A DNA stretch of 64,000 bases from contig JAIMBI010000006.1 in the NCBI GenBank assembly GCA_023565505.1, positions 3,885 to 67,884 on the forward strand, in the 5' to 3' direction. Position numbers and translations under genes: made by a program. The notes beneath the pieces were generated by a model that had not been told where the DNA came from, searched no databases, and worked only from the letters and a program-made list of their open reading frames with translations. The stretch comes from Actinomycetes bacterium (GTDB lineage: Bacteria > Bacillota > Sulfobacillia > Sulfobacillales > JAIMBI01). Shown piece after piece: positions 1 to 64,000 of this stretch. Numbering within the stretch: the stretch's first letter is position 1; the number at the start of each line of letters is the position of its first letter.

Positions 1-387
1 GACAGCGGACCAGATCCGCTCGGCATCGCTGCCGCGGCTCGGGCCTGTCACATGGCGGAGACGGTCACTGGAACAAATAGGCCGGATCCCGTCGTGGACA
101 TGGTCGAGGGCTCCGGGCCGATCAGTCTCATCTAGCGCCCCGCCGACCTCGGGATGTCGACGGGCATGTGGATCGCACGCCGGATCCGCCATCACAGGGG
201 GAACGCTCCGAGCGGGGGTTGCACGCAGATTCTCGGAGGGTCACCGGGATTCGCCGCTGGTCCCCAGGATCCACGCCAAGGTCGTCAGCCATCTCTCGTG
301 TGGATGGGCGTGTGGATCGGCGGACTCAGTCTGGAATGGACTTCCACAAGAAAGGCCCCGCATCCTTTGCAGGGCCTCAATTTTGGC

Positions 388-463
388 TGGCGCGCCCGGC
401 AGGATTCGAACCTGCGGCCTCCTGATTCGTAGTCAGGCGCTCTGTCCCCTGAGCTACGGGCGC
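388..463 (-). tRNA. tRNA-Arg(ACG)
   Basis: Minus strand GCGCCCGTAGCTCAG...CCTGACT-ACG-AATCAGG...GTTCGAATCC...GCGCGCCA; 76 nt cloverleaf with encoded CCA. Confidence 0.97.
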
Positions 464-533
464 CCGTGCTATCTGATGCTACCACGGAAGACACCCTTGC
501 TCAAGGGCGCCTTTCTCATGGCGCAGAGGAAAC

Positions 534-624
534 TGGCGGAGGGGGTGGGATTCGAACCCACGCTAGGCTATTCGCCTACTAGCGGTTTAGCAAACCGCCC
601 TCTTAACCTCTTGAGTACCCCTCC
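534..624 (-). tRNA. tRNA-Ser(GCT)
   Basis: GGAGGGGTACTCAAG...GCGGTTT-GCT-AAACCGC, long variable arm, GTTCGAATCC, GCCA end. Confidence 0.96.
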
Positions 625-698
625 GCGCGCACCCGCCATCGTACCACGAACCGCATGGTGGTTCAAGCACGGCCGTAAAGCGACTAAATTCCAAGATC

Positions 699-784
699 TG
701 GCGGAGGGGACAGGACTCGAACCTGCAAGCCCTTTCGGGCGGTGGTTTTCAAGACCACTGCGTTACCAGTTACGCTACCCCTCC
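699..784 (-). tRNA. tRNA-Ser(TGA)
   Basis: GGAGGGGTAGCG...GTGGTCT-TGA-AAACCAC, long variable arm, GTTCGAGTCC, GCCA end. Confidence 0.96.
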
Positions 785-1388
785 GCACCCTCAAGGTCAT
801 TCTAGCGGGGGCAGGGCCTGAGGTAAAGCCGCCGGCAGGATACGCCGGCATGCTATACTGCGTACGACCAAGGGGGTCGGACGTGCGTCGGGAACTGAGG
901 GTGGCCATCAAGTTGGGACTCTACGCCGGCCTGGTTGGCGTCCTTTTCGCGTTGCCGACGTTATCCGGCGCCTATCGGGTGTGGTCTGCCTTGGCCGGGC
1001 CGACCGCGTGGCCCGAGATTGTCGAGAACGCGGTCCCCGCGGTGCTCTTTGCGGCCATCGGCGGTCTTGCAGCGCGGCGCAACCTAAGCCCGTCCGTCCT
1101 CGGATTCGTCGTCGGCCTTATGTACGGAGGTATGCAGGGTCTTGCCCTATACCTCATCGCCGCGGCAACTCCTTACAAGACTGCGTTGGCCGACCGGCTT
1201 TGGCAGGCGTGGGTTGCGGCGGGGCGCCCGGCCTCCCTCACCGCCCGGACGTTGGTGGAGGCGCCAATCCTGCATCCCAGCCCGACGGCGTACATCGGCG
1301 GCGACATGGTGCAGATGGCCGTCGTCGGCGTCATAGCCGGGATCATCGGCGCCGCCCTGGTCCGTCGGACGCCGGGCCCGTCCTCCGA

Positions 1389-2660
<1,272 letters not shown>

Positions 2661-2684
2661 GCCATGGACCTCCTAACCTTCCCA

Positions 2685-2796
2685 CACGAAAATCTCGTCC
2701 CGCAGCGAGAGGGACGAGTGTGTTACGCGCGGTACCTGCCCACCGCGCTCCCCACGTCTTGCGCGGGCGGAGGTTCCTCCCGCAGCGCTTCAAATT
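2685..2796 (-). ncRNA. compact T-box-like attenuator leader of serS
   Basis: GGGCAGGTACCGCG (T-box-like) followed by CTCGTCCC...GGGACGAG-ATTTT terminator; short 5' hairpin containing UCC; bulge deviates from UGGN. Confidence 0.6.
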
Positions 2797-2802
2797 GCTC
2801 TC

Positions 2803-2831
2803 ATGCTAGAGAACGGCCGCTTTGGTGTCAA
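2803..2831 (-). promoter_or_regulatory. sigmaA promoter of serS
   Basis: TTGACA-17 nt-TAGCAT on the minus strand. Confidence 0.75.
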
Positions 2832-2909
2832 GCCGGGCCGGCCGCCAGCCGGGGGGTATAATACTCTCAGACTAGGCCAGCCATCCGGTTAGGAGAGAAA
2901 GCAACGAGC

Positions 2910-5339
<2,430 letters not shown>

Positions 5340-5356
5340 ACGGGAGGCGCACACGG

Positions 5357-6259
5357 GTGGCTCAGCAGGAAGAAAACCTCCAAAAGGGCACGTTTGGGGT
5401 CAAGAGCGGCCTGGCCGAAATGCTCAAGGGGGGCGTCATCATGGACGTCACGACGCCCGAGCAGGCCGTCATCGCCGAGCAGGCCGGTGCCGTCGCCGTC
5501 ATGGCGCTGGAGCGAGTGCCGGCCGATATCCGGGCCGCCGGAGGCGTGGCCCGGATGGCGGATCCGCGCATCATCAAGGAAATCATGGCGGCGGTGAGCA
5601 TCCCCGTCATGGCCAAGGTCCGCATCGGCCACTTTGTGGAAGCTCAAGTGCTGGAGGCGCTGGAAGTCGACTACATCGACGAGAGCGAGGTCCTCACACC
5701 GGCCGACGACCAGTATCACATCGACAAGTGGGCCTTCAAGGTCCCGTTCGTGTGCGGCGCGCGCAACCTGGGGGAAGCGCTGCGACGCATCGCGGAAGGA
5801 GCCGCGATGATCCGCACGAAGGGCGAACCGGGTACCGGTAACGTCGTGGAAGCGGTACGGCACCTGCGCACCGTCAATGCCGAGATCCGCCGGGTGACCA
5901 ACGCGCCTCCGGAAGAACTGGTGACCATCGCCAAGGAGCTGAACGCACCGCTTGAGTTGGTCCGGCGGGTCAAGGAGCTCGGACGGCTGCCGGTCGTGCA
6001 CTTCGTGGCGGGGGGAATCGCCACGCCGGCGGATGCCGCCATGATGATGCAGCTTGGCGCCGACGGCATTTTCGTGGGTTCCGGCATCTTCAAGTCCGCC
6101 AATCCGGCGGCCCGGGCCCGCGCCATCGTCCGGGCCACGCTTCACTACAACGACCCCAAGGTGATCGCCGAGGTGTCGACAGACATCGGCGAGGCCATGC
6201 CGGGACTGGAGATGTCCACCCTGGGACCGGCGGACCGGATGCAGGAACGGGGTTGGTAA
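5357..6259 (+). CDS. pdxS: pyridoxal 5'-phosphate synthase lyase subunit
   Basis: [35 protein letters not shown]-terminal MQERGW; GTG start after GGGAGG. Confidence 0.97.
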
Positions 6260-6263
6260 CTCC

Positions 6264-6866
6264 GTGAGAGTCGGGGTTTTGGCGATCCAGGGCGACGTGC
6301 GGGAGCACCGTCGCATCCTGCAACAGCTTGGAGTCGATGCACCCGAAGTCCGGACCCCGGCGGATCTGGAGGGCGTGGACGGGCTGGTCATCCCCGGAGG
6401 CGAGAGCACGACCATCGGTCTCTTGATGGACGAAGCCGGGCTCGTCTCCGTCCTCCGTACCCGGATCACAGGCGGGTTTCCGGTCTACGGCACGTGTGCA
6501 GGGCTTATCCTGCTTGCCCGCGATGTGGAGGGTCCCGAACCCCGGCGCATCGGACTCATGGACATCACGGCGGCGCGGAACGCCTTCGGGCGGCAGATCG
6601 CATCGTTCGAAGCCCGTGTCCCGATTCCCGTGCTGGGCGCGGAGCCGTTTCCCGCCGTGTTCATCCGAGCGCCCCGGGTCACCCGCGTGGGCCCGGGCGT
6701 CAGACCCTTGGCGTATTGGCAAGGGGAAGTCGTGATGGCGGAAGAGGGATCGATGCTCGTCTCTTCCTTTCATCCGGAGCTGACGGCGGACCTCCGGGTC
6801 CACGAGTATTTCCTGCGCAAGGTGACCGCGTATGTGGAGCGGGAGACGATGCAGGCGAAGGGATGA
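6264..6866 (+). CDS. pdxT: PLP synthase glutaminase subunit
   Basis: GVLAIQG, PGGESTT, GTCAG, FIRAP and FHPEL motifs. Confidence 0.97.
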   Translation: MRVGVLAIQGDVREHRRILQQLGVDAPEVRTPADLEGVDGLVIPGGESTTIGLLMDEAGLVSVLRTRITGGFPVYGTCAGLILLARDVEGPEPRRIGLMDITAARNAFGRQIASFEARVPIPVLGAEPFPAVFIRAPRVTRVGPGVRPLAYWQGEVVMAEEGSMLVSSFHPELTADLRVHEYFLRKVTAYVERETMQAKG

Positions 6867-6880
6867 GCGGGGCTCATCCC
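6860..6880. terminator. hairpin between convergent pdxT and gyrB
   Basis: GGGATGAGC-GGG-GCTCATCCC perfect inverted repeat; no strong U-tract. Confidence 0.5.
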
Positions 6881-6923
6881 TTCCCTTCGCCTGCTCCTGA
6901 CCACCGTCGGGGTCCTGCGCCGG

Positions 6924-8855
<1,932 letters not shown>

Positions 8856-8909
8856 TCACTCGCCGGAGGCGAGCGTTCTTTCATTATTATTTTAGCATCG
8901 CTGCAGCCG

Positions 8910-9161
8910 TCACTCCGAGGGAATCGCGTGCCGCGCCCGCCGAGCCAGGGTCACCGGCGCGATGGGCGACACCCACAAGCGGTCTTCCGTCAGAATCAGG
9001 GCCTTGCGTTCAGTCGGGTCGAGGTCCTCGACCTTCCCCTGGCCCTTCAGGTGGGAGAACATCTGCCGTGTGACAGGCGACACGGCCAGGATGTCCGCAT
9101 CCAGGATCGCGATGATGGAACTTGCTTCCACCATGCGGTCGCCGCCAATGTGCACATACAC
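8910..9161 (-). CDS. remB: RemB/DUF370 family protein
   Basis: MYVHIGGD...IIAILD...VSPIAPVTLARR; canonical position between recF and gyrB. Confidence 0.85.
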   Translation of the reverse strand: MYVHIGGDRMVEASSIIAILDADILAVSPVTRQMFSHLKGQGKVEDLDPTERKALILTEDRLWVSPIAPVTLARRARHAIPSE

Positions 9162-9175
9162 GCGTCCTCGCCCTC

Positions 9176-9547
9176 TCAGTCGTCCGACCGAATCTCCTGC
9201 GCGAGCGCCCGGAGGCGGTCCACCGCGTCCCGACGTCGTGCCGCGTCCGCTTGAGCGGCGTCGGAGGTCCGGACCACGAAGCGGACGCCCGTCACGTGCG
9301 TGGCCGAAAGAGCCGCGTTCAGGTGCTCCACCAGCGAGCCACGGATATACCATAGCTCCTGGCTCCAGGCCGGGGCGGGCACCGAGACGGTCAGCTCGCC
9401 GTTCAGGAAACCGACCGGCCACGCGACGCGGGCCAATGGCTCGCCCAAAACAGCGGGCCACACCGCCTGGATCTCCAGCAACGCTTCCGCAGGCTGCCAG
9501 CGATAGCGGCTGGCCATCTCTTTTAGGATATCCCGCAGGACTCTCAT
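9176..9547 (-). CDS. DUF721 / DciA-family protein
   Basis: W..V.GE.LA...P......L.V......W.QEL pattern; directly downstream of recF. Confidence 0.8.
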   Translation of the reverse strand: MRVLRDILKEMASRYRWQPAEALLEIQAVWPAVLGEPLARVAWPVGFLNGELTVSVPAPAWSQELWYIRGSLVEHLNAALSATHVTGVRFVVRTSDAAQADAARRRDAVDRLRALAQEIRSDD

Positions 9548-10605
9548 ATAGCCTTACCCCATGGACGAACGCGGCCGGAGGTGACCTCGCAGACCAGCGG
9601 ATGGAGGGCCCCGAAAGAACGCACCTCGGTGCCCGTCACCACCGTCTGCTGACCCGCCTGGCTCATCAGGTGCAGGAGGGCAGACTGACGGCGGGCGTCG
9701 AGCTCGGACAGGACGTCGTCGAGAAGAACCAGCGGCCTGATGCCCGTGGCCTCCTCCAGCAGGGCCCGGCCGGCCAACTTCAAAGCCAGTGCGAGCGACC
9801 GCTGCTGGCCCTGGGATGCGTGCGTGTCCGCCGGCCGTCCGTTCACGGTGAGCCGAAGGTCGTCCCGATGCGGGCCCGTCAACGTCATCCCACGCGTGCG
9901 GTCCAACGGGCGGTTCTCCGCCAGGCGCCGGGCCAACCCGGACGTCGTGGGATCATCGGGATGTCCGCCGAGCTCGAGCGACACCGTCACCACTTCGGTG
10001 ACGGCCAACTCTGCGACCAGTGGTCCGAGGACGGTACCCAGCCGCCCGACGAGATCGAGTCGGCGTGCCCAGAGGAAGCTGCCGGCCTCCGCCAGCACGG
10101 CCTCGAAACTTTCCAGAACCGAGTCGGAGGCGCCTTCCTTCAGGGCCTTGTTCCGCTGCGAGACCGCCCGCTGGAATCGGCCCAGCTCATGGCGATACCG
10201 GGGACTCAGCTGGGCTCCGAGGCTGTCGAGGTAGTGGCGGCGGCTTTCCGGGGACCCCTTGATCATCCACAGGTCGTCGGGCGTAAAGGATACGGTGGGG
10301 ATGACCGGGCCGACGACACGGCGGCGATAGGGGGCCAGCATCACCGCCCGTTCAAGACGGTGCGGCCGTCCGCTCTCGTCCACCCATTCCCCCGCCAAGT
10401 GGTAGGCGGTTTCCCCGGTCGCCACCATGTCGCGCTCCGACTGTCCTCGCAGGGCGACCCGCCCCACCAACAGCATGATGGCCTCAAGACAGTTGGTCTT
10501 GCCCTGAGCGTTGGCCCCTACCAGAAGCGTCAGCCGATCGTCCAGCGTGAGATCCGTCACATCCAGGTTCCGGAAGTTCTTGGCCGAGAGGGTTCGGAGC
10601 GGCAC
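9544..10605 (-). CDS. recF: DNA replication/repair protein RecF
   Basis: NFRN, GANAQGKTN, GPHRDD, SQGQQR, LLDDVLSELD. Confidence 0.96.
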   Translation of the reverse strand: MPLRTLSAKNFRNLDVTDLTLDDRLTLLVGANAQGKTNCLEAIMLLVGRVALRGQSERDMVATGETAYHLAGEWVDESGRPHRLERAVMLAPYRRRVVGPVIPTVSFTPDDLWMIKGSPESRRHYLDSLGAQLSPRYRHELGRFQRAVSQRNKALKEGASDSVLESFEAVLAEAGSFLWARRLDLVGRLGTVLGPLVAELAVTEVVTVSLELGGHPDDPTTSGLARRLAENRPLDRTRGMTLTGPHRDDLRLTVNGRPADTHASQGQQRSLALALKLAGRALLEEATGIRPLVLLDDVLSELDARRQSALLHLMSQAGQQTVVTGTEVRSFGALHPLVCEVTSGRVRPWGKAI

Positions 10606-10606
10606 G

Positions 10607-11716
10607 TCAGACCAACTGCCTCAGCGGCAGGACAATGTGGAAGTAATGGGGGTTGTCGGCTTCGCTGACCCGGGCCGGCATTTGGGGTCCCGCGAACTCC
10701 CAAACGAGGTCATCGCTCTCAATGGACTTCAGAGCCTCCACAAGCAAGGTCGGGCTGAAGCTCAGATCGATCTCGCGTCCCTCGCCGGCGACGTCCAGGA
10801 CCTCGTACGTCTGTCCCAGCTCCGAGGCCTCGGTCGACACCTCCAGCTGGCCTTCGGCGTACTTCACACGGATCGAGGCGCTGCGATCGCGGTGGGCGAG
10901 CAAGGCCGCCCTGTCCACCGCCCCTTTGACCAGTGCCGCAGGTGCCCGCAGCGACGTCACGTAGGCCGGCGGTAGGACCCTTTCGTAGTCAGGATACCTT
11001 CCCTCCAGCACCACCGTGGTCATCGTGCCCTGCTCGGTGGTAAAACGGACCAGATGCCCGTCCCCCTCGACGATCACGGGTTCGAGCCCGGCCAACCGCG
11101 CTGCTTCCTGCACCGCCCGACTGCTGACGACGGCGGTCGCGGTGGAGTCGGCCAACTCCGGAAGCGGGACCCAGCTGTGCGAAAGGCGCGTCCCGTCGGT
11201 ACTGACCCAAACCAACTTGCCTTCCGTCAGCGTCATGTAGACACCCTTGAGGATCGGACGTGTGTCGTCCCGGGCACACGCGAACAAGGTCTGCCGCGCT
11301 ATCCGGGGCAGGCTTCCCGGAGGCAAGGTCATGCGGAACAGAGGGCGGTCCAGGCCAGGGAATCCCGGCCGGTCTTCGGGTCGAAACCCCTGCAGATCGA
11401 TGCGGCTGCGACCCCAGGACACCGTAGCCCGCGTGCCCGGACCGTCCGCCAGAACCCGCAACTCCGCGGCCGGTACCCGCGCGACCAACTCGGTCAGAGT
11501 ACCGGCCGGGAGAACGATCTCGCCGTCTTCCTCGCCGCGCACGGGTACCGTCGTCCGGATTTCACTGACCATGTCGGTCGCCGTGATGGTCAGCTCCGAA
11601 CCGCGAATCGACAGAAGAAGCCCACTGAGCGCCGGCACGGTGTTTTGCGGGTTGACGACACGTGCGGCCGTCTGCAGGGCCCGGGCGAAAAGCGGTTGCT
11701 CGACGACAAACTCCAT
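10607..11716 (-). CDS. dnaN: DNA polymerase III beta sliding clamp
   Basis: ATD, RPILKGV, STDGTRL, GRYPDY, C-terminal VLPLR; downstream of dnaA. Confidence 0.95.
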   Translation of the reverse strand: MEFVVEQPLFARALQTAARVVNPQNTVPALSGLLLSIRGSELTITATDMVSEIRTTVPVRGEEDGEIVLPAGTLTELVARVPAAELRVLADGPGTRATVSWGRSRIDLQGFRPEDRPGFPGLDRPLFRMTLPPGSLPRIARQTLFACARDDTRPILKGVYMTLTEGKLVWVSTDGTRLSHSWVPLPELADSTATAVVSSRAVQEAARLAGLEPVIVEGDGHLVRFTTEQGTMTTVVLEGRYPDYERVLPPAYVTSLRAPAALVKGAVDRAALLAHRDRSASIRVKYAEGQLEVSTEASELGQTYEVLDVAGEGREIDLSFSPTLLVEALKSIESDDLVWEFAGPQMPARVSEADNPHYFHIVLPLRQLV

Positions 11717-11759
11717 GGCTTTACCGCCTCCGAGAAGCTTTGATCCATCCGATCAAGCT

Positions 11760-11990
11760 TTGAAAAGATCGTAGCCGTAGTAAAGGCTGGGGACATGGGG
11801 ACAAGTGGCCGAGATCGTTGTCGGACGGGCATGAAGGCTGGGGATAAAGCGGGGAAAAGTGGGACCTGTTGTCCCCCGTATCCACGGGATACGGGTGGCG
11901 GAGGCATCCGGCGGTGGATAAACGGAAAGTCGTCCACACGATCTGCATACTTTGTCCCCGCTTCGTCCCCAATTTTCCCCCAGGGTGTCG
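11760..11990. other. oriC, dnaA-dnaN intergenic part: DnaA-trio-like tract and degenerate DnaA boxes
   Basis: GTAGCCGTAGTAAAGGC-TGGGGACA-TGGGGACAA resembles the trio/GC/tandem-box unwinding module; further boxes TGGGGATAA (11839), GGTGGATAA, TTGTCCCCG, TTTTCCCCC. Confidence 0.8.
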
Positions 11991-11993
11991 CCT

Positions 11994-13403
11994 TTAGCGG
12001 TTCTTGATCCGTTTGGAAAGTTCTTCCAATAGGTGGTTCAGCGCAGGGTCGGCTTGACGATCCCGGCTCACCTTGTCGTAGGCGTGCATGACCGTTGTAT
12101 GGTCGCGTCCTCCGAACTCCTCGCCGATCTTGGGGAGACTGGCGTCCGTCAGCTCGCGCGCCAGGTACATGGCGATCTGCCGGGGGAAGGCGACGGCACG
12201 GGTACGGCGCTTGGACTGGAAATCTTCGGGTTTCAAGTCGAAGTGCCGGGCGACCTCCTCTTGGATGGCACGAATCGTCACCGGGCGCGGCCGAGTGAGC
12301 GAGACGACATCCTTCAAAGCCTCCTGGGCAACGTCGAGGGTCAAGGGCGCCCGGGTTATGGAGGCGTACGCGATGACACGGATCAGGGCACCTTCCAGCT
12401 CTCGGATGTTCGTGTCGACGCGGCTGGCAATGAACTGTAGAACCTCGTCCGGAACGCTGAGCCCCTCCATCTGGGCCTTTTTGTCGATGATGGCGATCCG
12501 GGTCTCCAGGTCGGGGGGTTGGATGTCGGTGATGAGCCCCCACTGGAATCGGGAGCGTAGACGCTCCTCAAGCGTCGGAATGTCCTTCGGAGGCCGGTCC
12601 GAGGATATGACGATCTGCTTGCGGGCGCCGTGGAGCGCTTCGAACGTGTGGAAGAACTCCTCTTGCGTCCGTTCCTTGCCCGCGACGAACTGAATGTCGT
12701 CGATGAGCAGAACGTCGATGGTACGGTACCGTTGCCGGAACTGGACCATCTTGTCGTCCCGGATGGCGTTGATTACCTCGTTGGTGAAGGTTTCGGCGGA
12801 GACGTAGAGGACCCGGCCATCGGGGCGGTCCTGGAGGATGCGGTGCCCGATGGCGTGCATGAGGTGCGTCTTGCCCAACCCAACGCCCCCGTAGATGAAG
12901 AGAGGGTTGTAGGCCCGGCTGGGCATTTCGGAAACGGCGAGACATGCCGCATGGGCGAATCGGTTCGAATTGCCCACGACGAAGGCCTCGAAGACGTACT
13001 TGGGGTTCAGACGGGCAAGATACTCGTTGGGTCCCGAAGGCAGGGGAGTGTCGGTGACAGACATCCCAGGGGAGGGATCGGCGTTGGAGGCCGGGGCCGT
13101 GGTTCCGACGGGCCACGAAGAGGATGCGGACTGGCCGACCGGAGCCGGGGCAGGCGCCGGTGTGAGGCGCACCTCGGCCGGGTGCCCGACCACGGATTGC
13201 AGGGAGGCCTTGATGAGCGCTCCGTAGCGCTGGGCTAACCAGCCCGAAGCGAACTCGCTCGGCATGGTGAGGACCAGCACGCCGTTTTCGTAAGACTGGG
13301 GTTCCACAGCCTTGATCCATGTGTCGAAGACGGGGGTTCTCACCTGTTGGCGGAGACTCTCAGTGATTTTCGCCCAAAGAGCGTCGATCCCGAGGTCGAA
13401 CAT
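11994..13403 (-). CDS. dnaA: chromosomal replication initiator DnaA
   Basis: YNPLFIYGGVGLGKTHL, LLIDDIQF, RLRSRF, NIRELEGAL, GGRDHTTV. Confidence 0.99.
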   Translation of the reverse strand: MFDLGIDALWAKITESLRQQVRTPVFDTWIKAVEPQSYENGVLVLTMPSEFASGWLAQRYGALIKASLQSVVGHPAEVRLTPAPAPAPVGQSASSSWPVGTTAPASNADPSPGMSVTDTPLPSGPNEYLARLNPKYVFEAFVVGNSNRFAHAACLAVSEMPSRAYNPLFIYGGVGLGKTHLMHAIGHRILQDRPDGRVLYVSAETFTNEVINAIRDDKMVQFRQRYRTIDVLLIDDIQFVAGKERTQEEFFHTFEALHGARKQIVISSDRPPKDIPTLEERLRSRFQWGLITDIQPPDLETRIAIIDKKAQMEGLSVPDEVLQFIASRVDTNIRELEGALIRVIAYASITRAPLTLDVAQEALKDVVSLTRPRPVTIRAIQEEVARHFDLKPEDFQSKRRTRAVAFPRQIAMYLARELTDASLPKIGEEFGGRDHTTVMHAYDKVSRDRQADPALNHLLEELSKRIKNR

Positions 13404-13429
13404 CCGAGCATTGCCTCCTAATCGATCAA

Positions 13430-13500
13430 CAGGGCAATTAACAAGTAGTCCACACGATTATCCACAGCCTGTTAATATCTCCCCGAAAAAGATAGATCCC
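13430..13500. promoter_or_regulatory. DnaA boxes upstream of dnaA (second part of oriC / autoregulation)
   Basis: Perfect TTATCCACA near 13458 plus TAGTCCACA and TGTTAATAT variants. Confidence 0.75.
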
Positions 13501-13601
13501 CCGGTCCGGGCCCGGAGGGGTACGCCTATCATAGCAAATTCCGGTGGACCTGGCCAATTCGGGAAGGGGTTTCCAGAGGAAGTTTTCGGCAGCGGCTTAC
13601 C

Positions 13602-13630
13602 TTGACCGGCTTTTTGGGTGTGGCTATAAT
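13602..13630 (+). promoter_or_regulatory. sigmaA promoter of rpmH operon
   Basis: TTGACC-17 nt-TATAAT. Confidence 0.8.
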
Positions 13631-13663
13631 GTAGGCGATTTGCGCGGCGGGAGGTGAGCTGGC

Positions 13664-13798
13664 GTGAAGCGAACGTATCAGCCTAACCGGCGTCACCGGG
13701 CCAAGGTGCACGGCTTTCGTCGGCGGATGTCCACCAAGGCAGGCCGGAGAGTCTTGAGCCGCCGCCGCGCCAAGGGCCGGAAGCGACTCGCCGTGTGA
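13664..13798 (+). CDS. rpmH: 50S ribosomal protein L34 (not in ORF track)
   Basis: GTG start after GGAGGTGA; [44 protein letters not shown]. Confidence 0.98.
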
Positions 13799-13801
13799 GG
13801 G

Positions 13802-14143
13802 ATGCTCGTCGAGCGTCTTCGACGAAGGCAGGAGTTTGCGGAGGCGTTTGCGAGGGGTCGCTCCTACGGAGATCGGCTGATCGTCGTCTTCGTCCTGGAG
13901 GGACCGGAGGATAGAACGGCGGTTGGATTCGCGGCGGCGCGAGCCGCCGGGGGATCGGTCAAGCGCAACCGGATACGCCGTCGGCTCCGGGCCGCATTCG
14001 CGGAAGTGAAAGACCGCGTGCGACCGGGCCGGCGAGTTGTCATTTTAGGGAAGGTCGGCGTGTTGGACGCCCCATGGAGCGAGGTATGTCGAAGCGTCAG
14101 GATGGTGCTCAAGCGGGCGGGATGCTTGCAGGAGGAGGGCTAG
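13802..14143 (+). CDS. rnpA: ribonuclease P protein component
   Basis: [17 protein letters not shown] motif; position after rpmH. Confidence 0.93.
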
Positions 14144-14358
14144 TCTTTCCGCGCCTGCTGCTCGTGGGGCTCATCCGGCTGTACCAGCGTTGGATTTCCC
14201 CCATGACGCCACCAGCCTGCCGTTATATCCCTACATGCTCCCAGTATGCGGTGGAAGCCGTGGCGAAGTATGGCGTGCTACGCGGGGGATGGCTCGCGGT
14301 TAGGCGCGTCGGGCGGTGTCATCCGCTCCACCCGGGTGGGTACGACCCCGTACCGTAG
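14122..14358 (+). CDS. yidD: membrane protein insertion efficiency factor YidD
   Basis: [34 protein letters not shown]; start uncertain. Confidence 0.92.
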
Positions 14359-14378
14359 GCGAGGAGGCCGAAGGAAGA

Positions 14379-15041
14379 ATGGCAGTTTGGAACGGGTTTC
14401 TACACGTCCTGACGCTCGGCTTCATCTTCTTCACGCACCTCACGGGGAATTACGTACTCGGCGTCGTGCTCCTCACGGTGGTGGTGCGGCTGATCTTGCT
14501 CCCGCTCGGCATCTCGCAGGTCCGGTCGTTCCAGAAGATGGCGCGGCTGGCTCCCAAGCAGCGGGAGCTGCAGGCCAAGCACAAGGGGAACCCGCAGAAG
14601 CTGCAGCAGGAAATGGCGGCGCTCTACAAGGAGGAAGGGGTCAATCCCGCAGCCGGATGCTTGCCGCTGCTCCTCCAGCTTCCCGTCATGTACGGGCTCT
14701 TCGATGTCCTGCGCAGCTTCCCGTATCAACATGGAAACGGGTTATGGATCTGGCAAAACCTCGGGCAACCGGATCCGACGTTCACGTTGGCCATCCTGGT
14801 GGCGGTGAGTACCTTCTTCATGCAACGGCAGGCAACCAAAATGAGTCCGCCTCAGCCCGGGATGGAACAAAGCCAGAAAATGATGACCTGGATGATGCCG
14901 CTCGTTTTCGGCTATGTTGCCTACAAGCTCGCGGCCGGTCTCTCGATCTACTACGTGGCCTCGAATCTTTTTCAGATCGGCCAGACCAGCCTGCTGTTGA
15001 GAACCCCTATCGACAGCAAGACCTCCAAGGCGAGCACGTAA
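14379..15041 (+). CDS. yidC: membrane protein insertase YidC/Oxa1
   Basis: VRLILLPL, LYKEEGVNPAAGCLPLLLQLP, GLSIYY..SN. Confidence 0.95.
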   Translation: MAVWNGFLHVLTLGFIFFTHLTGNYVLGVVLLTVVVRLILLPLGISQVRSFQKMARLAPKQRELQAKHKGNPQKLQQEMAALYKEEGVNPAAGCLPLLLQLPVMYGLFDVLRSFPYQHGNGLWIWQNLGQPDPTFTLAILVAVSTFFMQRQATKMSPPQPGMEQSQKMMTWMMPLVFGYVAYKLAAGLSIYYVASNLFQIGQTSLLLRTPIDSKTSKAST

Positions 15042-15062
15042 CAAGAGAGACAACGACCCGCC

Positions 15063-15827
15063 GTGCAAGACACAAGGGACGCGTGGATCCGGGCCATCCG
15101 CGAGGCCGGCCGACGCTGGGGCGTGCTTCTGGAGGACGCGGCGTGCCGGCGCATCCTCGCGCATTGGGAAATGGTTCGAGCGGCGCAGGACCGGATGAAC
15201 CTGACGTCCCTGCGCGGCAAGGCCGCGCTGTACCGCTTGGTGGTCGACAGTCTGTCGGCATTATGGGTTTACCGGGGAGAAGAACCGGCGGTGGATGTCG
15301 GGAGTGGGGCAGGGTACCCCGGAATGGTGTTGGCGGCCGTGTTTCCTGAGGCGGAGTGGACTTTGGTGGAGGCCCGTCACAAGCGCGCGGGGTTCCTGGC
15401 CGAGGCGGCGAACAGGTTGGGGATGCAGAAGGTTCGCATCGTGGCGGAACGGGCGGAAGAGCTGGCGCGTCGGGAGCGGGGGCGTTATCGTTTCGCCGTC
15501 GCCAGAGCCGTGGGGAATCTGCCGCTGGTGGCCGAGCTGACCTTGCCCCTCCTGGGGGTCGGGGGTCGGCTGCTGGCGATGCGGGGGCCGGAAGGCGCCC
15601 AGGAGGTTGCCGAGGCCCAGGGCGCTGTGGCGGAACTGGGGGGCAGGATTGAAGGACAGTATGCCTTCGAGCTGCCGGAGGCCGAGGGACGAAGGGTGCT
15701 GGTGTTGATCCGAAAAGAATCGCCCACGGACCCGCGGTATCCGCGGCGGGGAGGTGCCCTCGGGCGGTTCCACGGGCGGCCGGGCGCCGCGAAGGGCGAC
15801 CGTCCGGTCACCGGGGGAAGTACGTAA
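15063..15827 (+). CDS. rsmG: 16S rRNA m7G527 methyltransferase
   Basis: MNLTSL, DSL, DVGSGAGYPG, RAEE, ARAV, YPRR. Confidence 0.93.
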   Translation: MQDTRDAWIRAIREAGRRWGVLLEDAACRRILAHWEMVRAAQDRMNLTSLRGKAALYRLVVDSLSALWVYRGEEPAVDVGSGAGYPGMVLAAVFPEAEWTLVEARHKRAGFLAEAANRLGMQKVRIVAERAEELARRERGRYRFAVARAVGNLPLVAELTLPLLGVGGRLLAMRGPEGAQEVAEAQGAVAELGGRIEGQYAFELPEAEGRRVLVLIRKESPTDPRYPRRGGALGRFHGRPGAAKGDRPVTGGST

Positions 15828-15968
15828 GGGCCGGAGAAATGTCGTGCTGGGCGCGGCGAGATACTGGAACCGCATGGAATTCGCGCCATAATCGAGGAAG
15901 GAGACAGTGACCCACCGGGAGGTGCAGGTCCGGACCGCCCGCGGGCGATGGGGCGGGACGGACACGCG

Positions 15969-16730
15969 ATGGGACGGGTACTGGCCGTAGCGAACCAGAA
16001 GGGCGGGGTCGGGAAAACCACCACCGTCATCAATTTGAGCGCGTATCTCGCCGACGCGGGGAAGCGGGTTCTTGCCGTGGACATCGACCCGCAGGGCAAC
16101 ACAACGACGGGTCTGGGCATCGACAAGGGTGCCTGCGAGGCGTCCGTCTATGACCTGCTCCTCGGACAAGCACCGGTCATGGATGCGGTCGTCCCTACCG
16201 ACGTTCCCGGGCTTCATGTGATCCCTGCCACCCTGGATTTGGCCGGAGCGGAGATCGAGCTGGTTTCCGCCGAGCGGCGGGAGCTGCGGCTGGCCGACGC
16301 GCTGGCTCCCATCCGTGAACGTTACGATTTCGTGTTCGTGGACTGTCCGCCGTCTCTCGGTCTGTTGACCGTCAACGCCTTGGCAGCGGCGAACGGGGTG
16401 ATGATCCCCATCCAGTGCGAATTCTTCGCGCTGGAAGGGCTGTCCCAGCTGCTGGAAACGGTGGACTTGGTCCGCCGGCGGCTCAACGCCGGGCTGGTGC
16501 TGGAGGGTATCGTGCTGACGATGTTCGACGCCCGGACGAACCTGTCCCAGCAGGTGGCGCGGGAGGTTCAGGAACACTTCGGGGCCAAGGTGTTCCGGGC
16601 CGTGGTGCCCCGCTCGGTGCGTCTGAGCGAGGCTCCGAGCCACGGGCTGTCCATTATGCAGTACGATCCCAAGTCACGGGGAGCGCTGGTCTATCAGGAC
16701 CTCGCGCGGGAGGTAATGGCACATGGCTAA
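15969..16730 (+). CDS. parA: ParA/Soj ATPase
   Basis: NQKGGVGKTT, DIDPQGN, DCPPSLG, QCEFFALEG, SEAPSHG. Confidence 0.97.
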   Translation: MGRVLAVANQKGGVGKTTTVINLSAYLADAGKRVLAVDIDPQGNTTTGLGIDKGACEASVYDLLLGQAPVMDAVVPTDVPGLHVIPATLDLAGAEIELVSAERRELRLADALAPIRERYDFVFVDCPPSLGLLTVNALAAANGVMIPIQCEFFALEGLSQLLETVDLVRRRLNAGLVLEGIVLTMFDARTNLSQQVAREVQEHFGAKVFRAVVPRSVRLSEAPSHGLSIMQYDPKSRGALVYQDLAREVMAHG

Positions 16731-17592
16731 GGCTCGCGGCCTCGGGCGCGGTCTGGCATCGCTGATTCCGGACCGGGGCACGGGACGTCCCGAGGAGCGG
16801 GGTCCAGCGAAGATCCCGGTGGCGTCGATCGACCCCAACCCATCCCAGCCCCGTCAGGTGTTCGACGAAGAAAGCCTGCGCAAACTGGCGGAGTCGATCC
16901 GGCTCCACGGGATGTTGCAGCCCGTACTCGTGCGGCCGGTCGGGGACCGGTACCAGCTGGTGGTCGGCGAACGGCGATGGCGGGCGGCCCAACTGGCGGA
17001 GCTGACGGAGGTCCCGGCCATTGTCGGGGAGTGGGACGATCGCCAAGTCATGGAACTGGCTCTGGTGGAAAATCTGGAGCGGGAGGACCTGAACCCCATC
17101 GAGGAGGCGGAAGCGCTGAACCGTTTGGTTCAGGAGTTCGCCTGGACGCAAGAGGAGGTCGCGCAACGGGTGGGACGGTCGCGGCCGCACGTGGCCAACT
17201 ACCTGCGCCTCCTTCAGCTGGGGCCGGAAGTTCGAGGTTTGGTTGCCGCGGGGGAACTCAGCGTCGCGCACGCGAAGGTGTTGTTGGGGATCCCGGATCC
17301 GGAACGGACGGAAGTGGCGCGGCGATGTGTGCGTGAAGGATGGACGGTCAGGGATCTCGAGCGATTCCTGCGGCGTCGCGAGGGGGAACCCCCAGCCAAG
17401 GCGGATCGGGATGTCCATCTGATAGAGTGGGAGGAGCGGCTGCGCCGGCGGTTCGGTACCAAGGTCCTGGTGAAGGGTTCCGCGGAACGAGGACGGATTG
17501 TCATTCCGTACGCCTCGTTGGAGGAGCTGGAACGTCTGCTTGGCCTGTTGGAAAGCGATGGAGAAGGGGAAGCCCATGGATTTGTCGTGTGA
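16723..17592 (+). CDS. parB: ParB/Spo0J
   Basis: GLGRGL, NPSQPR, GERRWRAA, EN..REDL, HTH RSRPHVANYLRL. Confidence 0.97.
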   Translation: MAKARGLGRGLASLIPDRGTGRPEERGPAKIPVASIDPNPSQPRQVFDEESLRKLAESIRLHGMLQPVLVRPVGDRYQLVVGERRWRAAQLAELTEVPAIVGEWDDRQVMELALVENLEREDLNPIEEAEALNRLVQEFAWTQEEVAQRVGRSRPHVANYLRLLQLGPEVRGLVAAGELSVAHAKVLLGIPDPERTEVARRCVREGWTVRDLERFLRRREGEPPAKADRDVHLIEWEERLRRRFGTKVLVKGSAERGRIVIPYASLEELERLLGLLESDGEGEAHGFVV

Positions 17593-17608
17593 TGTTCCTT
17601 GAGGAACA
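17593..17608. promoter_or_regulatory. parS-like site 1 (variant)
   Basis: TGTTCCTTGAGGAACA immediately after the parB stop; outer arms match TGTTNCACGTGAAACA. Confidence 0.7.
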
Positions 17609-17645
17609 TTTGTCGGGTGAGTAGCCGGGGTTTACGGCCCGGAGA

Positions 17646-17661
17646 TGTTCCTTGAGGAACA
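17646..17661. promoter_or_regulatory. parS-like site 2 (identical variant)
   Basis: Second exact copy of TGTTCCTTGAGGAACA, 53 bp downstream. Confidence 0.7.
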
Positions 17662-18362
17662 TTGTCTATCTCTATCCGTCACTCCTGAACGGGCTGACCA
17701 TCCTTCTGGGAACCGCCGCAGGGGCCGCTTTCTCCCGCGTCCCGCCCCGGATCCGCGAAACCGCGCTGCAGGGTGCGGGGCTGTTTGTCTTGCTGCTCGG
17801 CGCGCAAATGGCCCTCCACATGGCCCGTCCCCTCAATGCCTTGCTTGCCATGGCCCTCGGTGCGGCCGTCGGCGAGGGCCTCAACCTCGAGGCGGGGATC
17901 TCCCGCCTGGCCGGGTGGGCTAAAAAACGCCTCGGGGGAACGGCGACGGCCGAAGCGTTCGTGGCCTCCGCGATCCTCTTCGATGTGGGTGCGCTGGCGA
18001 TCGTGGGCAGCATCCAGGCCGGTCTCGGGCAGACTCCCGTCTTGCTTCTCACGAAGTCCGTGCTCGATGGCATCTCGGCCGTGCTGCTGAGCGCCACTTT
18101 GGGATGGGGTGTCGCGGCCTCCGCGCCCCTGACCGCCCTGTACGAAGGATCGGTGACCGTGCTGGCCGGGCCCCTCGTCCCCGTGTTCCGGCCAACCGTC
18201 CTCCAGGACTTCGACGTCGTGGGCGGCCTAATCGTATCGGCCATCGGGATCGGCTTCATCTGGCGCCCTCCGCCCCTGAAGGTCGTCACCCTGCTGCCGG
18301 CTCTCCCGCTGGCCGTGATCCTGGGTTGGGCCGGCGCCTGGCTGCACATCACCTTTCTGTAA
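17652..18362 (+). CDS. DUF554 family membrane protein
   Basis: N..TIL.G, VGALAIVGSIQAGL, KSVLDGISA motifs; multiple TMs. Confidence 0.85.
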   Translation: MRNIVYLYPSLLNGLTILLGTAAGAAFSRVPPRIRETALQGAGLFVLLLGAQMALHMARPLNALLAMALGAAVGEGLNLEAGISRLAGWAKKRLGGTATAEAFVASAILFDVGALAIVGSIQAGLGQTPVLLLTKSVLDGISAVLLSATLGWGVAASAPLTALYEGSVTVLAGPLVPVFRPTVLQDFDVVGGLIVSAIGIGFIWRPPPLKVVTLLPALPLAVILGWAGAWLHITFL

Positions 18363-18378
18363 CGGAGGTAAAACACGG

Positions 18379-18876
18379 GTGCTTCTCTCCACGTCCCAGA
18401 TCGCGTACGTCGGCGTCGCCGCCGCGGCCGCCGCCTCCGTCGCGCTCGTCCTGGCCATCCTGGCTGCCGCCTCCATGTCCCGGGTGACGCGGCGGCTCGA
18501 CCGCGCACTTGGCGCCGCCGGAGCTGACGAGTCCCTCGAAGAACGGCTCGCCCAGGCCCACGCCGCCCTGGCCGCCGCCACTGAGCGCGTGAGTCAGCTC
18601 GAGCGCCGGGTCAGCGAGCTCGAGGCCCTGACGCCCCACGCCCTCAGCCGAGTGGGGCTGGTGCGCTTCAATCCCTTCGACGACACCGGGGCTGACCTGT
18701 CCTTTGCGGTCGCTCTCCTCAACGACCGGAGCAACGGCGTCATCCTGACCAGCCTGTGGGGTCGCGACGAAGTCCGCGTATATGCAAAGCCCGTCGCCAA
18801 CGGCGATAGCACCCACCCCCTGAGCCCGGAAGAACGCCAGGCGCTGGAACTGGCCCGGCGCCAACGGCGACACTGA
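18379..18876 (+). CDS. DUF4446 family protein
   Basis: N-terminal TM, coiled coil, VRFNPFDDTGADLSFAVALL...YAKP...LSPEE. Confidence 0.85.
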   Translation: MLLSTSQIAYVGVAAAAAASVALVLAILAAASMSRVTRRLDRALGAAGADESLEERLAQAHAALAAATERVSQLERRVSELEALTPHALSRVGLVRFNPFDDTGADLSFAVALLNDRSNGVILTSLWGRDEVRVYAKPVANGDSTHPLSPEERQALELARRQRRH

Positions 18877-18928
18877 CCGTCTCCCCGCCCGCCCGGGGCA
18901 CTATACATCGCTTGGGAGGGAAACACCG

Positions 18929-19894
18929 ACGCGGCGGGCGGGTTGGATTCAAGCGGGGCTGGCCTTCGCGGGAGCGGTCATCGGCGCAGGCTTCGCCAGC
19001 GGCCAGGAAATCTATCAGTTCTTCGCCCGGCACGGAGCAGGCGGCGCATGGGGCCTCGGCCTGGCTGCCGCCCTTTTCCTGGTGATCGGCCAGCGCGCGT
19101 TCGAGGCCGGTAGACGGGGACAGGACACGGTGGCGAGCCTTTTGACGCTCCACTATCCTCCCCCGTGGCGGGCAGCCCTGGAAGCTGTCCTCGCCCTCCT
19201 CCCGGCGCTGAGTTTGGCCCTGGCCGCCACTGTGGGCAGCGAAATCCTCCGGTTGTGGTTTGGCGTCCCGTGGTGGCTGGGCGGACTCCTGACTCTCGGG
19301 CCGGCTGTGCTGCTGGCCGCCATGGGGATCGGGGTGGTGACGGCGACGAACGCCATCATCCTCCCTTTCCTCCTCGCCGTGACGGTGCTGATTGCCCTGC
19401 AAGGAGGCACCGGGACGCCGACCGCGGCCGGAACCCCGGAATGGATCGGCTCGGCCGTCGTATACGCCTCCTACAATCTTTTTCTCAGCCTCGGCGTGAC
19501 ATTGGGCGCAGGACGTTCCTTGGTCAACCCGGGAGACTCCTGGAAGGCAGCTGGCCTCTCCATGTTGGTGACGTTCGCTACCGCCGCCGTCCTGTACCGT
19601 GCTCTTCTCGGCACCTCCGAAACCGCCATCCCCCTTTGGCCTGCCGCGACGGCCCTGGGTGACCCCTGGCCGCACCTCTACGCCGGCGCTCTCTTCGCCG
19701 CCTTGTTCGGCAGCGCCACTGCTCAGGCCTACCTCATCGTGTCGCGCCACGGCCCGTGGGCGGGTCTCGCAACACTCCTTCTCGTCTTGACCGCACCGCT
19801 CGGCCTGCCGGCCCTGGTGCGCCACGGCTATCCCCTGTTCGGCATACTGGCGGTGCCCTTTTGGCTGCCGCTCCTCTCCGCCCGAGGGCGCTGA
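18929..19894 (+). CDS. YkvI-like membrane protein
   Basis: In-frame GAVIGAGFASGQEIYQFF signature lies upstream of the ORF-track start 19082; GGGAGG at 18914 is followed by ACG at 18929. Confidence 0.75.
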   Translation, partial: TRRAGWIQAGLAFAGAVIGAGFASGQEIYQFFARHGAGGAWGLGLAAALFLVIGQRAFEAGRRGQDTVASLLTLHYPPPWRAALEAVLALLPALSLALAATVGSEILRLWFGVPWWLGGLLTLGPAVLLAAMGIGVVTATNAIILPFLLAVTVLIALQGGTGTPTAAGTPEWIGSAVVYASYNLFLSLGVTLGAGRSLVNPGDSWKAAGLSMLVTFATAAVLYRALLGTSETAIPLWPAATALGDPWPHLYAGALFAALFGSATAQAYLIVSRHGPWAGLATLLLVLTAPLGLPALVRHGYPLFGILAVPFWLPLLSARGR

Positions 19895-20055
19895 CCGCCC
19901 GCAACCTCGGCAGGCCGGGCCGTGCCCGGCGTCCTGCCGTCGGATCTTGCCGTCCGAATCCCGTGGACCTGGACCCATAGACCGGCTATGCTGGGCCTAG
20001 GACGGTAGAGGCGCCTCCGCCCGGACGGCGAATCCGTCGAAGGAGGGACGCTGGA

Positions 20056-20394
20056 TTGCTGCCGAGAGCATTGGGCTGGACGGTCTCCCTGGTCCTGCCT
20101 GCAGCTGCGGCCTGGTGGGCTTCGGCTCGGCTGCCCGCCCTGCCGCTCGCCGCGCGCTTCGTGGCGCTCTTCCTCGTCCCTCTCACCGCCGGCTATCTCG
20201 GCGTCCTCCTGCGCGAACCCGTGCTGGCCGTAGGGTGGTGGGCCCGGGACCTGCTGCTGGCTACCGTGATGGCGCTCGCCGCCTGGGCTTTCCAAGCGTT
20301 CCTCCTCCGCGAAGGGGGCGGCGCGGTTGATCCGGCCCTCCTGGCAGCCCTGAGCGCGTACCTCCTGGTCTTCTGGCCGGTGATGCGGACGTGA
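20056..20394 (+). CDS. small hypothetical membrane protein
   Basis: About 4 hydrophobic segments; GGAGG RBS; stop overlaps next gene. Confidence 0.65.
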   Translation: MLPRALGWTVSLVLPAAAAWWASARLPALPLAARFVALFLVPLTAGYLGVLLREPVLAVGWWARDLLLATVMALAAWAFQAFLLREGGGAVDPALLAALSAYLLVFWPVMRT

Positions 20395-20981
20395 CGCTGA
20401 ACTGGTTGACCATCGCCGTGTTGGTCTACCTCGCCCTCGGGGCTTTGTCGGGATGGCGGCGCGGCGTCGTCCTCGTCGCGTTCAGCCTCGCCGGCTACCT
20501 TGCGGGCTTGGCGCTGGCGGCGCGATACCAGTCGACCCTCACGGCCGCCTTGATGCGCACGTTGCCGGTGGACCGCTGGCTGGCGACCGCCTTCGCCAGC
20601 CCAGCCCTACAATCGCCGGGAGCGCTTCCGGCCGCCGAAAACCTGGCTCACCTCCTCATCGCCGTCTTGGTGTTCCTGCTGATGGTGGGTGCGGTGGAGC
20701 TGATTGCCCGAATGATCGGAGAAGGAGTGACCCGGGCCATCCACTACCTTCCCCTCGTCGGCGGTGCGAACCGCCTCGCCGGCCTGGCCGGAGGACTTAT
20801 TGAGAACGCTGCGGTGGCGGGGCTGATCCTGGGATTGGTCCTGTCCTTGCCGCCGGTGGCGCATACTCCTATCGCCCCTGCCATCCGCCATACCCCCTTG
20901 GCGTACGACCTCGCCCAATGGATGGGCCGGTTGGCGAACTGGCCCGCCCAGCACTGGCTCAACCTCAGTGCCGGATTGTGA
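20391..20981 (+). CDS. CvpA family membrane protein
   Basis: G..RG start motif and NRLAGLAGG motif typical of CvpA. Confidence 0.8.
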   Translation: MTLNWLTIAVLVYLALGALSGWRRGVVLVAFSLAGYLAGLALAARYQSTLTAALMRTLPVDRWLATAFASPALQSPGALPAAENLAHLLIAVLVFLLMVGAVELIARMIGEGVTRAIHYLPLVGGANRLAGLAGGLIENAAVAGLILGLVLSLPPVAHTPIAPAIRHTPLAYDLAQWMGRLANWPAQHWLNLSAGL

Positions 20982-21027
20982 GGCGATCGACCCGAAGAGC
21001 TTCCTGAATCGAGGGGGAGAAGCGGCG

Positions 21028-21249
21028 ATGGACCGTAGACGTTATGCTTTGGGCATGATCGTCCAGTTGAGGAAGCCCCATCCCTGCGGGACCGACCGCT
21101 GGGAGATCACCCGAACGGGGATCGACTTCGGTCTGAAGTGCCTCGGGTGCGGTCACCGGATCATGATTCCGCGTGCCAAGTTTGAGCGCGCTGTCAAAGC
21201 CGTCCTCACAGAGGGTGGTGCCGACAGCTCTGCCGCCCCCGGCGGTTGA
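21028..21249 (+). CDS. DUF951 family protein
   Basis: LRKPHPCG..RWEI.R.G.D..LKC.GCGH.IM.PR.KFE. Confidence 0.92.
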   Translation: MDRRRYALGMIVQLRKPHPCGTDRWEITRTGIDFGLKCLGCGHRIMIPRAKFERAVKAVLTEGGADSSAAPGG

Positions 21250-21274
21250 ACGAGTCCCTTGCCTCGTCTATAAT
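21246..21274 (+). promoter_or_regulatory. sigmaA promoter of rpsF-ssb-rpsR
   Basis: TTGAAC-17 nt-TATAAT. Confidence 0.75.
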
Positions 21275-21279
21275 CGTCC

Positions 21280-21368
21280 TGTTCGGCCACCAGGTCGGCA
21301 TCTTTCCCGCCCCACCTGCGGGTGGGGCCACCCTCGGAGCACCGGGGGCGCCCATGGGAGGAGGTGAA
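21280..21368 (+). ncRNA. structured rpsF leader, possible S6:S18 autoregulatory RNA
   Basis: Hairpins (GCCCCACC/GGTGGGGC) and a CCC just before the GGAGGAGGTGA RBS; position typical of the S6:S18 leader. Confidence 0.4.
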
Positions 21369-21372
21369 TGGT

Positions 21373-21666
21373 TTGGCTCAATACGAGCTGATGTATATCC
21401 TTCGGCCCGACCTTGACGAAGAACACCTTCAGGGGGCCATCGACCGGATCAACCAGCAGATCGTCGCGGCCGGGGGAACCGTCGAGAAGACGGACAGGTG
21501 GGGCCGGCGCCGGCTGGCGTACCCCATCGCCAAGCGCGACGAGGGCTACTACGTCGTCACGACGTTTCAGGGCACCGGTACCATCGCCAACGACATAACC
21601 CATTTGCTCAACATTGCCGAGGACGTGATGCGCTCCATCGTCGTGCGCCTAGACGATCGCGACTAG
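21373..21666 (+). CDS. rpsF: 30S ribosomal protein S6
   Basis: YELMYILRP, WGRRRLAYPI, EGYY. Confidence 0.97.
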   Translation: MAQYELMYILRPDLDEEHLQGAIDRINQQIVAAGGTVEKTDRWGRRRLAYPIAKRDEGYYVVTTFQGTGTIANDITHLLNIAEDVMRSIVVRLDDRD

Positions 21667-21686
21667 GCGGGAACGCGGAGGCGGAA

Positions 21687-22070
21687 ATGCTCAATCGCGT
21701 GATTCTCATCGGGCGGCTCACACGCGACCCTGAACTCCGGGTGACCAGCCAGTCCGGAGTATCCGTGGCGACGTTCACCGTGGCGGTGGACCGCCCATAC
21801 CAGTCCCAGGGTCAAAGGGAGACCGATTTCATCGACTGTGTGGCGTGGCGTCGCTTGGCCGAGACCGTCGCCGAGCACATGCGCAAGGGCCGTTTAGTGG
21901 CCGTGGAAGGACGTCTGCAGATCCGCACGTACGAAACCCAGGACGGCCAGCGCCGTCGTGTGGCCGAGGTGGTCGCGGACGACGTGCGGTTTCTGGACCG
22001 CCCGCGCGAAGGGGCACCGCCTGCCGCCGCCGACGACGATGTGCCCCTGCCGGACGACCTGCCCTTCTGA
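21687..22070 (+). CDS. ssb: single-stranded DNA-binding protein
   Basis: MLNRVILIGRLTRDPELR, VEGRLQ.R.Y, C-terminal DDLPF. Confidence 0.98.
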   Translation: MLNRVILIGRLTRDPELRVTSQSGVSVATFTVAVDRPYQSQGQRETDFIDCVAWRRLAETVAEHMRKGRLVAVEGRLQIRTYETQDGQRRRVAEVVADDVRFLDRPREGAPPAAADDDVPLPDDLPF

Positions 22071-22139
22071 AACCGGGCTGTTCGGAAGCCCGGGGGACAG
22101 GATCAGCACAGGCTCCTACGCTTGCTAGGGAGGGAAGGT

Positions 22140-22370
22140 ATGCGCAAGGAACGCGGTCGCCGACCCAAAAAGAAAGTCTGTTCGTTTTGCGTGGACAAGA
22201 TCGAGCGCGTAGACTTCAAGGAGGTTCCCCGCCTCAGGCGATTCATCAGTGAGCGCGGGAAAATGCTTCCGCGCCGCGTGTCGGGCAACTGTGCCAAGCA
22301 TCAGCGCCAACTCACGGTTGCCATCAAGCAGGCCCGGATCATGGCGCTCCTGCCCTTCACGGTGGAGTGA
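22140..22370 (+). CDS. rpsR: 30S ribosomal protein S18 (Zn-binding type)
   Basis: [34 protein letters not shown]. Confidence 0.98.
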
Positions 22371-22373
22371 GAG

Positions 22374-22401
22374 CGGGGGAGCGTCCGACGCTCCCCCGTT
22401 T
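22374..22401 (+). terminator. hairpin after rpsR
   Basis: CGGGGGAGCGT-CCG-ACGCTCCCCCG followed by TTT. Confidence 0.6.
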
Positions 22402-22454
22402 GCTCTCCGGGCCGAGATCGTGCGCGCGTTTGGCTAAGGGTGGAGGTTCCGACC

Positions 22455-22895
22455 ATGGAAGTGATTCTGCTCCAGGACGTTGCCGGAGTCGGTCGGCGCG
22501 GCGAGATCAAAGTGGTCAAGGACGGGTACGCGCGCAATTATCTCTTACCCCGTAAGCTGGCGGAAGAAGCGACTCCCGGACGTATCCAGGAGCTCCGCCA
22601 GCGCGAACAGGCCCAGGAAGCCCGAGCGCGCCGGCGCAAAGCGGAAGCGGAAGCCCTGGCGGCCCGCATGAAGGGCATGGTCCTGCCCATCCCCGTGCGT
22701 GTCGGCGAATCGGGGCGCCTGTTCGGTTCCGTGACCAGCGCGGATGTCGCGGAGGCCCTCGGCCGGATGGGCTTTGCGGTCGACCGGAAACAGCTCCGCA
22801 TGGAACCTCTGAAAACCTTGGGCGACCACACCGTCGAGGCCCACCTCTACGAAGGGGTGAACGCGACCATAACGGTGCGGGTGATCCCGCAATGA
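22455..22895 (+). CDS. rplI: 50S ribosomal protein L9
   Basis: MEVILLQDV, VKDGYARNYLLP, GRLFGSVT. Confidence 0.97.
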   Translation: MEVILLQDVAGVGRRGEIKVVKDGYARNYLLPRKLAEEATPGRIQELRQREQAQEARARRRKAEAEALAARMKGMVLPIPVRVGESGRLFGSVTSADVAEALGRMGFAVDRKQLRMEPLKTLGDHTVEAHLYEGVNATITVRVIPQ

Positions 22896-24772
22896 GCGCC
22901 GGCAAGGGTCCCGCACGGCAACGTTCCTCGCGGAGCCGTACGGCTCTGGAGCGCCGCATCCGCGCGTTCTACGAGCTTTTGGTGCAGGTCTACGGGCCCG
23001 AACGGCTCGTGCTCAAGGCGGGCAAACTGCAGGCGCTCAAAGACCTGCGCGACCCGGACCCCGCTCGACAGCTGCTGGGCCTGAAGAAGATCGTGCTGGA
23101 GGATCCGTCGCTCACGGAGTTGGCTTCGCGCGACGAAATCCCCGCGGAGCTGTCACGCCTCGAGGAGGAGCTGGCGGAACTCCTGGCCCGCCGCACCGTC
23201 GAGGAGGACCTCGAAAAGCGCATCGCGGAACGCATGCAGGAGCGGCACGAGGAGTACGTCCGGGACATCCGGCTCCAAATCCTGAAGGAAGACGCGGGCC
23301 CGGAGAACCCCGAGACGCTGCGCAAGCTCGCCCGGTTGGTCAAACTGGACGAACGGAAACTGGCCCGTTCCGCCCTCGACATCATGCGCCCGACGTCCCT
23401 GGACGAGGTCGTGGGCCAGAGGCAAGCCATTCGTGCGCTGCTGGCGAAGCTTGCCTCGCCGTACCCGCAGCACGTCCTGCTTTACGGACCGCCGGGCGTC
23501 GGGAAGACCACCGTGGCCCGTCTGGCGCTGGAGGAGGCCAAGAAGCGGCCATCCAGCCCCTTCGCGCAGGATGCGCCGTTCGTCGAGGTCGACGGCGCCA
23601 CGCTGCGTTGGGACCCCCGGGAGGTGACGAATCCCCTGCTGGGTTCGGTACACGACCCCATCTACCAGGGTGCCCGGCGCGACCTGGCCGAAGGCGGGAT
23701 TCCCGAGCCCAAACCCGGCTTGGTGACGGACGCTCACGGAGGAGTTTTGTTCATCGACGAAATCGGGGAGATGGATCCGCTCCTCCAGAACAAGTTGCTC
23801 AAGGTCCTTGAGGACAAGCGCGTCCGGTTCGACTCGGCGTACTACGACCCCGACGATCCCCAGGTGCCCAAGTACGTGAAGAAGCTTTTCGAGGAGGGTG
23901 CCCCGGCGGATTTCGTGCTCATCGGCGCCACCACCCGCAGCCCGGAGGAAATTTCGCCGGCCCTGCGGTCCCGTTGCGCCGAGATCTTCTTCGATCCCCT
24001 CACCCCTGAGGAGATCGAGACCATCTGCCACGCTGCGGCCAAGCGGCTCGGCATGGACCTCGAGGACGAGGCGGCGAAGCTCATCAGCCACTACACGCTC
24101 GAGGGGCGCCGGGCGGTGACCTTGCTGGCCGACGCCCTCAGCCTGACGTTGCTCGACGAGCCCGCGCCGACCGTCATCCGGGTCCAGGCGGTCGAAGACG
24201 CGATCGCCAAGGGCCGGCTGGCGCGGGTGACCATCGTGCGGGGCCACGAAGGCCGAGAGGTGGGCCACGTGTTCGGTCTGGCCGTCGCCGGGTTCCAGGG
24301 GACCGTGCTCGAGGTGGAGGCGGCTTGCTTCCCGGCCAGGACCCCCGGTCGGGGACAGATCCGCTTCAACGAGACCGCCGGCTCGATGACCAAGGACTCG
24401 GTTTTCAACGCGAGCACCGTGCTGCGGCAGCTCACCGGGCAGGACCCGGCGGACTACGACTTCCACGTCAACGTGGTGGGCGGGGCGCAGGTGGACGGCC
24501 CCTCGGCCGGCTCGGCCATATTCCTGGCGCTCTACAGTGCCCTGACCAAGACACCCGTCCGCCAGGACGTGGCGGTGACGGGGGAGCTGTCCCTGTCGGG
24601 CCGCCTCAAGCCTGTCGGAGGGATCGCGGAGAAAGTGTTCGGGGCCCGCCAGGCCAACATGAAGCGCGTCATCCTGCCCACCGCGAACGCCCACGACGTG
24701 CCGCGCGAACCCGGGGTGGAGGTGGTCACGGTGGACACGGCGGCGGAACTGGTGGAGGCGGCCACGCGGTGA
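22892..24772 (+). CDS. lonC: Lon-family ATP-dependent protease (LonC type)
   Basis: GPPGVGKT, LFIDEIGE, ALRSRC, DGPSAG Ser and downstream Lys of Lon dyad; clostridial rplI-lonC-dnaB synteny. Confidence 0.88.
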   Translation: MSAGKGPARQRSSRSRTALERRIRAFYELLVQVYGPERLVLKAGKLQALKDLRDPDPARQLLGLKKIVLEDPSLTELASRDEIPAELSRLEEELAELLARRTVEEDLEKRIAERMQERHEEYVRDIRLQILKEDAGPENPETLRKLARLVKLDERKLARSALDIMRPTSLDEVVGQRQAIRALLAKLASPYPQHVLLYGPPGVGKTTVARLALEEAKKRPSSPFAQDAPFVEVDGATLRWDPREVTNPLLGSVHDPIYQGARRDLAEGGIPEPKPGLVTDAHGGVLFIDEIGEMDPLLQNKLLKVLEDKRVRFDSAYYDPDDPQVPKYVKKLFEEGAPADFVLIGATTRSPEEISPALRSRCAEIFFDPLTPEEIETICHAAAKRLGMDLEDEAAKLISHYTLEGRRAVTLLADALSLTLLDEPAPTVIRVQAVEDAIAKGRLARVTIVRGHEGREVGHVFGLAVAGFQGTVLEVEAACFPARTPGRGQIRFNETAGSMTKDSVFNASTVLRQLTGQDPADYDFHVNVVGGAQVDGPSAGSAIFLALYSALTKTPVRQDVAVTGELSLSGRLKPVGGIAEKVFGARQANMKRVILPTANAHDVPREPGVEVVTVDTAAELVEAATR

Positions 24773-26097
24773 GCGTCGAACTGGACCGCCTGCCGCCGCA
24801 GCACCTCGAAGCCGAATTGGCGGTCCTGGGCGCCTTGCTCATCGACCCGGGCGTCGCGGATGACGTCGCCCAGCTGCTGAAGCCGGAAGACTTCTACCGC
24901 GATGCCCACCGCGAGGTCTACGAAGCGATCCTGGACCTCCTCGGCGGGTCGACCGGACACCAAATCGACGTGATCACGGTATCCGAGGCGCTCAGGCGCC
25001 GGGGCACGCTCGACAACGTGGGGGGCCTCCCGTTCCTCATGGAGTTGGCGAAGGTGGTCCCCACGGCCGCGCATGCCGTGCACTACGCCCAGATCGTCCG
25101 TGAGAAGGCCATTCTCCGCCGCGTCATCGAGACGGGGACGAAGATGGTGGGCATGGCCTTTGCGGGCGAGCGCTCGTCCGAAGAGATTCTCGAACAAGCG
25201 CAGCAGGCGCTCAGCGAGCTGGCCCACAAGGGACGCCGGGAACCGCAGCGCCTGCAGCAAATCCTCGTGACGACGCTGGACCGGGTCGAGAAGATGGCGT
25301 CCCAGAAGGGACTGGCCGGTCTGTCCACCGGGTTTCCCGACTTCGACCGGCTGACGTCCGGTCTGCAACCGTCGGACTTCTTGGTGGTGGCCGCCCGACC
25401 CTCCATGGGGAAGACCAACTTCTGCCTGAACATCGCGCGGCACGTGGCGGTCCGGGAGCGTGTCCCGGTGGTCATCTTCAGCCTGGAGATGTCGCAGGAG
25501 CAGCTGGCTCTCCGGCTCATCGCCGCCGAGGCCGACATCGACGGACAGCGGCTCAGGACGGGCAACCTCACGGAGGAAATGTGGGCCCGCCTGACCCAGT
25601 CGTTGGGTCGGCTGGGCGATGCCCCGATCTACATCGACGATACGCCGGCGCTCTCTCCGCTTGAGTTGGCGGCCAAGGCCCGCGCCCTGAACCGTAAGAC
25701 CCGCCTGGGCCTCATCATCGTGGACTACCTCCAGCTCATGACCGCGCGAGGACGGGCCGAGAACCGCCAGCAGGAAATCTCCGAGATCTCGCGGAGCCTG
25801 AAGGCCCTGGCCCGGGAACTGGCCGTGCCGGTTCTGACGCTGTCCCAGCTCTCGCGGGCGGTGGAATCCCGTACGGACAAGCGTCCGATGCTCTCCGACC
25901 TCCGCGAGTCCGGGGCCATCGAGCAGGATGCGGACCTGGTGGCGTTTATCTATCGGGACGACTACTACTCGAAGGAAACGGAGACCCAGAGTCCGGCGGA
26001 ACTCATCATCGCCAAGCAGCGGAACGGACCGACCGGTTTGGTGCATCTCCTGTTCCGCAAGGACACCGGGAAATTCTTAAGCGTGGCGCCGGAGTAG
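24769..26097 (+). CDS. dnaB: replicative DNA helicase
   Basis: PPQHLEAE, ARPSMGKT, FSLEM, DYLQL, SQLSR, DLRESGAIEQDAD, KQRNGPTG. Confidence 0.97.
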   Translation: MSVELDRLPPQHLEAELAVLGALLIDPGVADDVAQLLKPEDFYRDAHREVYEAILDLLGGSTGHQIDVITVSEALRRRGTLDNVGGLPFLMELAKVVPTAAHAVHYAQIVREKAILRRVIETGTKMVGMAFAGERSSEEILEQAQQALSELAHKGRREPQRLQQILVTTLDRVEKMASQKGLAGLSTGFPDFDRLTSGLQPSDFLVVAARPSMGKTNFCLNIARHVAVRERVPVVIFSLEMSQEQLALRLIAAEADIDGQRLRTGNLTEEMWARLTQSLGRLGDAPIYIDDTPALSPLELAAKARALNRKTRLGLIIVDYLQLMTARGRAENRQQEISEISRSLKALARELAVPVLTLSQLSRAVESRTDKRPMLSDLRESGAIEQDADLVAFIYRDDYYSKETETQSPAELIIAKQRNGPTGLVHLLFRKDTGKFLSVAPE

Positions 26098-26124
26098 CCG
26101 GTTGCCCGTCGAGGAGCGAAAGCC

Positions 26125-27408
26125 ATGTCTGCCGTGGTCGTGGTAGGGGCGCAATGGGGTGACGAAGGCAAGGGGAAAGTCACCGACTTCCTCGCCCAGA
26201 AGGCTGATGTCGTCGTTCGCCACCAGGGCGGTGCCAATGCCGGCCACACGGTCGTAGTGGGGGATCGAACCTTCAAACTGCATCTCATCCCTTCGGGGAT
26301 CCTCTATCCAGACAAACTCAGCGTGATCGCCAACGGGGTCGTCGTCGACCCGGCGATTCTCTCGGAGGAGCTCGACTACCTCACCCGCGAAGGGATCGAC
26401 GTGGGGGGCCTGCGCGTGTCCACGCAGGCGCACGTCGTGATGCCGTACCACAAGCTGATGGACGCCTTGCAGGAAGGGCGGCTCGGCGACCGCAAGATCG
26501 GTACCACGCTCCGCGGGATCGGTCCCGCGTACATGGACAAGGCGGCCCGGACGGGCATACGCATGGCCGAACTGCTCGACGCCGACCGTCTGCGCCAGCG
26601 GGTGCGCGAGCAGGTCGCCGAGAAAAACCGTCTACTGGCTATGTACGGCGGCGAGCCTCTCGATGCGGACCGCATCACGGACGAATATGCCGCCTACGGG
26701 GAACGGCTGCGCCCGTTCCTGGCCAACACGGCACGCCTCATCAACGACGCCTTGGACCACGACCAGAACGTCCTCTTCGAGGGAGCGCAGGGAACGTTGC
26801 TGGACATCGACCACGGTACCTACCCCTACGTGACCTCCTCCCATCCGGTGGCCGGGGGGGCCTGCATCGGGGCGGGAGTGGGCCCCACGCGCATCGACCA
26901 GGTCTACGGCGTCCTCAAAGCCTACACGTCGCGCGTGGGCGACGGGCCGTTCCCCACGGAGCTCACCGACGCCATCGGGGACGACATTCGGGAACGGGGC
27001 CATGAGTACGGGACGACCACCGGAAGACCGCGGCGCGTCGGATGGCTTGACGGCGCCGCGCTGCGGCAGGCCGCGCGGGTCAACGGGATGACCGGCGTGG
27101 TCGTCACCCGTCTGGACGTACTGGATGCTTTGCCGGAGCTCAAGATCGCCGTCGGCTACCAGTTGCCCGACGGCACCGTCACCACGGACTTCCCGGACGG
27201 CGCCGAAGCGCTGGCACAGGTCCGACCCGTCTACGAGACCCTGCCGGGATGGCGTACGCCGACGACGGATGCTCGCCGCCTGGAGGATCTGCCGCCCGAG
27301 GCCCGTGACTACCTCGACCGGATCGCGGAGGTGACCGGTGTTCCGGTGGTCATGGTATCCGTGGGCGCGGAGCGGACGCGCACCATCACCACCCGACCGC
27401 TATTCTGA
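26125..27408 (+). CDS. purA: adenylosuccinate synthetase
   Basis: QWGDEGKGK, GGANAGHT, EGAQG, GTYPYVTSS, EYGTTTGRPRR. Confidence 0.98.
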   Translation: MSAVVVVGAQWGDEGKGKVTDFLAQKADVVVRHQGGANAGHTVVVGDRTFKLHLIPSGILYPDKLSVIANGVVVDPAILSEELDYLTREGIDVGGLRVSTQAHVVMPYHKLMDALQEGRLGDRKIGTTLRGIGPAYMDKAARTGIRMAELLDADRLRQRVREQVAEKNRLLAMYGGEPLDADRITDEYAAYGERLRPFLANTARLINDALDHDQNVLFEGAQGTLLDIDHGTYPYVTSSHPVAGGACIGAGVGPTRIDQVYGVLKAYTSRVGDGPFPTELTDAIGDDIRERGHEYGTTTGRPRRVGWLDGAALRQAARVNGMTGVVVTRLDVLDALPELKIAVGYQLPDGTVTTDFPDGAEALAQVRPVYETLPGWRTPTTDARRLEDLPPEARDYLDRIAEVTGVPVVMVSVGAERTRTITTRPLF

Positions 27409-27413
27409 CCACA

Positions 27414-27442
27414 TTGACAGCACCGGTCGGGGGGACTAGAAT
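27414..27442 (+). promoter_or_regulatory. sigmaA promoter of tRNA-Gly
   Basis: TTGACA-17 nt-TAGAAT. Confidence 0.8.
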
Positions 27443-27451
27443 GGGGGCGTC

Positions 27452-27527
27452 GCGGAAGTAGTTCAGTTGGTAGAACGTCGGCTTCCCAAGCCGAAAGTCG
27501 CGGGTTCGAGTCCCGTCTTCCGCTCCA
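27452..27527 (+). tRNA. tRNA-Gly(CCC)
   Basis: GCGGAAGTAGTTCAG...TCGGCTT-CCC-AAGCCGA...GTTCGAGTCC...CGCTCCA. Confidence 0.97.
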
Positions 27528-27621
27528 GTTTTCAGGGCGCCGGATCGACCGGCGCCTCTTTCGTGCAGGGTTGTTCTGGGGGAAGGAACCGGGCGCATAC
27601 GGTTGAGCCGGAGGCGAGTCC

Positions 27622-28011
27622 GTGGCGCGCCAGCTGTTGTTCCTCCTGACGGCCCTGCTCATGGTGACCGGCCTGGTGGTTCTGACGTGGTCCTTCCACA
27701 ACCTGGAGCTCACCGACCGGCCCGAGTGGATGAACTGGCAGACATTGCTGTGGCCCCTGCTGGTCCTCGGCATCACCGATTCGGCCAGATGGTGGCGGGC
27801 TAGGCGGGCGGGACTGGTCGTCCGTCCCGACTGGACCCGGCTGGTGATCCACGGCTTCCCCAGCGCGCTCATCACGCTTCTCCCGGCCGGGGCCTTCACG
27901 AATCTTTTCGGGCCGCAGGTAGCGCTGTCCCTGCTGGATTTTCCCACCGCCAAAGTCATGGCCGCCTTCTGGTTCGCCGCGACGGTTACCGCCGCCTGGG
28001 AGGCGGTGTGA
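27622..28011 (+). CDS. hypothetical membrane protein
   Basis: GGAGG RBS, four hydrophobic segments, GTGA overlap with next gene. Confidence 0.7.
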   Translation: MARQLLFLLTALLMVTGLVVLTWSFHNLELTDRPEWMNWQTLLWPLLVLGITDSARWWRARRAGLVVRPDWTRLVIHGFPSALITLLPAGAFTNLFGPQVALSLLDFPTAKVMAAFWFAATVTAAWEAV

Positions 28012-28775
28012 GCATGCCGGGTCACGGGGGGTTTCTGGTCCGCCCGCCGCTGCGGATGCTCTCCCTGGTCATCGGGATCGCCTGCCTGGCCATCGTGGCC
28101 TACTGGATGGTGGCGTTCGCCCCGCCGGTCGGGGCCCAGGGTCCCTATCGCATCGTGATCAACGTGGTCGAGCGGCGCCTTTATCTGTACCACGGGAACA
28201 CCTTGGTGCACACGTATCCGGTGGCCGTCGGCCGCCCGGCCACCCCGACGCCCCGGGGCGAGTTCGTCATCACCCAGAAAGCGGTGTGGGGCGACGGCTT
28301 CGGGACCCGGTGGATGCGCTTCTCGGCGCCGTGGGGCATCTACGGCATTCACGGCACCAACAAGCCGTGGTCGGTGGGCACGGTGGCGTCCCACGGCTGC
28401 GTCCGGATGTACAACCGTGACGTCGAGCAACTCTACGCCCTGGTCTCGGTCGGCACCCCGGTGGACATCGTCGGCCCGACCCCGTACGCCCGGATCCGCA
28501 GGGTCCTCCGGCCTGGGGCCATCGGGCAGGACGTCATCGAGCTGCAGCGTCAGCTCCGGTTGGCGGGGACTTACGGCGGAAGGCTCGACGGCGTCTACAC
28601 CCCTGCCGTGGCGGAGGCGGTCCGACGATTCCAGGAGAAACTCGGCCGGCCGGCGACGGGAGAGGCCGATCTCCAGACCGTCGAGGCGCTGGCCGCTGCA
28701 ACCGGTCAGGCGGGTCAACCCGCGCGTTATCTGGTCCCCGCCGCCGGCGCCGGCCAGACCCAGGCGGGCTCATGA
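28008..28775 (+). CDS. L,D-transpeptidase (YkuD) with C-terminal peptidoglycan-binding domain
   Basis: YPVAVG..TPTP.G, YGIHGT...SHGCVRM catalytic motif; G.DV..LQ..L...DG.Y...T..AV..FQ-like PG-binding domain. Confidence 0.92.
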   Translation: MSMPGHGGFLVRPPLRMLSLVIGIACLAIVAYWMVAFAPPVGAQGPYRIVINVVERRLYLYHGNTLVHTYPVAVGRPATPTPRGEFVITQKAVWGDGFGTRWMRFSAPWGIYGIHGTNKPWSVGTVASHGCVRMYNRDVEQLYALVSVGTPVDIVGPTPYARIRRVLRPGAIGQDVIELQRQLRLAGTYGGRLDGVYTPAVAEAVRRFQEKLGRPATGEADLQTVEALAAATGQAGQPARYLVPAAGAGQTQAGS

Positions 28776-28833
28776 TCCCGCAGCAAAAACCGTCTTGAGC
28801 GGTCCTTCGGCCAACTGCTATAATGAACCGTGC

Positions 28834-28909
28834 GCTGGCGTAGCTCAGTCGGTAGAGCAGTCGATTCGTAATCGACCGGTCGGGAGTTCGAATCTCCCCG
28901 CCAGCTCCA
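28834..28909 (+). tRNA. tRNA-Thr(CGT)
   Basis: GCTGGCGTAGCTCAG...GTCGATT-CGT-AATCGAC...GTTCGAATCT...AGCTCCA; TGCTATAAT promoter upstream. Confidence 0.97.
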
Positions 28910-28923
28910 GCTCAAGTTTCCGC

Positions 28924-28950
28924 GCCCCGCACGGTGAGCGGGGTTTTTTT
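28924..28950 (+). terminator. intrinsic terminator after tRNA-Thr
   Basis: GCCCCGC...GCGGGGT followed by a T-tract. Confidence 0.8.
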
Positions 28951-29006
28951 ATGAACGAGCTGCGTTTCCGCTTCCCTGGACGAGGGAAGCCGTGGGCCCT
29001 GTTCCG

Positions 29007-30176
29007 TTACGGCGTGGCCGACGGCGCCGCCCGCGCAAACCGCCGCCGCGCCTCCAAAGCCCGCTGGAGCGCCGCGTCGGCGGTCGGGGCGGTCGCCGTG
29101 ATGTGGCCCATCTTGCGTCCGGCCCGAGCCTCGGCCTTGCCGTACAGATGCAGCGAGACATCGAGGGTCAGGGCACTGCGCACGTCGGGATCGCCGCCGG
29201 CATCCTGCCACAGGTCGCCCAGGAGGTTGACCATCGCGGCCGGCTCACGCAGAGCCGGATCACCGAGCGGCAGGCCGGTGACCGCCCGCACGAGCTGCTC
29301 GAACTGCGAGGTCCGACAGGCCTCGAGGGTGTAGTGGCCGCTGTTGTGCGGCCGGGGCGCCGTCTCGTTGACCAAGAGGCGGCCGTCCGCTGTCCAGAAG
29401 AACTCGACGGCCATGAGACCGACGACGTCCCACGCTTCGAGCAGGCGTTGCGCGGCTTCCTCGGCGCGCTGCCGAACGTCTGCGGGCACGTCGGCCGGCA
29501 CGCGGCTCCAATCCAGGATGCCGTTCGCGTGGTGATTCTCCGCGGGCGGGAAGCACCGCACCGAGCCGTCGCGACCCCGCGCCCCGACGACGGACAACTC
29601 CTTGAGGATGGGGACGACGCGCTCGGCCACGGCGTGGTCGTCGGGTCCCGGACAGAGTTGCCGGAAGGCGTCGACGGCCTCGGCGGCGTTCCCGACCTGG
29701 ATCTGGCCCTTGCCGTCGTAGCCGCCTTCGGCTGTCTTGAGGAGGACGGGGGCACCCAACTCGCTGAGGGCCCGCTCGGCCTCGGCGGCGGACCGGACCG
29801 GGCGGTACGGGGCGGTTTCCAGCCCGACGGCGGTCACGGCGTCCTTCTCCCGGATCCGGTTGCGGCTCCGCCCGAGCACGCGGGCGGCGGGATACAGGCG
29901 GCCCGCCCGCTCCGCCGCTTCGGCCGCCTGAAGCGGGATGTTCTCGAATTCGTAGGTGACCACCGCACAGCGGCGCGCCAAGTCGGCCGCCGCGGCGGCG
30001 TCGTACGCCGCCTGCACATGCTCGTCGGCAACCTGGCCCGCCGGACTTCGGGGATCGGGGTCAAGCACGCGGACCCGGTAACCAAGCCGGTGGGCGGCCT
30101 GGGCCGTCATGCGGCCCAATTGCCCGCCGCCCAGGATGCCGATCCATTCCCCCGGGCGAATCCAGTCCTCCGTCAT
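29007..30176 (-). CDS. purK: N5-CAIR synthase
   Basis: [47 protein letters not shown]. Confidence 0.96.
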
Positions 30177-30703
30177 GTTACGGACGGCTCCTCCCGAGGA
30201 GGCCACGCGCGGTCGAGTTCGGCCTGACTCGCTTCGACCTGTTCCGCGAGCTCCCGGCGGTAGCGGTCCAGACGTGCCCGCAGCGCCGGATCCCCGAGAG
30301 CCAGGATGGCGGCGGCAAGCAGCGCGGCGTTGACGGCGCCGGCCCGCCCGACGGCCATCGTGGCCACCGGGATGCCGCCCGGCATCTGGCTGATGGAGAG
30401 CAGGGCGTCCAGTCCGCCGAGCGTGCCGCCCGGCACGGGGACGCCGATGACCGGAAGGAGCGTCTTGGTGGCCGTCATCCCAGGCAGGTGGGCGGCCCCG
30501 CCGGCACCCGCGATGATGACCCGCAGCCCTCGCCGTTCCGCCTCCGCCGCGTAGGCGAACATGCGGTCCGGCGTCCGATGGGCGGACACCACCCGCACTT
30601 CATGGGGAATGTCCAGCCGGTGGAGCGTCTCGGCCGCATGGCGCATCACGTCCCAGTCGGAACGACTGCCCATGATCACGCCGACCAACGGATTGGCCGC
30701 CAC
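30173..30703 (-). CDS. purE: N5-CAIR mutase
   Basis: [34 protein letters not shown]. Confidence 0.97.
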
Positions 30704-30780
30704 GGTGCGAATTCCTCCTGCCATGGTGTCGGCCTCAGCATAACACAAGCCGGGGCCGCGTCCGGGCGCAGGCCGCCCCG

Positions 30781-32534
30781 TCACGCCGACGGACGGCGTG
30801 CCGCCACGTACTCCAACGGATCGTCCCCGCTCCAGTCGGCGGGCTTTGTCTTCGGCCACAGTTCGTCCACCCGGCGCAGCACCTGCTCGATGGTCGGATT
30901 CCGTTCGGCTTCGGGCAGGCCCCGCACCATGATCTCGAGGTAACCGCCCTGACTCAGGAGGGCACGCAAGGACCAGAGGTCCGTGAACGCCATGGTCATA
31001 AGGGCCTCTGCCCGTCGCTCCACCACAAGACCGCCCCATTCCAGGTAGGCGGCCAGCTCTCCGGGCTCCGGCGCGAAGTGGCGGAACGGCAGACGGTGGC
31101 GGGCGAGGGCCTCCCGGATCGGTTCCAACGCCTCCTGCCACGCCGGCGGCCAGGTGAAGGCGAGGGCGGTGCTGAGCACGACTCGGCCCCCCGGAAGCAA
31201 CACCCGGTAGATCTCCTTGACCGTGGTCTGCGGATCGCACAGGTGCCAGAAGAGGGCACCGACCACGAGGTCCGCGCTTTCGGCCAGGATCGGGAGCCGC
31301 TCGGCGAACGCCTCGATCCCGCTGACCCAGTGCGCGTTCTCCTGGGCAGCCCGCCGCAAGGCTTGGCGGAGCAGGGCGGGTGAGGGGTCGGTGAGCAGCA
31401 GCACCCCCTCGGGGCCGATGCGCCGGGCCAGGCCGCCGTCAAAGGCGATCCGGCCGGCTCCGGCTCCCAGCTCGACGGCGGCGACGCCCGGTTCGGGGTC
31501 CATGAAGTCGACGAACTGTCGGGCCTCCTCGACGCTCTGAATGTACTGTTTTTGGAACAGGGCGCCGAAGCTTCCGCCGAACTGCTCGCTGACCGGAGCA
31601 AGGGTCGTCTCCGCGTGGCGCAGCAGGTTCGGGCCGCTGCTCGCCGTGATGACCAGGCGCCCGCCGCGACGGCTGCGCAACACGACGCCCTTCTGCTCGT
31701 AGAGCCGTTCGTCGGCTTCCCTCACGGCCTGGCCCAGCGTGCCGGGCGTGTAGGCGGCCACGCCGAAACAGAGCGTCAGCGGACTCGGCCAATCGGCACT
31801 TCGGTCGCGCAAGAGGGCCTGGACCTGCTCGGCCCAGGCCTGCGCGTCGGCACCGGCCAGGCCCGGGAGCACGACCAGGAACTCGTCGCCCCCCATCGGA
31901 CGGCGAAGGCGGATTCAGGAAGCGCTTCGCGGAGGACCTCGCCCACCAAGGCGAGCGCTCGGTCGCCGCGCATGTGACCATACACGTGGTTCAGCCGCTT
32001 CAGGGCATCGAGGTCGAACAGCACGACCGATCCGGCGCCCCGGTCGAGCGCGGCGTACCGGATCTCCCAGGAACGGCGGTTCGCCAGGCCGGTGAGACTG
32101 TCCTCGAGTGCCCACGAGGGCCAGTCCGCGGCGCCGCCGGGGGACCGGTCGACGGCCGGGGCCATGACCCAGTACCAGTCGCGGCGGAAGGGCACCATCC
32201 ACCCCCGGACGCGTGCCACTTCGCCTTCGCCGCCCCGCCCGCGCACACGGCAGGCGACGGCCTCGCCCCGATGGAACGCGTCGCTGAGCAGGTCCCACAC
32301 GGGCCCGTCATGGCGGCGAAGCGGGGCCAACCCGAAGACGTCGACCACCGGCAACCCGAGGACCTGCTCCGGTGACAGGTTCCACCGGGTCAGGGCCCGG
32401 TCGTTGAGGGCGGCGATCCGTCCGTCGGTGGTCGCGATAATAATCGGCCAAGGCAGGGCGCGATACACGATGTGCGCGACATCGTCGTCCGTCAGCGGGG
32501 TCAGGACCCGCTCTGGTTCCGACTGCGACGTTAT
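30781..32534 (-). pseudogene. PAS-GGDEF-class I SAM methyltransferase fusion, frameshifted inside the GGDEF codons
   Basis: Frame 1: PAS-like, D.LTGL.NRR, FDLD.LK.LN..YGH..GD, AVRW; frame 2: GGDEF...ADERLYEQK then VELGAGAG methyltransferase; 6-G run at 31889-31894. Confidence 0.8.
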
Positions 32535-32582
32535 GGCTTGCCTCCTCCTCCTGGGATTAGCGCCAGCCGAGGTGGTTGTGCC

Positions 32583-34208
32583 CTATCGCAAGACCCGCGA
32601 CGAGGTGGGCGCCGCACGGCGGCTTGGCCGGTAGAGGTCGGCCTCGGCGCGCAGGAACAGGGCGTCCATGGTGGTGCCGTCGTGTCCCAGCACGGCGGAT
32701 CCCCAGCGCAGGGCCGGGCGCGAGGGGACGTCGGCCAGGTGTCGGCGGACCGTCCTGATCCACTGCTCGATCCGCGGCCGGTCGGCGTCGGGCACCAGTG
32801 CGGCCAGATCCAGGACGCCGACGCGGCCGAGGAGCGTCGTCGGCGGCGCTTCCCGCACCATGACCCCGGACACGGCGACCAGGGCGTCGTCCGACGGCCA
32901 GCGTCCAAGAGCCTCCTTGGCCCGACGGCCGTCGGCCACGTGGACGAGCACGAACCCCAGCGGTTCTGCGGCGGCCAGCGCCCGGCCGATACGCTTCTCG
33001 CCCCGGACCCAGAGGGTGAACCGGTTGAGCAGCCCGGTGAGGGGGTCTTCCTCCAGCCGGCGGTCGTAGGGCCTGAGGGAGACGGCGAGGTCCAGGGCCA
33101 GGAGGCGGAACACGGAACGGGCCAGCTCGGGGTCGCCGCGCTCGCGCACGGCTTCGTCCAGCAGGTGCAGGAACTGCTGGGCGAGCAGTACGTAGGCGCT
33201 CAGCGGCACATCGTACCGGGTGTTCAGATCGGCCAGTTCTCCCGCCTGTTCCAGCACGTCGTTGGACAAGGTTCCGCCGCATAAGCGCGCCAGATGCTGG
33301 CGGATTTCGTGGAGAAACGGGAGTGACGCGCGGATGCCATGGTCGTCCCCGCGGCCCAGCTGCACCATCCAGTCCGGCACCTGCTGCCAAACACGGTCCA
33401 GCGCCACCAAGATCACGTCCTGGTGGTCCGCGACGCGGTGGAGGTCGCGTTCGCTCAGACGGAGCACCCGTGCGGCGGATTGGACCACGGGATCGGCCAC
33501 GGCCACGATCGCCGGCGGATCCGGTACCGGCACGGTGCTCACCCACGCGTGACCGGGACGTGCCAAGAGGAAGCCCTGCGCATAGCGGATGCCGAGGTGG
33601 CGCAACTCGGTCAGGGTCTCGGCGGTCTCGACCTCTTCGACGATGATCCCGAAGCCCGACCGGGAAGCGGCGTAGACCAGGCCCTCGAGCACGCGCCGGG
33701 CGTAGGCGTCCCGGGCCAACCGCCGCACGACCTCGCCGCTGACCTTGATCCAGTCCGGTTTGAGGCTGACCAGTCGGGAGAGATCCTGCACTCCCGTCCC
33801 GTAGTCGTCCAGCGCGAGCTTGGCGCCGGCCCGCCGGAGCGGCGCCAGCTGCCCCGTCCACGCCTCGGTGAAGTGGACTTCGGCCAGCTCCAACACGACG
33901 CCCTGAAGACTCGTGGGATTCACCCTGAGACGGTCCCCGAGCCACTCCGTCAGCTCCGGCGTGACGTTGACGAACAGGAGGGTGCCGGCCGGGCGCGTCC
34001 GCCCCAGCTCCAGCGCTCGTTCGAACAGCAGGCGGAACACCTGGTCCTGGCGGCGGTGTTGGCGGGCCCACTCCAGAACCGGGGCGAAGCCGTCGTCCTC
34101 ATGCCCGGCAAGACGTCCGAGCGCCTCATAACCGAGCACCTCGCCGGTGAAGATGTCGGCCACGGGTTGAAACAGGCAGGTGAACGCGTGCGGCGACGCT
34201 CGGACCAT
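32583..34208 (-). CDS. EAL phosphodiesterase - globin-like - degenerate GGDEF protein
   Basis: FQP, GYEALGR, FVN, DDYGTG, IKV, EEVET, AQGF; central sensor-globin-like helices; DPLTGLLNR with GVLDL replacing GGDEF. Confidence 0.85.
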   Translation of the reverse strand: MVRASPHAFTCLFQPVADIFTGEVLGYEALGRLAGHEDDGFAPVLEWARQHRRQDQVFRLLFERALELGRTRPAGTLLFVNVTPELTEWLGDRLRVNPTSLQGVVLELAEVHFTEAWTGQLAPLRRAGAKLALDDYGTGVQDLSRLVSLKPDWIKVSGEVVRRLARDAYARRVLEGLVYAASRSGFGIIVEEVETAETLTELRHLGIRYAQGFLLARPGHAWVSTVPVPDPPAIVAVADPVVQSAARVLRLSERDLHRVADHQDVILVALDRVWQQVPDWMVQLGRGDDHGIRASLPFLHEIRQHLARLCGGTLSNDVLEQAGELADLNTRYDVPLSAYVLLAQQFLHLLDEAVRERGDPELARSVFRLLALDLAVSLRPYDRRLEEDPLTGLLNRFTLWVRGEKRIGRALAAAEPLGFVLVHVADGRRAKEALGRWPSDDALVAVSGVMVREAPPTTLLGRVGVLDLAALVPDADRPRIEQWIRTVRRHLADVPSRPALRWGSAVLGHDGTTMDALFLRAEADLYRPSRRAAPTSSRVLR

Positions 34209-34373
34209 CTCCCCCCGGTCCTCCCCAGGGCGTCCCCCGCGGGAACTGTCGAAGATTGTCTCCCGGCAGCGATTCGCGCCGTGTGCGTGGATTCCTCCTT
34301 CTGGAAGATCCCAACCCGGTGCAGCAAGAACCGCCGCCCGACCGGATGTCGGACGGCGGCGAGAAACGGGCGG

Positions 34374-34538
34374 CTAGTTGACGTACCTGTCCGGATCCTG
34401 GTCGAAGCGGCGTTTGCACGCCTCGCAACAGAAATAATACGTGGCCCCGCGGTGTTCGCTCCGCGGGGTGGTCGCTTCGACCACCACGGTCATGTGGCAG
34501 ACCGGATCCTCGACGCGGCTTCCGATCGATTCGGCCAT
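34374..34538 (-). CDS. stand-alone YHS-domain protein (54 aa)
   Basis: DPVCHM.V...YYFCCEACKRRF..DP.RY; GGGAGG RBS. Confidence 0.85.
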   Translation of the reverse strand: MAESIGSRVEDPVCHMTVVVEATTPRSEHRGATYYFCCEACKRRFDQDPDRYVN

Positions 34539-34585
34539 TGAAGACCCTCCCTTGTCCCTAAGGACCGCCCGGCGCTCGACCGCTG

Positions 34586-34948
34586 TCAGACGGCGTCGGG
34601 CAGGAACCGCTCGGGATTGTGCTTGACTTCTTCCCGGCACGCCGGGTGACAGAAGTCGTAGAGGTTCCGTCGTAGGGATGTGCCGGCGGCCTCGGCGACA
34701 GGAATCGTCATGCCGCAGACCGGGTCGACCGCTTCTTTCGCCCCGCCGTCGGTCGCCCTGTGGTCGACGACGGCCGCGTAGCGGTCCGGGTCGGCCCGGA
34801 AGGCCGCCAGACAGGCTGGCGCGCAGAAGTGGTAGGTCACGCCGGCGTGCGTCCAGGAGCCGACCGCCCCCGCGACCGGCACCGTCATCCCGCACACGGG
34901 ATCGACGGCCTCGGCGGTGTGGTCGCCCGTCTCACCGGCTGCCGCCAT
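34586..34948 (-). CDS. tandem YHS-domain ORF (possibly the frameshifted C-terminus of copA)
   Basis: Two DPVCGM...FC..AC...P.R(Y/F) repeats. Confidence 0.65.
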   Translation of the reverse strand: MAAAGETGDHTAEAVDPVCGMTVPVAGAVGSWTHAGVTYHFCAPACLAAFRADPDRYAAVVDHRATDGGAKEAVDPVCGMTIPVAEAAGTSLRRNLYDFCHPACREEVKHNPERFLPDAV

Positions 34949-34959
34949 GTCGGCGTCGG

Positions 34960-36181
34960 CGGCCTGGAGTGTCCCCCCTCCTCGGTCCGCGTCAGGCCGG
35001 CGTAGGGATCCACGCGCCGGAGCAGGGGCGAGTTGCCCGTCACGAGGACCGAGGACAGCGCCATCGCGGCTCCCGACAGCACCGGGGCGAGGAGGCCCAC
35101 GGCGGCGAAGGGGACCAACACGACGTGGTAGAGAAACGCCCAGGCGAGGTTCTGCCGGATCTTTCCGAGCGTGCGCCGGTTCAGGCGGAGGGGACCGCCG
35201 CAACGCCGCGCGGGTCGCCGTTCATGAGCGTGATCCCGGCCGTGGCCACGGCGCCATCCGTGCCGGTGCCCAGGGCGATGCCCACGCCCGCGGTGGCAAG
35301 CGCCGGGGCGTCGTTGATCCCGTGGCCGACCATGGCCACGCGGTGCCCCGCGGCCTGCAGGGACCGGATGACGCCGGCCTGGTCGCCCGGGAGCACGTCC
35401 GCGATGACATTGGCGGGGCCGATGCCGACGGTGCGCGCGACGGCTTCGGCCACGGGCCGGGCGTCACCTGTGAGGAGATAGACGGTGATCCCGTCCCGGC
35501 AGAGTGCCGCGACGGCCTCGGGCGCGGTGTCCTTGACCGGATCGGTCAGGACCACAACACCAACCAGAGTGCCGTCGGCGGCGACGCCGACGGACGTCTC
35601 TGCCTGGGATCCGCCGGTCGGCTCCGACCTGGGGACCGAGAGAGCGGCCTCGGCCAGGGCTCGGGCGCTCACGATCTGGACGATGTGTCCCTCCACCCGG
35701 GCGCGCACGCCGCGGCCCGGATCCGCTTCGAACGTCTCCACCGAGGGCGGGGCCAGTCCGTGCATCCGGGCATGGGCGACGATGGCCCGGCCGATGGGAT
35801 GCTCTCCAGGAAGGTGCCGGCGACCGGTTCCCAACGGGCTTTGACCACGCCCGGGATGCCCCGGATGCGCTCGGCGATCGCCGGTGCCGCGGCGGCGTCG
35901 GGGATCGATGCCAGCCGGAGCGCGATGGTGTCCGTGACGACCCGGCAACCGATGTCCGCGATGGTCTCCAGGAGGTCGTCCAGCCGCACCTCATGCGGAT
36001 CGACGGTGAGGCGGGCCTTTTCCGTGCCGAAGTTGACCCGGGCTTCGCGAACCCCCGCCAAGTCCGCCACGCCCTTTTCGATCCGCAGCGCGCACGTCGC
36101 GCAGGTCATCCCGGTGATCCCGACCTGAAGCTCGACCAAGCCGTCGGTGGTCCGTTCCACCGCGTTGCTGTTGCCAGCCAC
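34960..36181 (-). pseudogene. copA: copper-translocating P1B-ATPase, internally deleted and frameshifted
   Basis: HMA GMTCATC; then EHPIGRAI, LLTGD, GHGINDAPAL (GDGIND mutated), IRQNLAWAF, AAMALSS in different frames; no TGE, CPC or DKTGT. Confidence 0.88.
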
Positions 36182-36221
36182 CGTGAGTCGTCCTCGTGAA
36201 TCCGGCCCGAGGCCGGCTGCA

Positions 36222-36587
36222 TCAGGACGCGGGGTGGTCCGGTCCGCCCCGGTCGGCCGGCAGCCCGTGGTGGCTGCACAGACCGTGTTCGGTGCCGCCG
36301 CCGTCGCCGTCGGCGGCGAGGCCCTTGGTGTAACGGAGGGCGGTGACCAACTCCTCGATGAGCGACTCGCCGGAGCCGCGGAGGATGGCCTCGGTCACGC
36401 AGGTCGACAGGTGGTTCTTCAGCAGGACCTGTTGGACCGACTCAAGGTTAGCCTGCACCGCCGCCAATTGTTTCATGATGTCGATGCAGTACTGTTCCTC
36501 GGCCACCATGCGCTCCACCGCCTTGAGATGGCCGACGGCGACGCGGAGCCGGTGGGCCGCGTCGGTCTTGTACTGCGGCAGGAGCAT
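36222..36587 (-). CDS. csoR: CsoR-family copper-sensing repressor
   Basis: RL....GHL..V.RM, YC.DI..Q..AV, HLSTCV (Cys-His-Cys); upstream of copA. Confidence 0.9.
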   Translation of the reverse strand: MLLPQYKTDAAHRLRVAVGHLKAVERMVAEEQYCIDIMKQLAAVQANLESVQQVLLKNHLSTCVTEAILRGSGESLIEELVTALRYTKGLAADGDGGGTEHGLCSHHGLPADRGGPDHPAS

Positions 36588-36677
36588 CAAAATCCCCTCC
36601 CCCCGGGGTGGACCACGACAACAACGTAATCCCACCGCCCGCGCGCGTCAACACCGGAGCCGGTGCCGGCAAGGCGA

Positions 36678-38078
36678 TCAGTCGGCCGGGTTGCGCTGCG
36701 GGGCTCGGGCCTCCCGAGCCGGTCCGCCTCGGACTTGACGTCCCGGGCGCCGCCACGGCGGGGCCAGAGGGGGCGGCGGACTGTCCTCCAGGGCGGCGCC
36801 CGGGGTGACGGGTACCCAGGGGGATTTCTGCACGCGGACCCGTTGGCTCGGATAGACACTGTGATGACCGATCATGATGAAGGCCGGCACGACGGCGAGC
36901 AGAACCGGAAGGCCCAGGCGGGCCCCGAAGATCTCCATGCCCATGAGGATCGCCGCGATGGGTGCGTTGGCGCCGGCCGCGGTGACGGCCATCATGGCGA
37001 CCGCCGCGGCGTCGCCGGCCGGCAGCCCCAGCGGACGGGCGAGGGTGGCGCCGAGGGTGGCTCCGATGACGAACAGCGGGGTGATGATCCCGCCGCTCAT
37101 GCCGAATCCCAGAGTGACCGCGACACAGACGATCTTCCACCACCACATCCACGGGTTGACGGACAGACCGGCCAGGGCCCGGTTCAGGAGCCCCAGCGAC
37201 AGCCCCCCCGGCGCGCGTCCGACCAGGACGAACAGCCCGAACAGGATGAGGCCGGCGAGGGCCGGCAGCAGCGGCGGCCACCATCCCCGCCGCCGCAGAA
37301 GGCGCTCCGCGACGCGGTGGACGTTTTCGAGGAGCAGCACCAGGATATACGCCGCCAGGCCGGCCGCGGTGCCGAGGGCGACCAGGCGTCCGGCCAGGGC
37401 CATGCCGGTGGGGAAGGGGTGGAAGGACAGGGGGACGAGCTCACGGGGGTAAGACCAGGTCATCCCCAGGGCCTGGGCGCTTTCATAGGCCGTGAACGAC
37501 GCGGCCAAGGACGGGAGCAGCATCTCGTACCACAGGTCCCCGATGGCGAGGACCTCAATGCCGAGGATGGCCCCGGCCACCGGTGTGCCGAACACGGCGG
37601 CGAACCCGGCTCCAATGCCGCAGATGACAATGCGGCGCCGCTGCTCGGGGTGGAGGCGGAGGATGTCGGCCACCGCCGAGGCGACCGCCGCCCCGATTTG
37701 GGCCGACGGGCCCTCCTTGCCCGCTGATCCGCCGGCGGCGATCGTCGTGATCGTCGCCACGGCTTTGACCGGCGCCACCCTCCAGTTGATTTGCCCCGCC
37801 CGGCGGTGGACGGCCCGGATCACGGCCTCGGTGCCGTGCCCGGCGGCATCGGGCGCCCCGTAGTGAATCAGGAGCCCGGTCAGGAGTCCCCCGCCCGGCA
37901 AGGCGGCGGCCAGCGCCCAGAGCGGCCATCCGGCCGTCAACCGGACGGCCCCGAACAGCAGGTCCAGGAAGGCCGTGACGACGACGCCGACCAATGCCCC
38001 GGTGAGCGCTCCGAGCAGCATCCAGGAGACGAGGTGGCGGCCCATGTAGACCGGTTCCCAGAGGTGATGCCACCGCAC
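36678..38078 (-). CDS. CLC-family anion channel/transporter
   Basis: GHGTE, GGSAGKEGP, AGFAAVFGTP, GGIITP.F, ANAPIAA, VYPSQ. Confidence 0.9.
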   Translation of the reverse strand: MRWHHLWEPVYMGRHLVSWMLLGALTGALVGVVVTAFLDLLFGAVRLTAGWPLWALAAALPGGGLLTGLLIHYGAPDAAGHGTEAVIRAVHRRAGQINWRVAPVKAVATITTIAAGGSAGKEGPSAQIGAAVASAVADILRLHPEQRRRIVICGIGAGFAAVFGTPVAGAILGIEVLAIGDLWYEMLLPSLAASFTAYESAQALGMTWSYPRELVPLSFHPFPTGMALAGRLVALGTAAGLAAYILVLLLENVHRVAERLLRRRGWWPPLLPALAGLILFGLFVLVGRAPGGLSLGLLNRALAGLSVNPWMWWWKIVCVAVTLGFGMSGGIITPLFVIGATLGATLARPLGLPAGDAAAVAMMAVTAAGANAPIAAILMGMEIFGARLGLPVLLAVVPAFIMIGHHSVYPSQRVRVQKSPWVPVTPGAALEDSPPPPLAPPWRRPGRQVRGGPAREARAPQRNPAD

Positions 38079-38338
38079 CGCTCATCCCCCTTACGGTCGG
38101 TTGTGGCCCGCCGGTGCGCCCGGTGCGGGCCTGACGGCGAGCAACGGCCCCGCTTGACACGCTTAGACGTCCTTCCCCATTGTCGGGCACGTGGGGCGGC
38201 GGGGCAACCGGCCGGGAGGGACCTGGCCGGGGCTGCCCGACAGCCAAAGGGAAGGCGGCGAAGGCCGGCGTCCGATTCGGCCAGGCCTTGGGCTAGGCCG
38301 GAACGCGGGCCGGCCCGACCGGATCGCGCGAGGGCCGG

Positions 38339-40387
38339 TCAGCGGAGGAAGGCGACGGCCAGCGCGGCCAGGATGCCGCCGACGACGAGAAGCAGGTAGG
38401 TGCCCACCTGTCCGGACTGCACCCGGCGGACGTGCGCCCCGATCCAGCGGGCCGCCGCCAGGAGCGGAAGATAGATATGCTCTTCGACGCGCCAGACGAT
38501 GGTATGGCGGTAGAAGTGAGTGTCGGCCCGCTCCACCCGCTCGCGCTCGAGCCCGTAGAAGGCGGCGAAGGCAAGGCGGATCGGATGGACGAATCCTTCG
38601 GCCGAGAAGCTGGTGCGGGGCCGGTACGATTCCGCTCCGCCGGTCCAGGGGGCCACGAAACGGACGGGATGCCTCCGGTTTCGGGCCCGCACCCCGCCGA
38701 CGAGGAGGACGAGGATGCCCGCCACGACCGTCAGGACGTAGGGATCGCCGACGGAGAATCCCTGGGGGAACAAGATCGTGCCGACCGTTCCAGGGGCTGG
38801 AACCAGATTGGCACCGATGTCCACCAGCGGCTGGACCGCCTGGGGATGGGTGAACGTCGGGGCGAACACGGTGGCGGGGGTGGTCAGGAACGGCCGGAGG
38901 GTTCGGTTGAGCCACGGCAGGAACCACGGCACGGCCGGGCCGGTCAGCACGGGCAGGATCGCCGCGAGCCCCATGGCCCAGGCCCATGCGGGGGGCAAAT
39001 CATGCACCGCGTCGTCCGGCGGGACGTGCTCGGGGCCCAGGTAGATGAACCCGTACCAACGCAGATAGCTGGCGACGCCCAGGCCCACGGCCAGGGCAAG
39101 GCCGCCCCCGGCTGCCAGGAGGGCGAGGTGGGCGGCCTCCTGGCCGGCCGTCGGCCCCAGCGGCTTGAGGAGGGACTCGAGGAGGAGCCACTCGCCGACG
39201 TAGCCGCCGAGCGGCGGAAAGCCCGCGAGCGCGAGCACCGCGACCAGGGCCCAGCGACCGGCCCGTGGGGTCCGGCGGAGCAGGCCGCCCAGCCGATCCA
39301 GCGTCTGGCCGTAGCGCCCCAGCCCGTCCGTGGCGGCAAAGGCCAGGAACTTGGCGCCGGCGTGCATAGCCAGGAGCACCACGGCTCCGTCCAGCGCCAA
39401 GGTTCCGGCGATGCTGCCCGGACTGACCCGGGACGCGATCTGCCAGATGCCGAGAGCAGCAAAGACCAGACCCAACACTTCAAGCGTGGAGTAGGCTAGG
39501 ACCGCTTTGGCCCGGCGGGCCATGACGCTGTACAGCGCGCCGGTCAGCGCGCCCAGCACGCCCAGCACCACCAACGTGATCCCCCACCCCATACCGGGAT
39601 GGGTCAGCCGATCCAGCGCGAGGATCCCGCTCACCGCGAGTGGGGGCAGCAACCCGGAAAACATGCCGGCGACGACGCCTGGCGCCTCGGGTTCGGCCAG
39701 CGGCATCCAGATCATGACCGGGAACAGGCCGGCCTTGACGCCGAACGCCACCAGGCCCAGCACCATGATGACCGTCCCGTCGGCGAGCCGGTGCGGGAGG
39801 TGCGCTGTGACGAAGGCATCGTGGAGGCGAAGGCCGGTGGGGGCGGTCAGCGCGGACAGCCACGCCACGGCCAGGAGCAGCATCATCCCGCCGGCCTCGG
39901 ACAGCGCCAGCAGCACCCAGCCGGTCTGCCAGACCGACCGGCCGCGACGGCTGGTGACCAGCCCGAGGTAGGTGACGGCGGAGACGAACTCCCAGGCCAT
40001 GACCAGCAAGAAACCGTCTCCGCTCCACAGGTAGATCCCGACGCCGGCTTCCAGCGGGAGCAGCGCATAGAGGATCTGGCGCCGCCGACGCTGACCGGCG
40101 GTGCCCAAGGCGGCGGCGGCGAACAACAGTCCCGCGGCCGTGGACCACAGCGGCGCCAGGGGCAACGGGCGCAGGGCCAGCGTCGGCCATGGGGCCGGCA
40201 GGGCCAGCGTGGCGTCTGTCCCCGGGGTGCCGAGAGCCGGAGTCATGAGGAAAAAACCGCCGGCACCCACCAGGAGGGCGGCGACAAGCCAGCCGGTCGC
40301 GCGGCCTCGCCGTTCAGCCAGCCCGGCCGCCGACAGTCCTCCCGCACCCAGAGCGATCCAGAAAATCACCCAGCCCCACGGGCTCAT
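38339..40387 (-). CDS. hyfB: Ehr/Hyf antiporter-like membrane subunit (HyfB-like)
   Basis: AWE, FGVKAGLFP..WMP.A.PEAP, LAYST.E, H...K, FPPLGG..GEW; ATGA overlap with small subunit. Confidence 0.85.
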   Translation of the reverse strand: MSPWGWVIFWIALGAGGLSAAGLAERRGRATGWLVAALLVGAGGFFLMTPALGTPGTDATLALPAPWPTLALRPLPLAPLWSTAAGLLFAAAALGTAGQRRRRQILYALLPLEAGVGIYLWSGDGFLLVMAWEFVSAVTYLGLVTSRRGRSVWQTGWVLLALSEAGGMMLLLAVAWLSALTAPTGLRLHDAFVTAHLPHRLADGTVIMVLGLVAFGVKAGLFPVMIWMPLAEPEAPGVVAGMFSGLLPPLAVSGILALDRLTHPGMGWGITLVVLGVLGALTGALYSVMARRAKAVLAYSTLEVLGLVFAALGIWQIASRVSPGSIAGTLALDGAVVLLAMHAGAKFLAFAATDGLGRYGQTLDRLGGLLRRTPRAGRWALVAVLALAGFPPLGGYVGEWLLLESLLKPLGPTAGQEAAHLALLAAGGGLALAVGLGVASYLRWYGFIYLGPEHVPPDDAVHDLPPAWAWAMGLAAILPVLTGPAVPWFLPWLNRTLRPFLTTPATVFAPTFTHPQAVQPLVDIGANLVPAPGTVGTILFPQGFSVGDPYVLTVVAGILVLLVGGVRARNRRHPVRFVAPWTGGAESYRPRTSFSAEGFVHPIRLAFAAFYGLERERVERADTHFYRHTIVWRVEEHIYLPLLAAARWIGAHVRRVQSGQVGTYLLLVVGGILAALAVAFLR

Positions 40388-40944
40388 TGCTTCGGCACCT
40401 CCACCGCCAGGGGATCCCAGCCGTCTACGGCCTGGAGAAGCCCGCGCAGGATGTCGGCGGGCGTCGGCGGGCACCCGGCGATCCTCACGGTGACCGGAAG
40501 GATCGGGTCCAGACTCCCGAGGACCCCCGGTGCGCCCGCGAAGACCCCGCCGCCGGCGGCACAGGCGCCCACCGCCACGACCGCCTTGGGATGGGGCAGG
40601 GCCTCGTAGACCGCGCGGATGACCGGCGCCATGGCCGCGGTGACGACGCCGGTCACGACCAGGACATCCGCGTGTCGCGGCGAGGGTGTGTAGGAGAAGC
40701 CGTAGCGGCTGAAGTCGTAATCGGGGCCGGCGAGCAGCGCCAACTCCGATTCGCAGCCGTTGCAGGATCCGCCGTCGACGTGACGGAGGGCCAGCGAACG
40801 GCGCAGGGCGGGAGACGGCGGCGGCCCGACGGCAATGACGGCTTCGGCGTGGGTCATCGCGCCCACGGAAGGGTCCGGCTCGGTGGGGAACCCCGTGGTC
40901 GCGGGTCGGTGCAGCAAGTGGCGCACCCAATGCCAGTAATACAC
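40384..40944 (-). CDS. Ehr small subunit (NuoB/HycG-like, 4Fe-4S)
   Basis: GSCNGCE.E, SPRHAD, GACA, GCPP. Confidence 0.92.
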   Translation of the reverse strand: MYYWHWVRHLLHRPATTGFPTEPDPSVGAMTHAEAVIAVGPPPSPALRRSLALRHVDGGSCNGCESELALLAGPDYDFSRYGFSYTPSPRHADVLVVTGVVTAAMAPVIRAVYEALPHPKAVVAVGACAAGGGVFAGAPGVLGSLDPILPVTVRIAGCPPTPADILRGLLQAVDGWDPLAVEVPKQ

Positions 40945-40990
40945 GCGGCATGCCTCCTCCCGTCGTCGGACGTCCGGCCCGGACGGGTCG

Positions 40991-42403
40991 TCATCCGTCC
41001 CAGCCGGCGGCCGACAAGGCGAAGCTGGCGTCGATGATGGGGAAGTCCTGAAGGATGTTGTGGTTGGCCATGGCAGGCGGCACCGCGGGCCAGTTCCGGG
41101 CCGAGGGGGTGGCGACGCCGACATGGCGCACCACGGGCGGAGAACCGGCCAGGACGACCCGCGTGGCCAGGAGGCCCCGGGGGGCCTCCACCACTCCGAT
41201 GCCTTCCGCTCCGTCGGCGGCGTCCACGGCGACGGGGGACGGTGCTCCCCGGGGCTCCCAGACGGCCAGCAACGCGTCCAGTAGGGCCAGCGAGCGCTCC
41301 AACTCGGCCACCTTGACGCGGAACCGCGCCTCGGCGTCGCCCGTCGCGGCCCGTGCCGGCTCTACGGTCCATCGGGCATAAGCCGCGTAGGGTCTTTGGG
41401 TCCGGACGTCGAGCGCGCGGCCCGAGGCGCGTCCCACCGGACCCACGGGGCGCACCGCCTCCAGGTCGGGGGCGGGAATCCGTCCGGCGCCGACCAGACG
41501 GTCGAGGAAGGACGACGTGAGCGACAGGTCGCGGGCGATGCGCGACGCCTCTTCCCGCACGCGCCGGACGGTCGCCGAGGCGGCCCGGAGTCGGCTCCGG
41601 TCGGGAGGGTCGGCCAGCTTGAGCCCCCTCGGCCGCACCACCCCGCGGAGGTAGCGATGACCGACCAGATCGTGGTTGAGGCGGAGGATCCCCTCCCGAA
41701 GGTGCAGGTACTCCATCTGCGGCACCGGAAGCCCCGTCGACACCGCCAGGGCGGCGAGGTCCCCGAGATGGCTGTGGACCCGCTCCAGCTCGGCGACGAC
41801 GCTTCGGCCCACCGGATCTTCGTCGGCGAGACCGAGGGCGTCCTCGACGGCCAGCGCGAACGCCAGGGCGTGGGCCACGGTCGAGGTGCCCGTCCAGCGT
41901 TCGAGGACGTCCGCGGCCTCCTCGAGTCGGCGGCCACGGGACCAGTCGGCCACCCCGCGGAATTTGAAGCCGGGTCGCAGGTCCAGGCGGAGAATCTCGT
42001 CGCCCATCACGGCCAGGTTGTAGCCGAGCGACTCGGCGACGTCCGCCCGGACGGGGCCGAGCGGGAACGTGAAGACCCCCTTGCCGCGGACAGACGGTGC
42101 GGCGGGTGCAGGCGGATCCCAGCGGACCTGGCCCGAACGGCCGAGCCGGCGCTCGGCGGTTTCCACCTCGCGGATACCGTGCGCGGACGGCGACGCCAGT
42201 ACGGTCGCCGCCCCCTCCGCACGCGGGACTGCGAGCCGGGTCAGACCTCCGTCCGGCTCCAGGAACACGGCGACCACCGCGCGGTCGTCCGCGTCCAGGA
42301 GCACAAGCTCCGACGACGCCCGCCGCGCTTCCAGAGCCGGGATCCACCGTTCCGGCGCGACGTGAAGGGTGGCGGCGGGCTTTGCCCGTGTGGTGGTGGA
42401 CAT
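40991..42403 (-). CDS. Ehr large subunit (NuoC/D, HycE-like) lacking NiFe-binding CxxC motifs
   Basis: GPV.A...E, FKFRG, ERWTGTSTVAH in place of RxCxxC, ELERVHSH, EAPRG, TPS..NW, DFPIIDASFALS in place of DPCxxC. Confidence 0.9.
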   Translation of the reverse strand: MSTTTRAKPAATLHVAPERWIPALEARRASSELVLLDADDRAVVAVFLEPDGGLTRLAVPRAEGAATVLASPSAHGIREVETAERRLGRSGQVRWDPPAPAAPSVRGKGVFTFPLGPVRADVAESLGYNLAVMGDEILRLDLRPGFKFRGVADWSRGRRLEEAADVLERWTGTSTVAHALAFALAVEDALGLADEDPVGRSVVAELERVHSHLGDLAALAVSTGLPVPQMEYLHLREGILRLNHDLVGHRYLRGVVRPRGLKLADPPDRSRLRAASATVRRVREEASRIARDLSLTSSFLDRLVGAGRIPAPDLEAVRPVGPVGRASGRALDVRTQRPYAAYARWTVEPARAATGDAEARFRVKVAELERSLALLDALLAVWEPRGAPSPVAVDAADGAEGIGVVEAPRGLLATRVVLAGSPPVVRHVGVATPSARNWPAVPPAMANHNILQDFPIIDASFALSAAGWDG

Positions 42404-42467
42404 GCGAATCCCCCTCTTACGCGACATCGGCCGCTCGCTTGCCGCGGACGCGGTCCGGGCGGCCGGT

Positions 42468-43913
42468 CTAAGCGCTTCCCAGGAGTTCCTGCACCAGATG
42501 CTGCCAGAGTCCGGCTGCCACGACAGGAACCCCGATGCCGCCGAGGACGAACGCGGCGAGCACGAAGCCGGGGAGCAGGAGGGCGAACGGCTCGCTCAGG
42601 CGGGCGGGCCGGGCGGTCGTCCGCGCCTCGACGGGCCCGGGAGTCCACAGCCAAGCGGGTATCCGCCAGGCGACACCGGCGAAGACGACGACCAGCAGGC
42701 CCAGGGCGACCACGTCGGCCAGGCGGTACGCCGGATGCTGGAACCCGCCGACGAGGATGAGCCATTCGCTCCAAAACGGCGCGAAGGGGGGCAGGCCGAC
42801 GATGGAGGCGGCGCCCAGGGCCAAGAGTCCGCCGGTCCAGGGGGTGCGGAGGAGAAGCCCCCGGGCGCCTGTGCGACTGTCCGACGTCCCGTAGAGCAGC
42901 CGGACGGTTCCGGCGTTGTGGAACAACAGGGCCTTGTTCACGCCGTGGGTCCAGATGTGGAACATGGCCCCGACCAGCGCGATCCCGCCGAACCCCATGC
43001 CCAGGCTGACCAGACCCAGATGCTCGATGCTCGAGTAGGCCCATAGGCGCTTGAGGTCGGTCTGGGTGACGGCGAAGGCGGCGGCCACCACCAGCGAGGC
43101 GAGACCCAGGAGGATGAAGCCCTCCCGGATGGCCGACCCCGCGGCCGTGGGCGCGACGAGGTGGAACAGCCGCCACATGATCAGCGCCGCGCCCGCCAGT
43201 TTGAGACCGGAAAGGAGGGCCGAGACGGGCGCCGGCGCTTCGCCGTGCGCGTCCGGGAGCCAGGTGTGAAACGGAGCGAGCCCGGCCTTGGTGGCGTAGC
43301 CGACCAGCGCCAAAAGCCCTCCGACGAAGACCGACGTCCCCACCGCGGTGCCCGCCGGCAGGGGGGGCGGGAACGTGGACGACCAACGGTCGAGCGGGAT
43401 GCCCAGTCCGCTCAACACGAGGACCGTCCCCACCAGGGCGGCGAATCCGCCGGTCTCGGTGACCACCAGGTACTTCCATGCCGCCTCGGTCGCACGGCGG
43501 TCCTCGGACACGCCGGTCAGGAAGACGGAGGACAGGGTGGCGACCTCCACCGCGACCCAGAGGCCGAGGAAGTTGGTCAAAAGCGCCAGCGCCAGCAGGG
43601 AGGCGACGAACAAGAGCAGTCCGGCGGCGAAGGCGCGTACGCGCGAGGGCTGCCAGTGATGGGCCGCGGCTTCGCGGCGCAGGTACGGGACGGCATACCA
43701 AAGGCTCAAGGCCGCCAGGAGCGCCGAGATCCCGTAGAACCACGCTGCCAGGGGATCCGGTGCGGACCACCATCCGGCCACCAGAAGGGCCAGCGAGACG
43801 GCCAGACCAGCTGCGGCCAGCCCTACGACGGCGCCGACCAGGCGTTCGGGCACCAGCCGCGCCAGCACGGCGGCCGCCACCAGGGCGCCGGGAAGCAAGA
43901 CGGCCGTCGTCAT
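42468..43913 (-). CDS. hyfF: Ehr/Hyf antiporter-like membrane subunit (HyfF-like)
   Basis: EAAWKY, GYATKAGLAP.HTWLPDAH.EAP, KRLWAYSSIEH, GLPPF..FWSE. Confidence 0.9.
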   Translation of the reverse strand: MTTAVLLPGALVAAAVLARLVPERLVGAVVGLAAAGLAVSLALLVAGWWSAPDPLAAWFYGISALLAALSLWYAVPYLRREAAAHHWQPSRVRAFAAGLLLFVASLLALALLTNFLGLWVAVEVATLSSVFLTGVSEDRRATEAAWKYLVVTETGGFAALVGTVLVLSGLGIPLDRWSSTFPPPLPAGTAVGTSVFVGGLLALVGYATKAGLAPFHTWLPDAHGEAPAPVSALLSGLKLAGAALIMWRLFHLVAPTAAGSAIREGFILLGLASLVVAAAFAVTQTDLKRLWAYSSIEHLGLVSLGMGFGGIALVGAMFHIWTHGVNKALLFHNAGTVRLLYGTSDSRTGARGLLLRTPWTGGLLALGAASIVGLPPFAPFWSEWLILVGGFQHPAYRLADVVALGLLVVVFAGVAWRIPAWLWTPGPVEARTTARPARLSEPFALLLPGFVLAAFVLGGIGVPVVAAGLWQHLVQELLGSA

Positions 43914-44542
43914 CCGACCAACTCCTTCAGGGACCGCGCATCGGTGGTATGACCGAGGTCAGCCACCCGGCGGAGGGCCTCCCGAAGCACCCAGGCCAAG
44001 CCGAGCGTCACCGCCAGGGCCAAGCCGTCCAGCACCGGGCCCTGGCGGCCGCCGACGACCAGCGCGAAGGAGGCCGCTTGGGTGTCGAGGCCCAGGAGAG
44101 CCCATGCCATGATCCACGTCTCATGGCGGACCACCAGGCTCAGGAGTCCCAGGAGGAAGGCGGCGAGCACCACGCCGGCGACTACGGGGTGCGGCGGACC
44201 CAGGCGGGGCACGAGCAGGACGGCGGCAACGGTGAGGGCGACACCGAACGCAAGCGCGGTGGCCATACCGAACGGCCCGCGGGCGCCGTAGTCGCGGCGG
44301 ACCCGGTCGGGTACGGCGCTGGTCCACCAGGGCACCACGAGGCCCTTCACGACGAGGACCGCGACGCCCAGGGCGTCAAGTTCCGGGTGCCCCCCCGCCC
44401 AGCCGGCGGCAAAAGCCAGCCCCGCTTCCCCCAGGGCCTGGAGGCGATAGGCGGCCCGGGCGCCGGGAAACGTCCGAATCATGACCACCAGGCCCGCCCC
44501 GAGCCAGATGGTGGTCGCCAGGAATCGCTCGAGCATCTCCAT
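43910..44542 (-). CDS. hyfE: Ehr/Hyf membrane subunit (HyfE-like)
   Basis: Multiple TMs, KGLVVP motif, C-terminal L..L.G; position between hyfC and hyfF homologs. Confidence 0.75.
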   Translation of the reverse strand: MEMLERFLATTIWLGAGLVVMIRTFPGARAAYRLQALGEAGLAFAAGWAGGHPELDALGVAVLVVKGLVVPWWTSAVPDRVRRDYGARGPFGMATALAFGVALTVAAVLLVPRLGPPHPVVAGVVLAAFLLGLLSLVVRHETWIMAWALLGLDTQAASFALVVGGRQGPVLDGLALAVTLGLAWVLREALRRVADLGHTTDARSLKELVG

Positions 44543-44594
44543 GGAATGGCACCTCCTTCGGCGACAGCTTGTCCACCCTTCACGGCGCGCCGCG

Positions 44595-45539
44595 TCAGAC
44601 CCCCAGGCCGGCCGCCAGCGCGCCGAGCGACGCCAGCGCGATCGCCGCAGCGAGGAAGTCCACGTTCCGAATCAACCGCAGCTTGGCGAACCCGGCCTCC
44701 AGGGTCACCAGGAACAGGCCGAGGGCGAGGAGTTTGGCGGCCACCAGCAGGATGGCGCGTGCAACGGCGACGGCCTCCAGGGAGGACGCTAGCCCCCAGG
44801 GAGTCAGCAGCACGTTGACGAGGACGGTCGCAAGCACGGTGAACTTCATCCACCCGCCCCACTCGTAGAGGGCGAGATCCGGCCCGCTGGCCTCGAACGT
44901 CCGGGCCGGGTCGATCAGCGACAATTCCTGAGTCGAGGAGGGATTGTCGACGGGGATGCGCCCTGTCTCGGCGATGAGGAGCAGGAACCAGCCTGCGGCC
45001 AGCAGGACGTGGGCCGGCGTGACGAGCCAACGCGGGCCGGCGAGCGTGGCGTTGACGACGAACGGGATGGTCGCACCCGCCACGGTGGCTGCCGTGAACA
45101 CCAGCGCCAGGGCGAGCGGTTCGGTGAACGTCCCGATGAGCCGGATCCGGCTCACGCCGAGGGCAGGGTACACGCTGCCGCTGTCCAGGGCGGCGAAGAG
45201 GAGCGCCAAGCCACCGGCGGAGAGGATCATCCCCCCGCCCAGCATGTCCCCCATCCACGCGAACGGAAGGGGAAAGGCCGTCAGCACCGGGATGAGCAGG
45301 GTGACGAGGACCGGGGCCACGAAGTACGCCACCGGCGCCCACGCCGAGACGAACGTGGTCTCGGTGGTGCGCACGGTCTCCTTGTGCCACCATTTCCGGA
45401 GATCTCGGTAGGGCTGCCATACGGGCGGCCCGTGGCGCCCCGCCAGCCGTGCCCGCCAGCGTTCCATGACGCCGCGGTAGAGGGGGGAGAAGGCGAGCAC
45501 GAACAAGACCTGAAGCGCCTGCGCCGCGTACGGGCTCAC
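44595..45539 (-). CDS. hyfC: Ehr/Hyf NuoH-like membrane subunit (HyfC-like)
   Basis: GRHGPPVWQPYRDL.K, ALDSGS, AETGRIPVDN, E.SG.DLAL, AKLRL. Confidence 0.9.
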   Translation of the reverse strand: MSPYAAQALQVLFVLAFSPLYRGVMERWRARLAGRHGPPVWQPYRDLRKWWHKETVRTTETTFVSAWAPVAYFVAPVLVTLLIPVLTAFPLPFAWMGDMLGGGMILSAGGLALLFAALDSGSVYPALGVSRIRLIGTFTEPLALALVFTAATVAGATIPFVVNATLAGPRWLVTPAHVLLAAGWFLLLIAETGRIPVDNPSSTQELSLIDPARTFEASGPDLALYEWGGWMKFTVLATVLVNVLLTPWGLASSLEAVAVARAILLVAAKLLALGLFLVTLEAGFAKLRLIRNVDFLAAAIALASLGALAAGLGV

Positions 45540-45581
45540 GCCGATACCTCCTCGGCCGGTTAATCTGGGATACGCGCGAAC

Positions 45582-45615
45582 AAAAAAACTCCCGACCGCC
45601 TCTCGGCGTCAGGAG
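45582..45615 (-). terminator. riboswitch expression-platform terminator
   Basis: CTCCTGAC-GCCGAGAGGCG-GTCGGGAG-TTTTTTT; its 5' arm overlaps the 3' end of the aptamer. Confidence 0.85.
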
Positions 45616-45675
45616 TCATTAACCGCGTGACGCGGTGGTTTCGGACCCGAGGTCCGCGGCGGAATCCATCGCCTG
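45609..45675 (-). ncRNA. fluoride (crcB-motif) riboswitch
   Basis: GGCGATGGATTCCGCC ... ACCGCG-TCA-CGCGGT-TAATGACTCCTG matches GGCGAUGGnGUUCGCC...UAAUGACnCCU; one pseudoknot mismatch and an extra hairpin. Confidence 0.8.
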
Positions 45676-45713
45676 CGAGGGCGCCTCCGACGGCGCCAAG
45701 CACTCTGGAGCCT

Positions 45714-45744
45714 AATATAGCAGACAGACCGGGCCGTGCGTCAA
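45714..45744 (-). promoter_or_regulatory. promoter of riboswitch/Ehr operon
   Basis: Extended -10 TGCTATATT; TTGACG with a non-optimal 19-nt spacer. Confidence 0.55.
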
Positions 45745-45884
45745 TCGGGCGGGGCGACGGTCCGGACCTTGGGACCGGGGGAACGCTGGCCCGGAGTCAG
45801 GGGGCGACGACGACGGCCGGGACCGCGAGGATGTCCCCCGCGCGGGGAGGAGGTCGAGCCCGGGGGCGGGCCGAACCGGCCGCG

Positions 45885-46820
45885 TCACCGGACCAGCCCC
45901 AGGACCGTGAGGCAGGCGGGGACCGTCAGCGCGCTGGCGACGGTGGACAGCGTGATGGTCTGGGCCACCTGTTCCGGGGCCGCCTCGAACTCGCGCGACA
46001 GGATGATGGCGTTGATTGCCACGGGCGTCGCAATCTGAAGGACCAAGGCCCGGGCGGCGGCCGGCGGAAGGGGGAGCACGGCCGCCAGCCCCGCGGCGAC
46101 GGCGGGCATGACCACGAGCCTGAGCCCGGTGCTCCACCACGCCACGGCGCTGCGAATGTCCCGGAGCCGCCAGTCTGCGATGGTGGCGCCGAGCACCACC
46201 AGGACGGTGGGCGAATAGGCGTTGCCCGCGATGGTGGTCGCCGTGGCCAGGCCTTGGGGGACCGGCCAATGCAGCAGGTCGACCAGCGCCGCGGCCACCA
46301 TGGCCCACATGGCAGGCAGACGGACGACCCGCCGCCACGCGGCGCGGGGATCCATGCTGCCCCGGCTGGCCAGATAGGCCCCGACGGTGTTGACGGCGAC
46401 GATCTGGGTCAGGACGTAGATGACGGCAGCCTGGAGACTTCGGGGCCCCAAGGTGAACGCGACCAGGGGTAGGCCCAGGTTTGAGGAGTTGGAGAAGGCC
46501 GTCGTGAGGTCCAGGGCCGCCTGCGCGCCCTGGTCCGCGTGCAGCGCCCGGCCGACGCCGCGGCTCAGGAGCACCGCCGCCAGCACCACACCGGCGGCGA
46601 AGACCACGACGGCGGTGAGGTCGTGCAGCGACAGTCCCCGTTGGGTCAAAGCGTGGAAGACGAGCCCGGGCGTGAAGACGTACAGCGCCGTCCGCGACAT
46701 GGCGGTCGAGTCGATGCGGAGCCGCCGCCGCAACAGGACCCCGGCCACCACGAACGCCGCCACCAGCAGGAGCGTCTGGCCGGCGAACCCGAGTTCGGCA
46801 AGCACGCGACCGGCGGACAC
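45885..46820 (-). CDS. AEC (auxin efflux carrier) family transporter
   Basis: LYVFTPGLVF, FSNSSNLGLP, P..L.VLG, RL..MP, A.P.AIN; about 10 TMs; AAGGAGGA RBS. Confidence 0.9.
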   Translation of the reverse strand: MSAGRVLAELGFAGQTLLLVAAFVVAGVLLRRRLRIDSTAMSRTALYVFTPGLVFHALTQRGLSLHDLTAVVVFAAGVVLAAVLLSRGVGRALHADQGAQAALDLTTAFSNSSNLGLPLVAFTLGPRSLQAAVIYVLTQIVAVNTVGAYLASRGSMDPRAAWRRVVRLPAMWAMVAAALVDLLHWPVPQGLATATTIAGNAYSPTVLVVLGATIADWRLRDIRSAVAWWSTGLRLVVMPAVAAGLAAVLPLPPAAARALVLQIATPVAINAIILSREFEAAPEQVAQTITLSTVASALTVPACLTVLGLVR

Positions 46821-46849
46821 GGCGGTTCCTCCTTGTATCTAGGTACTAG

Positions 46850-47230
46850 AGATTGACACTATTAGCCGTCGTCCTTGGGGAAAGGATGGGGGTCCGGGGG
46901 AAGGGAAACCCCTTGTGGATTGTGGGGATAACCTGGATAACCCCATTCCCCTCCGCTCGCCAGGACCGACGTCGTTTCCCGTCGAATCGGGCTGGTAGCC
47001 CGGTGCGGGGTCAGGCCTTTCCTCCTTGCGCCCGAGCGCTGCGAAAGATTGCCGCCCCGAGCCGGCGGGGTTGATCGCCGACACCCACGGTGCGCCCCCG
47101 GCGGAGTCACGGAGAGCAGCAGCTCCGTGCGTGCCGTCTCCCCGGGACCGAAGCGCCGATCCGTGCGCAAGGCTGCGGCGGCCCCGCCGGCCGACGGGAC
47201 CCCCTTGCCGGGGCACAACCCCTGGGGAAG
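46850..47230 (+). ncRNA. candidate bridge RNA in IS110 left non-coding end
   Basis: About 400 nt non-coding with many hairpins; TTCCTCCTTG at 47019-47028 is identical to the left flank 46826-46835. Confidence 0.55.
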
Positions 47231-47243
47231 GGAGGTGAGAGTC

Positions 47244-48500
47244 ATGTCCGAATTGCTGGTGGGGATTGACGTCAGCCGGGACACCCATCACGTGGCCTTC
47301 ACGGATGCCACCGCCACCCATCGCTGGGGCCGCCTGACCGTGCCCAACGACGCCGGAGGCGCCCTCCAGCTGGCCCAGGCGATTCACGACCAGGCCGCCG
47401 CCCATGGGTGCGACACCGTCCGCATCGGCTGCGAGGCCACGGGCGTCTACGCCTGGCATCTGGCGCTCTGGCTGAGCCAGCCCACGGACCCGCCCCGGCC
47501 CTGGGCGGTCTACCTGCTCCAGCCGCGCACGGTGCACCGGTACGCAGCCACGTTCGCGAGTAAACGGGCCAAGACGGACCGCCAGGACCCCTGGCGCATC
47601 GCCGAGGTGCTGAGCCATCCGGCGTGGTTGCCCCGGCCCTTCCAGTTGGCCGAGCGCACCATCGCTCTGCAGCGCCTGACCCGGCATCGGCACCACCTGG
47701 TGCGCCAGCTCACGCGCCTCAAGAACTACGCCGCGAGCTACCTGTTCTTGAAGGCCAACGGCTTGGTCTGCCATCCGCCGTGGTCCGACCCGTGGGGCGC
47801 GGCGGCTGCCGCTGTCCTCCTCCAGTACCAGACGGTGGAGGATATCGCCGCCGCCCCCTTGGCGGAGCTGGTCGCCTGCCTGCAACGCGGGGCCCGCGGC
47901 CATCTGGCCGACCCGGACCGGGTGGCCCAGGCGGTCCGCCAAGCGGCCCGGGCTTCGTTCCGGTTGCCGGAGGTCCTCAAGGAGCCGGTGCATCAGATCC
48001 TGAGTTGGACCTTGCAGGACATCCGGTATCTCGAGGCCCAGATCAAAGCCGTCGATCGACGGATTGCGCGCGAACCGGCGGCCCGCACGAACCGGCTGCT
48101 GACCGTCCCGGGGATCGGGCCGGTGTTTGCGGCCGGCATCTTGGCCGAAATCGGGGACATTACCTTCTTCCCCGATGATGACCAAGTGGCCCAGTTCGCG
48201 GGCTTGACGTGGCCGCCCGCCGCGTCGGGGCAGTACACGCCCGAACATCCGCCATTGGCCCGGACCGGCAACGCCTATCTCCGCCACTACCTGGTCGAAG
48301 CTGCGAACAGCGTCCGACGGCACGACGCCACATACGCAGCGTACTATGAACGCAAGCTGGCCGAGAGTACGCCGCCCGCACACCATCGGGCGTTGGTGCT
48401 CACCGCACGCAAACTGACACGCTTGGTGACCGCTCTGCTGCGCGATGACCGGGCGTACGACCCGACGTACCGCTCTGTGCGGCGGCGTCGTCACGGTTAA
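47244..48500 (+). CDS. IS110-family transposase/recombinase
   Basis: GIDVS (D), CEATG (E), KTDRQD (D,D), TVPGIG, AEIGDI..F, FAGL.....SG (Ser), GNAYLR, ARKL; GGAGGTGA RBS. Confidence 0.96.
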   Translation: MSELLVGIDVSRDTHHVAFTDATATHRWGRLTVPNDAGGALQLAQAIHDQAAAHGCDTVRIGCEATGVYAWHLALWLSQPTDPPRPWAVYLLQPRTVHRYAATFASKRAKTDRQDPWRIAEVLSHPAWLPRPFQLAERTIALQRLTRHRHHLVRQLTRLKNYAASYLFLKANGLVCHPPWSDPWGAAAAAVLLQYQTVEDIAAAPLAELVACLQRGARGHLADPDRVAQAVRQAARASFRLPEVLKEPVHQILSWTLQDIRYLEAQIKAVDRRIAREPAARTNRLLTVPGIGPVFAAGILAEIGDITFFPDDDQVAQFAGLTWPPAASGQYTPEHPPLARTGNAYLRHYLVEAANSVRRHDATYAAYYERKLAESTPPAHHRALVLTARKLTRLVTALLRDDRAYDPTYRSVRRRRHG

Positions 48501-48706
48501 CCGCCTCCTTGACGACCGGCAGGGGCCAGAGCACCAGATCCTGCCAGTCACCATGTCCGGGGGCCTACCGGGGTTTTCGTGTGCCTCACATCCCGGTCGA
48601 AATGAGGGCTTGACACCTACACCCCACTCTTGCTCGACCGTCTTGTAAAATAAGAACGCCTTATTGGAAAACGGTACACCAGCAGTATAGCAAAAGGGGG
48701 CCCGAC

Positions 48707-49420
48707 ATGAGAGACAGAGTCGCCGAGGGACGCGGCAGTGCCCCGCTGGCCAAGTACGTTGGGTTGCTCGACCTCCTGGCGGCCGGCGGGCCGGCGACGC
48801 CCGCGGAGCTGGTGACGCGGACCGGCTTGGCCCGTCCGACGGTCTATCGGTTGCTGGCCAATCTCGAAAACCTGGGGCTGGTGCGGCGGGATGGCACGGG
48901 GGCGGTCCGCCTGGGCCTCCGGCTCATCCGGTGGGGACAGGCGGCGCTGGACCTCGACGTCGTCCAGGTGAGCCGTCCCGTCATGACCGCGCTGCACCAG
49001 CAGACGGGGGAGAGTGTCCAACTGTATGTGCCCGACGGGGATGCGCGCGTCTGCGTGATGGCGGTCGACCGGGGTGCGGGACTTCGGGACACGGTGCCGG
49101 TAGGGGCCCGTCTGCCGCTGGACCGGGGATCGGCCGGCAAGGTGCTCCGGGCCTTCGGGGCGGTCCGGGTCGCCTCGGAGGACGACCCGGAGCTGGCGGC
49201 GATCCGCCGGCAGGGATACGCCGAGAGCGTGGCCGAACGGGAACCGGGGGTGGCGAGCGTGAGCGCCCCCATCCGCGATCCGTTGGGGGTTGTGGTCGCG
49301 GCCATCTGCGTGAGCGGTCCGCTGAGCCGGCTCGGGCCGTCGCCCGGGGCCCGGTTCGCCGATGCCGTCGTGGAGGCAGCCCGGCAGGTGGAGGCGGCCT
49401 GGGCGCGCCGCGAGCGGTGA
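48707..49420 (+). CDS. IclR-family transcriptional regulator
   Basis: HTH GLARPTVYRLL; TGESVQL, VGARLPL..GSAGKVL, EREPGVASVSAP, SGP. Confidence 0.93.
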   Translation: MRDRVAEGRGSAPLAKYVGLLDLLAAGGPATPAELVTRTGLARPTVYRLLANLENLGLVRRDGTGAVRLGLRLIRWGQAALDLDVVQVSRPVMTALHQQTGESVQLYVPDGDARVCVMAVDRGAGLRDTVPVGARLPLDRGSAGKVLRAFGAVRVASEDDPELAAIRRQGYAESVAEREPGVASVSAPIRDPLGVVVAAICVSGPLSRLGPSPGARFADAVVEAARQVEAAWARRER

Positions 49421-49435
49421 CCGCCGTCCCGGTCC

Positions 49436-50311
49436 TCACGCCCCGCGACGAGGCGGCGCGCCGGTCGGACGGGCGAGGGGGAGGGAAAAGGCCGTGAACT
49501 CCGCGGCACCGCTGGCCAGGAAGGATCGGTTGGCGGCCCGCTTGGCCTCGAACACCGTGTGGGCGGCGTCGCGGAAAGCGGGCGGGAAGCCCAGGCTTTC
49601 CCCCTCGGCCAAGCGGGTCAGGATGCGGCGATAGGCCGCCTCGGCCCGCCGGCCCGCGTCCGGCCTGTGGGAGAGGGAGTCGGCCCGCACGCGGTAGACG
49701 TGCAACGGTTCGGGACACAACCAGGCGGCGCCGCCCGCGCGGGCCAGGGCCCCCAGGTTGAACAGGACGTCCTCGGCGAAGTCGACGGCCGGATCGAAGG
49801 GCCGTACCCAGTCCCGGTGGATGAGCGGGAAAAGAGGATGGTTCACCGCGGCGATGTCCCAGAAGTCCACCCGGCGGGGATCCGGCGGCGAGTCCGGGAG
49901 CAGCGGGCCGCGGGGCGCGTCGTGGGCGTCGTCCCAGCGGAGGATGTTGTCGAAGGCGATGCCGTCGTGGCGGGCCAGCTCCAGGAGGCGCTCGAGCTTG
50001 GCCGCGTGCCACCAGTCGTCGGCGTCAAGCACCGTAATCCATTCGCCGCGGGCGACGCGGAGCGCCGCGTTGCGGGCGACCGACGGACCGCGGGCCACCC
50101 CGCCCGAGTCCAGGAAGCGGATCCGGGGATCGGGGGGGAGCGACGGGCGATAGTCGGTGCCGTCGTCGGACACGACCAAAAGCTCCCAGTCGGATCGCGA
50201 CTGGGCTAAGACGCTCCGGACGGCCCGGCCGATGGTGGCGCCGGCCCGGTACGCCGCGAGCAGCACCGAAACCGCGGGACGCCGCAGGGCGACATCGACC
50301 CGGTCGCTCAT
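49436..50311 (-). CDS. glycosyltransferase family 2
   Basis: VSVLLAAY, SVLAQ...WEL.VVSDDG, GPSVARN, LDADD, ED; ATGA-coupled to upstream kinase. Confidence 0.9.
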   Translation of the reverse strand: MSDRVDVALRRPAVSVLLAAYRAGATIGRAVRSVLAQSRSDWELLVVSDDGTDYRPSLPPDPRIRFLDSGGVARGPSVARNAALRVARGEWITVLDADDWWHAAKLERLLELARHDGIAFDNILRWDDAHDAPRGPLLPDSPPDPRRVDFWDIAAVNHPLFPLIHRDWVRPFDPAVDFAEDVLFNLGALARAGGAAWLCPEPLHVYRVRADSLSHRPDAGRRAEAAYRRILTRLAEGESLGFPPAFRDAAHTVFEAKRAANRSFLASGAAEFTAFSLPLARPTGAPPRRGA

Positions 50312-51720
50312 GACCCGGCCAGGCGGACGCCCCCGGCCGGAGCGTGGCCGGACGGCACGAAGGGGGCGACGAGTTCGACCACGGTCCCGGACCCCGGACG
50401 GCTTCGGACGACGAACTGCCCCCCGAGCTCCTCCGCCCTCTGGGCGAGGTGCTTCAATCCGAAGTGACCCGGGGCGGCCGGTGCCTCCGGCGAGAATCCG
50501 ACGCCGTCGTCCTCCACCGTGATGCGGAACCGCTCGTCCTCCCCCCGCCACGTGATCTCGATGCGCTCGGCGTGGGCGTGGCGCGCGACGTTGGTGAGCG
50601 CCTCCCGGATCCACGCGAGGACGTTGTCGCGTTGCCGCGGACTCAACTGGTCGTACTGGCGGTCGCTGGTGTGAATCCGGGTCATGCCTTTGAGGCCCAG
50701 CTCCGCCACGATGGCGTTCACCGACTGGAGCCAGTCCTGCTGCTCCTGCTTGAGGTCGAAGATGTAGTGGCGAATGTCGCTGGTGATCCGGCTCAGGCGA
50801 TCGCCCAGGTCGTCCAGGATGTCCCGCAGCTCACGCTGCTCGGGCGGGATCTTCGGCAGGAGCGTGTCGATGGTCAGCATGACGCCGTACAGCGACTGGA
50901 TCGTGCCGTCGTGCAGGTCCATGCCGATGCGCTGGCGTTCCTCGATGACCGCGAGGCGTTCGAGTTCGTTGTTGAGCCGCGCATTCGAGATGAGGACCGC
51001 CGCCTGCCCGGCCAACAGCGCGACGAGCTCCTCGTCGTCCTCCGTGAACGGTCCCTGGGCCTTGTCGGTGAGATAGAGGTGCCCGACCACCTGTTCGCGG
51101 AAGAGCACCGGCATGCCGAGGAAGCTGGTCATCTCGGGGTGGTTCGGCGGCCAGCCCACGGAGGCGGGGTGCTCGCGGATGTTGGCCACCCGGAGCGGTC
51201 GGCGGGTGCGGATGACTTCGCCCAGGAGACCGCGGCCCCGGGGCAGCGAGCCGATGGCCCGGACCTGCTCCGTGGAGAGCCCGGACGTGATGAACCGGGC
51301 GATGGTCTCGTCGGGATTGAGGACCGCCAGCGCGCCGTAGCGGGCCCCGGTGAGCTCGCGGCTCAGCTGCACGACACGCTGCAGGATGCCTTCCCAGTCG
51401 CGGTCCTCCGCGATGGTGGTCATGGCCTCCTGCAGGAGGCGCAGGCGGTCGCGCTGTTGCTCGGTGGTCGCCAGAAGGCGCGCGAGTTCCGCGTACTGGG
51501 CCTTGATGCGGGTGAGGAAGCCGTGGGAGTAGAGCAGGGTGAGCACGATGGTCAGCCCGAAGATGACGGCGTCCGCCCGCGGCGTGGGCCAAAACCGGAC
51601 CAGCAGGAGGCGATCCACCAGCGCCAGGCCGATGAGGCCGCAGATCGGACTCAGGTAGGCCACCCAGTAACCCGCCCGGGTCAGCGGCGTGAGCAGCGGG
51701 GTCGTGGCGCGCGTGCTCAT
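50308..51720 (-). CDS. DosS/DevS-like GAF sensor histidine kinase (copy 1, 2 TM)
   Basis: ARYGALAV, P.G.GLLG, HPASVGWPPNHPEM.SFLG.P, LYLTDK, ER.RI..DLHD..IQ, EALTNVARHA, DDGVG, GL. Confidence 0.9.
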   Translation of the reverse strand: MSTRATTPLLTPLTRAGYWVAYLSPICGLIGLALVDRLLLVRFWPTPRADAVIFGLTIVLTLLYSHGFLTRIKAQYAELARLLATTEQQRDRLRLLQEAMTTIAEDRDWEGILQRVVQLSRELTGARYGALAVLNPDETIARFITSGLSTEQVRAIGSLPRGRGLLGEVIRTRRPLRVANIREHPASVGWPPNHPEMTSFLGMPVLFREQVVGHLYLTDKAQGPFTEDDEELVALLAGQAAVLISNARLNNELERLAVIEERQRIGMDLHDGTIQSLYGVMLTIDTLLPKIPPEQRELRDILDDLGDRLSRITSDIRHYIFDLKQEQQDWLQSVNAIVAELGLKGMTRIHTSDRQYDQLSPRQRDNVLAWIREALTNVARHAHAERIEITWRGEDERFRITVEDDGVGFSPEAPAAPGHFGLKHLAQRAEELGGQFVVRSRPGSGTVVELVAPFVPSGHAPAGGVRLAGS

Positions 51721-52397
51721 GGCGAGCCGGCCGGCTTCCTCTCCTGGGCCTCGCGCCGGGCGAGGTAGGCCGCCGCCTCGGCGCGGCGGTTGAGACCCAG
51801 CTTGGACAGGATGTTGCTGACGTAGTGCTTGACGGTCTTCTCGCTCAGGTAGACCTGCTCGCCGATCTCCCGGTTGGTGAGCCCCGCGGCGATGAGCTCC
51901 AGGATGCGGCGCTCCTGCTCCGTGAGGTCGTCCAACGGGTCGTGGGGGACGTTCCGCGTGGTCGCCCGCCGGAGCACCTTGTCGGCAACCGCCGGATCCA
52001 GGATGGAGCCGCCCTGCGCGACCGTGCGCACGGCGTCCAACACCGTCCGTCCCCGCGCATTCTTGAGGAGATAGCCGGCGGCACCGGCTTCGAGGGAGCT
52101 GAACAGCAGATCGTCGTCCCCGAAGGACGTCAGCATGATGACGTGCGTGTCGGGCTGCGCCGCCTTCCACTGCCGACACACGTCGACACCGGACCCGTCG
52201 GGCAGACGGATGTCCAGGAGCAACACGTCGACGGGGGTCGACCGCATCAGGCGCAGGGCCTCCTCCACCGTACCCGCTTCCCCCACCATGCGGCAGTCCG
52301 GCTCCTGGTTCAGGAGTTCCGCCAAGCCCACGCGGACCACTTCGTGGTCGTCCACCACGGCCACGCGGATCGGCTCACCCTCGGGCATGCTGGCCAT
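51717..52397 (-). CDS. DosR/DevR-like NarL-family response regulator (copy 1)
   Basis: VDDHEVVRVGL, LDIRLPDGSG, LTSF, GYLLK, LTNREIG..VYLSEKTVKHYVS. Confidence 0.93.
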   Translation of the reverse strand: MASMPEGEPIRVAVVDDHEVVRVGLAELLNQEPDCRMVGEAGTVEEALRLMRSTPVDVLLLDIRLPDGSGVDVCRQWKAAQPDTHVIMLTSFGDDDLLFSSLEAGAAGYLLKNARGRTVLDAVRTVAQGGSILDPAVADKVLRRATTRNVPHDPLDDLTEQERRILELIAAGLTNREIGEQVYLSEKTVKHYVSNILSKLGLNRRAEAAAYLARREAQERKPAGSP

Positions 52398-52638
52398 GCT
52401 TGTTCCCCTCCGGTAGGTTCCGCTCGCACTTACGCCGGACGTCTCGATCTTCAGCATACCATGGCAAATTCCCGCGCGTGAAGGAAAGCGGCGGCGCCCG
52501 CCGGAGCTTCCTCCGGGGGGTCGTCCGGAAACCCCGATGGTGGTCGTTCGGCTCGGCGCAGGGCGCCTGCCGGTCCGTACGATGCAGCGGGCGGGGATAT
52601 CCGGAGCGCCCGGCCACGGGCGTCGGGAGGGTCGGAGA

Positions 52639-53217
52639 ATGTCATCACAGGACGCGGCGACGGTGTCGTCCCGATGGCTCGAGGCGATGGCGGCCTCGGT
52701 GCGCGAGGTGGTGCTCGGCGTCAACGACGGTCTGGTGTCCATCACGGGCCTGGTGGTCGGCGTGGGGGCGTCGGGGATGGCCGCCCGGTTGGTGTTGCTG
52801 GCGGGACTGGCGGCCACGGCCGCGGCCACGGTGTCGATGGCGGTCGGGACCTACCTGGCGGCCGCCGCCGAGTATGAGTATCGGAGGGCGCGCGGGGAAC
52901 GGGCGGCGGCGTCGCCGGGCGGGGGAGCCGGGCCCGGCCCGGCGGTCCGGGCGGCCGTGATGGGCCTGGCCGTCGTCTTGGGGTCCCTTCCGCCTTTGCT
53001 GCCGTTTCTGCTGCCGTTGGCGCCGGGCGAGGCCTTGGGGGCCGCCGTGATCCTGGCCGCGGTCGCCGCCTTCGGGTTGGGGGTGGCCAAAGGCCGACTG
53101 ACGCGCACGGCACCGTGGCGGGCCGGGATCGTCTTCGTCGGGGCGGCCGCGTTCGCGGCCGGGTGCGGCATGCTGGTGGGCCGTCTGCTCGGGGGGCTTC
53201 CCGTGACCGGCGCTTGA
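52639..53217 (+). CDS. VIT1/CCC1-family metal transporter (short form)
   Basis: REVVLGVNDGLVS, SMAVG.YL, G..PPLLPF, G..K motifs. Confidence 0.88.
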   Translation: MSSQDAATVSSRWLEAMAASVREVVLGVNDGLVSITGLVVGVGASGMAARLVLLAGLAATAAATVSMAVGTYLAAAAEYEYRRARGERAAASPGGGAGPGPAVRAAVMGLAVVLGSLPPLLPFLLPLAPGEALGAAVILAAVAAFGLGVAKGRLTRTAPWRAGIVFVGAAAFAAGCGMLVGRLLGGLPVTGA

Positions 53218-53388
53218 CGGGGACAGCGTGGCGGCCGGGGACGACGGCTCCGGGCGGACGGTCCACCCTGTGGCGCCGGGCCCGTCAGGGCCGGCCGTCC
53301 GGCAGGAACTTCGTCCGCCGAGCCGAACCCTTACGACACCGGCCCGGGAGCGCCGGCAGCCGGGGACGCGCGGAGGCCGCACACACGC

Positions 53389-53961
53389 ATGTCCGAAGAG
53401 GACCGGGAACGTTGGAATGCCCGATATCGGGCCGGCCACGGACCCCGGGGTCTTCCCGACCCCGAGGTGGTCCGGTGGGTAGGAACGGTGCCGCCCGGCG
53501 GGCGCGCCTTGGACGTGGCCGCCGGCACGGGCCGGCATGCGCTCTGGCTCGCGGAGCGCGGCTGGATCGTCGACGCCGTCGACGTCTCCGAGGTGGCGTT
53601 GTCCGAGCTGGGCCGTGAAGCCGAGGCGCGGGGCGTCCCGGATCGCATCCACATCATTTGGGCCGACCTCGACGACTGGTCCCCGCCGCCGGGGCGGTAC
53701 CGCCTCGTCGTCATGGCGTTCTTCGTGGACCGGCCGCTGCTGGACCGTCTCGATCTCGCCCTGAAGCCCGGCGGTTTCCTGTTCTGCCGGTCGTTCCTGG
53801 AGCATTCCCCCCTGCTGGCCCACAATCCCGGCCACGCGTGGCGGCCGGGAGAGCTCGGGGAACGGTTCGCCCACTGGCGCATCCTCCACCTGCACGAATC
53901 CGCCAAGACGGCGCTCGTGACCTTGTGGGCGCAGAAACCGCCCGCCGAGTCCGGCCGGTGA
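53389..53961 (+). CDS. class I SAM-dependent methyltransferase (TehB-like)
   Basis: W..RY, ALDVAAGTGRHALWLA.RG..V.AVD.S, ADLD, LKPGG. Confidence 0.88.
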   Translation: MSEEDRERWNARYRAGHGPRGLPDPEVVRWVGTVPPGGRALDVAAGTGRHALWLAERGWIVDAVDVSEVALSELGREAEARGVPDRIHIIWADLDDWSPPPGRYRLVVMAFFVDRPLLDRLDLALKPGGFLFCRSFLEHSPLLAHNPGHAWRPGELGERFAHWRILHLHESAKTALVTLWAQKPPAESGR

Positions 53962-53981
53962 TCTCTCGGGCACCGGCGCAA

Positions 53982-54087
53982 GGACCGAACGGCCCATCCC
54001 CGGATGGGCCATCCGCCCGGGTTGGGCCCACGACAAACGGCCCTATGGACTGCCGCCCTCCGCCCCTACGCTAGGGCCAAGCGACCG
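53982..54087. promoter_or_regulatory. array of DosR-box-like palindromes upstream of oxidase subunit I
   Basis: GGACC-GAAC-GGCCC (53982), GGGCC-ATCC-GCCCG (54006), ACGAC-AAAC-GGCCC (54030), GGGCC-AAGC-GACCG (54074); first three spaced 24 bp. Confidence 0.5.
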
Positions 54088-54153
54088 GGGCCCGACGTGT
54101 CTCCGAGGGGTTCGATGCGGGCCTGCGAGGGTCGCTCGGGAGGGAACGGCCGG

Positions 54154-56055
54154 ATGGCGACGCTGGAACAAGCGGGCCACGGGTCGGTGGAGCCGGTACG
54201 CTCCGACCGTCGCGCATGGCTCTGGGATTGGCTGTCCGTCGTCGATCACAAACGGATCGGCCAGGTCTACATCCTGGCGGGCCTCTTCTTCTTGGCCGTG
54301 GGGGGCGTCGAGGCCTTCCTGATGCGGCTGCAGCTGTTCCGCCCCGACAACCACCTCGTCGGCGCGGAGGCCTTCAACGAGCTGTTCACCATGCACGGGA
54401 CCACGATGATCTTCCTGGCTGCGATGCCGCTCCTGACGGGATTCATCAACGTCGTGGTGCCGCTGCAGATCGGGGCGCGCGACGTGGCGTTCCCGCGGCT
54501 TAATGCCTTGAGCCTCTGGCTGTTCGTCGCGGGCGCCCTGCTGCTCAATTCCAGCTGGTTCCTCGGCGGCGCGCCCAACGCCGGATGGTTCAACTACGCA
54601 CCGATCAGCAACGTCGCCTACAACCCGGGCCACGCCATCGACTTCTACGACATCGGCCTGCAGATCACGGGCATCAGCTCGATGCTCACGGCCATCAACT
54701 TCCTGGTGACGATCATCAACCTCCGGGCGCCCGGCATGACCTTCATGCGGCTGCCGATGTTCGTCTGGACCACCATCGTCACCATGATCCTGATTCTCTT
54801 CGCGTTTCCGCCGCTCACGGTCAACCTGTTCCTGCAGACGTTCGACCGGCTCTTCGGCGCGCAGTTCTTCAACGCCGCCACGGGGGGCAGCCCGCTCCTG
54901 TGGGCCAACCTGTTCTGGATCTTCGGCCACCCCGAGGTCTACATCGTGGTGCTGCCGGCCTTCGGGATGATCTCGGAGGTCGTGCCGGTGTTCTCCCGCA
55001 AGCCCCTGTTCGGCTACGCCAGCATGGTCCTGGCGACGTTGGCCATCGGGTTCCTCTCGTTCATGGTGTGGGTGCACCACATGTTCACCCTGGGTTACGG
55101 GCCGTGGATCAACGCCACGTTCGCGCTGTCCTCCATGCTCATCGCCGTGCCCACGGGGGTGAAGGTCTTCAACTGGCTCGCCACGATGTGGGGCGGGCGG
55201 ATCCGGTTCACCGTGGCCATGCACTGGGTGGTCGCGTTCCTCGTCTGCTTCGTCATCGGGGGCATGAGCGGCGTCATGCTGGCCATGGCGCCGGCGGACC
55301 TGCAGTTCAACAACAGCTATTTCGTGGTGGCGCACTTCCACTACACCCTCATCGGCGGCGTCGTCTTCGGGATCTTCGCCGGACTGTACTACTGGTACCC
55401 GAAGATCACGGGGCGGCTGCTCGACGAGCGGCTCGGCAAGTGGAGTTTTTGGCTGGTGTTCCTGGGGTTCAACACGACGTTCTTCCCCATGCACTTCCTG
55501 GGCATGCTCGGCATGCCCCGCCGCATCTTCACCTACGGGGCCGGCCTCGGGTTCACGCTGTGGAACCAGGTGGCGACGGCGGGGGTCTTCGTGATGGCGG
55601 CGGGTGTCGTCCTGCTCCTCGTCAACCTCGCCGTGTCGTACCGTCGGGGGGCCCTCGCCGGGGCGGATCCGTGGGACGGACGGACGCTCGAGTGGGCCGT
55701 CAGCTCCCCGCCGCCGCCGTACAACTTTGCCCGCCTGCCGCTGGTGCGGGGTTACGACGCCTACTGGACGGAGAAGATCCACGGCGACGGCCGGCTGCTG
55801 CCCGCGCCCGAGCCGGCCGCGGCGCATGCGCCGCCGGGCACGGTCCACATGCCGAGCCCGACGCTGGTGCCGGCGGTCCTGGCGCTGGCGGTGCTCATGG
55901 CCGGTTACGGCCTCATCTTCCACTGGCTGTGGCTTGACCTGGTCGGGTTCGGACTCCTGGCGGCGGCGCTCCACCGGTCCATGTTCACGCCCGACCCCGG
56001 CGTGTATGTCCCCATAGCCGAAGAGGAGGCCGGGACGGCGGTCCGCACCGACTGA
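54154..56055 (+). CDS. ctaD: cytochrome c oxidase subunit I (A1-type heme-copper oxidase)
   Basis: DHKRIG, HGTTMIF, GHPEVY, WVHHM, PTGVK, AHFHY, GMPRR; lacks quinol-oxidase R/D residues in helix I (VGGVEA). Confidence 0.95.
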   Translation: MATLEQAGHGSVEPVRSDRRAWLWDWLSVVDHKRIGQVYILAGLFFLAVGGVEAFLMRLQLFRPDNHLVGAEAFNELFTMHGTTMIFLAAMPLLTGFINVVVPLQIGARDVAFPRLNALSLWLFVAGALLLNSSWFLGGAPNAGWFNYAPISNVAYNPGHAIDFYDIGLQITGISSMLTAINFLVTIINLRAPGMTFMRLPMFVWTTIVTMILILFAFPPLTVNLFLQTFDRLFGAQFFNAATGGSPLLWANLFWIFGHPEVYIVVLPAFGMISEVVPVFSRKPLFGYASMVLATLAIGFLSFMVWVHHMFTLGYGPWINATFALSSMLIAVPTGVKVFNWLATMWGGRIRFTVAMHWVVAFLVCFVIGGMSGVMLAMAPADLQFNNSYFVVAHFHYTLIGGVVFGIFAGLYYWYPKITGRLLDERLGKWSFWLVFLGFNTTFFPMHFLGMLGMPRRIFTYGAGLGFTLWNQVATAGVFVMAAGVVLLLVNLAVSYRRGALAGADPWDGRTLEWAVSSPPPPYNFARLPLVRGYDAYWTEKIHGDGRLLPAPEPAAAHAPPGTVHMPSPTLVPAVLALAVLMAGYGLIFHWLWLDLVGFGLLAAALHRSMFTPDPGVYVPIAEEEAGTAVRTD

Positions 56056-56101
56056 CCCGGCGGCCCGGCCCCACATCCACACGAAGAAGCAGGAGGATCA
56101 C

Positions 56102-56935
56102 GTGTTACGCGTACACCCGCAGCTCAAGGACGAGCGTCTTCTGGCCCTGTTCGAACGGGGCGTGGAGCGGCAGTGGCCGAGCGCCCTGCTGGACTGGAGC
56201 CAGGAGGAACGGTGGGATCGGCGGGACTTGGAAGCCCTGGCGGCCATCATCACGCCCGTGTACCTGGGGGAACAGACGGCCATGCTGGGGGTGAGCGCCA
56301 TCCTGCCGCGGCTGTTGACCGCAGGCGAGACGGAAGCCGCACTGTACCTGGCGAGCATGGGCCTGGACGAAGCCCGGCACTTCCGCAACCTCTCGCGGTT
56401 CTTCGACCGCCACCAGGTTACCCCCTGGCCCACCCGGCGGCTGCCCGAGATGTGGCGCTACCACGCGCGACTCTTGCAGAGCGGGGATCCGATCGACTGG
56501 CTATGGGGCATCCTCATCAGCGATCTGTTCGCGCGGCTGTTCTACGGCCGGCTGCGGGAACAGTATCCCGACCTCTTGATTGGCCGATTGGCTCGCCGGA
56601 CCCTGGTCGACGAGGCGCGCCACCAGGCGTTCGCCGACCGTTACCTCACGCCGCGGCTGGTTGGGGTGGACGCGGAGCGGCGCCGTGAGCTCTTAGGGCT
56701 CCGCGACGACCTGTTCCGGACCATGGATGCCTTGACGCACCGGTTGGCCGGTCCGCTGGGGGATCTGGGCTGGTCCGGCACGGCCTTCCTCGCCGAGCTG
56801 TGGGACGACACGGAGCGGTGGGCGGGACGCCTGGGTTTGACGGACGCGGGGGCGACGCCCGCGGCCTGGCGGGACGGGGAGGATCAGGAGAGCAAGAGCG
56901 CGAAGGGCGCTGTGAGTTCGACGCGCGTGCCCTGA
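56102..56935 (+). CDS. ferritin-like di-iron four-helix-bundle protein
   Basis: GE...DEARH ... D ... DEARH paired ExxH motifs; AGGAGG RBS. Confidence 0.8.
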   Translation: MLRVHPQLKDERLLALFERGVERQWPSALLDWSQEERWDRRDLEALAAIITPVYLGEQTAMLGVSAILPRLLTAGETEAALYLASMGLDEARHFRNLSRFFDRHQVTPWPTRRLPEMWRYHARLLQSGDPIDWLWGILISDLFARLFYGRLREQYPDLLIGRLARRTLVDEARHQAFADRYLTPRLVGVDAERRRELLGLRDDLFRTMDALTHRLAGPLGDLGWSGTAFLAELWDDTERWAGRLGLTDAGATPAAWRDGEDQESKSAKGAVSSTRVP

Positions 56936-58269
56936 CCGGGCCGGCTCGCGAGCGCGAACGTGCCCCCCAGGTCCCGGGCCCGCCGGGCGAGGTGCTGCAG
57001 GCCGAAGTGCCCGGGGGGAGGCGGCTCCTCCGGGACGAACCCCACGCCGTCGTCCTCGACGATCACGCGGAACTGCTCGCCTTCCGCCCGCCAGGTGACG
57101 TCCACCCGGTCGGCGTGGGCATGACGGGCGACGTTGGCGAGCGCTTCGCGCAACCACCCCAGGACGGTCTCGCACTGGCGCGGGGACAGATCGCCGAAGC
57201 GGCGGTCCGCGGCGTGGATGTAGGTCCGATCCGCCAGCCCGAGGCTCCGCGCGATGCTCAGCACGGCCTCGGACCAGTCGTCCGAGGCGGACTTGAGGTC
57301 GAAGACGTAGTGGCGGATGTCGCCCGTGATCCGGGTCAGGCGGTCTCCCAGGTCGTCGAGGACGGCGCGGACGGCCGGGGGCGCGTCCGCAAAGCGGGTC
57401 AGGAGGGCGTCGATCCGGAGCATGACGCCGTAGAGGGATTGGATCGTCCCGTCGTGCAGCTCCATGCTGATCCGCTGGCGCTCCTCCACCACCGCCAGTC
57501 GCTCCAGCTCGCGGTTGAGGCGCGCGTTGGAGATGAGGACGGCGGCGTGGGACGCCATCAGGCCGACGAGATCCTCGTCGGCCTGGGTGAAGGGACCGTC
57601 CTGCTTGTTGGTCAGGTAGAGGTGGCCCACCACCTGGTTCCGGAAGAGGACGGGCATTCCGAGGAAGTTGGTGATGTCCGGGTGGTTCGGCGGCCAGCCG
57701 GCGGACCGCGGGTGCTGCCGGATGTCGTCCAACCGGATGGGCCGCCGGGTGCGGAGCACCTCGCCCAGCAGCCCATGGCTGCGCGGCAGGGACCCGATGG
57801 CCCGGATCTCCTCCGGGGAGAGGCCGGACGGGATGAAACGGGTCATGGTGCCTTCGGGCGAGAAGATCGCGAGGACCCCGTAGCGCGCGCCCGTGAGCGC
57901 CCGGCTCAGCTCGACGACCCGGCGCAGGATGAAGTCGACGTCCCGCTCCGTGGCGATACCGGTCATGGCCTCGTGCAGCAGGCGCAGCCGGTCGCGCTGG
58001 GCGCGCGTGATGGCGAGCAGTCGGGCCTGCTCGGCGTACTGGCGCTTGATCCGGCTCAGGAAGGCGTGCGAGTAGACCAGCGTGAAGAGCAGCGCGAGCA
58101 CCACGGTGGCGGTGTCGGCGTCGGCGACCGGCATGAGGCGGACCAGGACCAGGCGGTTGAGGACGGCGAGCAGCGTCAGGCCGGCCGCCGGGCCGCCGTA
58201 GGCCAGCCACTGGCCGGGTCCGGAGAAGGGATTGAGCTCCTGGAGGCGGGCGATCCACGGGTTCGTCAT
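56884..58269 (-). CDS. DosS/DevS-like GAF sensor histidine kinase (copy 2, 2 TM)
   Basis: HPRSAGWPPNHPDI.NFLG.P, LYLTNK, ELHDGTIQ, EALANVARHA, DDGVG; paralog of 50308..51720. Confidence 0.9.
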   Translation of the reverse strand: MTNPWIARLQELNPFSGPGQWLAYGGPAAGLTLLAVLNRLVLVRLMPVADADTATVVLALLFTLVYSHAFLSRIKRQYAEQARLLAITRAQRDRLRLLHEAMTGIATERDVDFILRRVVELSRALTGARYGVLAIFSPEGTMTRFIPSGLSPEEIRAIGSLPRSHGLLGEVLRTRRPIRLDDIRQHPRSAGWPPNHPDITNFLGMPVLFRNQVVGHLYLTNKQDGPFTQADEDLVGLMASHAAVLISNARLNRELERLAVVEERQRISMELHDGTIQSLYGVMLRIDALLTRFADAPPAVRAVLDDLGDRLTRITGDIRHYVFDLKSASDDWSEAVLSIARSLGLADRTYIHAADRRFGDLSPRQCETVLGWLREALANVARHAHADRVDVTWRAEGEQFRVIVEDDGVGFVPEEPPPPGHFGLQHLARRARDLGGTFALASRPGQGTRVELTAPFALLLS

Positions 58270-58940
58270 GGCCCCGCTTCGGATCCGGGGTACGTCGGTT
58301 CGCGGCGCGCCAGGTAGGCGGCGGCCTCCGCCCGCCGGGTGAGTCCCAGCTTGTCGAGGATGTTGCTGACGTAGTGCTTGACGGTCTTCTCGCTCAGGAA
58401 GATCCGCGCCCCGATCTCCCGGTTGGTGAGGCCCTGGGCGATGAGCGTCAGGATGCGCCGCTCCTGAGGCGTCAGCTCGTCCAGCGGATCACGGTGCGGG
58501 CGCGGCGCGCCGGCGCTGCGGAGCACCTTGGAGGCCACCGCCGGGTCGAGGATGGACCCCCCGTCGGCCACCGTGCGGATGGCTTCCAGGACGGTGCGGC
58601 CCCGGGCGTTCTTGAGGAGATAGCCCGCCGCCCCGGCTTCGAGGGCGGCGAAGAGGAGATCGTCGTCTCCGAACGAGGTCAGGATGATGATGTGCGTCGA
58701 GGGTTGGGTCTGGGCCCACTGCCGGCAGACGTCGATGCCCGACCCGTCCGGAAGGCGGATGTCGAGCAGCAGCACGTCGACCTCAGTCGACCGGAGCAGT
58801 TCGAGGGCCTCCTGCACGCTGCCGGCCTCGCCCACCAGTCGGAAGTCCGGCTGCGCCGCCAGAAGACCGGCCAGCCCCACGCGGACCACCTCGTGGTCGT
58901 CGACCACGGCGACCCGGACCACCGATCCTGCTTCCGCCAT
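58266..58940 (-). CDS. DosR/DevR-like response regulator (copy 2)
   Basis: VDDHEVVRVGL, LDIRLPDGSG, LSEKTVKHYVSNIL; paralog of 51717..52397. Confidence 0.93.
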   Translation of the reverse strand: MAEAGSVVRVAVVDDHEVVRVGLAGLLAAQPDFRLVGEAGSVQEALELLRSTEVDVLLLDIRLPDGSGIDVCRQWAQTQPSTHIIILTSFGDDDLLFAALEAGAAGYLLKNARGRTVLEAIRTVADGGSILDPAVASKVLRSAGAPRPHRDPLDELTPQERRILTLIAQGLTNREIGARIFLSEKTVKHYVSNILDKLGLTRRAEAAAYLARREPTYPGSEAGP

Positions 58941-58985
58941 GATGCGCACCTCCGTGCGTTGAAACCGTCCCGAGCCGGCGCCCTG

Positions 58986-59243
58986 TCACGAGGATTCGCG
59001 GACCTCCGTCCGCCATGCGCGGTTCTTGGCGATCCAGTCCCGGTCGAACGCCGGGACCTGCGCCTCGGGATAGATGGCGCCCACGGGGCAAACGGGTTCG
59101 CACTGCCCGCAGTCGGTGCACGCCAGCGGGTCGATGAGGCGGGTGAACCGGCCGCGCCGGATGGCGTTCGCAGGGCAGACCCGCTCGCATTCCGGCGTGA
59201 ACGTCATCTCGTTGATGCAGGCCGAGGTTACGACGTAGGCCAA
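58986..59243 (-). CDS. 7Fe-type ferredoxin (FdxA-like)
   Basis: MAYVVT..C....C..VCP..AI ... IDP..CTDCGQCEPVCPV.AIY; TTG start after GGAGGAG. Confidence 0.88.
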   Translation of the reverse strand: MAYVVTSACINEMTFTPECERVCPANAIRRGRFTRLIDPLACTDCGQCEPVCPVGAIYPEAQVPAFDRDWIAKNRAWRTEVRESS

Positions 59244-59535
59244 TGTCGGCGCTCCTCCCCCGTCCGGTCGGCTTGACGGGCGCCGTGCGGACGCTCGTCG
59301 TCTTCTTCACACTGGATCCGTCGACCGGGTTTGGTGAGGATCCAATGGCCCTGATTGAGAGGGTCGAACGACGCATCTTCCCGTCCCCGCCGTGTACGGC
59401 CGCCGGGCCCGAGGGCGGGCCGTCCGGCCTCCGGTCGTCCCGACTGAAGACCCTTCCCGACACGCGCGACAATTGCCGCAATGAGCTCAGGGAACCTGTC
59501 GGCCCCGGCGGGCACAAGATAGAGGGGAGGTACGC

Positions 59536-59985
59536 GTGATGCGGCTGGCTGACTTCAGGATCCTGCTGGCCTCCGACGACACGCCCGGGGCGCTCGTGGC
59601 GGTCGACTGGGTGCGTCGGCACTTCGAGCCGGCCCGGACGCGGGTCACCGTGGTCACCGTGCTGGTGCCGCCGCCGGCCCAGTGGGAAGCGGTCGCCGGC
59701 GCCCCCCTCTGGGCCGACGTCGCCGAGACGGACCTCGTGCCGGAGACCAAGGCGCGGCTCGCGGCCTTCACGCCGGACGTGATTGTCCGGCGCGGAGACC
59801 CGGTCCGCGAAATCCGGGCGGCGGCGGAGAGCGTGAGACCGGACCTCATCGTCATGGGACATCGCGGCCTGAAGGGGATCGAGCGGTGGATGATGGGGAG
59901 CGTCGCCAAAGGGGTGGTGGACGCGAGCGACTGCCCGGTGCTGGTCATCCCCGAGATCCGGCCGGGTCGCGCCCGAAGCGCCTGA
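59536..59985 (+). CDS. universal stress protein
   Basis: ILLA.D, GDP...I, DLIVMGHRG, MGSVA..VV..S.CPVLV. Confidence 0.93.
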   Translation: MMRLADFRILLASDDTPGALVAVDWVRRHFEPARTRVTVVTVLVPPPAQWEAVAGAPLWADVAETDLVPETKARLAAFTPDVIVRRGDPVREIRAAAESVRPDLIVMGHRGLKGIERWMMGSVAKGVVDASDCPVLVIPEIRPGRARSA

Positions 59986-60272
59986 CCCCGCCGAGCCGCG
60001 GCCGGCGCCGCCGGCGGCCCGGCCCGGCGCCACATTCCCGCCGTTCGCCCGCGGCCTCGCGTCGCCTCTTCTTGCTTGACCGCGGGCGCTCTGCGCCCTT
60101 CCGCGCGGGACAGGATGGTCCCGTCCGGTGGAAGGGCGCTCTGTTTCAGCGTCGTGAACCGTCCCCGGAGTCGCCCGCCCGCTGTTTGGGCGCCGTCCCG
60201 GTCGGCCCGCCCCGGAATAGGCACGGAGGCCGGGGGAGATGTTAACGGACGGCGTCGGCGCGAGGAGAGCGC

Positions 60273-61868
60273 ATGGAGAGACAGTCCATCCAGGAGATCC
60301 TGCAGGCGAGCCAGAACCTGGTCCAGCGCCTCGACGGGCTGGTCCGTTCGCTCCGCGAAGCGCCGGGCGCTTCGCTGGAGGAGTACGTCCCCGACGTCGA
60401 GGCCGCCTATGCACGGCTCAAAAGCGGTCTCGGGCAGAGTCCGGACGTCGTCCTGCGCCGGCTGCGGATCCCGGCCGTGGGCCGCCAGGCGCTCGTGGCC
60501 TACGTCGACGGGATGGCCGACCCGCAGATGGTGGACCAGGATATCATCGCGCCGCTCCTGGCAACCCGCGAGCCCCCGGAGCGGTGGGCCGACGGCGTCA
60601 TCAGTCCGGGCCACGTCAAGACCGCCAAGCGTTGGGAGGCCATCGAGGCGGCGCTGGTGGCGGGGAACACGCTCGTGTTCGCCGACGGGCTTGGGGAGGT
60701 CCTGGTCGCCGACACGACCAAGTTCAAGCAGCGGAGCATCGAGCGGCCCGAGACGGAGATGAGCGTCCGGGGGCCGGCGGAGGCGTTCAACGAGGTCATC
60801 TTGACCCAGATGAACCAGATCCGGCGGCGGATTCAGACGCCTGCCCTGCGCTTCAAGCAACTCAAAGTGGGCCAGGTGCAGCAGGTCGCGGTGGTCGTCG
60901 TGTACCTGGAGGGCCTGACCAACCCGGCCCTGGTCGAGACCGTGGTGGAACGGGTCGAGCGAATCCGGGTCGACGGCATCCCGGACGCGTCGATGATCGG
61001 CGGGCTCATCCGCGACCACCCCCGTTCCATCTTTCCCACCATCCGCGCCACCGAGCGGGTGGACGTGGCCTGCTGGCGGCTCCTGGAAGGCAAGGTGGTG
61101 ATCCTCGTCGACGGCGACCCCTCCGTGCTCATCGCGCCGGCTCCGCTGGCCGACTTCTACCGCACGGCCATGGACTACACGAGTCCGTGGTACGATGCCA
61201 CGTTCGTGCGCTTCATCCGCTGGGGCGGCTGGGCGCTCGGGGTTTACCTGCCGGCGGTCTACATCGCCCTGACCGAGGTCAACGTCAACCTCGTGCCTGC
61301 CGCGCTCCTGACTCTGGTGGCCGGGGCGCACGCCGGCCTGCCCTTCCCGCCCATCGGGGAGGCGATGCTCATGATCTTCGTCATCGAGGTGCTGCGGGAG
61401 GCGGCGCTCCGCCTGCCCAAGGTGCTGAGCACGACCATCGGCACGGTGGGCGCCATCGTGGTGGGCACGGCCGTGGTGAAGGCGGGGCTGGTGAGCCCCC
61501 AGGTCATCGTGCTCATCACGCTCACGGCGCTGAGCTTCTACAGCGTGCCGGTCTACGAGCTGACCGGGACCTGGCGTCTGGTCAACTTCGTCATGCTCCT
61601 GGCGGCGGCCGTCTTCGGCGTGCTCGGCATCGTGCTGGTCTCGATGCTCTTGGTGGGGGAGCTGACGGCGATGAGTTCGTTCGGCGCGCCGTATTTCGAA
61701 CCGTTCGCCCCGTTCCGCCGGAAGGATTTCCAGGACATGGTGTGGCGACTGCCGTATTCGTCCTACACCATCCGGGCTACGGCAGGCCGGCCGGGCCACG
61801 GGCCGGCCCGGGAACCGGCCGAGGGCTTCCCGCCGCCCCATCTCAAGCGCCACAAGCCGGGGCGCTAG
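60273..61868 (+). CDS. spore germination receptor subunit A (GerA/GerKA family)
   Basis: RSIERP.TE.SVRGP.EAF.E, TER.D, EGKV.ILVDG, EVLREA..RLP, VG.IVVG.A.V.AG, G.PY..P..P. Confidence 0.95.
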   Translation: MERQSIQEILQASQNLVQRLDGLVRSLREAPGASLEEYVPDVEAAYARLKSGLGQSPDVVLRRLRIPAVGRQALVAYVDGMADPQMVDQDIIAPLLATREPPERWADGVISPGHVKTAKRWEAIEAALVAGNTLVFADGLGEVLVADTTKFKQRSIERPETEMSVRGPAEAFNEVILTQMNQIRRRIQTPALRFKQLKVGQVQQVAVVVVYLEGLTNPALVETVVERVERIRVDGIPDASMIGGLIRDHPRSIFPTIRATERVDVACWRLLEGKVVILVDGDPSVLIAPAPLADFYRTAMDYTSPWYDATFVRFIRWGGWALGVYLPAVYIALTEVNVNLVPAALLTLVAGAHAGLPFPPIGEAMLMIFVIEVLREAALRLPKVLSTTIGTVGAIVVGTAVVKAGLVSPQVIVLITLTALSFYSVPVYELTGTWRLVNFVMLLAAAVFGVLGIVLVSMLLVGELTAMSSFGAPYFEPFAPFRRKDFQDMVWRLPYSSYTIRATAGRPGHGPAREPAEGFPPPHLKRHKPGR

Positions 61869-61870
61869 CC

Positions 61871-62983
61871 GTGCGGCGAGCGGGACGTCTCGCCCGGATC
61901 GTACTCGCCGGGCTTCTGGGACTGAGCCTGACCGGCTGCTGGGACCAGGCTCCCATCGAGAACCGCGCGGTGGTGGTGGCCATCGCGGTGGACCCCGGCC
62001 GTCGCGGCAACGAGCGCTGGACCTTTCTGTTCCCGAACGTGTCGGCGACCGCCAGCAGCCTGAGCTCGACCTCGCCGTCGGAGAACTTCTACGCCGTCGC
62101 CGTGGACGCGCCGTCCCTGGCGGCGGCCTTCACCGCCGTCCAACAACGGCTGGCGCGGGACGTCTATCCGGGTCAGCTCCAGGTCGTGCTCTGGTCGGAC
62201 CGGCTCCCCACCCGGGCGGTCGCCAGCGTGGTGGCCGCCGTGGCCCAGAACGGCATCATGCCGTCGGCGGCCTGGGTGCTCGCGACCGTCGGCCAGGCCT
62301 CCCGGATCCTCACGGAGCCGAGTCCCCAATCCGTCGTCCCGTCGTACTACCTGGCCAAGTTCTTCGGCTGCCGTTCCTGCCAGCCGTTCGACCTCGGCGA
62401 GGAGTCGTGGGACTGGTGGGACCGGCACCTGACGCCCGGCATCGCTCCCATCGCGCCCGTGGCCCAGGCGGCCGGCCAGACGGTCACCATCAACCGGCTG
62501 GCCGTCTACCCCCCGGACGGGCCGCCGGCGGTCATGCCGCCCTTGGCGACCGAGGGGTACGGTTACCTGAGCGGCCGGGTCAACAAAGCCACCCTCAGTT
62601 GGCGCTGGCGCGGCCAGTGGCTCACCCTGGCGGACATCCGCGACACGCCCCGCATCCGGGTGCATCTGGAGCGCGGCGCCGTCGTGGTCCAGGAGACCGT
62701 CAACGCGACGGGCATCCTGGCAGCCGTCTCCCAGCGGCAGCCCATGGAGGCGGCGGAGCGGGCGGCGGCGCGGCTTGCGGCCGCGGCCATCCTGGACCGC
62801 TGCCGAGCGGCCGTGCGCTTTGCCAACCGGACGCACACGGATCCGTTCGGCTACGCGCGCCTGGCCGCCTGGACCGACAACCGGGCCGCGGCGGGCATGA
62901 CCCCGACGACGCTGGACCGCCTGCCCATCCGGGCCGACCTTACGGTCCACGTCACCGTGCGGGGGGCGGGGGAGTTCCGGTGA
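61871..62983 (+). CDS. spore germination receptor subunit C lipoprotein (Ger(x)C)
   Basis: Lipobox LTGCWD, IENRA.V.AIAVD, C-terminal DPFG. Confidence 0.9.
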   Translation: MRRAGRLARIVLAGLLGLSLTGCWDQAPIENRAVVVAIAVDPGRRGNERWTFLFPNVSATASSLSSTSPSENFYAVAVDAPSLAAAFTAVQQRLARDVYPGQLQVVLWSDRLPTRAVASVVAAVAQNGIMPSAAWVLATVGQASRILTEPSPQSVVPSYYLAKFFGCRSCQPFDLGEESWDWWDRHLTPGIAPIAPVAQAAGQTVTINRLAVYPPDGPPAVMPPLATEGYGYLSGRVNKATLSWRWRGQWLTLADIRDTPRIRVHLERGAVVVQETVNATGILAAVSQRQPMEAAERAAARLAAAAILDRCRAAVRFANRTHTDPFGYARLAAWTDNRAAAGMTPTTLDRLPIRADLTVHVTVRGAGEFR

Positions 62984-64000
62984 CCGGACCGGTCGAACCC
63001 ATCGGTCGCGGACAGTTCTTCCTGCTCGTGGCCATCTCGGTGGTGGCCGGGGGGGTGTACATCTGGCCCCAGGCGGTGCTGGCCGCGGCGGGCCAGAACG
63101 CCGTGTGGTCCCTCGTCGGGTCCGTCGCGCTGGCCGGTGCCACCACCTGGGCCCACGGCCTCTGGGGGGAGTGGGCCGGCGGTCCCCACTACCTGGCCGC
63201 CGCCGAGCGCACCTGGGGCTGGGCCCGCTGGGGTCCCTTCGCGGTCACCGTGGCCCTGTGCCTGGCGGTCGAGAGCGCGTTCGTGGCCCTCTTCGCCCAG
63301 ATGCTGCACGTGCTCTTCTACGTGGCGACCCCCCTCGTGGTCCTGCGCCTCCTCATCATCCTGCTGGCCGGCTGGTTCGCCTCCAAGCCGCTCAACGGCC
63401 TGGCGCGGAACGTCCAGTTCTGGTTTCCCCTGGTCATCTTCTCCTTCCTGTTCCTGTGGGTGGCCGGCATGTTCCAGGCCCGGGACTGGCCCGCCGCGCT
63501 GCCCTCCAACGTCGTCTCGCTGGTCGACATCGCCCGGGGGATCCTGATGACCTGGTACCTCTGGATCCAGGGCGCCGTGCTGGTCACCCTGGCACCCCAC
63601 GTCAGCGACACCCCGGCGCGGCGGGTCCGGCGCATCGCCGTGGCCGCCATCCTGGCCCAGGGGGTCATCCTCCTCATGATCTACGTGCTGGTCACGGCGA
63701 CGCTCGGGCCGGAAGCCGCCCAGCATCTCGAGTGGCCGCTCATCTTCGTGGTGTCGAACCTCAACTTCTCGTCGGCGTTCATCAGCCGCCCCGGGGTCTT
63801 CATCCTGCTGGGATGGGTGGCCGCCCTCATCCTCCACGTGAGCGTCCATCTCTACTGCGGCGCAACCAACCTGGCGGCGGCGTTCGGCGGCCACGGCGAC
63901 CAGGAGGGCCGGCGCCGCCTCCTGGTGGCCGCGTTCGCCCTGGTCCTGGCAGTGGCCTCCTCGGTGTACACTTCACCGAGCGAAACCACCGACTGGGTGC
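62980..64000 (+). CDS. spore germination receptor subunit B (GerAB family), truncated by window end
   Basis: GTGA overlap with gerC; AGQNAVWS, TP, LAR, LG, WP and many TMs; open to the end of the window. Confidence 0.85.
   Translation, partial: MTGPVEPIGRGQFFLLVAISVVAGGVYIWPQAVLAAAGQNAVWSLVGSVALAGATTWAHGLWGEWAGGPHYLAAAERTWGWARWGPFAVTVALCLAVESAFVALFAQMLHVLFYVATPLVVLRLLIILLAGWFASKPLNGLARNVQFWFPLVIFSFLFLWVAGMFQARDWPAALPSNVVSLVDIARGILMTWYLWIQGAVLVTLAPHVSDTPARRVRRIAVAAILAQGVILLMIYVLVTATLGPEAAQHLEWPLIFVVSNLNFSSAFISRPGVFILLGWVAALILHVSVHLYCGATNLAAAFGGHGDQEGRRRLLVAAFALVLAVASSVYTSPSETTDWV

What the first reader, a model, noticed from the sequence alone, without database searches (positions are those of the whole stretch)
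38339..45720. Fluoride riboswitch switches on a six-gene NiFe-less Ehr ion-pumping complex
Seen: a crcB-type aptamer whose 3' strand is the 5' arm of an intrinsic terminator (ON-switch logic), directly ahead of hyfC-hyfE-hyfF-large-small-hyfB homologs. The large subunit lacks both CxxC motifs, the small subunit keeps its 4Fe-4S cysteines, and there is no electron-input module or maturase nearby. Known: Ehr complexes have no established function; formate-hydrogenlyase-like genes are among those reported beside fluoride riboswitches, without a mechanism I know of; HF entry is severe at low pH. Inference: a redox-driven pump that exports F- or restores pH/membrane potential under fluoride stress, working with the CLC. 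The aptamer has one pseudoknot mismatch (GGAUU/ACUCC) and an extra hairpin.
Basis: partly seen in the sequence, partly recalled or inferred. Interest (0 to 1): 0.8.

Follow-up and report, generated by a model that had tools for sequence, protein, structure and literature searches.

The report
Fluoride-switched nickel-free hydrogenase-like membrane complex
A fluoride-sensing RNA switch turns on six genes for a membrane complex that looks like a hydrogenase but cannot bind nickel-iron, followed by a fluoride-exporter-like gene, which gives an enzyme family of unknown function a testable role in surviving fluoride.

Summary
A fluoride aptamer lies at 45603-45682 (-). It scores 32.8 bits, just under Rfam's cut-off of 34, so the default scan missed it. 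Its pseudoknot 3' strand is the 5' arm of a terminator. Six genes follow: NuoH-like, HyfE-like, HyfF-like, a large subunit with no cysteines, a small subunit with four cluster cysteines, and HyfB-like. A CLC gene comes next.

The pairing is conserved: 48 of 52 testable related loci carry the aptamer ahead of the operon. Rfam's own model confirmed 16 of 17 loci retested. None of 62 large subunits has cysteine at a NiFe-ligand position. The extra hairpin covaries at 5 of 5 pairs, and the pseudoknot mismatch is clade-wide.

The association has been in print since 2010 as "formate hydrogen lyase". My searches found no paper calling these genes NiFe-less. This scan noted the same pairing in at least 8 other genomes.

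The most likely function is ion translocation for pH and membrane-potential homeostasis under HF stress; this is inferred, not shown. The CLC tail is specific to this lineage.

The parts
45714..45744 (-). Possible promoter, read by eye: TTGACG, 19-nt spacer, TATATT
   Evidence: Read from the sequence. It does not pass the scanner's rule of a 16-18 nt spacer; one search found 0 promoter-like sites.
45603..45682 (-). Fluoride riboswitch aptamer (crcB motif), a variant with an inserted hairpin and one pseudoknot mismatch
   Evidence: RF01734 at 32.8 bits (GA 34), E 2.8e-7. Custom model R1 gives 72.9 bits at 45611-45675; R1 was trained on an alignment that includes this sequence. Covariation is shown.
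45642..45656 (-). Extra hairpin inserted between P1 and P2 (CGGAC-CUCGG-GUCCG)
   Evidence: Treated as an insertion by Rfam. All 5 of its pairs show changes on both sides across 41 aptamers, with 86.3% of cells paired.
45582..45617 (-). Intrinsic terminator whose 5' arm includes the pseudoknot 3' strand (ACUCC), followed by a run of seven U
   Evidence: dG -21.0 kcal/mol; present in the MFE and centroid folds. Not found by the consensus scanner.
44595..45539 (-). NuoH/HyfC/HycD-like membrane subunit (314 aa, GTG start after a GAGGAGG ribosome-binding site)
   Evidence: PF00146, E 4.6e-25. Conserved AE.G..P.DNP....E and EWGG.MK motifs across 54 sequences.
43910..44542 (-). HyfE-like small membrane subunit (210 aa)
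   Evidence: No Pfam family even at E<=1. Family profile against PDB gave 0 hits. Atlas clusters named hydrogenase-4 component E score 0.92-0.94, and the structural TM is 0.91. This is a lead only.
42468..43913 (-). HyfF / NuoM-N-like antiporter-like subunit (481 aa); its start overlaps the previous stop
   Evidence: PF00361, E 1.2e-51. Best NCBIfam match is hydrogenase 4 subunit F, below its cut-off. TM5 Glu, TM7 Lys and TM12 Glu motifs are at least 93% conserved; the helix labels are recalled.
40991..42427 (-). Large subunit (NuoC/D- and HycE-like) with no cysteines; all four NiFe ligands replaced (T, S, S, L)
   Evidence: PF00346. Zero Cys. Best solved relative is HycE 7Z0S_E at 174 bits. 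0 of 62 family members have Cys at the four positions.
40384..40944 (-). Small subunit (NuoB/HycG/MbhJ-like) with four [4Fe-4S] cysteines. The start is uncertain: GTG at 40944 or ATG at 40857.
   Evidence: PF01058, E 9.5e-28. MbhJ 6CFW_J at 119 bits with the Cys aligned. The four Cys are kept in 59, 57, 61 and 61 of 61 sequences.
38339..40387 (-). HyfB / NuoL-like antiporter-like subunit (682 aa); ATGA overlap with the small subunit's stop
   Evidence: PF00361. NCBIfam hydrogenase 4 subunit B matches over 12-666 of 669 model positions at 256.6 bits, below its cut-off. Start read from the sequence.
36678..38078 (-). CLC-family transporter, closest to the solved CLC-F F-/H+ antiporter. It is the only CLC in this genome, which has no crcB.
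   Evidence: PF00654, E 2.4e-64. 6D0J at 130.4 bits, E 9.8e-37, against about 51 bits for ClcA. Genome scans. The 260-nt gap holds no aptamer and no terminator-like or promoter-like site.

Best explanation
Regulation. When cytoplasmic fluoride rises, the aptamer folds, its pseudoknot captures the ACUCC strand, the terminator cannot form, and transcription runs into the six-gene operon. Transcription probably continues into the CLC gene.

Product. The operon encodes a minimal complex-I / group-4-hydrogenase-like membrane complex. It has a NuoH-like subunit, a HyfE-like subunit, two antiporter-like subunits, a NuoCD-like large subunit and a NuoB-like small subunit. It cannot make or use H2 because the NiFe site is gone.

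Proposed function. I propose that it moves protons (or Na+) out of the cell. HF that diffuses in at low external pH releases H+ and F- inside, and export of F- by a CLC-F-type F-/H+ exchanger brings in more H+. A fluoride-induced proton extruder would restore cytoplasmic pH and the gradient that the exporter consumes. The retained [4Fe-4S] cluster suggests that the driving force is a redox reaction, with donor and acceptor unknown.

Status of each step. Shown: the parts, their conservation and their linkage to the aptamer. Inferred: the fluoride response of this variant aptamer, ion translocation, its direction, the energy source and co-transcription of the CLC.
For: Regulation:
- Aptamer plus overlapping terminator.
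- A second aptamer in the same genome has the same design.
- 48 of 52 testable related loci have an aptamer no more than 465 nt upstream of the first gene on the same strand.
- Rfam at its gathering score confirmed 8 of 8 distant loci and 8 of 9 close loci.
- Both tandem operons in L047 have their own aptamer.
- 30 of 41 leaders have a hairpin anchored on the pseudoknot strand followed by a U-run.

Not a hydrogenase:
- 0 of 62 large subunits have Cys at the four ligand positions.
- The operon has no HycB, HycF or FdhF genes.

Still a working machine:
- Intact ORFs and the same gene order in all loci long enough to show it.
- Full-length large-subunit matches (at least 459 bits) in 53 of 210 genomes of the class.
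- Conserved charged motifs in the NuoH-like and both antiporter-like subunits, and cluster cysteines in 57-61 of 61 small subunits.

Fluoride context:
- Neighbouring aptamers control crcB, MutS-like and DUF6062 genes.
- Pyrophosphatase, crcB or CLC genes follow the operon in some loci.

Physiology from the literature:
- Weak-acid accumulation of HF, cytoplasmic acidification and riboswitch-linked Na+/H+ antiporters (PMC11139923 sections 10 and 13).
- Sulfobacillus is inhibited by sub-millimolar to millimolar fluoride (PMC12831704 abstract and section 19).
Against: - There is no expression or transport data; no RNA run holds this DNA.
- The window's aptamer is below Rfam's gathering score, and 24 of 41 aptamers, all in one clade, have an unpaired fourth pseudoknot pair. 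Fluoride binding by this variant is therefore untested.
- No electron donor or acceptor module is encoded nearby. The large subunit also lacks the complex-I quinone-site Asp-Tyr, which aligns to T-G, so there is no obvious redox substrate.
- The leader's fold z-score is only -1.48.
- Three loci have no aptamer (L055, L057, L061) and one has only a sub-threshold match (L058, 28.1 bits).
- The CLC tail is not a conserved part of the system.
- The related genomes are kin, so the locus counts are not independent events.
Confidence: 0.55

Rival explanations
1. It is what the literature label says: a formate hydrogenlyase or hydrogenase-4 that consumes protons by making H2 from formate when fluoride acidifies the cell.
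For: Sources name the homologues 'hydrogenase-3 subunit E' or 'formate hydrogenlyase subunit 5'. The best solved relative of the large subunit is E. coli HycE. Reviews read the association as a shift to fermentative metabolism. The genome has HypD and a true NiFe hydrogenase elsewhere.
Against: The large subunit has no cysteine at all, and 0 of 62 family members have Cys at any of the four ligand positions. The operon holds no formate dehydrogenase and no HycB/HyfA- or HycF/HyfH-like ferredoxin subunits.
Confidence: 0.02
2. It is a redox-independent, Mrp-like secondary cation/proton antiporter. The antiporter-like subunits exchange Na+ or K+ for H+ using existing gradients, and the large and small subunits are a structural or regulatory cap whose cluster has no electron-transfer role.
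For: There is no electron-input module and no NiFe-type or quinone-type site. Na+/H+ antiporters are the second most common class of riboswitch-linked genes. Two PF00361 subunits carry conserved Lys and Glu motifs.
Against: The four cluster cysteines are kept in 57-61 of 61 small subunits. Many large-subunit residues around the former active site are invariant, including H186 in 62 of 62 and S468 in 62 of 62. This argues for a site under selection. Pfam hits on the six ORFs show no Mrp-specific small subunits.
Confidence: 0.22
3. The complex itself handles fluoride, for example as a primary, energy-coupled F-/HF extrusion device, or as a partner that physically energises the exporter. The Ser/Thr-lined former NiFe pocket or a membrane channel would serve as the anion site.
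For: Linkage to the fluoride aptamer is very tight across two deep clades. The four former ligand positions are conserved as T/S, S, S and L rather than drifting. This genome has no crcB and only one CLC.
Against: The homologous modules in solved relatives move protons or cations, not anions (established knowledge of complex I, MBH and Mrp; recalled). Separate exporters (crcB, CLC) lie in or beside several loci. No anion-binding motif was identified here.
Confidence: 0.08
4. The variant aptamer in this clade (pseudoknot mismatch plus inserted hairpin) no longer senses fluoride, or senses another ligand, so this operon's link to fluoride is historical only.
For: The window's score is below Rfam's cut-off. 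24 of 41 aptamers have an unpaired fourth pseudoknot pair, with a linked change of the first P2 pair.
Against: 23 columns are invariant across 41 aptamers. 8 of 9 clade members pass Rfam's cut-off. Sister clades with canonical aptamers control the same operon. The same loci hold crcB, MutS-like and pyrophosphatase genes. The terminator design is kept.
Confidence: 0.08

Closest known systems
Fluoride-riboswitch-associated 'formate hydrogen lyase' genes (Weinberg et al. 2010, PMC2864571 section 9, passages read; Baker et al. 2012, as cited in PMC11139923 and not held here)
   Same: A crcB-motif aptamer in the 5' UTR with an overlapping terminator, ahead of Hyf/Hyc-like genes. This is almost certainly the same gene class.
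   Different: The published label implies H2 production from formate. Here, and in all 62 relatives examined, the NiFe ligands are absent, and there are no formate dehydrogenase or ferredoxin-like subunits. My searches found no paper that says so. Supplementary files that list the genes could not be seen.
Ehr (energy-converting hydrogenase-related) complexes, e.g. Geobacter sulfurreducens GSU0739-45 (PMC6349859 section 8 and PMC7894505 section 8, passages read; Marreiros et al. 2013, recalled and as cited there)
   Same: [quoted passage not shown] It has NuoL-like, HyfE-like, large and small subunits plus antiporter-like subunits, and its function is unknown.
   Different: This subfamily is under fluoride-riboswitch control and lies in fluoride-response islands. 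I did not build a tree with Geobacter-type Ehr, so whether it is the same clade is untested. No FDH/NuoEF partner like the one proposed for Margulisbacteria is nearby.
E. coli formate hydrogenlyase (Hyc, PDB 7Z0S) and hydrogenase-4 (Hyf)
   Same: Best solved relatives are HycE at 174 bits and HycG at 112 bits. The gene order resembles hyfC-E-F-G-I with hyfB at the end.
   Different: No NiFe cysteines and no HycB/HycF/FdhF or HyfA/D/H/J equivalents. NCBIfam scores are far below the equivalog cut-offs.
Pyrococcus MBH (6CFW) and MBS (6U8Y) and respiratory complex I (e.g. Thermus Nqo4/Nqo6)
   Same: The same core of NuoB-, NuoD- and NuoH-like subunits plus antiporter-like subunits. The small-subunit cluster cysteines align.
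   Different: No NuoI/MbhN-like two-cluster subunit and no Mrp-type small subunits. The Nqo4 quinone-site Asp-Tyr aligns to T-G.
CLC-F F-/H+ antiporter (Enterococcus casseliflavus, PDB 6D0J)
   Same: It is the best solved relative of the downstream CLC, at 130 bits against about 51 for ClcA. The gating Glu (GKEGP versus GREGV) and the Thr of TPLF are kept.
   Different: Positions aligned to Eca M79 and E318 are T and I; the functional labels of these residues are recalled. Close orthologues lack their own aptamer.

Membership tests
Fluoride riboswitch (Rfam RF01734, crcB motif) | Score at or above the curated gathering score (34 bits) | tested here: not met
   32.8 bits, E 2.8e-7, full model 1-64; not listed at the gathering threshold. 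Relatives pass: 8 of 8 and 8 of 9 loci.
Fluoride riboswitch (Rfam RF01734, crcB motif) | P1 and P2 helices and the conserved core nucleotides | tested here: met
   Alignment to the consensus. 23 invariant columns in 41 aptamers. P1 is 91.5% and P2 93.7% paired, with compensatory changes.
Fluoride riboswitch (Rfam RF01734, crcB motif) | Five-pair pseudoknot between the P1 loop and the 3' tail | tested here: inconclusive
   Four of five pairs form in the window. The fourth is U opposite C, and this position is unpaired in 24 of 41 aptamers, all in one clade.
Fluoride riboswitch (Rfam RF01734, crcB motif) | Expression platform that competes with the aptamer (ON switch) | tested here: met
   The terminator's 5' arm contains ACUCC; dG -21 kcal/mol, run of seven U. 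30 of 41 leaders pass my rule. The consensus scanner found none.
Fluoride riboswitch (Rfam RF01734, crcB motif) | Binds fluoride and changes expression | not testable with these tools
   Needs in-line probing or a reporter. No RNA runs are available.
Ehr (energy-converting hydrogenase-related) complex | Large and small subunits homologous to group 4 NiFe hydrogenases | tested here: met
   PF00346 and PF01058. HycE, MbhL, HycG and MbhJ are the best solved relatives.
Ehr (energy-converting hydrogenase-related) complex | Lacks the residues that coordinate Ni and Fe (definition in PMC6349859 section 8) | tested here: met
   No Cys in the protein. 0 of 62 relatives have Cys at the four positions.
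Ehr (energy-converting hydrogenase-related) complex | Mrp/complex-I antiporter-like membrane subunits, plus NuoH-like and HyfE-like subunits | tested here: met
   Two PF00361 subunits and one PF00146 subunit. The HyfE-like identity rests only on Atlas look-alikes.
Ehr (energy-converting hydrogenase-related) complex | Same clade as the type Ehr (Geobacter ehrABCDLS) | not tested
Formate hydrogenlyase / hydrogenase-4 (group 4a NiFe) | Two CxxC pairs that ligate NiFe in the large subunit | tested here: not met
Formate hydrogenlyase / hydrogenase-4 (group 4a NiFe) | Formate dehydrogenase and HycB/HycF-type iron-sulfur subunits in the complex | tested here: not met
   The operon has only six genes, none of these kinds. 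The same six are found in the related loci.
Respiratory complex I (quinone-reducing) | Quinone-site Asp-Tyr in the NuoD homologue, and a NuoI plus NuoEFG electron path | tested here: not met
   Thermus Nqo4 RMDYLHSFAH aligns to RvtgTstvaH. There are no such genes in the operon or its neighbourhood. The residue roles are recalled.
CLC-F fluoride/proton antiporter | Closer to CLC-F than to chloride CLCs | tested here: met
   130.4 bits to 6D0J against about 51 bits to ClcA.
CLC-F fluoride/proton antiporter | Signature residues of the solved CLC-F (gating Glu, Met79, Glu318, Thr320; labels recalled) | tested here: inconclusive
   The Glu and Thr are kept. The positions aligned to Met79 and Glu318 are T and I.

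The most novel reading that the evidence does not exclude
This riboswitch-linked clade of NiFe-less complexes is a dedicated fluoride-defence machine and not a general ion pump. The retained iron-sulfur cluster and the conserved Ser/Thr-lined former NiFe pocket would drive or gate extrusion of HF/F- itself, or directly energise the adjacent exporter. That would be a primary, redox-coupled anion-defence system built on the complex-I scaffold, and the first assigned function for any Ehr complex.
Probability: 0.1. Interest if true: 0.9.

Novelty: new variant of a known kind. Interest (0 to 1): 0.62.

Why it matters
Ehr complexes are widespread relatives of complex I and membrane-bound hydrogenases with no established function. 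Separately, the "formate hydrogen lyase" entry in the fluoride regulon has been read as a metabolic shift.

If these are the same thing, and the complex cannot be a hydrogenase, two consequences follow:
- The fluoride regulon contains an unrecognised ion-translocating machine.
- An orphan family gets a clean experimental handle: add fluoride at low pH and watch the operon.

The enrichment in Sulfobacillus and Alicyclobacillus records fits the acute fluoride sensitivity of acidophiles used in bioleaching. There is also a practical annotation point. The clade-specific aptamer, with its inserted hairpin and pseudoknot mismatch, scores near or below Rfam's cut-off, so it can be missed, as it was in this window.

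Tried and rejected
- RNA evidence: no RNA holder is listed for this stretch. The DNA holders are hot-spring metagenome runs from one study, plus small shares elsewhere that I did not lay.
- The consensus promoter/terminator scanner found nothing in the leader or in the gap between the operon and the CLC.
- HyfE-like subunit: no Pfam family at E<=1, and the family profile against PDB gave 0 hits at E<=10.
- A second aptamer ahead of the CLC: none found.
- Aptamers at close CLC orthologues: none within the 1.5-kb flanks. Of 29 loci, only two distant homologues (L097, L099) have one.
- Divergent aptamers in the four aptamer-less loci: only L058, at 28.1 bits.
- My tblastn small-subunit query was out of frame, so its S hits are void. 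It was redone.
- One search hit the time limit and was rerun.
- The careful tree did not finish; the quick tree is reported.
- Baker et al. 2012 was not held under the PMC id I recalled.
- I fetched own-family loci to look at operon tails. They turned out to be the same records as L042-L047 and L051, already annotated. L109 was not analysed.
- I considered a complex prediction for the large and small subunits and rejected it.

Full report
**Observation**

The default Rfam scan of the window lists only five tRNAs. A permissive scan of 45400-46000 finds the fluoride aptamer RF01734 at 45603-45682 on the minus strand. It covers the full model (1-64 of 64) and scores 32.8 bits against a gathering score of 34, with E 2.8e-7. 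The shortfall comes from a 14-nt insertion that Rfam treats as unaligned.

In a scan of the organism's own genome (a 3.12-Mb assembly, 97.6% complete, 6.62% contamination) this hit ranks second at E 3.4e-7. A 43.1-bit aptamer on contig C29 ranks first, and the next hit scores only 16.3 bits.

Directly 3' of the aptamer lies GACUCCUGACGCC-GAGA-GGCGGUCGGGAGU followed by seven U. RNAfold gives this hairpin -21.0 kcal/mol. The whole leader's minimum-free-energy and centroid folds show P1, the inserted hairpin, P2 and this terminator. The leader's overall z-score against shuffles is only -1.48, and the simple consensus scanner found no terminator or promoter here. The terminator's 5' arm contains ACUCC, the 3' strand of the aptamer's pseudoknot, so ligand-bound folding and termination exclude each other. 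This is the ON-switch logic already described for crcB RNAs. The C29 aptamer has the same insertion and the same terminator design.

**Genes**

All genes are on the minus strand.

| Coordinates | Product |
|---|---|
| 44595-45539 | NuoH/HyfC-like (PF00146) |
| 43910-44542 | 210-aa membrane protein, no Pfam family |
| 42468-43913 | HyfF-like antiporter-like subunit (PF00361) |
| 40991-42427 | NuoD/HycE-like large subunit (PF00346) |
| 40384 to about 40944 | NuoB-like small subunit (PF01058) |
| 38339-40387 | HyfB-like antiporter-like subunit (PF00361) |
| 36678-38078 | CLC, after a 260-nt gap |

- Two junctions are ATGA overlaps.
- Every NCBIfam match is far below its equivalog cut-off.
- The 210-aa protein stays without a family at E<=1, and a family profile finds nothing in PDB. 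Atlas look-alikes named hydrogenase-4 component E score 0.92-0.94, with a structural TM of 0.91. I treat this identity as a lead.
- The large subunit has no cysteine at all. The small subunit has CxxC, GAC and GCPP.
- Against solved structures, the large-subunit family profile is closest to E. coli HycE (174 bits), Thermus Nqo4 (156 bits) and Pyrococcus MbhL (153 bits).
- HycE's RVCGICGFAH aligns to RvtgTstvaH, and Nqo4's RMDYLHSFAH aligns to the same stretch. The site is therefore neither a NiFe site nor the complex-I quinone site.
- The small subunit's four cysteines align with those of MbhJ and HycG.
- No electron-input or maturation genes are nearby. The neighbours are an AEC-family transporter, an IS110 transposase, an IclR regulator, a glycosyltransferase, a two-component pair, VIT1 and COX1 upstream. 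Downstream lie the CLC, HAD/YHS fragments and an EAL-GGDEF protein.
- HypD and a true NiFe large subunit lie on contig C7.

**Is the pairing more than chance?**

Homologues of the large subunit are named 'hydrogenase-3 subunit E' or 'formate hydrogenlyase subunit 5' by their sources. The named ones come from Sulfobacillus and uncultured Bacillota. An alignment of 32 of them (A1) already lacks the cysteine motifs.

With A1 I fetched 61 loci from the species-level genome collection. The gene order H-E-F-L-S-B holds wherever the contig is long enough.

A pattern pre-scan placed aptamer-like motifs 3.0-3.5 kb upstream of the large-subunit gene, with one at 4.9 kb (L045), on the same strand in 40 loci. 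I built a covariance model R1 from 41 aptamers and searched all loci. Results:
- 52 loci contain the operon's 5' end.
- 48 of these have an aptamer no more than 465 nt upstream of the first gene.
- L055, L057 and L061 have none. L058 has only a sub-threshold match (28.1 bits by Rfam).
- 9 loci are cut too short to test.

Because R1 was trained on these sequences, I checked independently with Rfam at its own gathering score. All 8 distant loci tested pass, at 34.5-52.9 bits. 8 of 9 loci from the window's clade pass, at 35.7-41.7 bits.

L047 carries two such operons in tandem, each with its own aptamer. L053 and L013 have tandem aptamers.

By a crude rule, 30 of 41 leaders have a hairpin that starts in the pseudoknot strand and ends in a U-run. 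Several others place a GGAGG ribosome-binding site where ACUCC could mask it.

**The RNA variant**

On the MAFFT alignment, which was not fitted to any structure:
- 87.9% of cells pair, against 31-51% when partners are slid.
- The covariation score is 0.283 against 0.097 in shuffles (0 of 500 reach it).
- The inserted hairpin has changes on both sides at all 5 pairs.
- The first P2 pair is A:U in 19 sequences, G:C in 17, U:A in 4 and G:U in 1.
- The fourth pseudoknot pair is G:C in 17 sequences and unpaired in 24.

A quick maximum-likelihood tree of 62 large subunits was built; the careful search did not finish. It splits the family into a 15-row clade and a 47-row clade.
- The 15-row clade (Alicyclobacillus, Ammonifex, Desulfosporosinus, Sporolactobacillus) has mostly short canonical aptamers; L060's is longer. 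One 4-row subclade lacks aptamers.
- In the 47-row clade, every testable leader has the hairpin insertion.
- Within the 47-row clade, a 28-row clade (support 99) holds all 24 mismatch aptamers, including the window and Sulfobacillus.

Whether they change fluoride affinity is untested.

**Is the protein machine under selection?**

Across 62 large subunits, the four former ligand positions read as follows:

| Position | Residues |
|---|---|
| 1 | T 46, S 14, A 1, G 1 |
| 2 | S 58, A 3, T 1 |
| 3 | S 62 |
| 4 | L 60, Y 2 |

None of them is cysteine, and the histidine that follows the first motif is invariant. The small subunit's cysteines are kept in 59, 57, 61 and 61 of 61 sequences.

The NuoH-like subunit keeps AE.G..P.DNP....E...ID..R, EWGG.MK and KLRL.R. 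Both antiporter-like subunits keep the TM7-type Lys motif and a TM12-type Glu (the helix labels are recalled).

In the class that holds this genome, 75 of 210 genomes match the profile at E<=1e-60, and 53 have a full-length match of at least 459 bits. These include 7 of 7 other genomes of the window's family and 30 of 36 of the sister family.

**Fluoride context**

Of 54 loci with sequence beyond the last gene, the same-strand downstream ORFs are:
- DUF190 plus two crcB genes in L007.
- A CLC in L050.
- S1-pyrophosphatase fusions in L049, L055, L057 and L058. Three of these four are the loci without a passing aptamer.
- MFS fusions in L042 and L044.
- Unrelated or unassigned ORFs elsewhere.

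Other aptamers in these loci control crcB (L013), MutS-domain-V proteins (L028, L033, L041, L054) and a DUF6062 protein (L048). These are the gene classes listed for the crcB motif in 2010.

**The CLC**

- This genome has no crcB match and exactly one CLC, the one after the operon.
- Its best solved relative is the CLC-F F-/H+ antiporter 6D0J, at 130.4 bits against about 51 for ClcA. The gating Glu and the TPLF Thr are kept, but T and I sit at the positions aligned to Eca M79 and E318.
- The gap before it holds no aptamer and no terminator-like or promoter-like site. Co-transcription is therefore plausible but not shown.
- Orthologues at 58-74% identity occur in 23 of 36 sister-family genomes and in 0 of 7 other genomes of the window's family.
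- Of 29 CLC loci, only two distant homologues have an aptamer within the 1.5-kb flanks. Only L082 has the operon's last gene directly upstream.

The CLC tail is therefore lineage-specific.

The window's large subunit groups with the sister family and not with its own family's copies, which are L042-L047 and L051. A PurK-like gene from the same window is closest to its own family and f2 (51-54%) and mostly lower to the sister family (38-51%). An IS110 transposase lies just upstream. Lateral acquisition of the operon-CLC unit is a reasonable reading. Mis-binning is not excluded, and single-gene identities are weak evidence.

**What is known**

- Weinberg et al. 2010 listed 'genes encoding formate hydrogen lyase' among crcB-motif targets and noted the overlapping terminators (passages read).
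[quoted passage not shown] It also describes weak-acid accumulation of HF, cytoplasmic acidification and riboswitch-linked Na+/H+ antiporters (passages read).
- Ehr complexes are defined as relatives of group 4 NiFe hydrogenases that lack the Ni/Fe-coordinating residues. They are suspected to couple redox reactions to charge translocation (passages read).
- The Geobacter cluster has NuoL-like, HyfE-like, large and small subunits, and no studied role.
- Six searches found no paper that connects the two or states that the riboswitch-linked genes lack the NiFe site. Baker et al. 2012 and all supplementary files could not be read, so this absence is provisional.
- This scan has recorded the same pairing in at least 8 other genomes. 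My results agree with those notes. In this clade, unlike what one note reports for its own set, crcB is rarely at the operon's tail.

**Mechanism**

Shown:
- The switch architecture.
- The subunit set.
- The loss of the NiFe site and retention of the cluster cysteines.
- Conservation of the membrane charge motifs.
- The linkage to fluoride aptamers and fluoride-regulon genes across two deep clades.

Inferred: fluoride turns the operon on, and the complex translocates H+ or Na+ outward to offset the proton load. That load comes from HF entry and from F-/H+ exchange (the 1:1 stoichiometry of CLC-F is recalled). The energy probably comes from a redox reaction through the small subunit's cluster.

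The main rival is a redox-independent Mrp-like antiporter. The published hydrogenlyase reading is contradicted by the sequence. Direct handling of fluoride is not excluded but has no support.

**Verdict**

This is a new variant of a known kind. The known kind is the fluoride-riboswitch 'formate hydrogen lyase' class, which here cannot be a hydrogenlyase. In this window it has a clade-specific aptamer variant and a lineage-specific CLC tail.

Noticed in passing
L001 (G000 contig C29:32688-35767); aptamer at locus 1509-1574 (-), ORF 755-1465 (-): The genome's second, stronger fluoride aptamer (43.1 bits) has the same hairpin insertion and terminator design. It controls a 236-aa cysteine-rich protein with no Pfam family, followed by a methyltransferase-like ORF. 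The protein shows weak co-linear similarity (28% over 143 aa, pairwise E 0.003) to a riboswitch-controlled DUF6062 protein in L048.
   Followed up: partly
L054 (Alicyclobacillus sp. ALC3 plasmid, NZ_CP066785.1:18162-39253): Eight R1 aptamer matches fall within 21 kb of a plasmid. They stand ahead of a MutS-domain-V protein, a sigma-70 factor, an unassigned 412-aa ORF and a lone NuoC/D-like large subunit. This looks like a plasmid-borne fluoride-response island.
   Followed up: partly
L031:13618-14908, L033:10351-11534, L036:13609-15452, L037:10108-11956, L039:6618-8461: A second, canonical fluoride aptamer follows directly after the operon. Behind it is a 340-605-aa ORF with no Pfam family (best E 0.009-0.07). 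I did not check whether these ORFs are real or related to each other.
   Followed up: partly
L047:6563-20905: Two complete operons of this type lie in tandem, one from each deep clade (46% and 37% identity to the window's large subunit). Each has its own fluoride aptamer. Several genomes of the class have two or three large-subunit matches.
   Followed up: partly
L053:6190-6517 and L013:6473-6836: Tandem fluoride aptamers, both above Rfam's cut-off, precede the operon in Alicyclobacillus mengziensis and Sulfobacillus harzensis.
   Followed up: no
window 36678-48500: The operon-CLC unit may have been acquired laterally. The large subunit groups with the sister family's copies and not with its own family's. 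The CLC is absent from 7 of 7 other family genomes. An IS110-family transposase (47049-48500, +) lies just upstream. PurK from the same window is closest to its own family.
   Followed up: partly
window 34374-36128: A 255-aa HAD-domain ORF that looks like part of a P-type ATPase lies beside two YHS-domain ORFs, with many overlapping frames. It may be a fragmented metal-ATPase gene.
   Followed up: no
window 32583-34208 (-): A 541-aa protein with EAL, protoglobin-like and GGDEF domains, which could be a gas- or redox-sensing c-di-GMP enzyme. c-di-GMP riboswitches also occur in related loci L053, L009 and L016.
   Followed up: no
L055, L057, L058, L061: One tight subclade (support 99) has lost a detectable leader aptamer; only L058 has a match, at 28.1 bits. 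In L055, L057 and L058 an S1-domain-pyrophosphatase fusion follows directly after the operon (L061 is cut short), so regulation there may have changed.
   Followed up: partly

Follow-up and report, generated by a model that had tools for sequence, protein, structure and literature searches.

The closest described systems are insertion sequences of the IS110 family. The IS621 reports describe bridge-RNA loops in which the 5′ side carries the top strand of the left half-site together with the core, and the 3′ side is complementary to the core and the right half-site (PMC11208160); in both loops the right guide is followed by a handshake position (Hiraizumi et al. 2024, PMC11208158). Circularisation of IS621 brings a -35 from the right end together with a -10 from the left (Durrant et al. 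2024, PMC11208160), and the same paper names REP elements as the natural targets of IS621. ISPpu9 and ISPpu10 of Pseudomonas putida are presented in similar terms, as IS110 elements with guide RNAs (PMC12288879; bioRxiv 10.64898/2026.03.19.712850). Insertion of IS900 and IS901 of Mycobacterium avium is reported to occur after the Shine-Dalgarno (SD) sequence and before the start codon (Doran 1997; Inglis 2003; both cited in PMC2942039), and IS900 is spanned by an antisense frame, hed, that is described as having no ribosome-binding site or start of its own (PMC8141618). Targeting of translation starts by IS110 elements is not new, then, and has been in print since 1997.

The window analysed here (the whole stretch of 64,000 nucleotides) contains an IS110-family element of 1,797 bp at 46834-48630 on the plus strand, counting the right copy of its CT core. 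We think it very probable that this is an IS621-like bridge-RNA element whose anti-SD-like guide directs it to insert at SD sequences. According to the mechanism we propose, a recombinase of the DEDD/serine type (47244-48500) would be guided, as in IS621, by a bridge RNA from the left end of the element. The target loop of this RNA (47006-47059) would bear two guides, the left one an anti-SD look-alike, so that the preferred target would be CCTCCT. This word would mostly be encountered as the complement of AGGAGG ahead of genes, and recombination at the CT core would place the element directly upstream of the SD, in antisense orientation to the gene, which would keep its SD, spacer and start codon but be separated from its 5′ leader and promoter. 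The donor loop (47075-47178, with GCAAG as right donor guide) would bind the element's own joined ends, and circularisation would set TTGACA 17 nt from TATCTA, driving the RNA. Comparison of sequences carries this reading as far as the family membership of the element, its ends, the covariation of guides with flanks, the RNA helices and the SD context in relatives; expression of the RNA and recombination activity would be expected of such an element.

The transposase gene (47244-48500, plus strand) encodes 418 amino acids. Residues 6-167 match PF01548 (E 2.1e-25), residues 283-369 match the C-terminal Tnp domain PF02371 (E 5.2e-20), and the model NF033542, "IS110 family RNA-guided transposase", gives 217.6 bits against a cutoff of 140. 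The nearest solved structures among PDB chains are those of ISCro4 (E 1.5e-6) and IS621 (E 7.9e-6). Three motifs, GIDVS, EATG and KTDRQD, align with ISCro4 and are those that we take to carry the DEDD residues; an SG, presumably containing the catalytic serine, likewise aligns with the SG of ISCro4. A terminator-like hairpin kept in relatives lies 3′ of the gene, at 48556-48572 on the plus strand.

The ends of the element were placed where similarity to relatives stops, the relatives having been collected from GTDB genomes, metagenome contigs and related genomes. The left junction reads ..CT/TGTAT.. in 11/11 of the closest relatives, with transposases 57-100% identical to that of the window, and the right junction reads ..CACCCCACT-CT/.. 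in 8/8 of those with the right end present. These junctions define the core as CT and the element as 46834-48630, beginning TGTATCTAGG and finishing CACCCCACTCT; CT is also found at both junctions in every relative having both ends. The preliminary description of the locus had taken CTTG as the core, and this does not stand, since on the left side the TG already belongs to the element, as its first two bases; the right flank in the window also begins with TG, by coincidence. By alignment with relatives, the left non-coding end is 410 nt long (46834-47243, plus strand) and encodes the putative bridge RNA. The right non-coding end is 130 nt long, and the structured RNA is in the left end.

Several features of the left end and of related elements are recorded here for completeness. 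A second TTGACA occurs at 46853-46858, within the first 140 nt of the left end, followed by a G/C-rich domain at 46870-46960 (GGGGAAAGGAUGGGGG..AAACCCCUUGUGG..GGGGAUAAC) that is kept in the closest relatives and absent or replaced in L046, L047, L048 and L072. In two other relatives (L055 and L058, from genomes G025 and G035) three direct repeats of 30-31 nt with a spacing of about 65 nt, resembling a CRISPR array, lie upstream of the transposase, roughly 480-615 nt before its start; in L058 they end about 20 nt before the left junction. In contigs of the two sequencing runs that may be the source of the window, a variant of 48481-48607 has 125 right-end bases swapped for 128 others, suggesting that a second, related right end exists in the same community.

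The host genome contains one intact copy of the element and, on contigs C5 and C17, two degraded relatives, so that the insertion genome-wide proposed in the preliminary description is not what is seen. The degraded relatives (C5:43975-44784 and C17:3063-3564; L002 and L003) are 76-78% identical in DNA, with transposase fragments containing stops, and retain the right end ..ACACCCCNCT-CT; similarity to the window at their right ends ceases after ..ACACCCCNCTCT. Small left-end fragments of the element are also present in the genome, e.g., at C5:68323-68414 (L004), as are several further IS110-family transposase genes, 35-38% identical, on contigs C4, C5, C18 and C30.

To the left of the element lies a Mem_trans gene (PF03547) at 45885-46820 on the minus strand, and to the right, divergent from it, a gene for an IclR-type regulator identified by its domain match (48707-49420, plus strand). 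As the preliminary description had noted, the 10-mer TTCCTCCTTG can be read twice in the window sequence, at 46826-46835 and at 47019-47028, and the first copy is the reverse complement of the neighbour's ribosome-binding site: it contains AGGAGG on the minus strand, 7 nt ahead of the GTG start of the Mem_trans frame at 46820. The left target consists of TTCCTC plus the core CT at 46832-46833 (46826-46833, plus strand), and its minus strand, AGGAGGAA, is the SD of the Mem_trans gene. The right side, defined by comparison with relatives, consists of the core CT at 48629-48630 and the right target TGCTCG (48629-48636, plus strand). Beside the element, the Mem_trans gene retains its SD, spacer and start intact, and the 75-nt stretch formerly upstream of the gene (now 48631-48706) is displaced by 1.8 kb. 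A promoter scan of the integrated element gave 0 sigma-70-like sites, and there is thus no sign of an outward promoter toward Mem_trans.

The host genome has a G+C content of 71.5%. Its 16S rRNA ends in GGATCACCTCCTTTCT, and CCUCCUU is common to this tail and to 47019-47026, so that the description of the guide as an anti-SD look-alike is borne out. Words rich in CCTCCT are over-represented, with 8 occurrences of TTCCTCCTTG where base composition predicts 2.2, and there are 161 copies of TTCCTCCT and 25 of TTCCTCCTT against one intact element. No empty site came to light for comparison, none of the 7 other genomes of the family having a match to the Mem_trans protein at E 1e-30 or better. No joint skipping 46834-48630 and no circle junction were found in the contigs of four sequencing runs (two possibly the source of the window DNA and two from other hot-spring studies), contigs being prone to drop rare forms. 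Joins of flank to element are present in possible source-run contigs (X4 record 8, covering 46300-48460, and X1 record 1, covering 46300-46948). Loose contig ends in X7 and X8 carry ..CCTCCTTG.. ahead of the left ends of relatives.

The second copy of the 10-mer overlaps what we propose as the left target guide. In the comparative structure, the target-binding loop (47006-47059, plus strand) has an outer stem formed by 47006-47011/47054-47059 and 47014-47016/47051-47053 and an inner hairpin at 47028-47039. The candidate left target guide, UUCCUCCU (47019-47026), is identical to the left flank plus core at 8/8 positions in the window; the candidate right target guide is GCGAAAG (47041-47047), of which the 3′ AAG pairs with CTT, i.e., the core and the first base of the right flank. 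It is followed at 47048-47049 by AU, at the position predicted for a handshake guide by the rule in PMC11208158. For the comparison among relatives, the junction was taken from the CT/TGTAT motif and the guide from the aligned position just before the UGCGC hairpin. Across 10 related elements, the identity of the left guide to its own flank plus core, of a possible 8, is 8, 8, 8, 8, 8, 8, 8, 7, 7 and 7, as against a mean of 5.8 to the flanks of other elements, a difference reached in 0/20000 permutations. An eleventh element (L045) has just 6 flank bases, and 6/6 match its guide. The left guides themselves vary, including TTCCTCCT, TCCCTCCT, CTCCTCCT, TCGCCCCT, ACACTCCT, TGTCTCCT and others, and every related element repeats its own flank internally with letters that differ between elements. 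The right guides form 3, 5, 3, 4, 3, 3, 5 and 6 contiguous pairs with their own CT and right flank in eight elements, compared with a mean of 2.66 for mismatched guide-flank pairs (p=0.0013); the right half-site in the window pairs over 3 contiguous bases only (AAG/CTT). In the complete genome G013, 11/11 right flanks start with T, as predicted by the AAG of the guide. Loop and target therefore covary on both sides (0/20000 on the left, p=0.0013 on the right), as the preliminary description would have it, and the comparisons support 47019-47026 as the predicted left target guide of a bridge-RNA target-binding loop.

The details of the loop differ from those first proposed. The preliminary description had closed it with a CUUU/AAAG stem; this stem appears in a single-sequence fold, but across 10 relatives only 52.5% of its cells are paired and there is no covariation. 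The loop is closed instead by the two helices of the outer stem given above, and the AAAG belongs to the right guide, as its 3′ end. A proposed pairing of GCGA with TTGC in the right target also fails, since in the observed register the terminal AG of the right guide pairs with the CT core.

The structure was tested on an alignment of the same number of relatives, with 500 shuffles and slid controls. It comprises 59 pairs, with 89.6% of cells paired and 18 pairs having changes on both sides; 0/500 shuffles scored as high, and the slid controls gave 38-46% paired. The structured core (46977-47199, plus strand) is closed by a long-range helix, 46977-46984/47192-47199, in which 95% of cells are paired and 2 pairs are changed on both sides. 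Within it are a small hairpin, the target loop, a long stem leading to the donor loop (47061-47070/47182-47191) and further inner helices, and the left guide sits in a covarying two-sided internal loop. The original assignment, a member of the IS110 family whose left end encodes a bridge RNA, is supported. An Rfam scan of 46000-49500 at E values up to 1 returned two matches, both at chance level, and no bridge-RNA family.

The donor-binding loop region (47075-47178, plus strand) has a closing stem, 47075-47078/47175-47178, nested inside the long stem 47061-47070/47182-47191, and both helices show compensatory changes. The right donor guide is probably GCAAG (47167-47171), which would pair with CTTGT, the core and the start of the left end, with one G-T wobble. 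Its location corresponds to the IS621 layout, directly before the closing stem of the second loop, and it covaries across subgroups: left ends with TGTAT carry GCAAGG at this place in 9/9 distinct loci, and left ends with CGTAT carry GCGAGG in 11 loci, the pattern having matched nothing there in the other 16. At the handshake position after it (47172-47173) is GC, and the G can pair with the invariant C before the target core, which fits the handshake rule as given in PMC11208158. For the left donor guide, the candidate ACCCACGGU (47083-47091) matches the right-end CCCCACTCT at 6/9 positions only. The stretch at the corresponding place in the G013 subgroup matches 7/7 donor bases but not the core, and a relative whose right end differs by one base (L017) has an unchanged left-donor-guide region, so that it brings no resolution. 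A second loop near 47196-47221 had earlier been proposed for donor binding. Its letters are present, at about 47195-47220, but it is not a donor loop: 47192-47199 pairs with 46977-46984 with compensatory changes, and the ACAA side that was to serve as the guide is not conserved although the TGTAT of the left end is.

The two ends also contain the parts of a possible promoter. On the plus strand, a -35-like TTGACA (48610-48615) is located 15 nt from the element end and a -10-like TATCTA (46836-46841) is at the start of the left end, both read from the sequence, with their geometry kept in relatives. Joining of the ends (right end, then TG plus TATCTA) would give TTGACA, a 17-nt spacer and TATCTA; relatives of the G013 subgroup have TATAAA as the second hexamer. 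By analogy with IS621, a promoter may be reconstituted at the joined ends.

A key question is whether the target is the SD as such or the word that SDs happen to contain. Among close relatives, the left flank has AGGAG(G), then a start codon opening a frame of at least 129 codons, for the window element and for L013, L047, L048 and L072; in L013 this is an L7/L12-like start (MAKVEEIIEAVKGM). Two more, L015 and L046, have a short left flank with an ATG at the right spacing. Of the 10 close relatives that are informative (L045 is not), three do not lie at an SD: L012 interrupts an MFS/sugar transporter gene, on the sense strand, L011 is inserted in the 3′ end of a gene for a different IS110-type transposase, and L014 sits 32 nt before a start. 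The proposal that the element inserts beside SDs, antisense to the gene, therefore holds for most relatives, which lie at the 5′ edge of the SD, and not for these three; similarly, the sparing of open reading frames is not absolute, as L012 and L011 show. The gene that is host to L011 (3-338 of that locus, plus strand) matches PF02371 with an E value of 6.4e-13, and is a case of one insertion sequence inside another.

For a wider set, we took all loci with CT/YGTAT at 300-470 nt before the transposase start. This yielded 41 distinct junctions, whose transposases share 36-100% identity with that of the window; 6 loci had too little upstream sequence. The left flank ends in CCTCCT in 26/41, as the predicted flank motif required, and in NC[C/T]CCT in 37/41; the endings TCTCCT, CCCCCT, GCCCCT, ACTCCT or GCTCCT account for 11/41 and others for 4/41. 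In most of the 41, the flank word recurs in the left end right before a hairpin. Under a lenient definition (a start on the opposite strand 5-21 nt away, with an open reading frame that reaches 60 codons or is cut off by the contig end), a start codon is found at 29/41 junctions and is lacking at 12/41. Under a strict one (flank of at least 200 nt, frame of at least 60 codons), it is found at 20/30, one of which, L012, is a false positive. For comparison, the same search finds a start codon at 1583 of the 3911 AGGAGG sites of the host genome (40.5%), and the enrichment of real SDs over the bare motif is thus modest, 63-67% against 40.5%. Where annotation is at hand the geometry is exact: the core starts 12 nt from the annotated start of the opposite coding sequence in 3/3 RefSeq plasmids with relatives 39-40% identical (Bacillus thuringiensis pHD120038, Pediococcus damnosus pL21535-2 and Anoxybacillus amylolyticus pDSM15939_1), and likewise in the window. 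In the complete genome G013, 3/7 full copies are at SD-like sites; the other four (L067, L075, L076 and L077) have left flanks identical to one another over at least 28 nt (..CAGGATT-CT), which mismatch the guide and reflect either a longer repeated unit in those copies or another repeat serving as the site. The 3′ end of the 16S gene, whose sense strand has CCTCCT, was considered as the true target and discarded, as 0/41 flanks are a 16S end; the L030 flank (GATCACCTCCT) that might be taken for one is merely an SD complementary to the 16S end.

From the 20/30 frequency and the 40.5% background, it follows that the guide selects the word, and that most, although not all, instances of the word are real SDs. 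With the agreement of guides and flanks, the CCTCCT flanks and the 12-nt spacing to the start, the central idea of the preliminary description, that an anti-SD-like guide leads to insertion at ribosome-binding sites, holds. Against it stand the poor match of the left donor guide, the 3 contiguous pairs at the right half-site of the window, the single intact element beside so many copies of the target words, the relatives not at an SD, the 12/41 junctions lacking a start codon, the four mismatching flanks in G013 and the modest enrichment. It is a further inference that selection has maintained SD targeting in this lineage. As many as three of the six bases of CCTCCT, namely the CT core and the C that can be paired by the handshake G of the donor loop, may be fixed by the mechanism. 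It is accordingly conceivable, though we consider it rather unlikely, that the element is a bridge-RNA IS110 element with no selection for SDs, in which CCTCCT-type guides result from the mechanism-fixed CT and handshake, the surviving elements are those that landed between genes, and the SD context is a by-product. The invariance of the CT core, the ability of the preceding C to pair with the invariant G after the right donor guide, insertions wherever the motif occurs, including within genes, and an SD context only moderately above the motif background are all what such an account would lead one to expect. It does not explain why two or three positions left unconstrained by any known step (C, C/T and T before the handshake C) are also kept, nor why, with the three positions further upstream varying freely, the full CCTCCT persists even where the transposases share as little as 36% identity. 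The right guides of two distant subgroups (GCGAAAG in the window and UCGAAAG in G013) also fit an extended SD, GAAAGGAGG, and the orientation of the element relative to the gene is identical at every junction where a start codon was found by the definition above.

Directed insertion by an anti-SD-like guide thus being the preferred reading, there remains a long open frame that could suggest another role for the internal AGGAGG complement. A frame of 571 codons, from the list of open reading frames and supported in relatives, runs antisense to the whole element (46839-48554, minus strand) and is codon-aligned with the transposase gene. It has a counterpart of 536 codons in a 43% identical relative (L050 1141-2751, minus strand). 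Across the transposase gene the frame is free of stops in 26/36 relatives, and over 348 nt of the left end it is open in 17/36, the corresponding figures for the other two frames being 6 and 2. Codons CTA and TCA are about five-fold rarer than other A-ending codons, and codon bias may explain part of this openness. Because the frame crosses the left end and is open in many relatives, 47019-47028 might be imagined to be the ribosome-binding site of a left-end gene on the minus strand, such as this frame; we find that very unlikely, since no ATG, GTG or TTG occurs at normal spacing on that strand (the bases are GGCCTGACCCCGCACC), the frame begins far upstream, at 48554, and the letters change in step with the flank of each element, as those of an internal ribosome-binding site would not. 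Least credible of all is a chance repeat, target duplication or terminal repeat with no RNA guide, for although TTCCTCCTTG is frequent in the host (8 against 2.2 expected), each relative repeats its own, differing flank at the same internal position (0/20000), the internal copy lies within a covarying two-sided internal loop, and the 8-mer is not repeated at the right junction.

If the guide is indeed kept on the anti-SD sequence, then the element would be an RNA-guided one that picks a short, abundant, intergenic target conserved in any new host, which would explain the presence of relatives across several phyla. It is possible, and we put this forward only tentatively, that an IS110 lineage in several phyla (Bacillota, Chloroflexota and others) has locked onto the anti-SD word as a portable landing pad, that host transcription reads through the element, and that guide RNAs account for targeting of the IS900 type. 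Were this true, the antisense frame, like hed, might be translated, with ribosomes still able to start at the preserved SD. Such a scenario would join the bridge-RNA mechanism of 2024 with the observation of the 1990s that IS110 elements seek translation starts. Natural pairs of guide and target with varied left guides are, in addition, material for testing the rules of bridge recombinases, and for annotation the element accounts for genes that are parted from their promoters with the coding sequence untouched.

A full-text literature search for "bridge RNA" together with "IS900" found no papers, and none was found linking an IS110 guide to the anti-SD, with the qualification that the supplementary target tables of PMC11208160 may hold CCTCCT-type motifs; the seekRNA paper does not mention ribosome-binding sites as targets. 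As far as the cited descriptions extend, the window element resembles IS621 in having the same two Pfam domains, a CT core at both junctions, a guide RNA in the longer left end, two internal loops, a handshake position and, putatively, a split promoter. It differs in that the proteins are only distantly similar (E 7.9e-6, over the C-terminal domain), the left end of 410 nt includes an additional 5′ domain, the donor loop has a far larger and branched insert, a long-range stem closes the RNA core, the match of the left donor guide is poor, and the natural target is an SD-like word, whereas REP elements are reported for IS621 (PMC11208160). ISPpu9 and ISPpu10 are alike in aiming a guide RNA at a short, repeated, intergenic host sequence of many copies; in the accounts cited, however, that sequence is a REP or conserved intergenic sequence of one host, whereas the lineage described here would use a translation signal of nearly all bacteria and has relatives in several phyla.

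With IS900 and IS901, compared here through published descriptions, the element shares its family and an oriented insertion at translation initiation signals (PMC2942039, PMC8141618), and with IS900 also a long frame opposite the transposase that spans the element, hed in the one case (PMC8141618) and the 571-codon frame in the other. The difference, on these same descriptions, lies in the exact position: the window element and 3/3 of its relatives on annotated plasmids are at the 5′ edge of the SD and leave the spacing between SD and start intact, whereas IS900 and IS901 enter between the two. Of interest, besides this placement ahead of an intact SD, are how widely the lineage is spread and its connection to what was seen with IS900.

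Follow-up and report, generated by a model that had tools for sequence, protein, structure and literature searches.

The window, by which we mean the whole 64,000-nucleotide stretch analysed, carries between positions 49436 and 59985 two response regulator-histidine kinase (RR-HK) pairs, with further genes beside and between them. The gene map is based on open reading frames, a GC3 frame plot and Pfam and NCBIfam profiles, and gives the following features.

49436-50311, minus strand: GT2 glycosyltransferase (PF00535, 3.5e-20), third gene of the RR1-HK1 operon
50308-51720, minus strand: HK1, 470 residues: a pair of TM-like segments, a single DosS-GAF-A-like GAF, HisKA_3 and HATPase_c
51717-52397, minus strand: RR1, DevR-like NarL/LuxR response regulator
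51808-51849, minus strand: 42-bp stretch coding for the recognition helix, the same as 58357-58398
52537-53217, plus strand: VIT1-family transporter (PF01988, 1.1e-25)
53389-53961, plus strand: SAM-dependent methyltransferase (PF13649, 1.1e-11)
53981-53996: predicted DevR/OsdR-type box AGGACCGAACGGCCCA, 15.7 bits
54029-54044: second, weaker predicted box CACGACAAACGGCCCT of 9.2 bits; the AGGACCGAACGGCCCA box lies 48 bp upstream of it
54154-56055, plus strand: orphan A-type heme-copper oxidase subunit I (COX1; CtaD/QoxB-like; PF00115, 5.7e-162)
56102-56935, plus strand: ferritin-like di-metal carboxylate protein with an R2lox/AurF-like fold; 46 bp separate it from COX1 upstream
56884-58269, minus strand: HK2, 461 residues, paralog of HK1
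58266-58940, minus strand: RR2, response regulator resembling DevR, probably starting at ATG 58940
58986-59243, minus strand: FdxA-like 7Fe-type ferredoxin (Fdx; PF00037), first gene of the Fdx-RR2-HK2 operon
59337-59375: two weaker predicted boxes in tandem with a spacing of 23 bp, AGGATCCAATGGCCCT at 9.7 bits and AGGGTCGAACGACGCA at 7.3 bits
59536-59985, plus strand: universal stress protein (USP; PF00582, 1.6e-25), divergent from the Fdx-RR2-HK2 operon

The two RR-HK operons are paralogous, share the minus strand and are offset by 6,549 bp, in agreement with the preliminary description, which had placed two pairs in the same orientation about 6.5 kb apart. The VIT1, methyltransferase, oxidase subunit I, di-iron protein, ferredoxin and USP genes that it named are all present. 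In each pair an ATGA overlap joins the RR stop to the HK start, and overall RR1-HK1 and RR2-HK2 are 71% identical in DNA sequence. The GT2 gene coupled to HK1 was absent from that description; analysis of its start codon places the ATG over the HK1 stop, suggesting translational coupling.

The host is a heat-loving, spore-forming bacterium whose assembly comprises 49 contigs with 6.6% estimated contamination. Its earlier designation as an endospore former has gene-level support from gerA/gerC/gerB, found from 60273 onwards, and from Spo0A (379 bits, cut-off 200) and SpoIVA, also found in the genome. Of 31 genomes from the order, counting that of the window, 30 contain a match to the kinase. 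Neighbourhood conservation, assessed in 20 fetched loci of relatives, holds for part of the gene set: the di-metal gene adjoins the two-component system in seven and is its commonest neighbour, COX1 lies within about 3 kb in four and USP is divergent in three, but the VIT1, methyltransferase and RR1-HK1-GT2 genes are linked to the system in none. The synteny of the relatives, with the di-metal gene convergent to the HK and USP divergent from the RR, fits pair 2 only. Related genomes have a single kinase, of which HK2 is the ortholog by position, and a quick tree gives HK2 a long branch after the duplication.

HK1 and HK2 are 64% identical (287/445). Each contains one GAF stretch (PF13185), separated by about 15 residues from HisKA_3 (PF07730), and a HATPase_c domain (PF02518). 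Hydropathy analysis, with a threshold Kyte-Doolittle mean of at least 1.6 over 19 residues, finds two hydrophobic windows in the first ~75 residues of each kinase and none later; the N-termini are predicted to form a transmembrane hairpin with a loop of some 6-10 residues. Two N-terminal transmembrane segments and a single GAF are what had first been read here. DevS and DosT of Mycobacterium tuberculosis, in contrast, are soluble and carry GAF-A and GAF-B in tandem.

The HP.S.GWPPNHP motif noted previously is indeed kept in both kinases (HK1, HPASVGWPPNHPEM; HK2, HPRSAGWPPNHPDI). In phmmer searches the HK2 GAF matches DosT GAF-A (2vzw, E = 1.3e-32) and DevS GAF-A (2w3d, 1.8e-31), the E-values for 2vzw, 2y79 and 2w3d ranging from 1e-32 to 2e-31 and identity to the DosT/DevS GAF-A domains being around 45%. 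The heme ligand His149 has its equivalent in HK1 H194 and HK2 H196, and the distal Tyr171 in HK1 Tyr216 and HK2 Tyr218. Among 44 family members the histidine is kept in 40, with a gap in three and Gln in one, and the tyrosine is invariant. The positions of DevS Glu87 and His89 are occupied by Ala and Leu in HK1 and by Ala and Phe in HK2, so that the hydrogen-bond network of DevS is missing; 39 of the 44 have Ala or Gly as the Glu87 equivalent, comparable to Gly85 of DosT.

GAF domains bind many ligands, and these could conceivably hold no heme at all, the cue then being a small molecule in the pocket or a membrane or quinone state relayed through the transmembrane hairpin. The link to an oxidase would in that event reflect redox or energy sensing, not gas sensing. 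We consider this improbable: it would suit an architecture that departs from DevS/DosT in its one GAF, its membrane anchor and its lack of a Glu87/His89 network, as well as the gaps and the Gln in the histidine column, but it sits poorly with ~45% identity to heme-binding GAF-A domains in which both the proximal His and the distal Tyr are matched. Ala or Gly at the Glu87 position, as in DosT, also argues against it. The portion of the review PMC4082495 that deals with these residues describes the roles of His149, Tyr171 and Glu87, with Tyr171 hydrogen-bonding bound O2, and states that DevS E87A/G mutants form stable oxy complexes.

RR1 and RR2 are 79% identical (165/210). The best PDB match of RR2 is DevR (3c3w, E = 1e-54), ahead of VraR (4e-41), and together with the GAF matches this bears out the original DosR/DosS-like label. 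In the alignment of RR2 with DevR, D54, which we take to be the phospho-Asp, is kept, as are K179 and K182, and N183, in the recognition helix, is replaced by His; Lys179, Lys182 and Asn183 are presumably the base contacts of DevR. The 42-bp identity reported for the two regulators proved exact and encodes LSEKTVKHYVSNI(L). Codons are identical at 99 of the 167 same-residue positions, the longest identical run being 13 and the second longest six. By our own estimate the chance of the 13-codon run is roughly 0.59^13 per start position, so it exceeds the expectation from drift. Since the recognition helices are identical, DNA targets are probably common to both regulators.

This bears on whether the two pairs are insulated from each other, pair 2 being the ancestral oxygen/redox circuit and pair 1 having been recruited to the envelope glycosyltransferase or other targets. 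Such different jobs would mean neither a common island regulon nor a two-threshold design. The recognition helices, the same down to 42 bases, make insulation unlikely, and two elements in which specificity residues lie, the DHp helix following the phosphorylated His (HDGTIQSLYGVML) and alpha-1 of the RR (DDHEVVRVGLA), differ little or not at all between pairs; cross-talk and common DNA targets are therefore to be expected. What would fit separate roles is the translational coupling of GT2 to HK1, the want of a box upstream of RR1 (see below), the agreement of pair 2 alone with the synteny of relatives and the long post-duplication branch of HK2.

Candidate binding sites were sought with a matrix trained on promoters of relatives, the window being left out. 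Expectation maximization on 14 such promoter regions yielded de novo the motif TGGGCCGATCGGCCCA, with a log-likelihood of 52.1 against 26.7-28.4 in three of three shuffles. Its 14-nt core, GGGCCGATCGGCCC, is the core of the 16-nt OsdR consensus of Streptomyces, AGGGCCGATCGGCCCT, as given in the part of PMC5069765 devoted to it. In the 3.12-Mb genome only three sites score at least 15.7 bits, and the AGGACCGAACGGCCCA box upstream of the island COX1 ranks third. The predicted box of cydA (cytochrome bd) ranks 13th, and a second USP gene elsewhere has three. The tandem boxes between ferredoxin and USP lie upstream of the ferredoxin gene, some 95-120 bp from its start and divergent to USP, and are weak, the 9.7-bit box ranking 407th; their 22-23-bp spacing recurs in relatives. 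In the relatives' di-metal gene promoters a box stands about 80-130 bp upstream in all six scored, and at two loci outside the training set (L025 and L027) tandem boxes are again found upstream of COX2.

Scanning of upstream regions gave no detectable box for VIT1, the methyltransferase or the RR1-HK1-GT2 operon (best score at most 2.8 bits, that of VIT1 being 2.8), nor in the promoters of the canonical cox operons on contigs C25 and C29. The exact M. tuberculosis-type box GGGAC-N4-GTCCC is absent from the island promoters, and nearby matches with at most one mismatch fall inside coding regions or at their ends. The genome has a GC content of 71.5%, and many high-scoring sites elsewhere are intragenic or beside unrelated genes (phage tail, MerR, paa, tuf-rpsJ), so the matrix alone defines no clean regulon. 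The in silico pattern, GGGxC-N4-GxCCC, is strong at COX1, a weak tandem before Fdx-RR2 and missing before RR1. A predicted DevR/OsdR-type palindrome in front of the oxidase/di-metal operon, with a weaker one between ferredoxin and USP, is supported. The interval had been proposed as a hypoxia regulon island; given the box-free promoters of VIT1, the methyltransferase and RR1-HK1-GT2 and their lack of linkage in 20 loci, it is only partly a predicted regulon, and the VIT1 transporter is probably outside the system.

The preliminary description proposed a two-threshold gas/redox system that would drive non-spore dormancy or microaerobic remodelling. Its dormancy reading would be a non-sporulating programme like that of mycobacterial DosR, with two kinases giving two oxygen thresholds. 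Besides the analogy with DosS/DosT, this reading could draw on the USP and FdxA-like genes adjoining pair 2, classes found in the DosR regulon, of which fdxA is a member. USP genes are assigned to the DevR regulon in the relevant part of PMC5069765, and the seeming autoregulation of pair 2 but not pair 1 mirrors dosS, inducible, and dosT, non-induced, in the account in PMC4082495. We nevertheless regard it as very improbable: among the top annotated sites no alpha-crystallin, nitroreductase or triacylglycerol synthase gene stands beside a box, and terminal oxidases are the best-supported targets. Both kinases carry Ala where DevS has Glu87, so their sequences give no reason to expect different affinities, and for dormancy the host has a complete sporulation route.

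The island COX1 scores as a cytochrome c oxidase subunit I (CtaD/CoxA) with TIGR02891 (700.7 bits, cut-off 670.75). Its ORF opens at 54004, and translation probably begins at ATG 54154, which GGGAGG precedes. No subunit II lies beside the gene; its paralogs on C25 (75% identical) and C29 (54%) are accompanied by COX2 and COX3, respectively. In Pseudomonas aeruginosa the additional ccoN genes are orphan catalytic-subunit isoforms of terminal oxidases, and the island gene resembles them as a stand-alone subunit I paralog with its own predicted regulated promoter, although it is A-type (aa3/caa3-like), not cbb3. By this analogy we infer that the island COX1 may swap into an oxidase as an alternative subunit.

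In fold the di-metal protein is closest to R2lox (M. tuberculosis Rv0233, PDB 3ee4; TM 0.70 over 260 columns, 18% identity), a likeness at fold level only, together with an E/H ligand pattern of family-invariant residues that includes E57, E90/H93 and E171/H174. Its NCBIfam R2lox score, 22.8 bits, is far under the cut-off of 194. The window's protein has no Pfam match, and relatives at 45-50% identity carry PF11583 (AurF). The ferredoxin scores below cut-off with all NCBIfam FdxA models and is assigned to the 7Fe type by its Cys pattern.

Compared with DevS/DosT-DevR of M. tuberculosis, the system shares GAF-A homology with equivalents of His149 and Tyr171, the HisKA_3 and HATPase_c core, DevR as the regulator's best solved match, a pair of sensor paralogs, neighbouring USP and FdxA-type genes and predicted GGGxC-N4-GxCCC palindromes. 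It differs, beyond kinase architecture and the changed residues, in having a regulator copy for each kinase, a spore-forming Bacillota host and terminal oxidases as predicted targets. With OsdK/OsdR of Streptomyces coelicolor (SCO0203/SCO0204), as represented by the OsdR consensus and Table 1 sites of PMC5069765, it has the box core in common and the clustering of USP genes near the regulator; phylum and kinase architecture are different. The OsdR targets include nitrate reductase and developmental genes, whereas here cytochrome bd and the orphan oxidase subunit I have the best boxes.

Our preferred explanation, at a probability of roughly 0.62, is of two paralogous, minimal and membrane-tethered systems of DevS/DosT-DevR (OsdK-OsdR) type that remodel respiration. 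The N-terminal two-helix hairpin would anchor each kinase, with no outside sensor domain, and the one cytoplasmic GAF would most likely bind heme b through HK1 H194 or HK2 H196, with the distal Tyr. Autokinase activity would, by analogy, be set by binding of O2 or of NO/CO or by the iron changing its redox state, and the phosphorylated regulators would bind the predicted 16-bp GGGCC-N4-GGCCC palindromes at COX1 and the R2lox-like gene, at Fdx-RR2-HK2 and the divergent USP, at cytochrome bd and at the second USP gene. Pair 2 would be autoregulated, and pair 1, having no box, may be expressed constitutively. Counted against this explanation are the replaced partners of DevS Glu87/His89, the absent GAF-B, a hairpin predicted from hydropathy, the weak Fdx/USP boxes, the many high-scoring sites at unrelated places, the box-free VIT1, methyltransferase, GT2 and RR1, and the fragmentation and estimated contamination of the assembly.

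The predicted targets, terminal oxidases and USP, point to respiratory remodelling. A box in front of an extra oxidase gene makes it most likely that the locus retunes respiration as oxygen changes, and with boxes also before Fdx-RR2-HK2 and the USP genes the output would most likely be that aerobic respiration and stress proteins are remodelled. The locus would represent a gas/redox system of DevRS/OsdKR type in a new architecture and phylum, and one that probably controls respiratory remodelling.

The island carries two pairs of genes, each encoding a DevR-like response regulator (RR) and a GAF histidine kinase (HK): RR1-HK1, coupled to a GT2 glycosyltransferase gene, and RR2-HK2, with a ferredoxin gene upstream. 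GC content in the window is 70-72%, and reading frames were therefore set with a GC3 plot besides ORFs and Pfam/NCBIfam matches.

Genes of the island and its surroundings.
48707-49420, +, IclR regulator
49436-50311, -, GT2 glycosyltransferase
50308-51720, -, HK1
51717-52397, -, RR1
52537-53217, +, VIT1
53389-53961, +, SAM methyltransferase
54004-56055 (ORF), +, heme-copper oxidase subunit I (COX1); likely start ATG 54154, with GGGAGG ahead
56102-56935, +, ferritin-like di-metal protein
56884-58269, -, HK2
58266-58940, -, RR2
58986-59243, -, 7Fe-type ferredoxin
59536-59985, +, USP
from 60273, +, gerA, gerC, gerB

A 98-aa ORF at 59243-59539, which has no family match and sits in the ferredoxin-USP promoter region, was taken as non-coding. 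The host genome (3.12 Mb, 71.5% GC, 49 contigs) has the sporulation genes Spo0A and SpoIVA as well as Ger receptors, and the gerA-gerC-gerB germinant receptor operon (60273-64000) begins 287 bp past the USP gene.

Both pairs lie on the minus strand, with an ATGA stop/start overlap inside each, and GT2 is joined to HK1 likewise. The elements listed in the preliminary description (pairs, GAF motif, predicted transmembrane segments, 42-bp identity and flanking genes) are all present. HK1 and HK2, which are 64% identical, each have two N-terminal hydrophobic windows, predicted to be transmembrane and separated by a very short loop, then a single GAF domain bearing HP.S.GWPPNHP, followed by HisKA_3 and HATPase_c. 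RR1 and RR2 share 79% identity. The 42-bp identity between 51808-51849 and 58357-58398 is exact and spans 13 successive identical codons, the next longest run being six; codons for shared residues are just 59% identical in the two genes, and DNA identity outside the tract is 71%. This suggests either a short local gene conversion between the paralogous regulators or an unusually strong constraint on the recognition helix.

When compared with all solved structures, the HK2 GAF domain matches DosT GAF-A (2vzw, 1.3e-32) and DevS GAF-A (2y79/2w3d, around 1e-31), with the next best GAF structure far below these at 2.7e-11. The review PMC4082495 gives His149 as the proximal heme ligand and Tyr171 as bonding O2, the Y171F mutant being unable to discriminate between O2, CO and NO. 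With DevS numbering anchored on the E87 mutant structure entries, the aligned equivalents are His196 and Tyr218 of HK2. HK1 and HK2 have a GAF-A-type domain like that of DevS and DosT, with both of these residues, and lack GAF-B. The Glu87/His89 positions are Ala/Phe in HK2 and Ala/Leu in HK1. According to the same review, DosT has Gly85 where DevS has Glu87, and the oxy complex is stable once Glu87 is changed (E87A/G). With Ala there, both kinases thus look DosT-like at this position. Among 44 aligned family members (33-89% identical to HK2), the His is present in 40 and the Tyr in all 44, while Ala or Gly occupies the Glu87 position in 39. The GAF domains of HK1 and HK2 would be expected to bind heme, and gas or redox state may control the kinase. 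Among solved structures RR2 is closest to full-length DevR (1e-54), with VraR at 4e-41. It keeps Asp54, the phosphorylated residue of DevR, and the base-contacting Lys179 and Lys182, and has His for the third base-contacting residue, Asn183.

A third GAF-HisKA_3 kinase, soluble, 390 aa long and 31% identical to HK2, is encoded elsewhere in the genome (C7:141665-143469; L054:2166-3970). It has its own LuxR-type regulator and adjoins genes for CO-dehydrogenase flavoprotein and [2Fe-2S] subunits. The heme-ligand His is kept and the distal Tyr is replaced by Phe (LFLA), the change that in DevS ends O2/CO/NO discrimination according to PMC4082495. This kinase could be a CO-related sensor.

Of 31 genomes searched in the order, counting that of the window, 30 yielded a kinase match at E ≤ 1e-30. 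Family-level relatives encode a single full-length ortholog, in some cases alongside another copy whose N-terminus differs. Named database relatives come from Clostridia/Firmicutes MAGs, Sulfobacillus, Thermaerobacterales and Chloroflexota, and the best 80 loci in species-representative genomes are mostly from Chloroflexota MAGs. At least one TM-like N-terminal window is seen in 30 of the 44 aligned kinases; the N-terminus differs in the other 14, five of which were checked (P0037, P0040, P0043, P0070, P0074) and are receiver-fused or longer forms. A quick tree, drawn from non-actinobacterial sequences, places HK1 and HK2 within one clade of 16, not resolved as sisters and with a longer stem for HK2. 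Synteny makes HK2-RR2 the positional ortholog: in two relatives' loci (L023, L024) the kinase and di-metal genes converge, and the regulator and USP genes diverge. In the open-access papers searched we found no description of a DosRS/DevRS-like system in Sulfobacillus, Thermaerobacter, Limnochorda, Symbiobacterium-type Bacillota or Chloroflexi, and source annotations of these proteins are generic, a few being called 'DevS' via orthology assignment.

The genes between and beside the pairs had been proposed to form a regulon island, with neighbourhood conservation as one check. Scoring 20 loci from relatives with the window's proteins located the di-metal protein, COX1 and USP in some of them; VIT1, the methyltransferase, GT2 and the ferredoxin had no counterparts in the 20 loci at E ≤ 1e-8. 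The di-metal gene is adjacent in seven loci (L023, L024, L030, L031, L036, L039, L040), COX1 is less than about 3 kb away in four (L021, L025, L026, L027), and three (L022-L024) have a USP gene that diverges from the regulator. Pfam searches of 76 neighbouring ORFs further showed that L021 has cytochrome bd I/II as well as another DevR-like regulator, and that COX2, COX1 and COX4 form an operon in L026.

A-type oxidase subunit I is encoded by three genes of the genome, one in the window and one each on contigs C25 and C29. The window COX1 lacks neighbouring genes for subunits II and III. It shares 75% identity with the C25 copy, itself part of a COX2(cyt c)-COX1 operon; the orphan may serve as an alternative oxidase isoform. 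The di-metal protein encoded behind it has no Pfam match. Its 244 relatives are named 'ferritin-like domain-containing' or hypothetical, more distant ones having PF11583 AurF. Residues invariant in 40 sequences include E57, D89-E90-x-R92-H93, D141 and D170-E171-x-R173-H174, among which E57, E90/H93 and E171/H174 are read as a putative carboxylate-bridged two-metal site. An AlphaFold2 model (pLDDT 85.9) best matches Mycobacterium tuberculosis R2lox (3ee4, TM 0.70), followed by aldehyde-deformylating oxygenases and RNR R2. The protein is a predicted O2-activating ferritin-fold protein; assignment as R2lox was not adopted, given a sub-threshold NCBIfam match and 18% identity to 3ee4.

Palindrome-constrained EM on 14 promoter regions of relatives, the window being excluded, gave TGGGCCGATCGGCCCA with a log-likelihood of 52.1, against 26.7-28.4 in three shuffled sets. 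Its 14-nt core is identical to that of the Streptomyces OsdR element AGGGCCGATCGGCCCT reported in PMC5069765, where the element is stated to conform to that of DevR. All six di-metal promoters scored have boxes of this type around 80-130 bp ahead of the gene, often paired 22-23 bp apart. Others are found upstream of COX1 (L021), COX2 (L026) and the kinase (L030), and within RR-USP spacers. The tandem COX2 boxes recur in L025 and L027, loci outside the training set, and no box of at least 12.5 bits was found in the Sulfobacillus-like loci L032, L033, L037 and L038. L021 (G017:C38:6400-25600) is a compact version of the window's theme, with its box-preceded orphan COX1, a SufT-like gene, cydA, cydB, a lone DevR-like regulator and an RR-HK pair within 9 kb.

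Other motif models were set aside. The M. tuberculosis-type core GGGAC-N4-GTCCC, with up to one mismatch, gave 319 matches in the genome (15 exact) and none in island promoters; its half-site was too narrow. EM at odd widths (15, 17) returned an out-of-register palindrome, the right register coming at width 16, and top genome matches of the odd-width matrix are mostly beside unrelated genes (phage tail, MerR, paaABCD, esterases). The best match at width 17, the near-perfect palindrome AGGGACCTTTGGTCCCT (C38:27395, L041), precedes paaABCD, the genes of phenylacetyl-CoA oxygenase, another di-iron, O2-dependent enzyme.

In the window, a predicted box at 53981-53996, within the 192-bp spacer ahead of COX1, scores 15.7 bits with the width-16 matrix, ranking third in 3.12 Mb, where only three sites reach this score; a 9.2-bit site lies 48 bp downstream. 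In the ferredoxin-USP spacer, two sites spaced by 23 bp score 9.7 and 7.3 bits, and another scores 5.8 bits. The matrix scan found nothing above 3.4 bits in the RR1-VIT1, VIT1-methyltransferase, COX1-di-metal, RR2-ferredoxin and USP-gerA spacers. Elsewhere in the genome, cytochrome bd subunit I is preceded at about 150 bp by a 14.2-bit site (rank 13), and a second USP gene (C48:72343-72777) by a cluster of three sites (12.8, 10.4 and 9.8 bits); no box is present in promoters of the canonical cox loci, COX2-COX1 on C25 and COX1-COX3 on C29. Numerous further sites with high scores fall inside genes or beside unrelated ones. Weight is placed only on coincidence with pre-identified genes. A count of 14 intergenic sites among 36 of at least 13 bits, made with a GC3-based gene caller that found only 2,195 genes (71% coding), is rough and is given no weight here.

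Several further sites may be mentioned. A 15.0-bit box (31785-31800, genome rank 6) falls within the 5' portion of an over-long UbiE/COQ5-type methyltransferase ORF (30781-31896, minus strand); the ORF divergent to it, of 133 aa, matches no Pfam family. The methyltransferase may also belong to the regulon, perhaps with a role in quinone methylation. The top width-16 box of the genome (17.6 bits, C7:225996, L135) is upstream of an AMP-binding (acyl/acetyl-CoA synthetase-like) gene, and in L026 a gene pair for an acetyl-CoA synthetase and an acetate transporter diverges from the regulator. A second gerA, on C43, has a 14.7-bit box around 560 bp upstream.

The regulators would bind the predicted boxes, and the two pairs probably have targets in common. 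Cross-talk between them is argued for by their identical DHp and recognition helices, some divergence by pair 1 being box-less and GT2-coupled; pair 2 would be autoregulated and pair 1 constitutive. Beyond the homology, ligand-residue conservation, architecture, duplication, synteny and motif recovery and placement, which we regard as demonstrated, we tentatively propose, at about three chances in ten, that the DosRS circuit (heme-GAF kinase, DevR-type regulator and GGGCC-N4-GGCCC box) is an old Terrabacteria module of Actinomycetota, deep Bacillota and Chloroflexota. Its minimal form would be a membrane-tethered single-GAF one, here duplicated as one autoregulated and one constitutive pair and switching in an alternative aa3-type catalytic subunit and an R2lox-like di-metal protein as oxygen drops. 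The dormancy programme put forward in the preliminary description is, as such, unsupported by the evidence.

To our knowledge, work on DosS/DosT-DosR is almost confined to mycobacteria and that on OsdKR to Streptomyces. The protein pair and its DNA box now appear conserved in deep-branching, thermophilic, spore-forming Bacillota, with close kinase relatives in many Chloroflexota. A natural single-GAF form, predicted to be membrane-anchored, would show that GAF-B and solubility are dispensable for the switch, and would offer a small, probably thermostable model heme-GAF sensor. If the proposal is true, oxidase isoform swapping would be under direct control of a heme sensor. The recurrent partners, an R2lox-like di-metal protein and terminal oxidases including an orphan subunit I, offer testable leads on the role of the regulon before its recruitment to mycobacterial dormancy.
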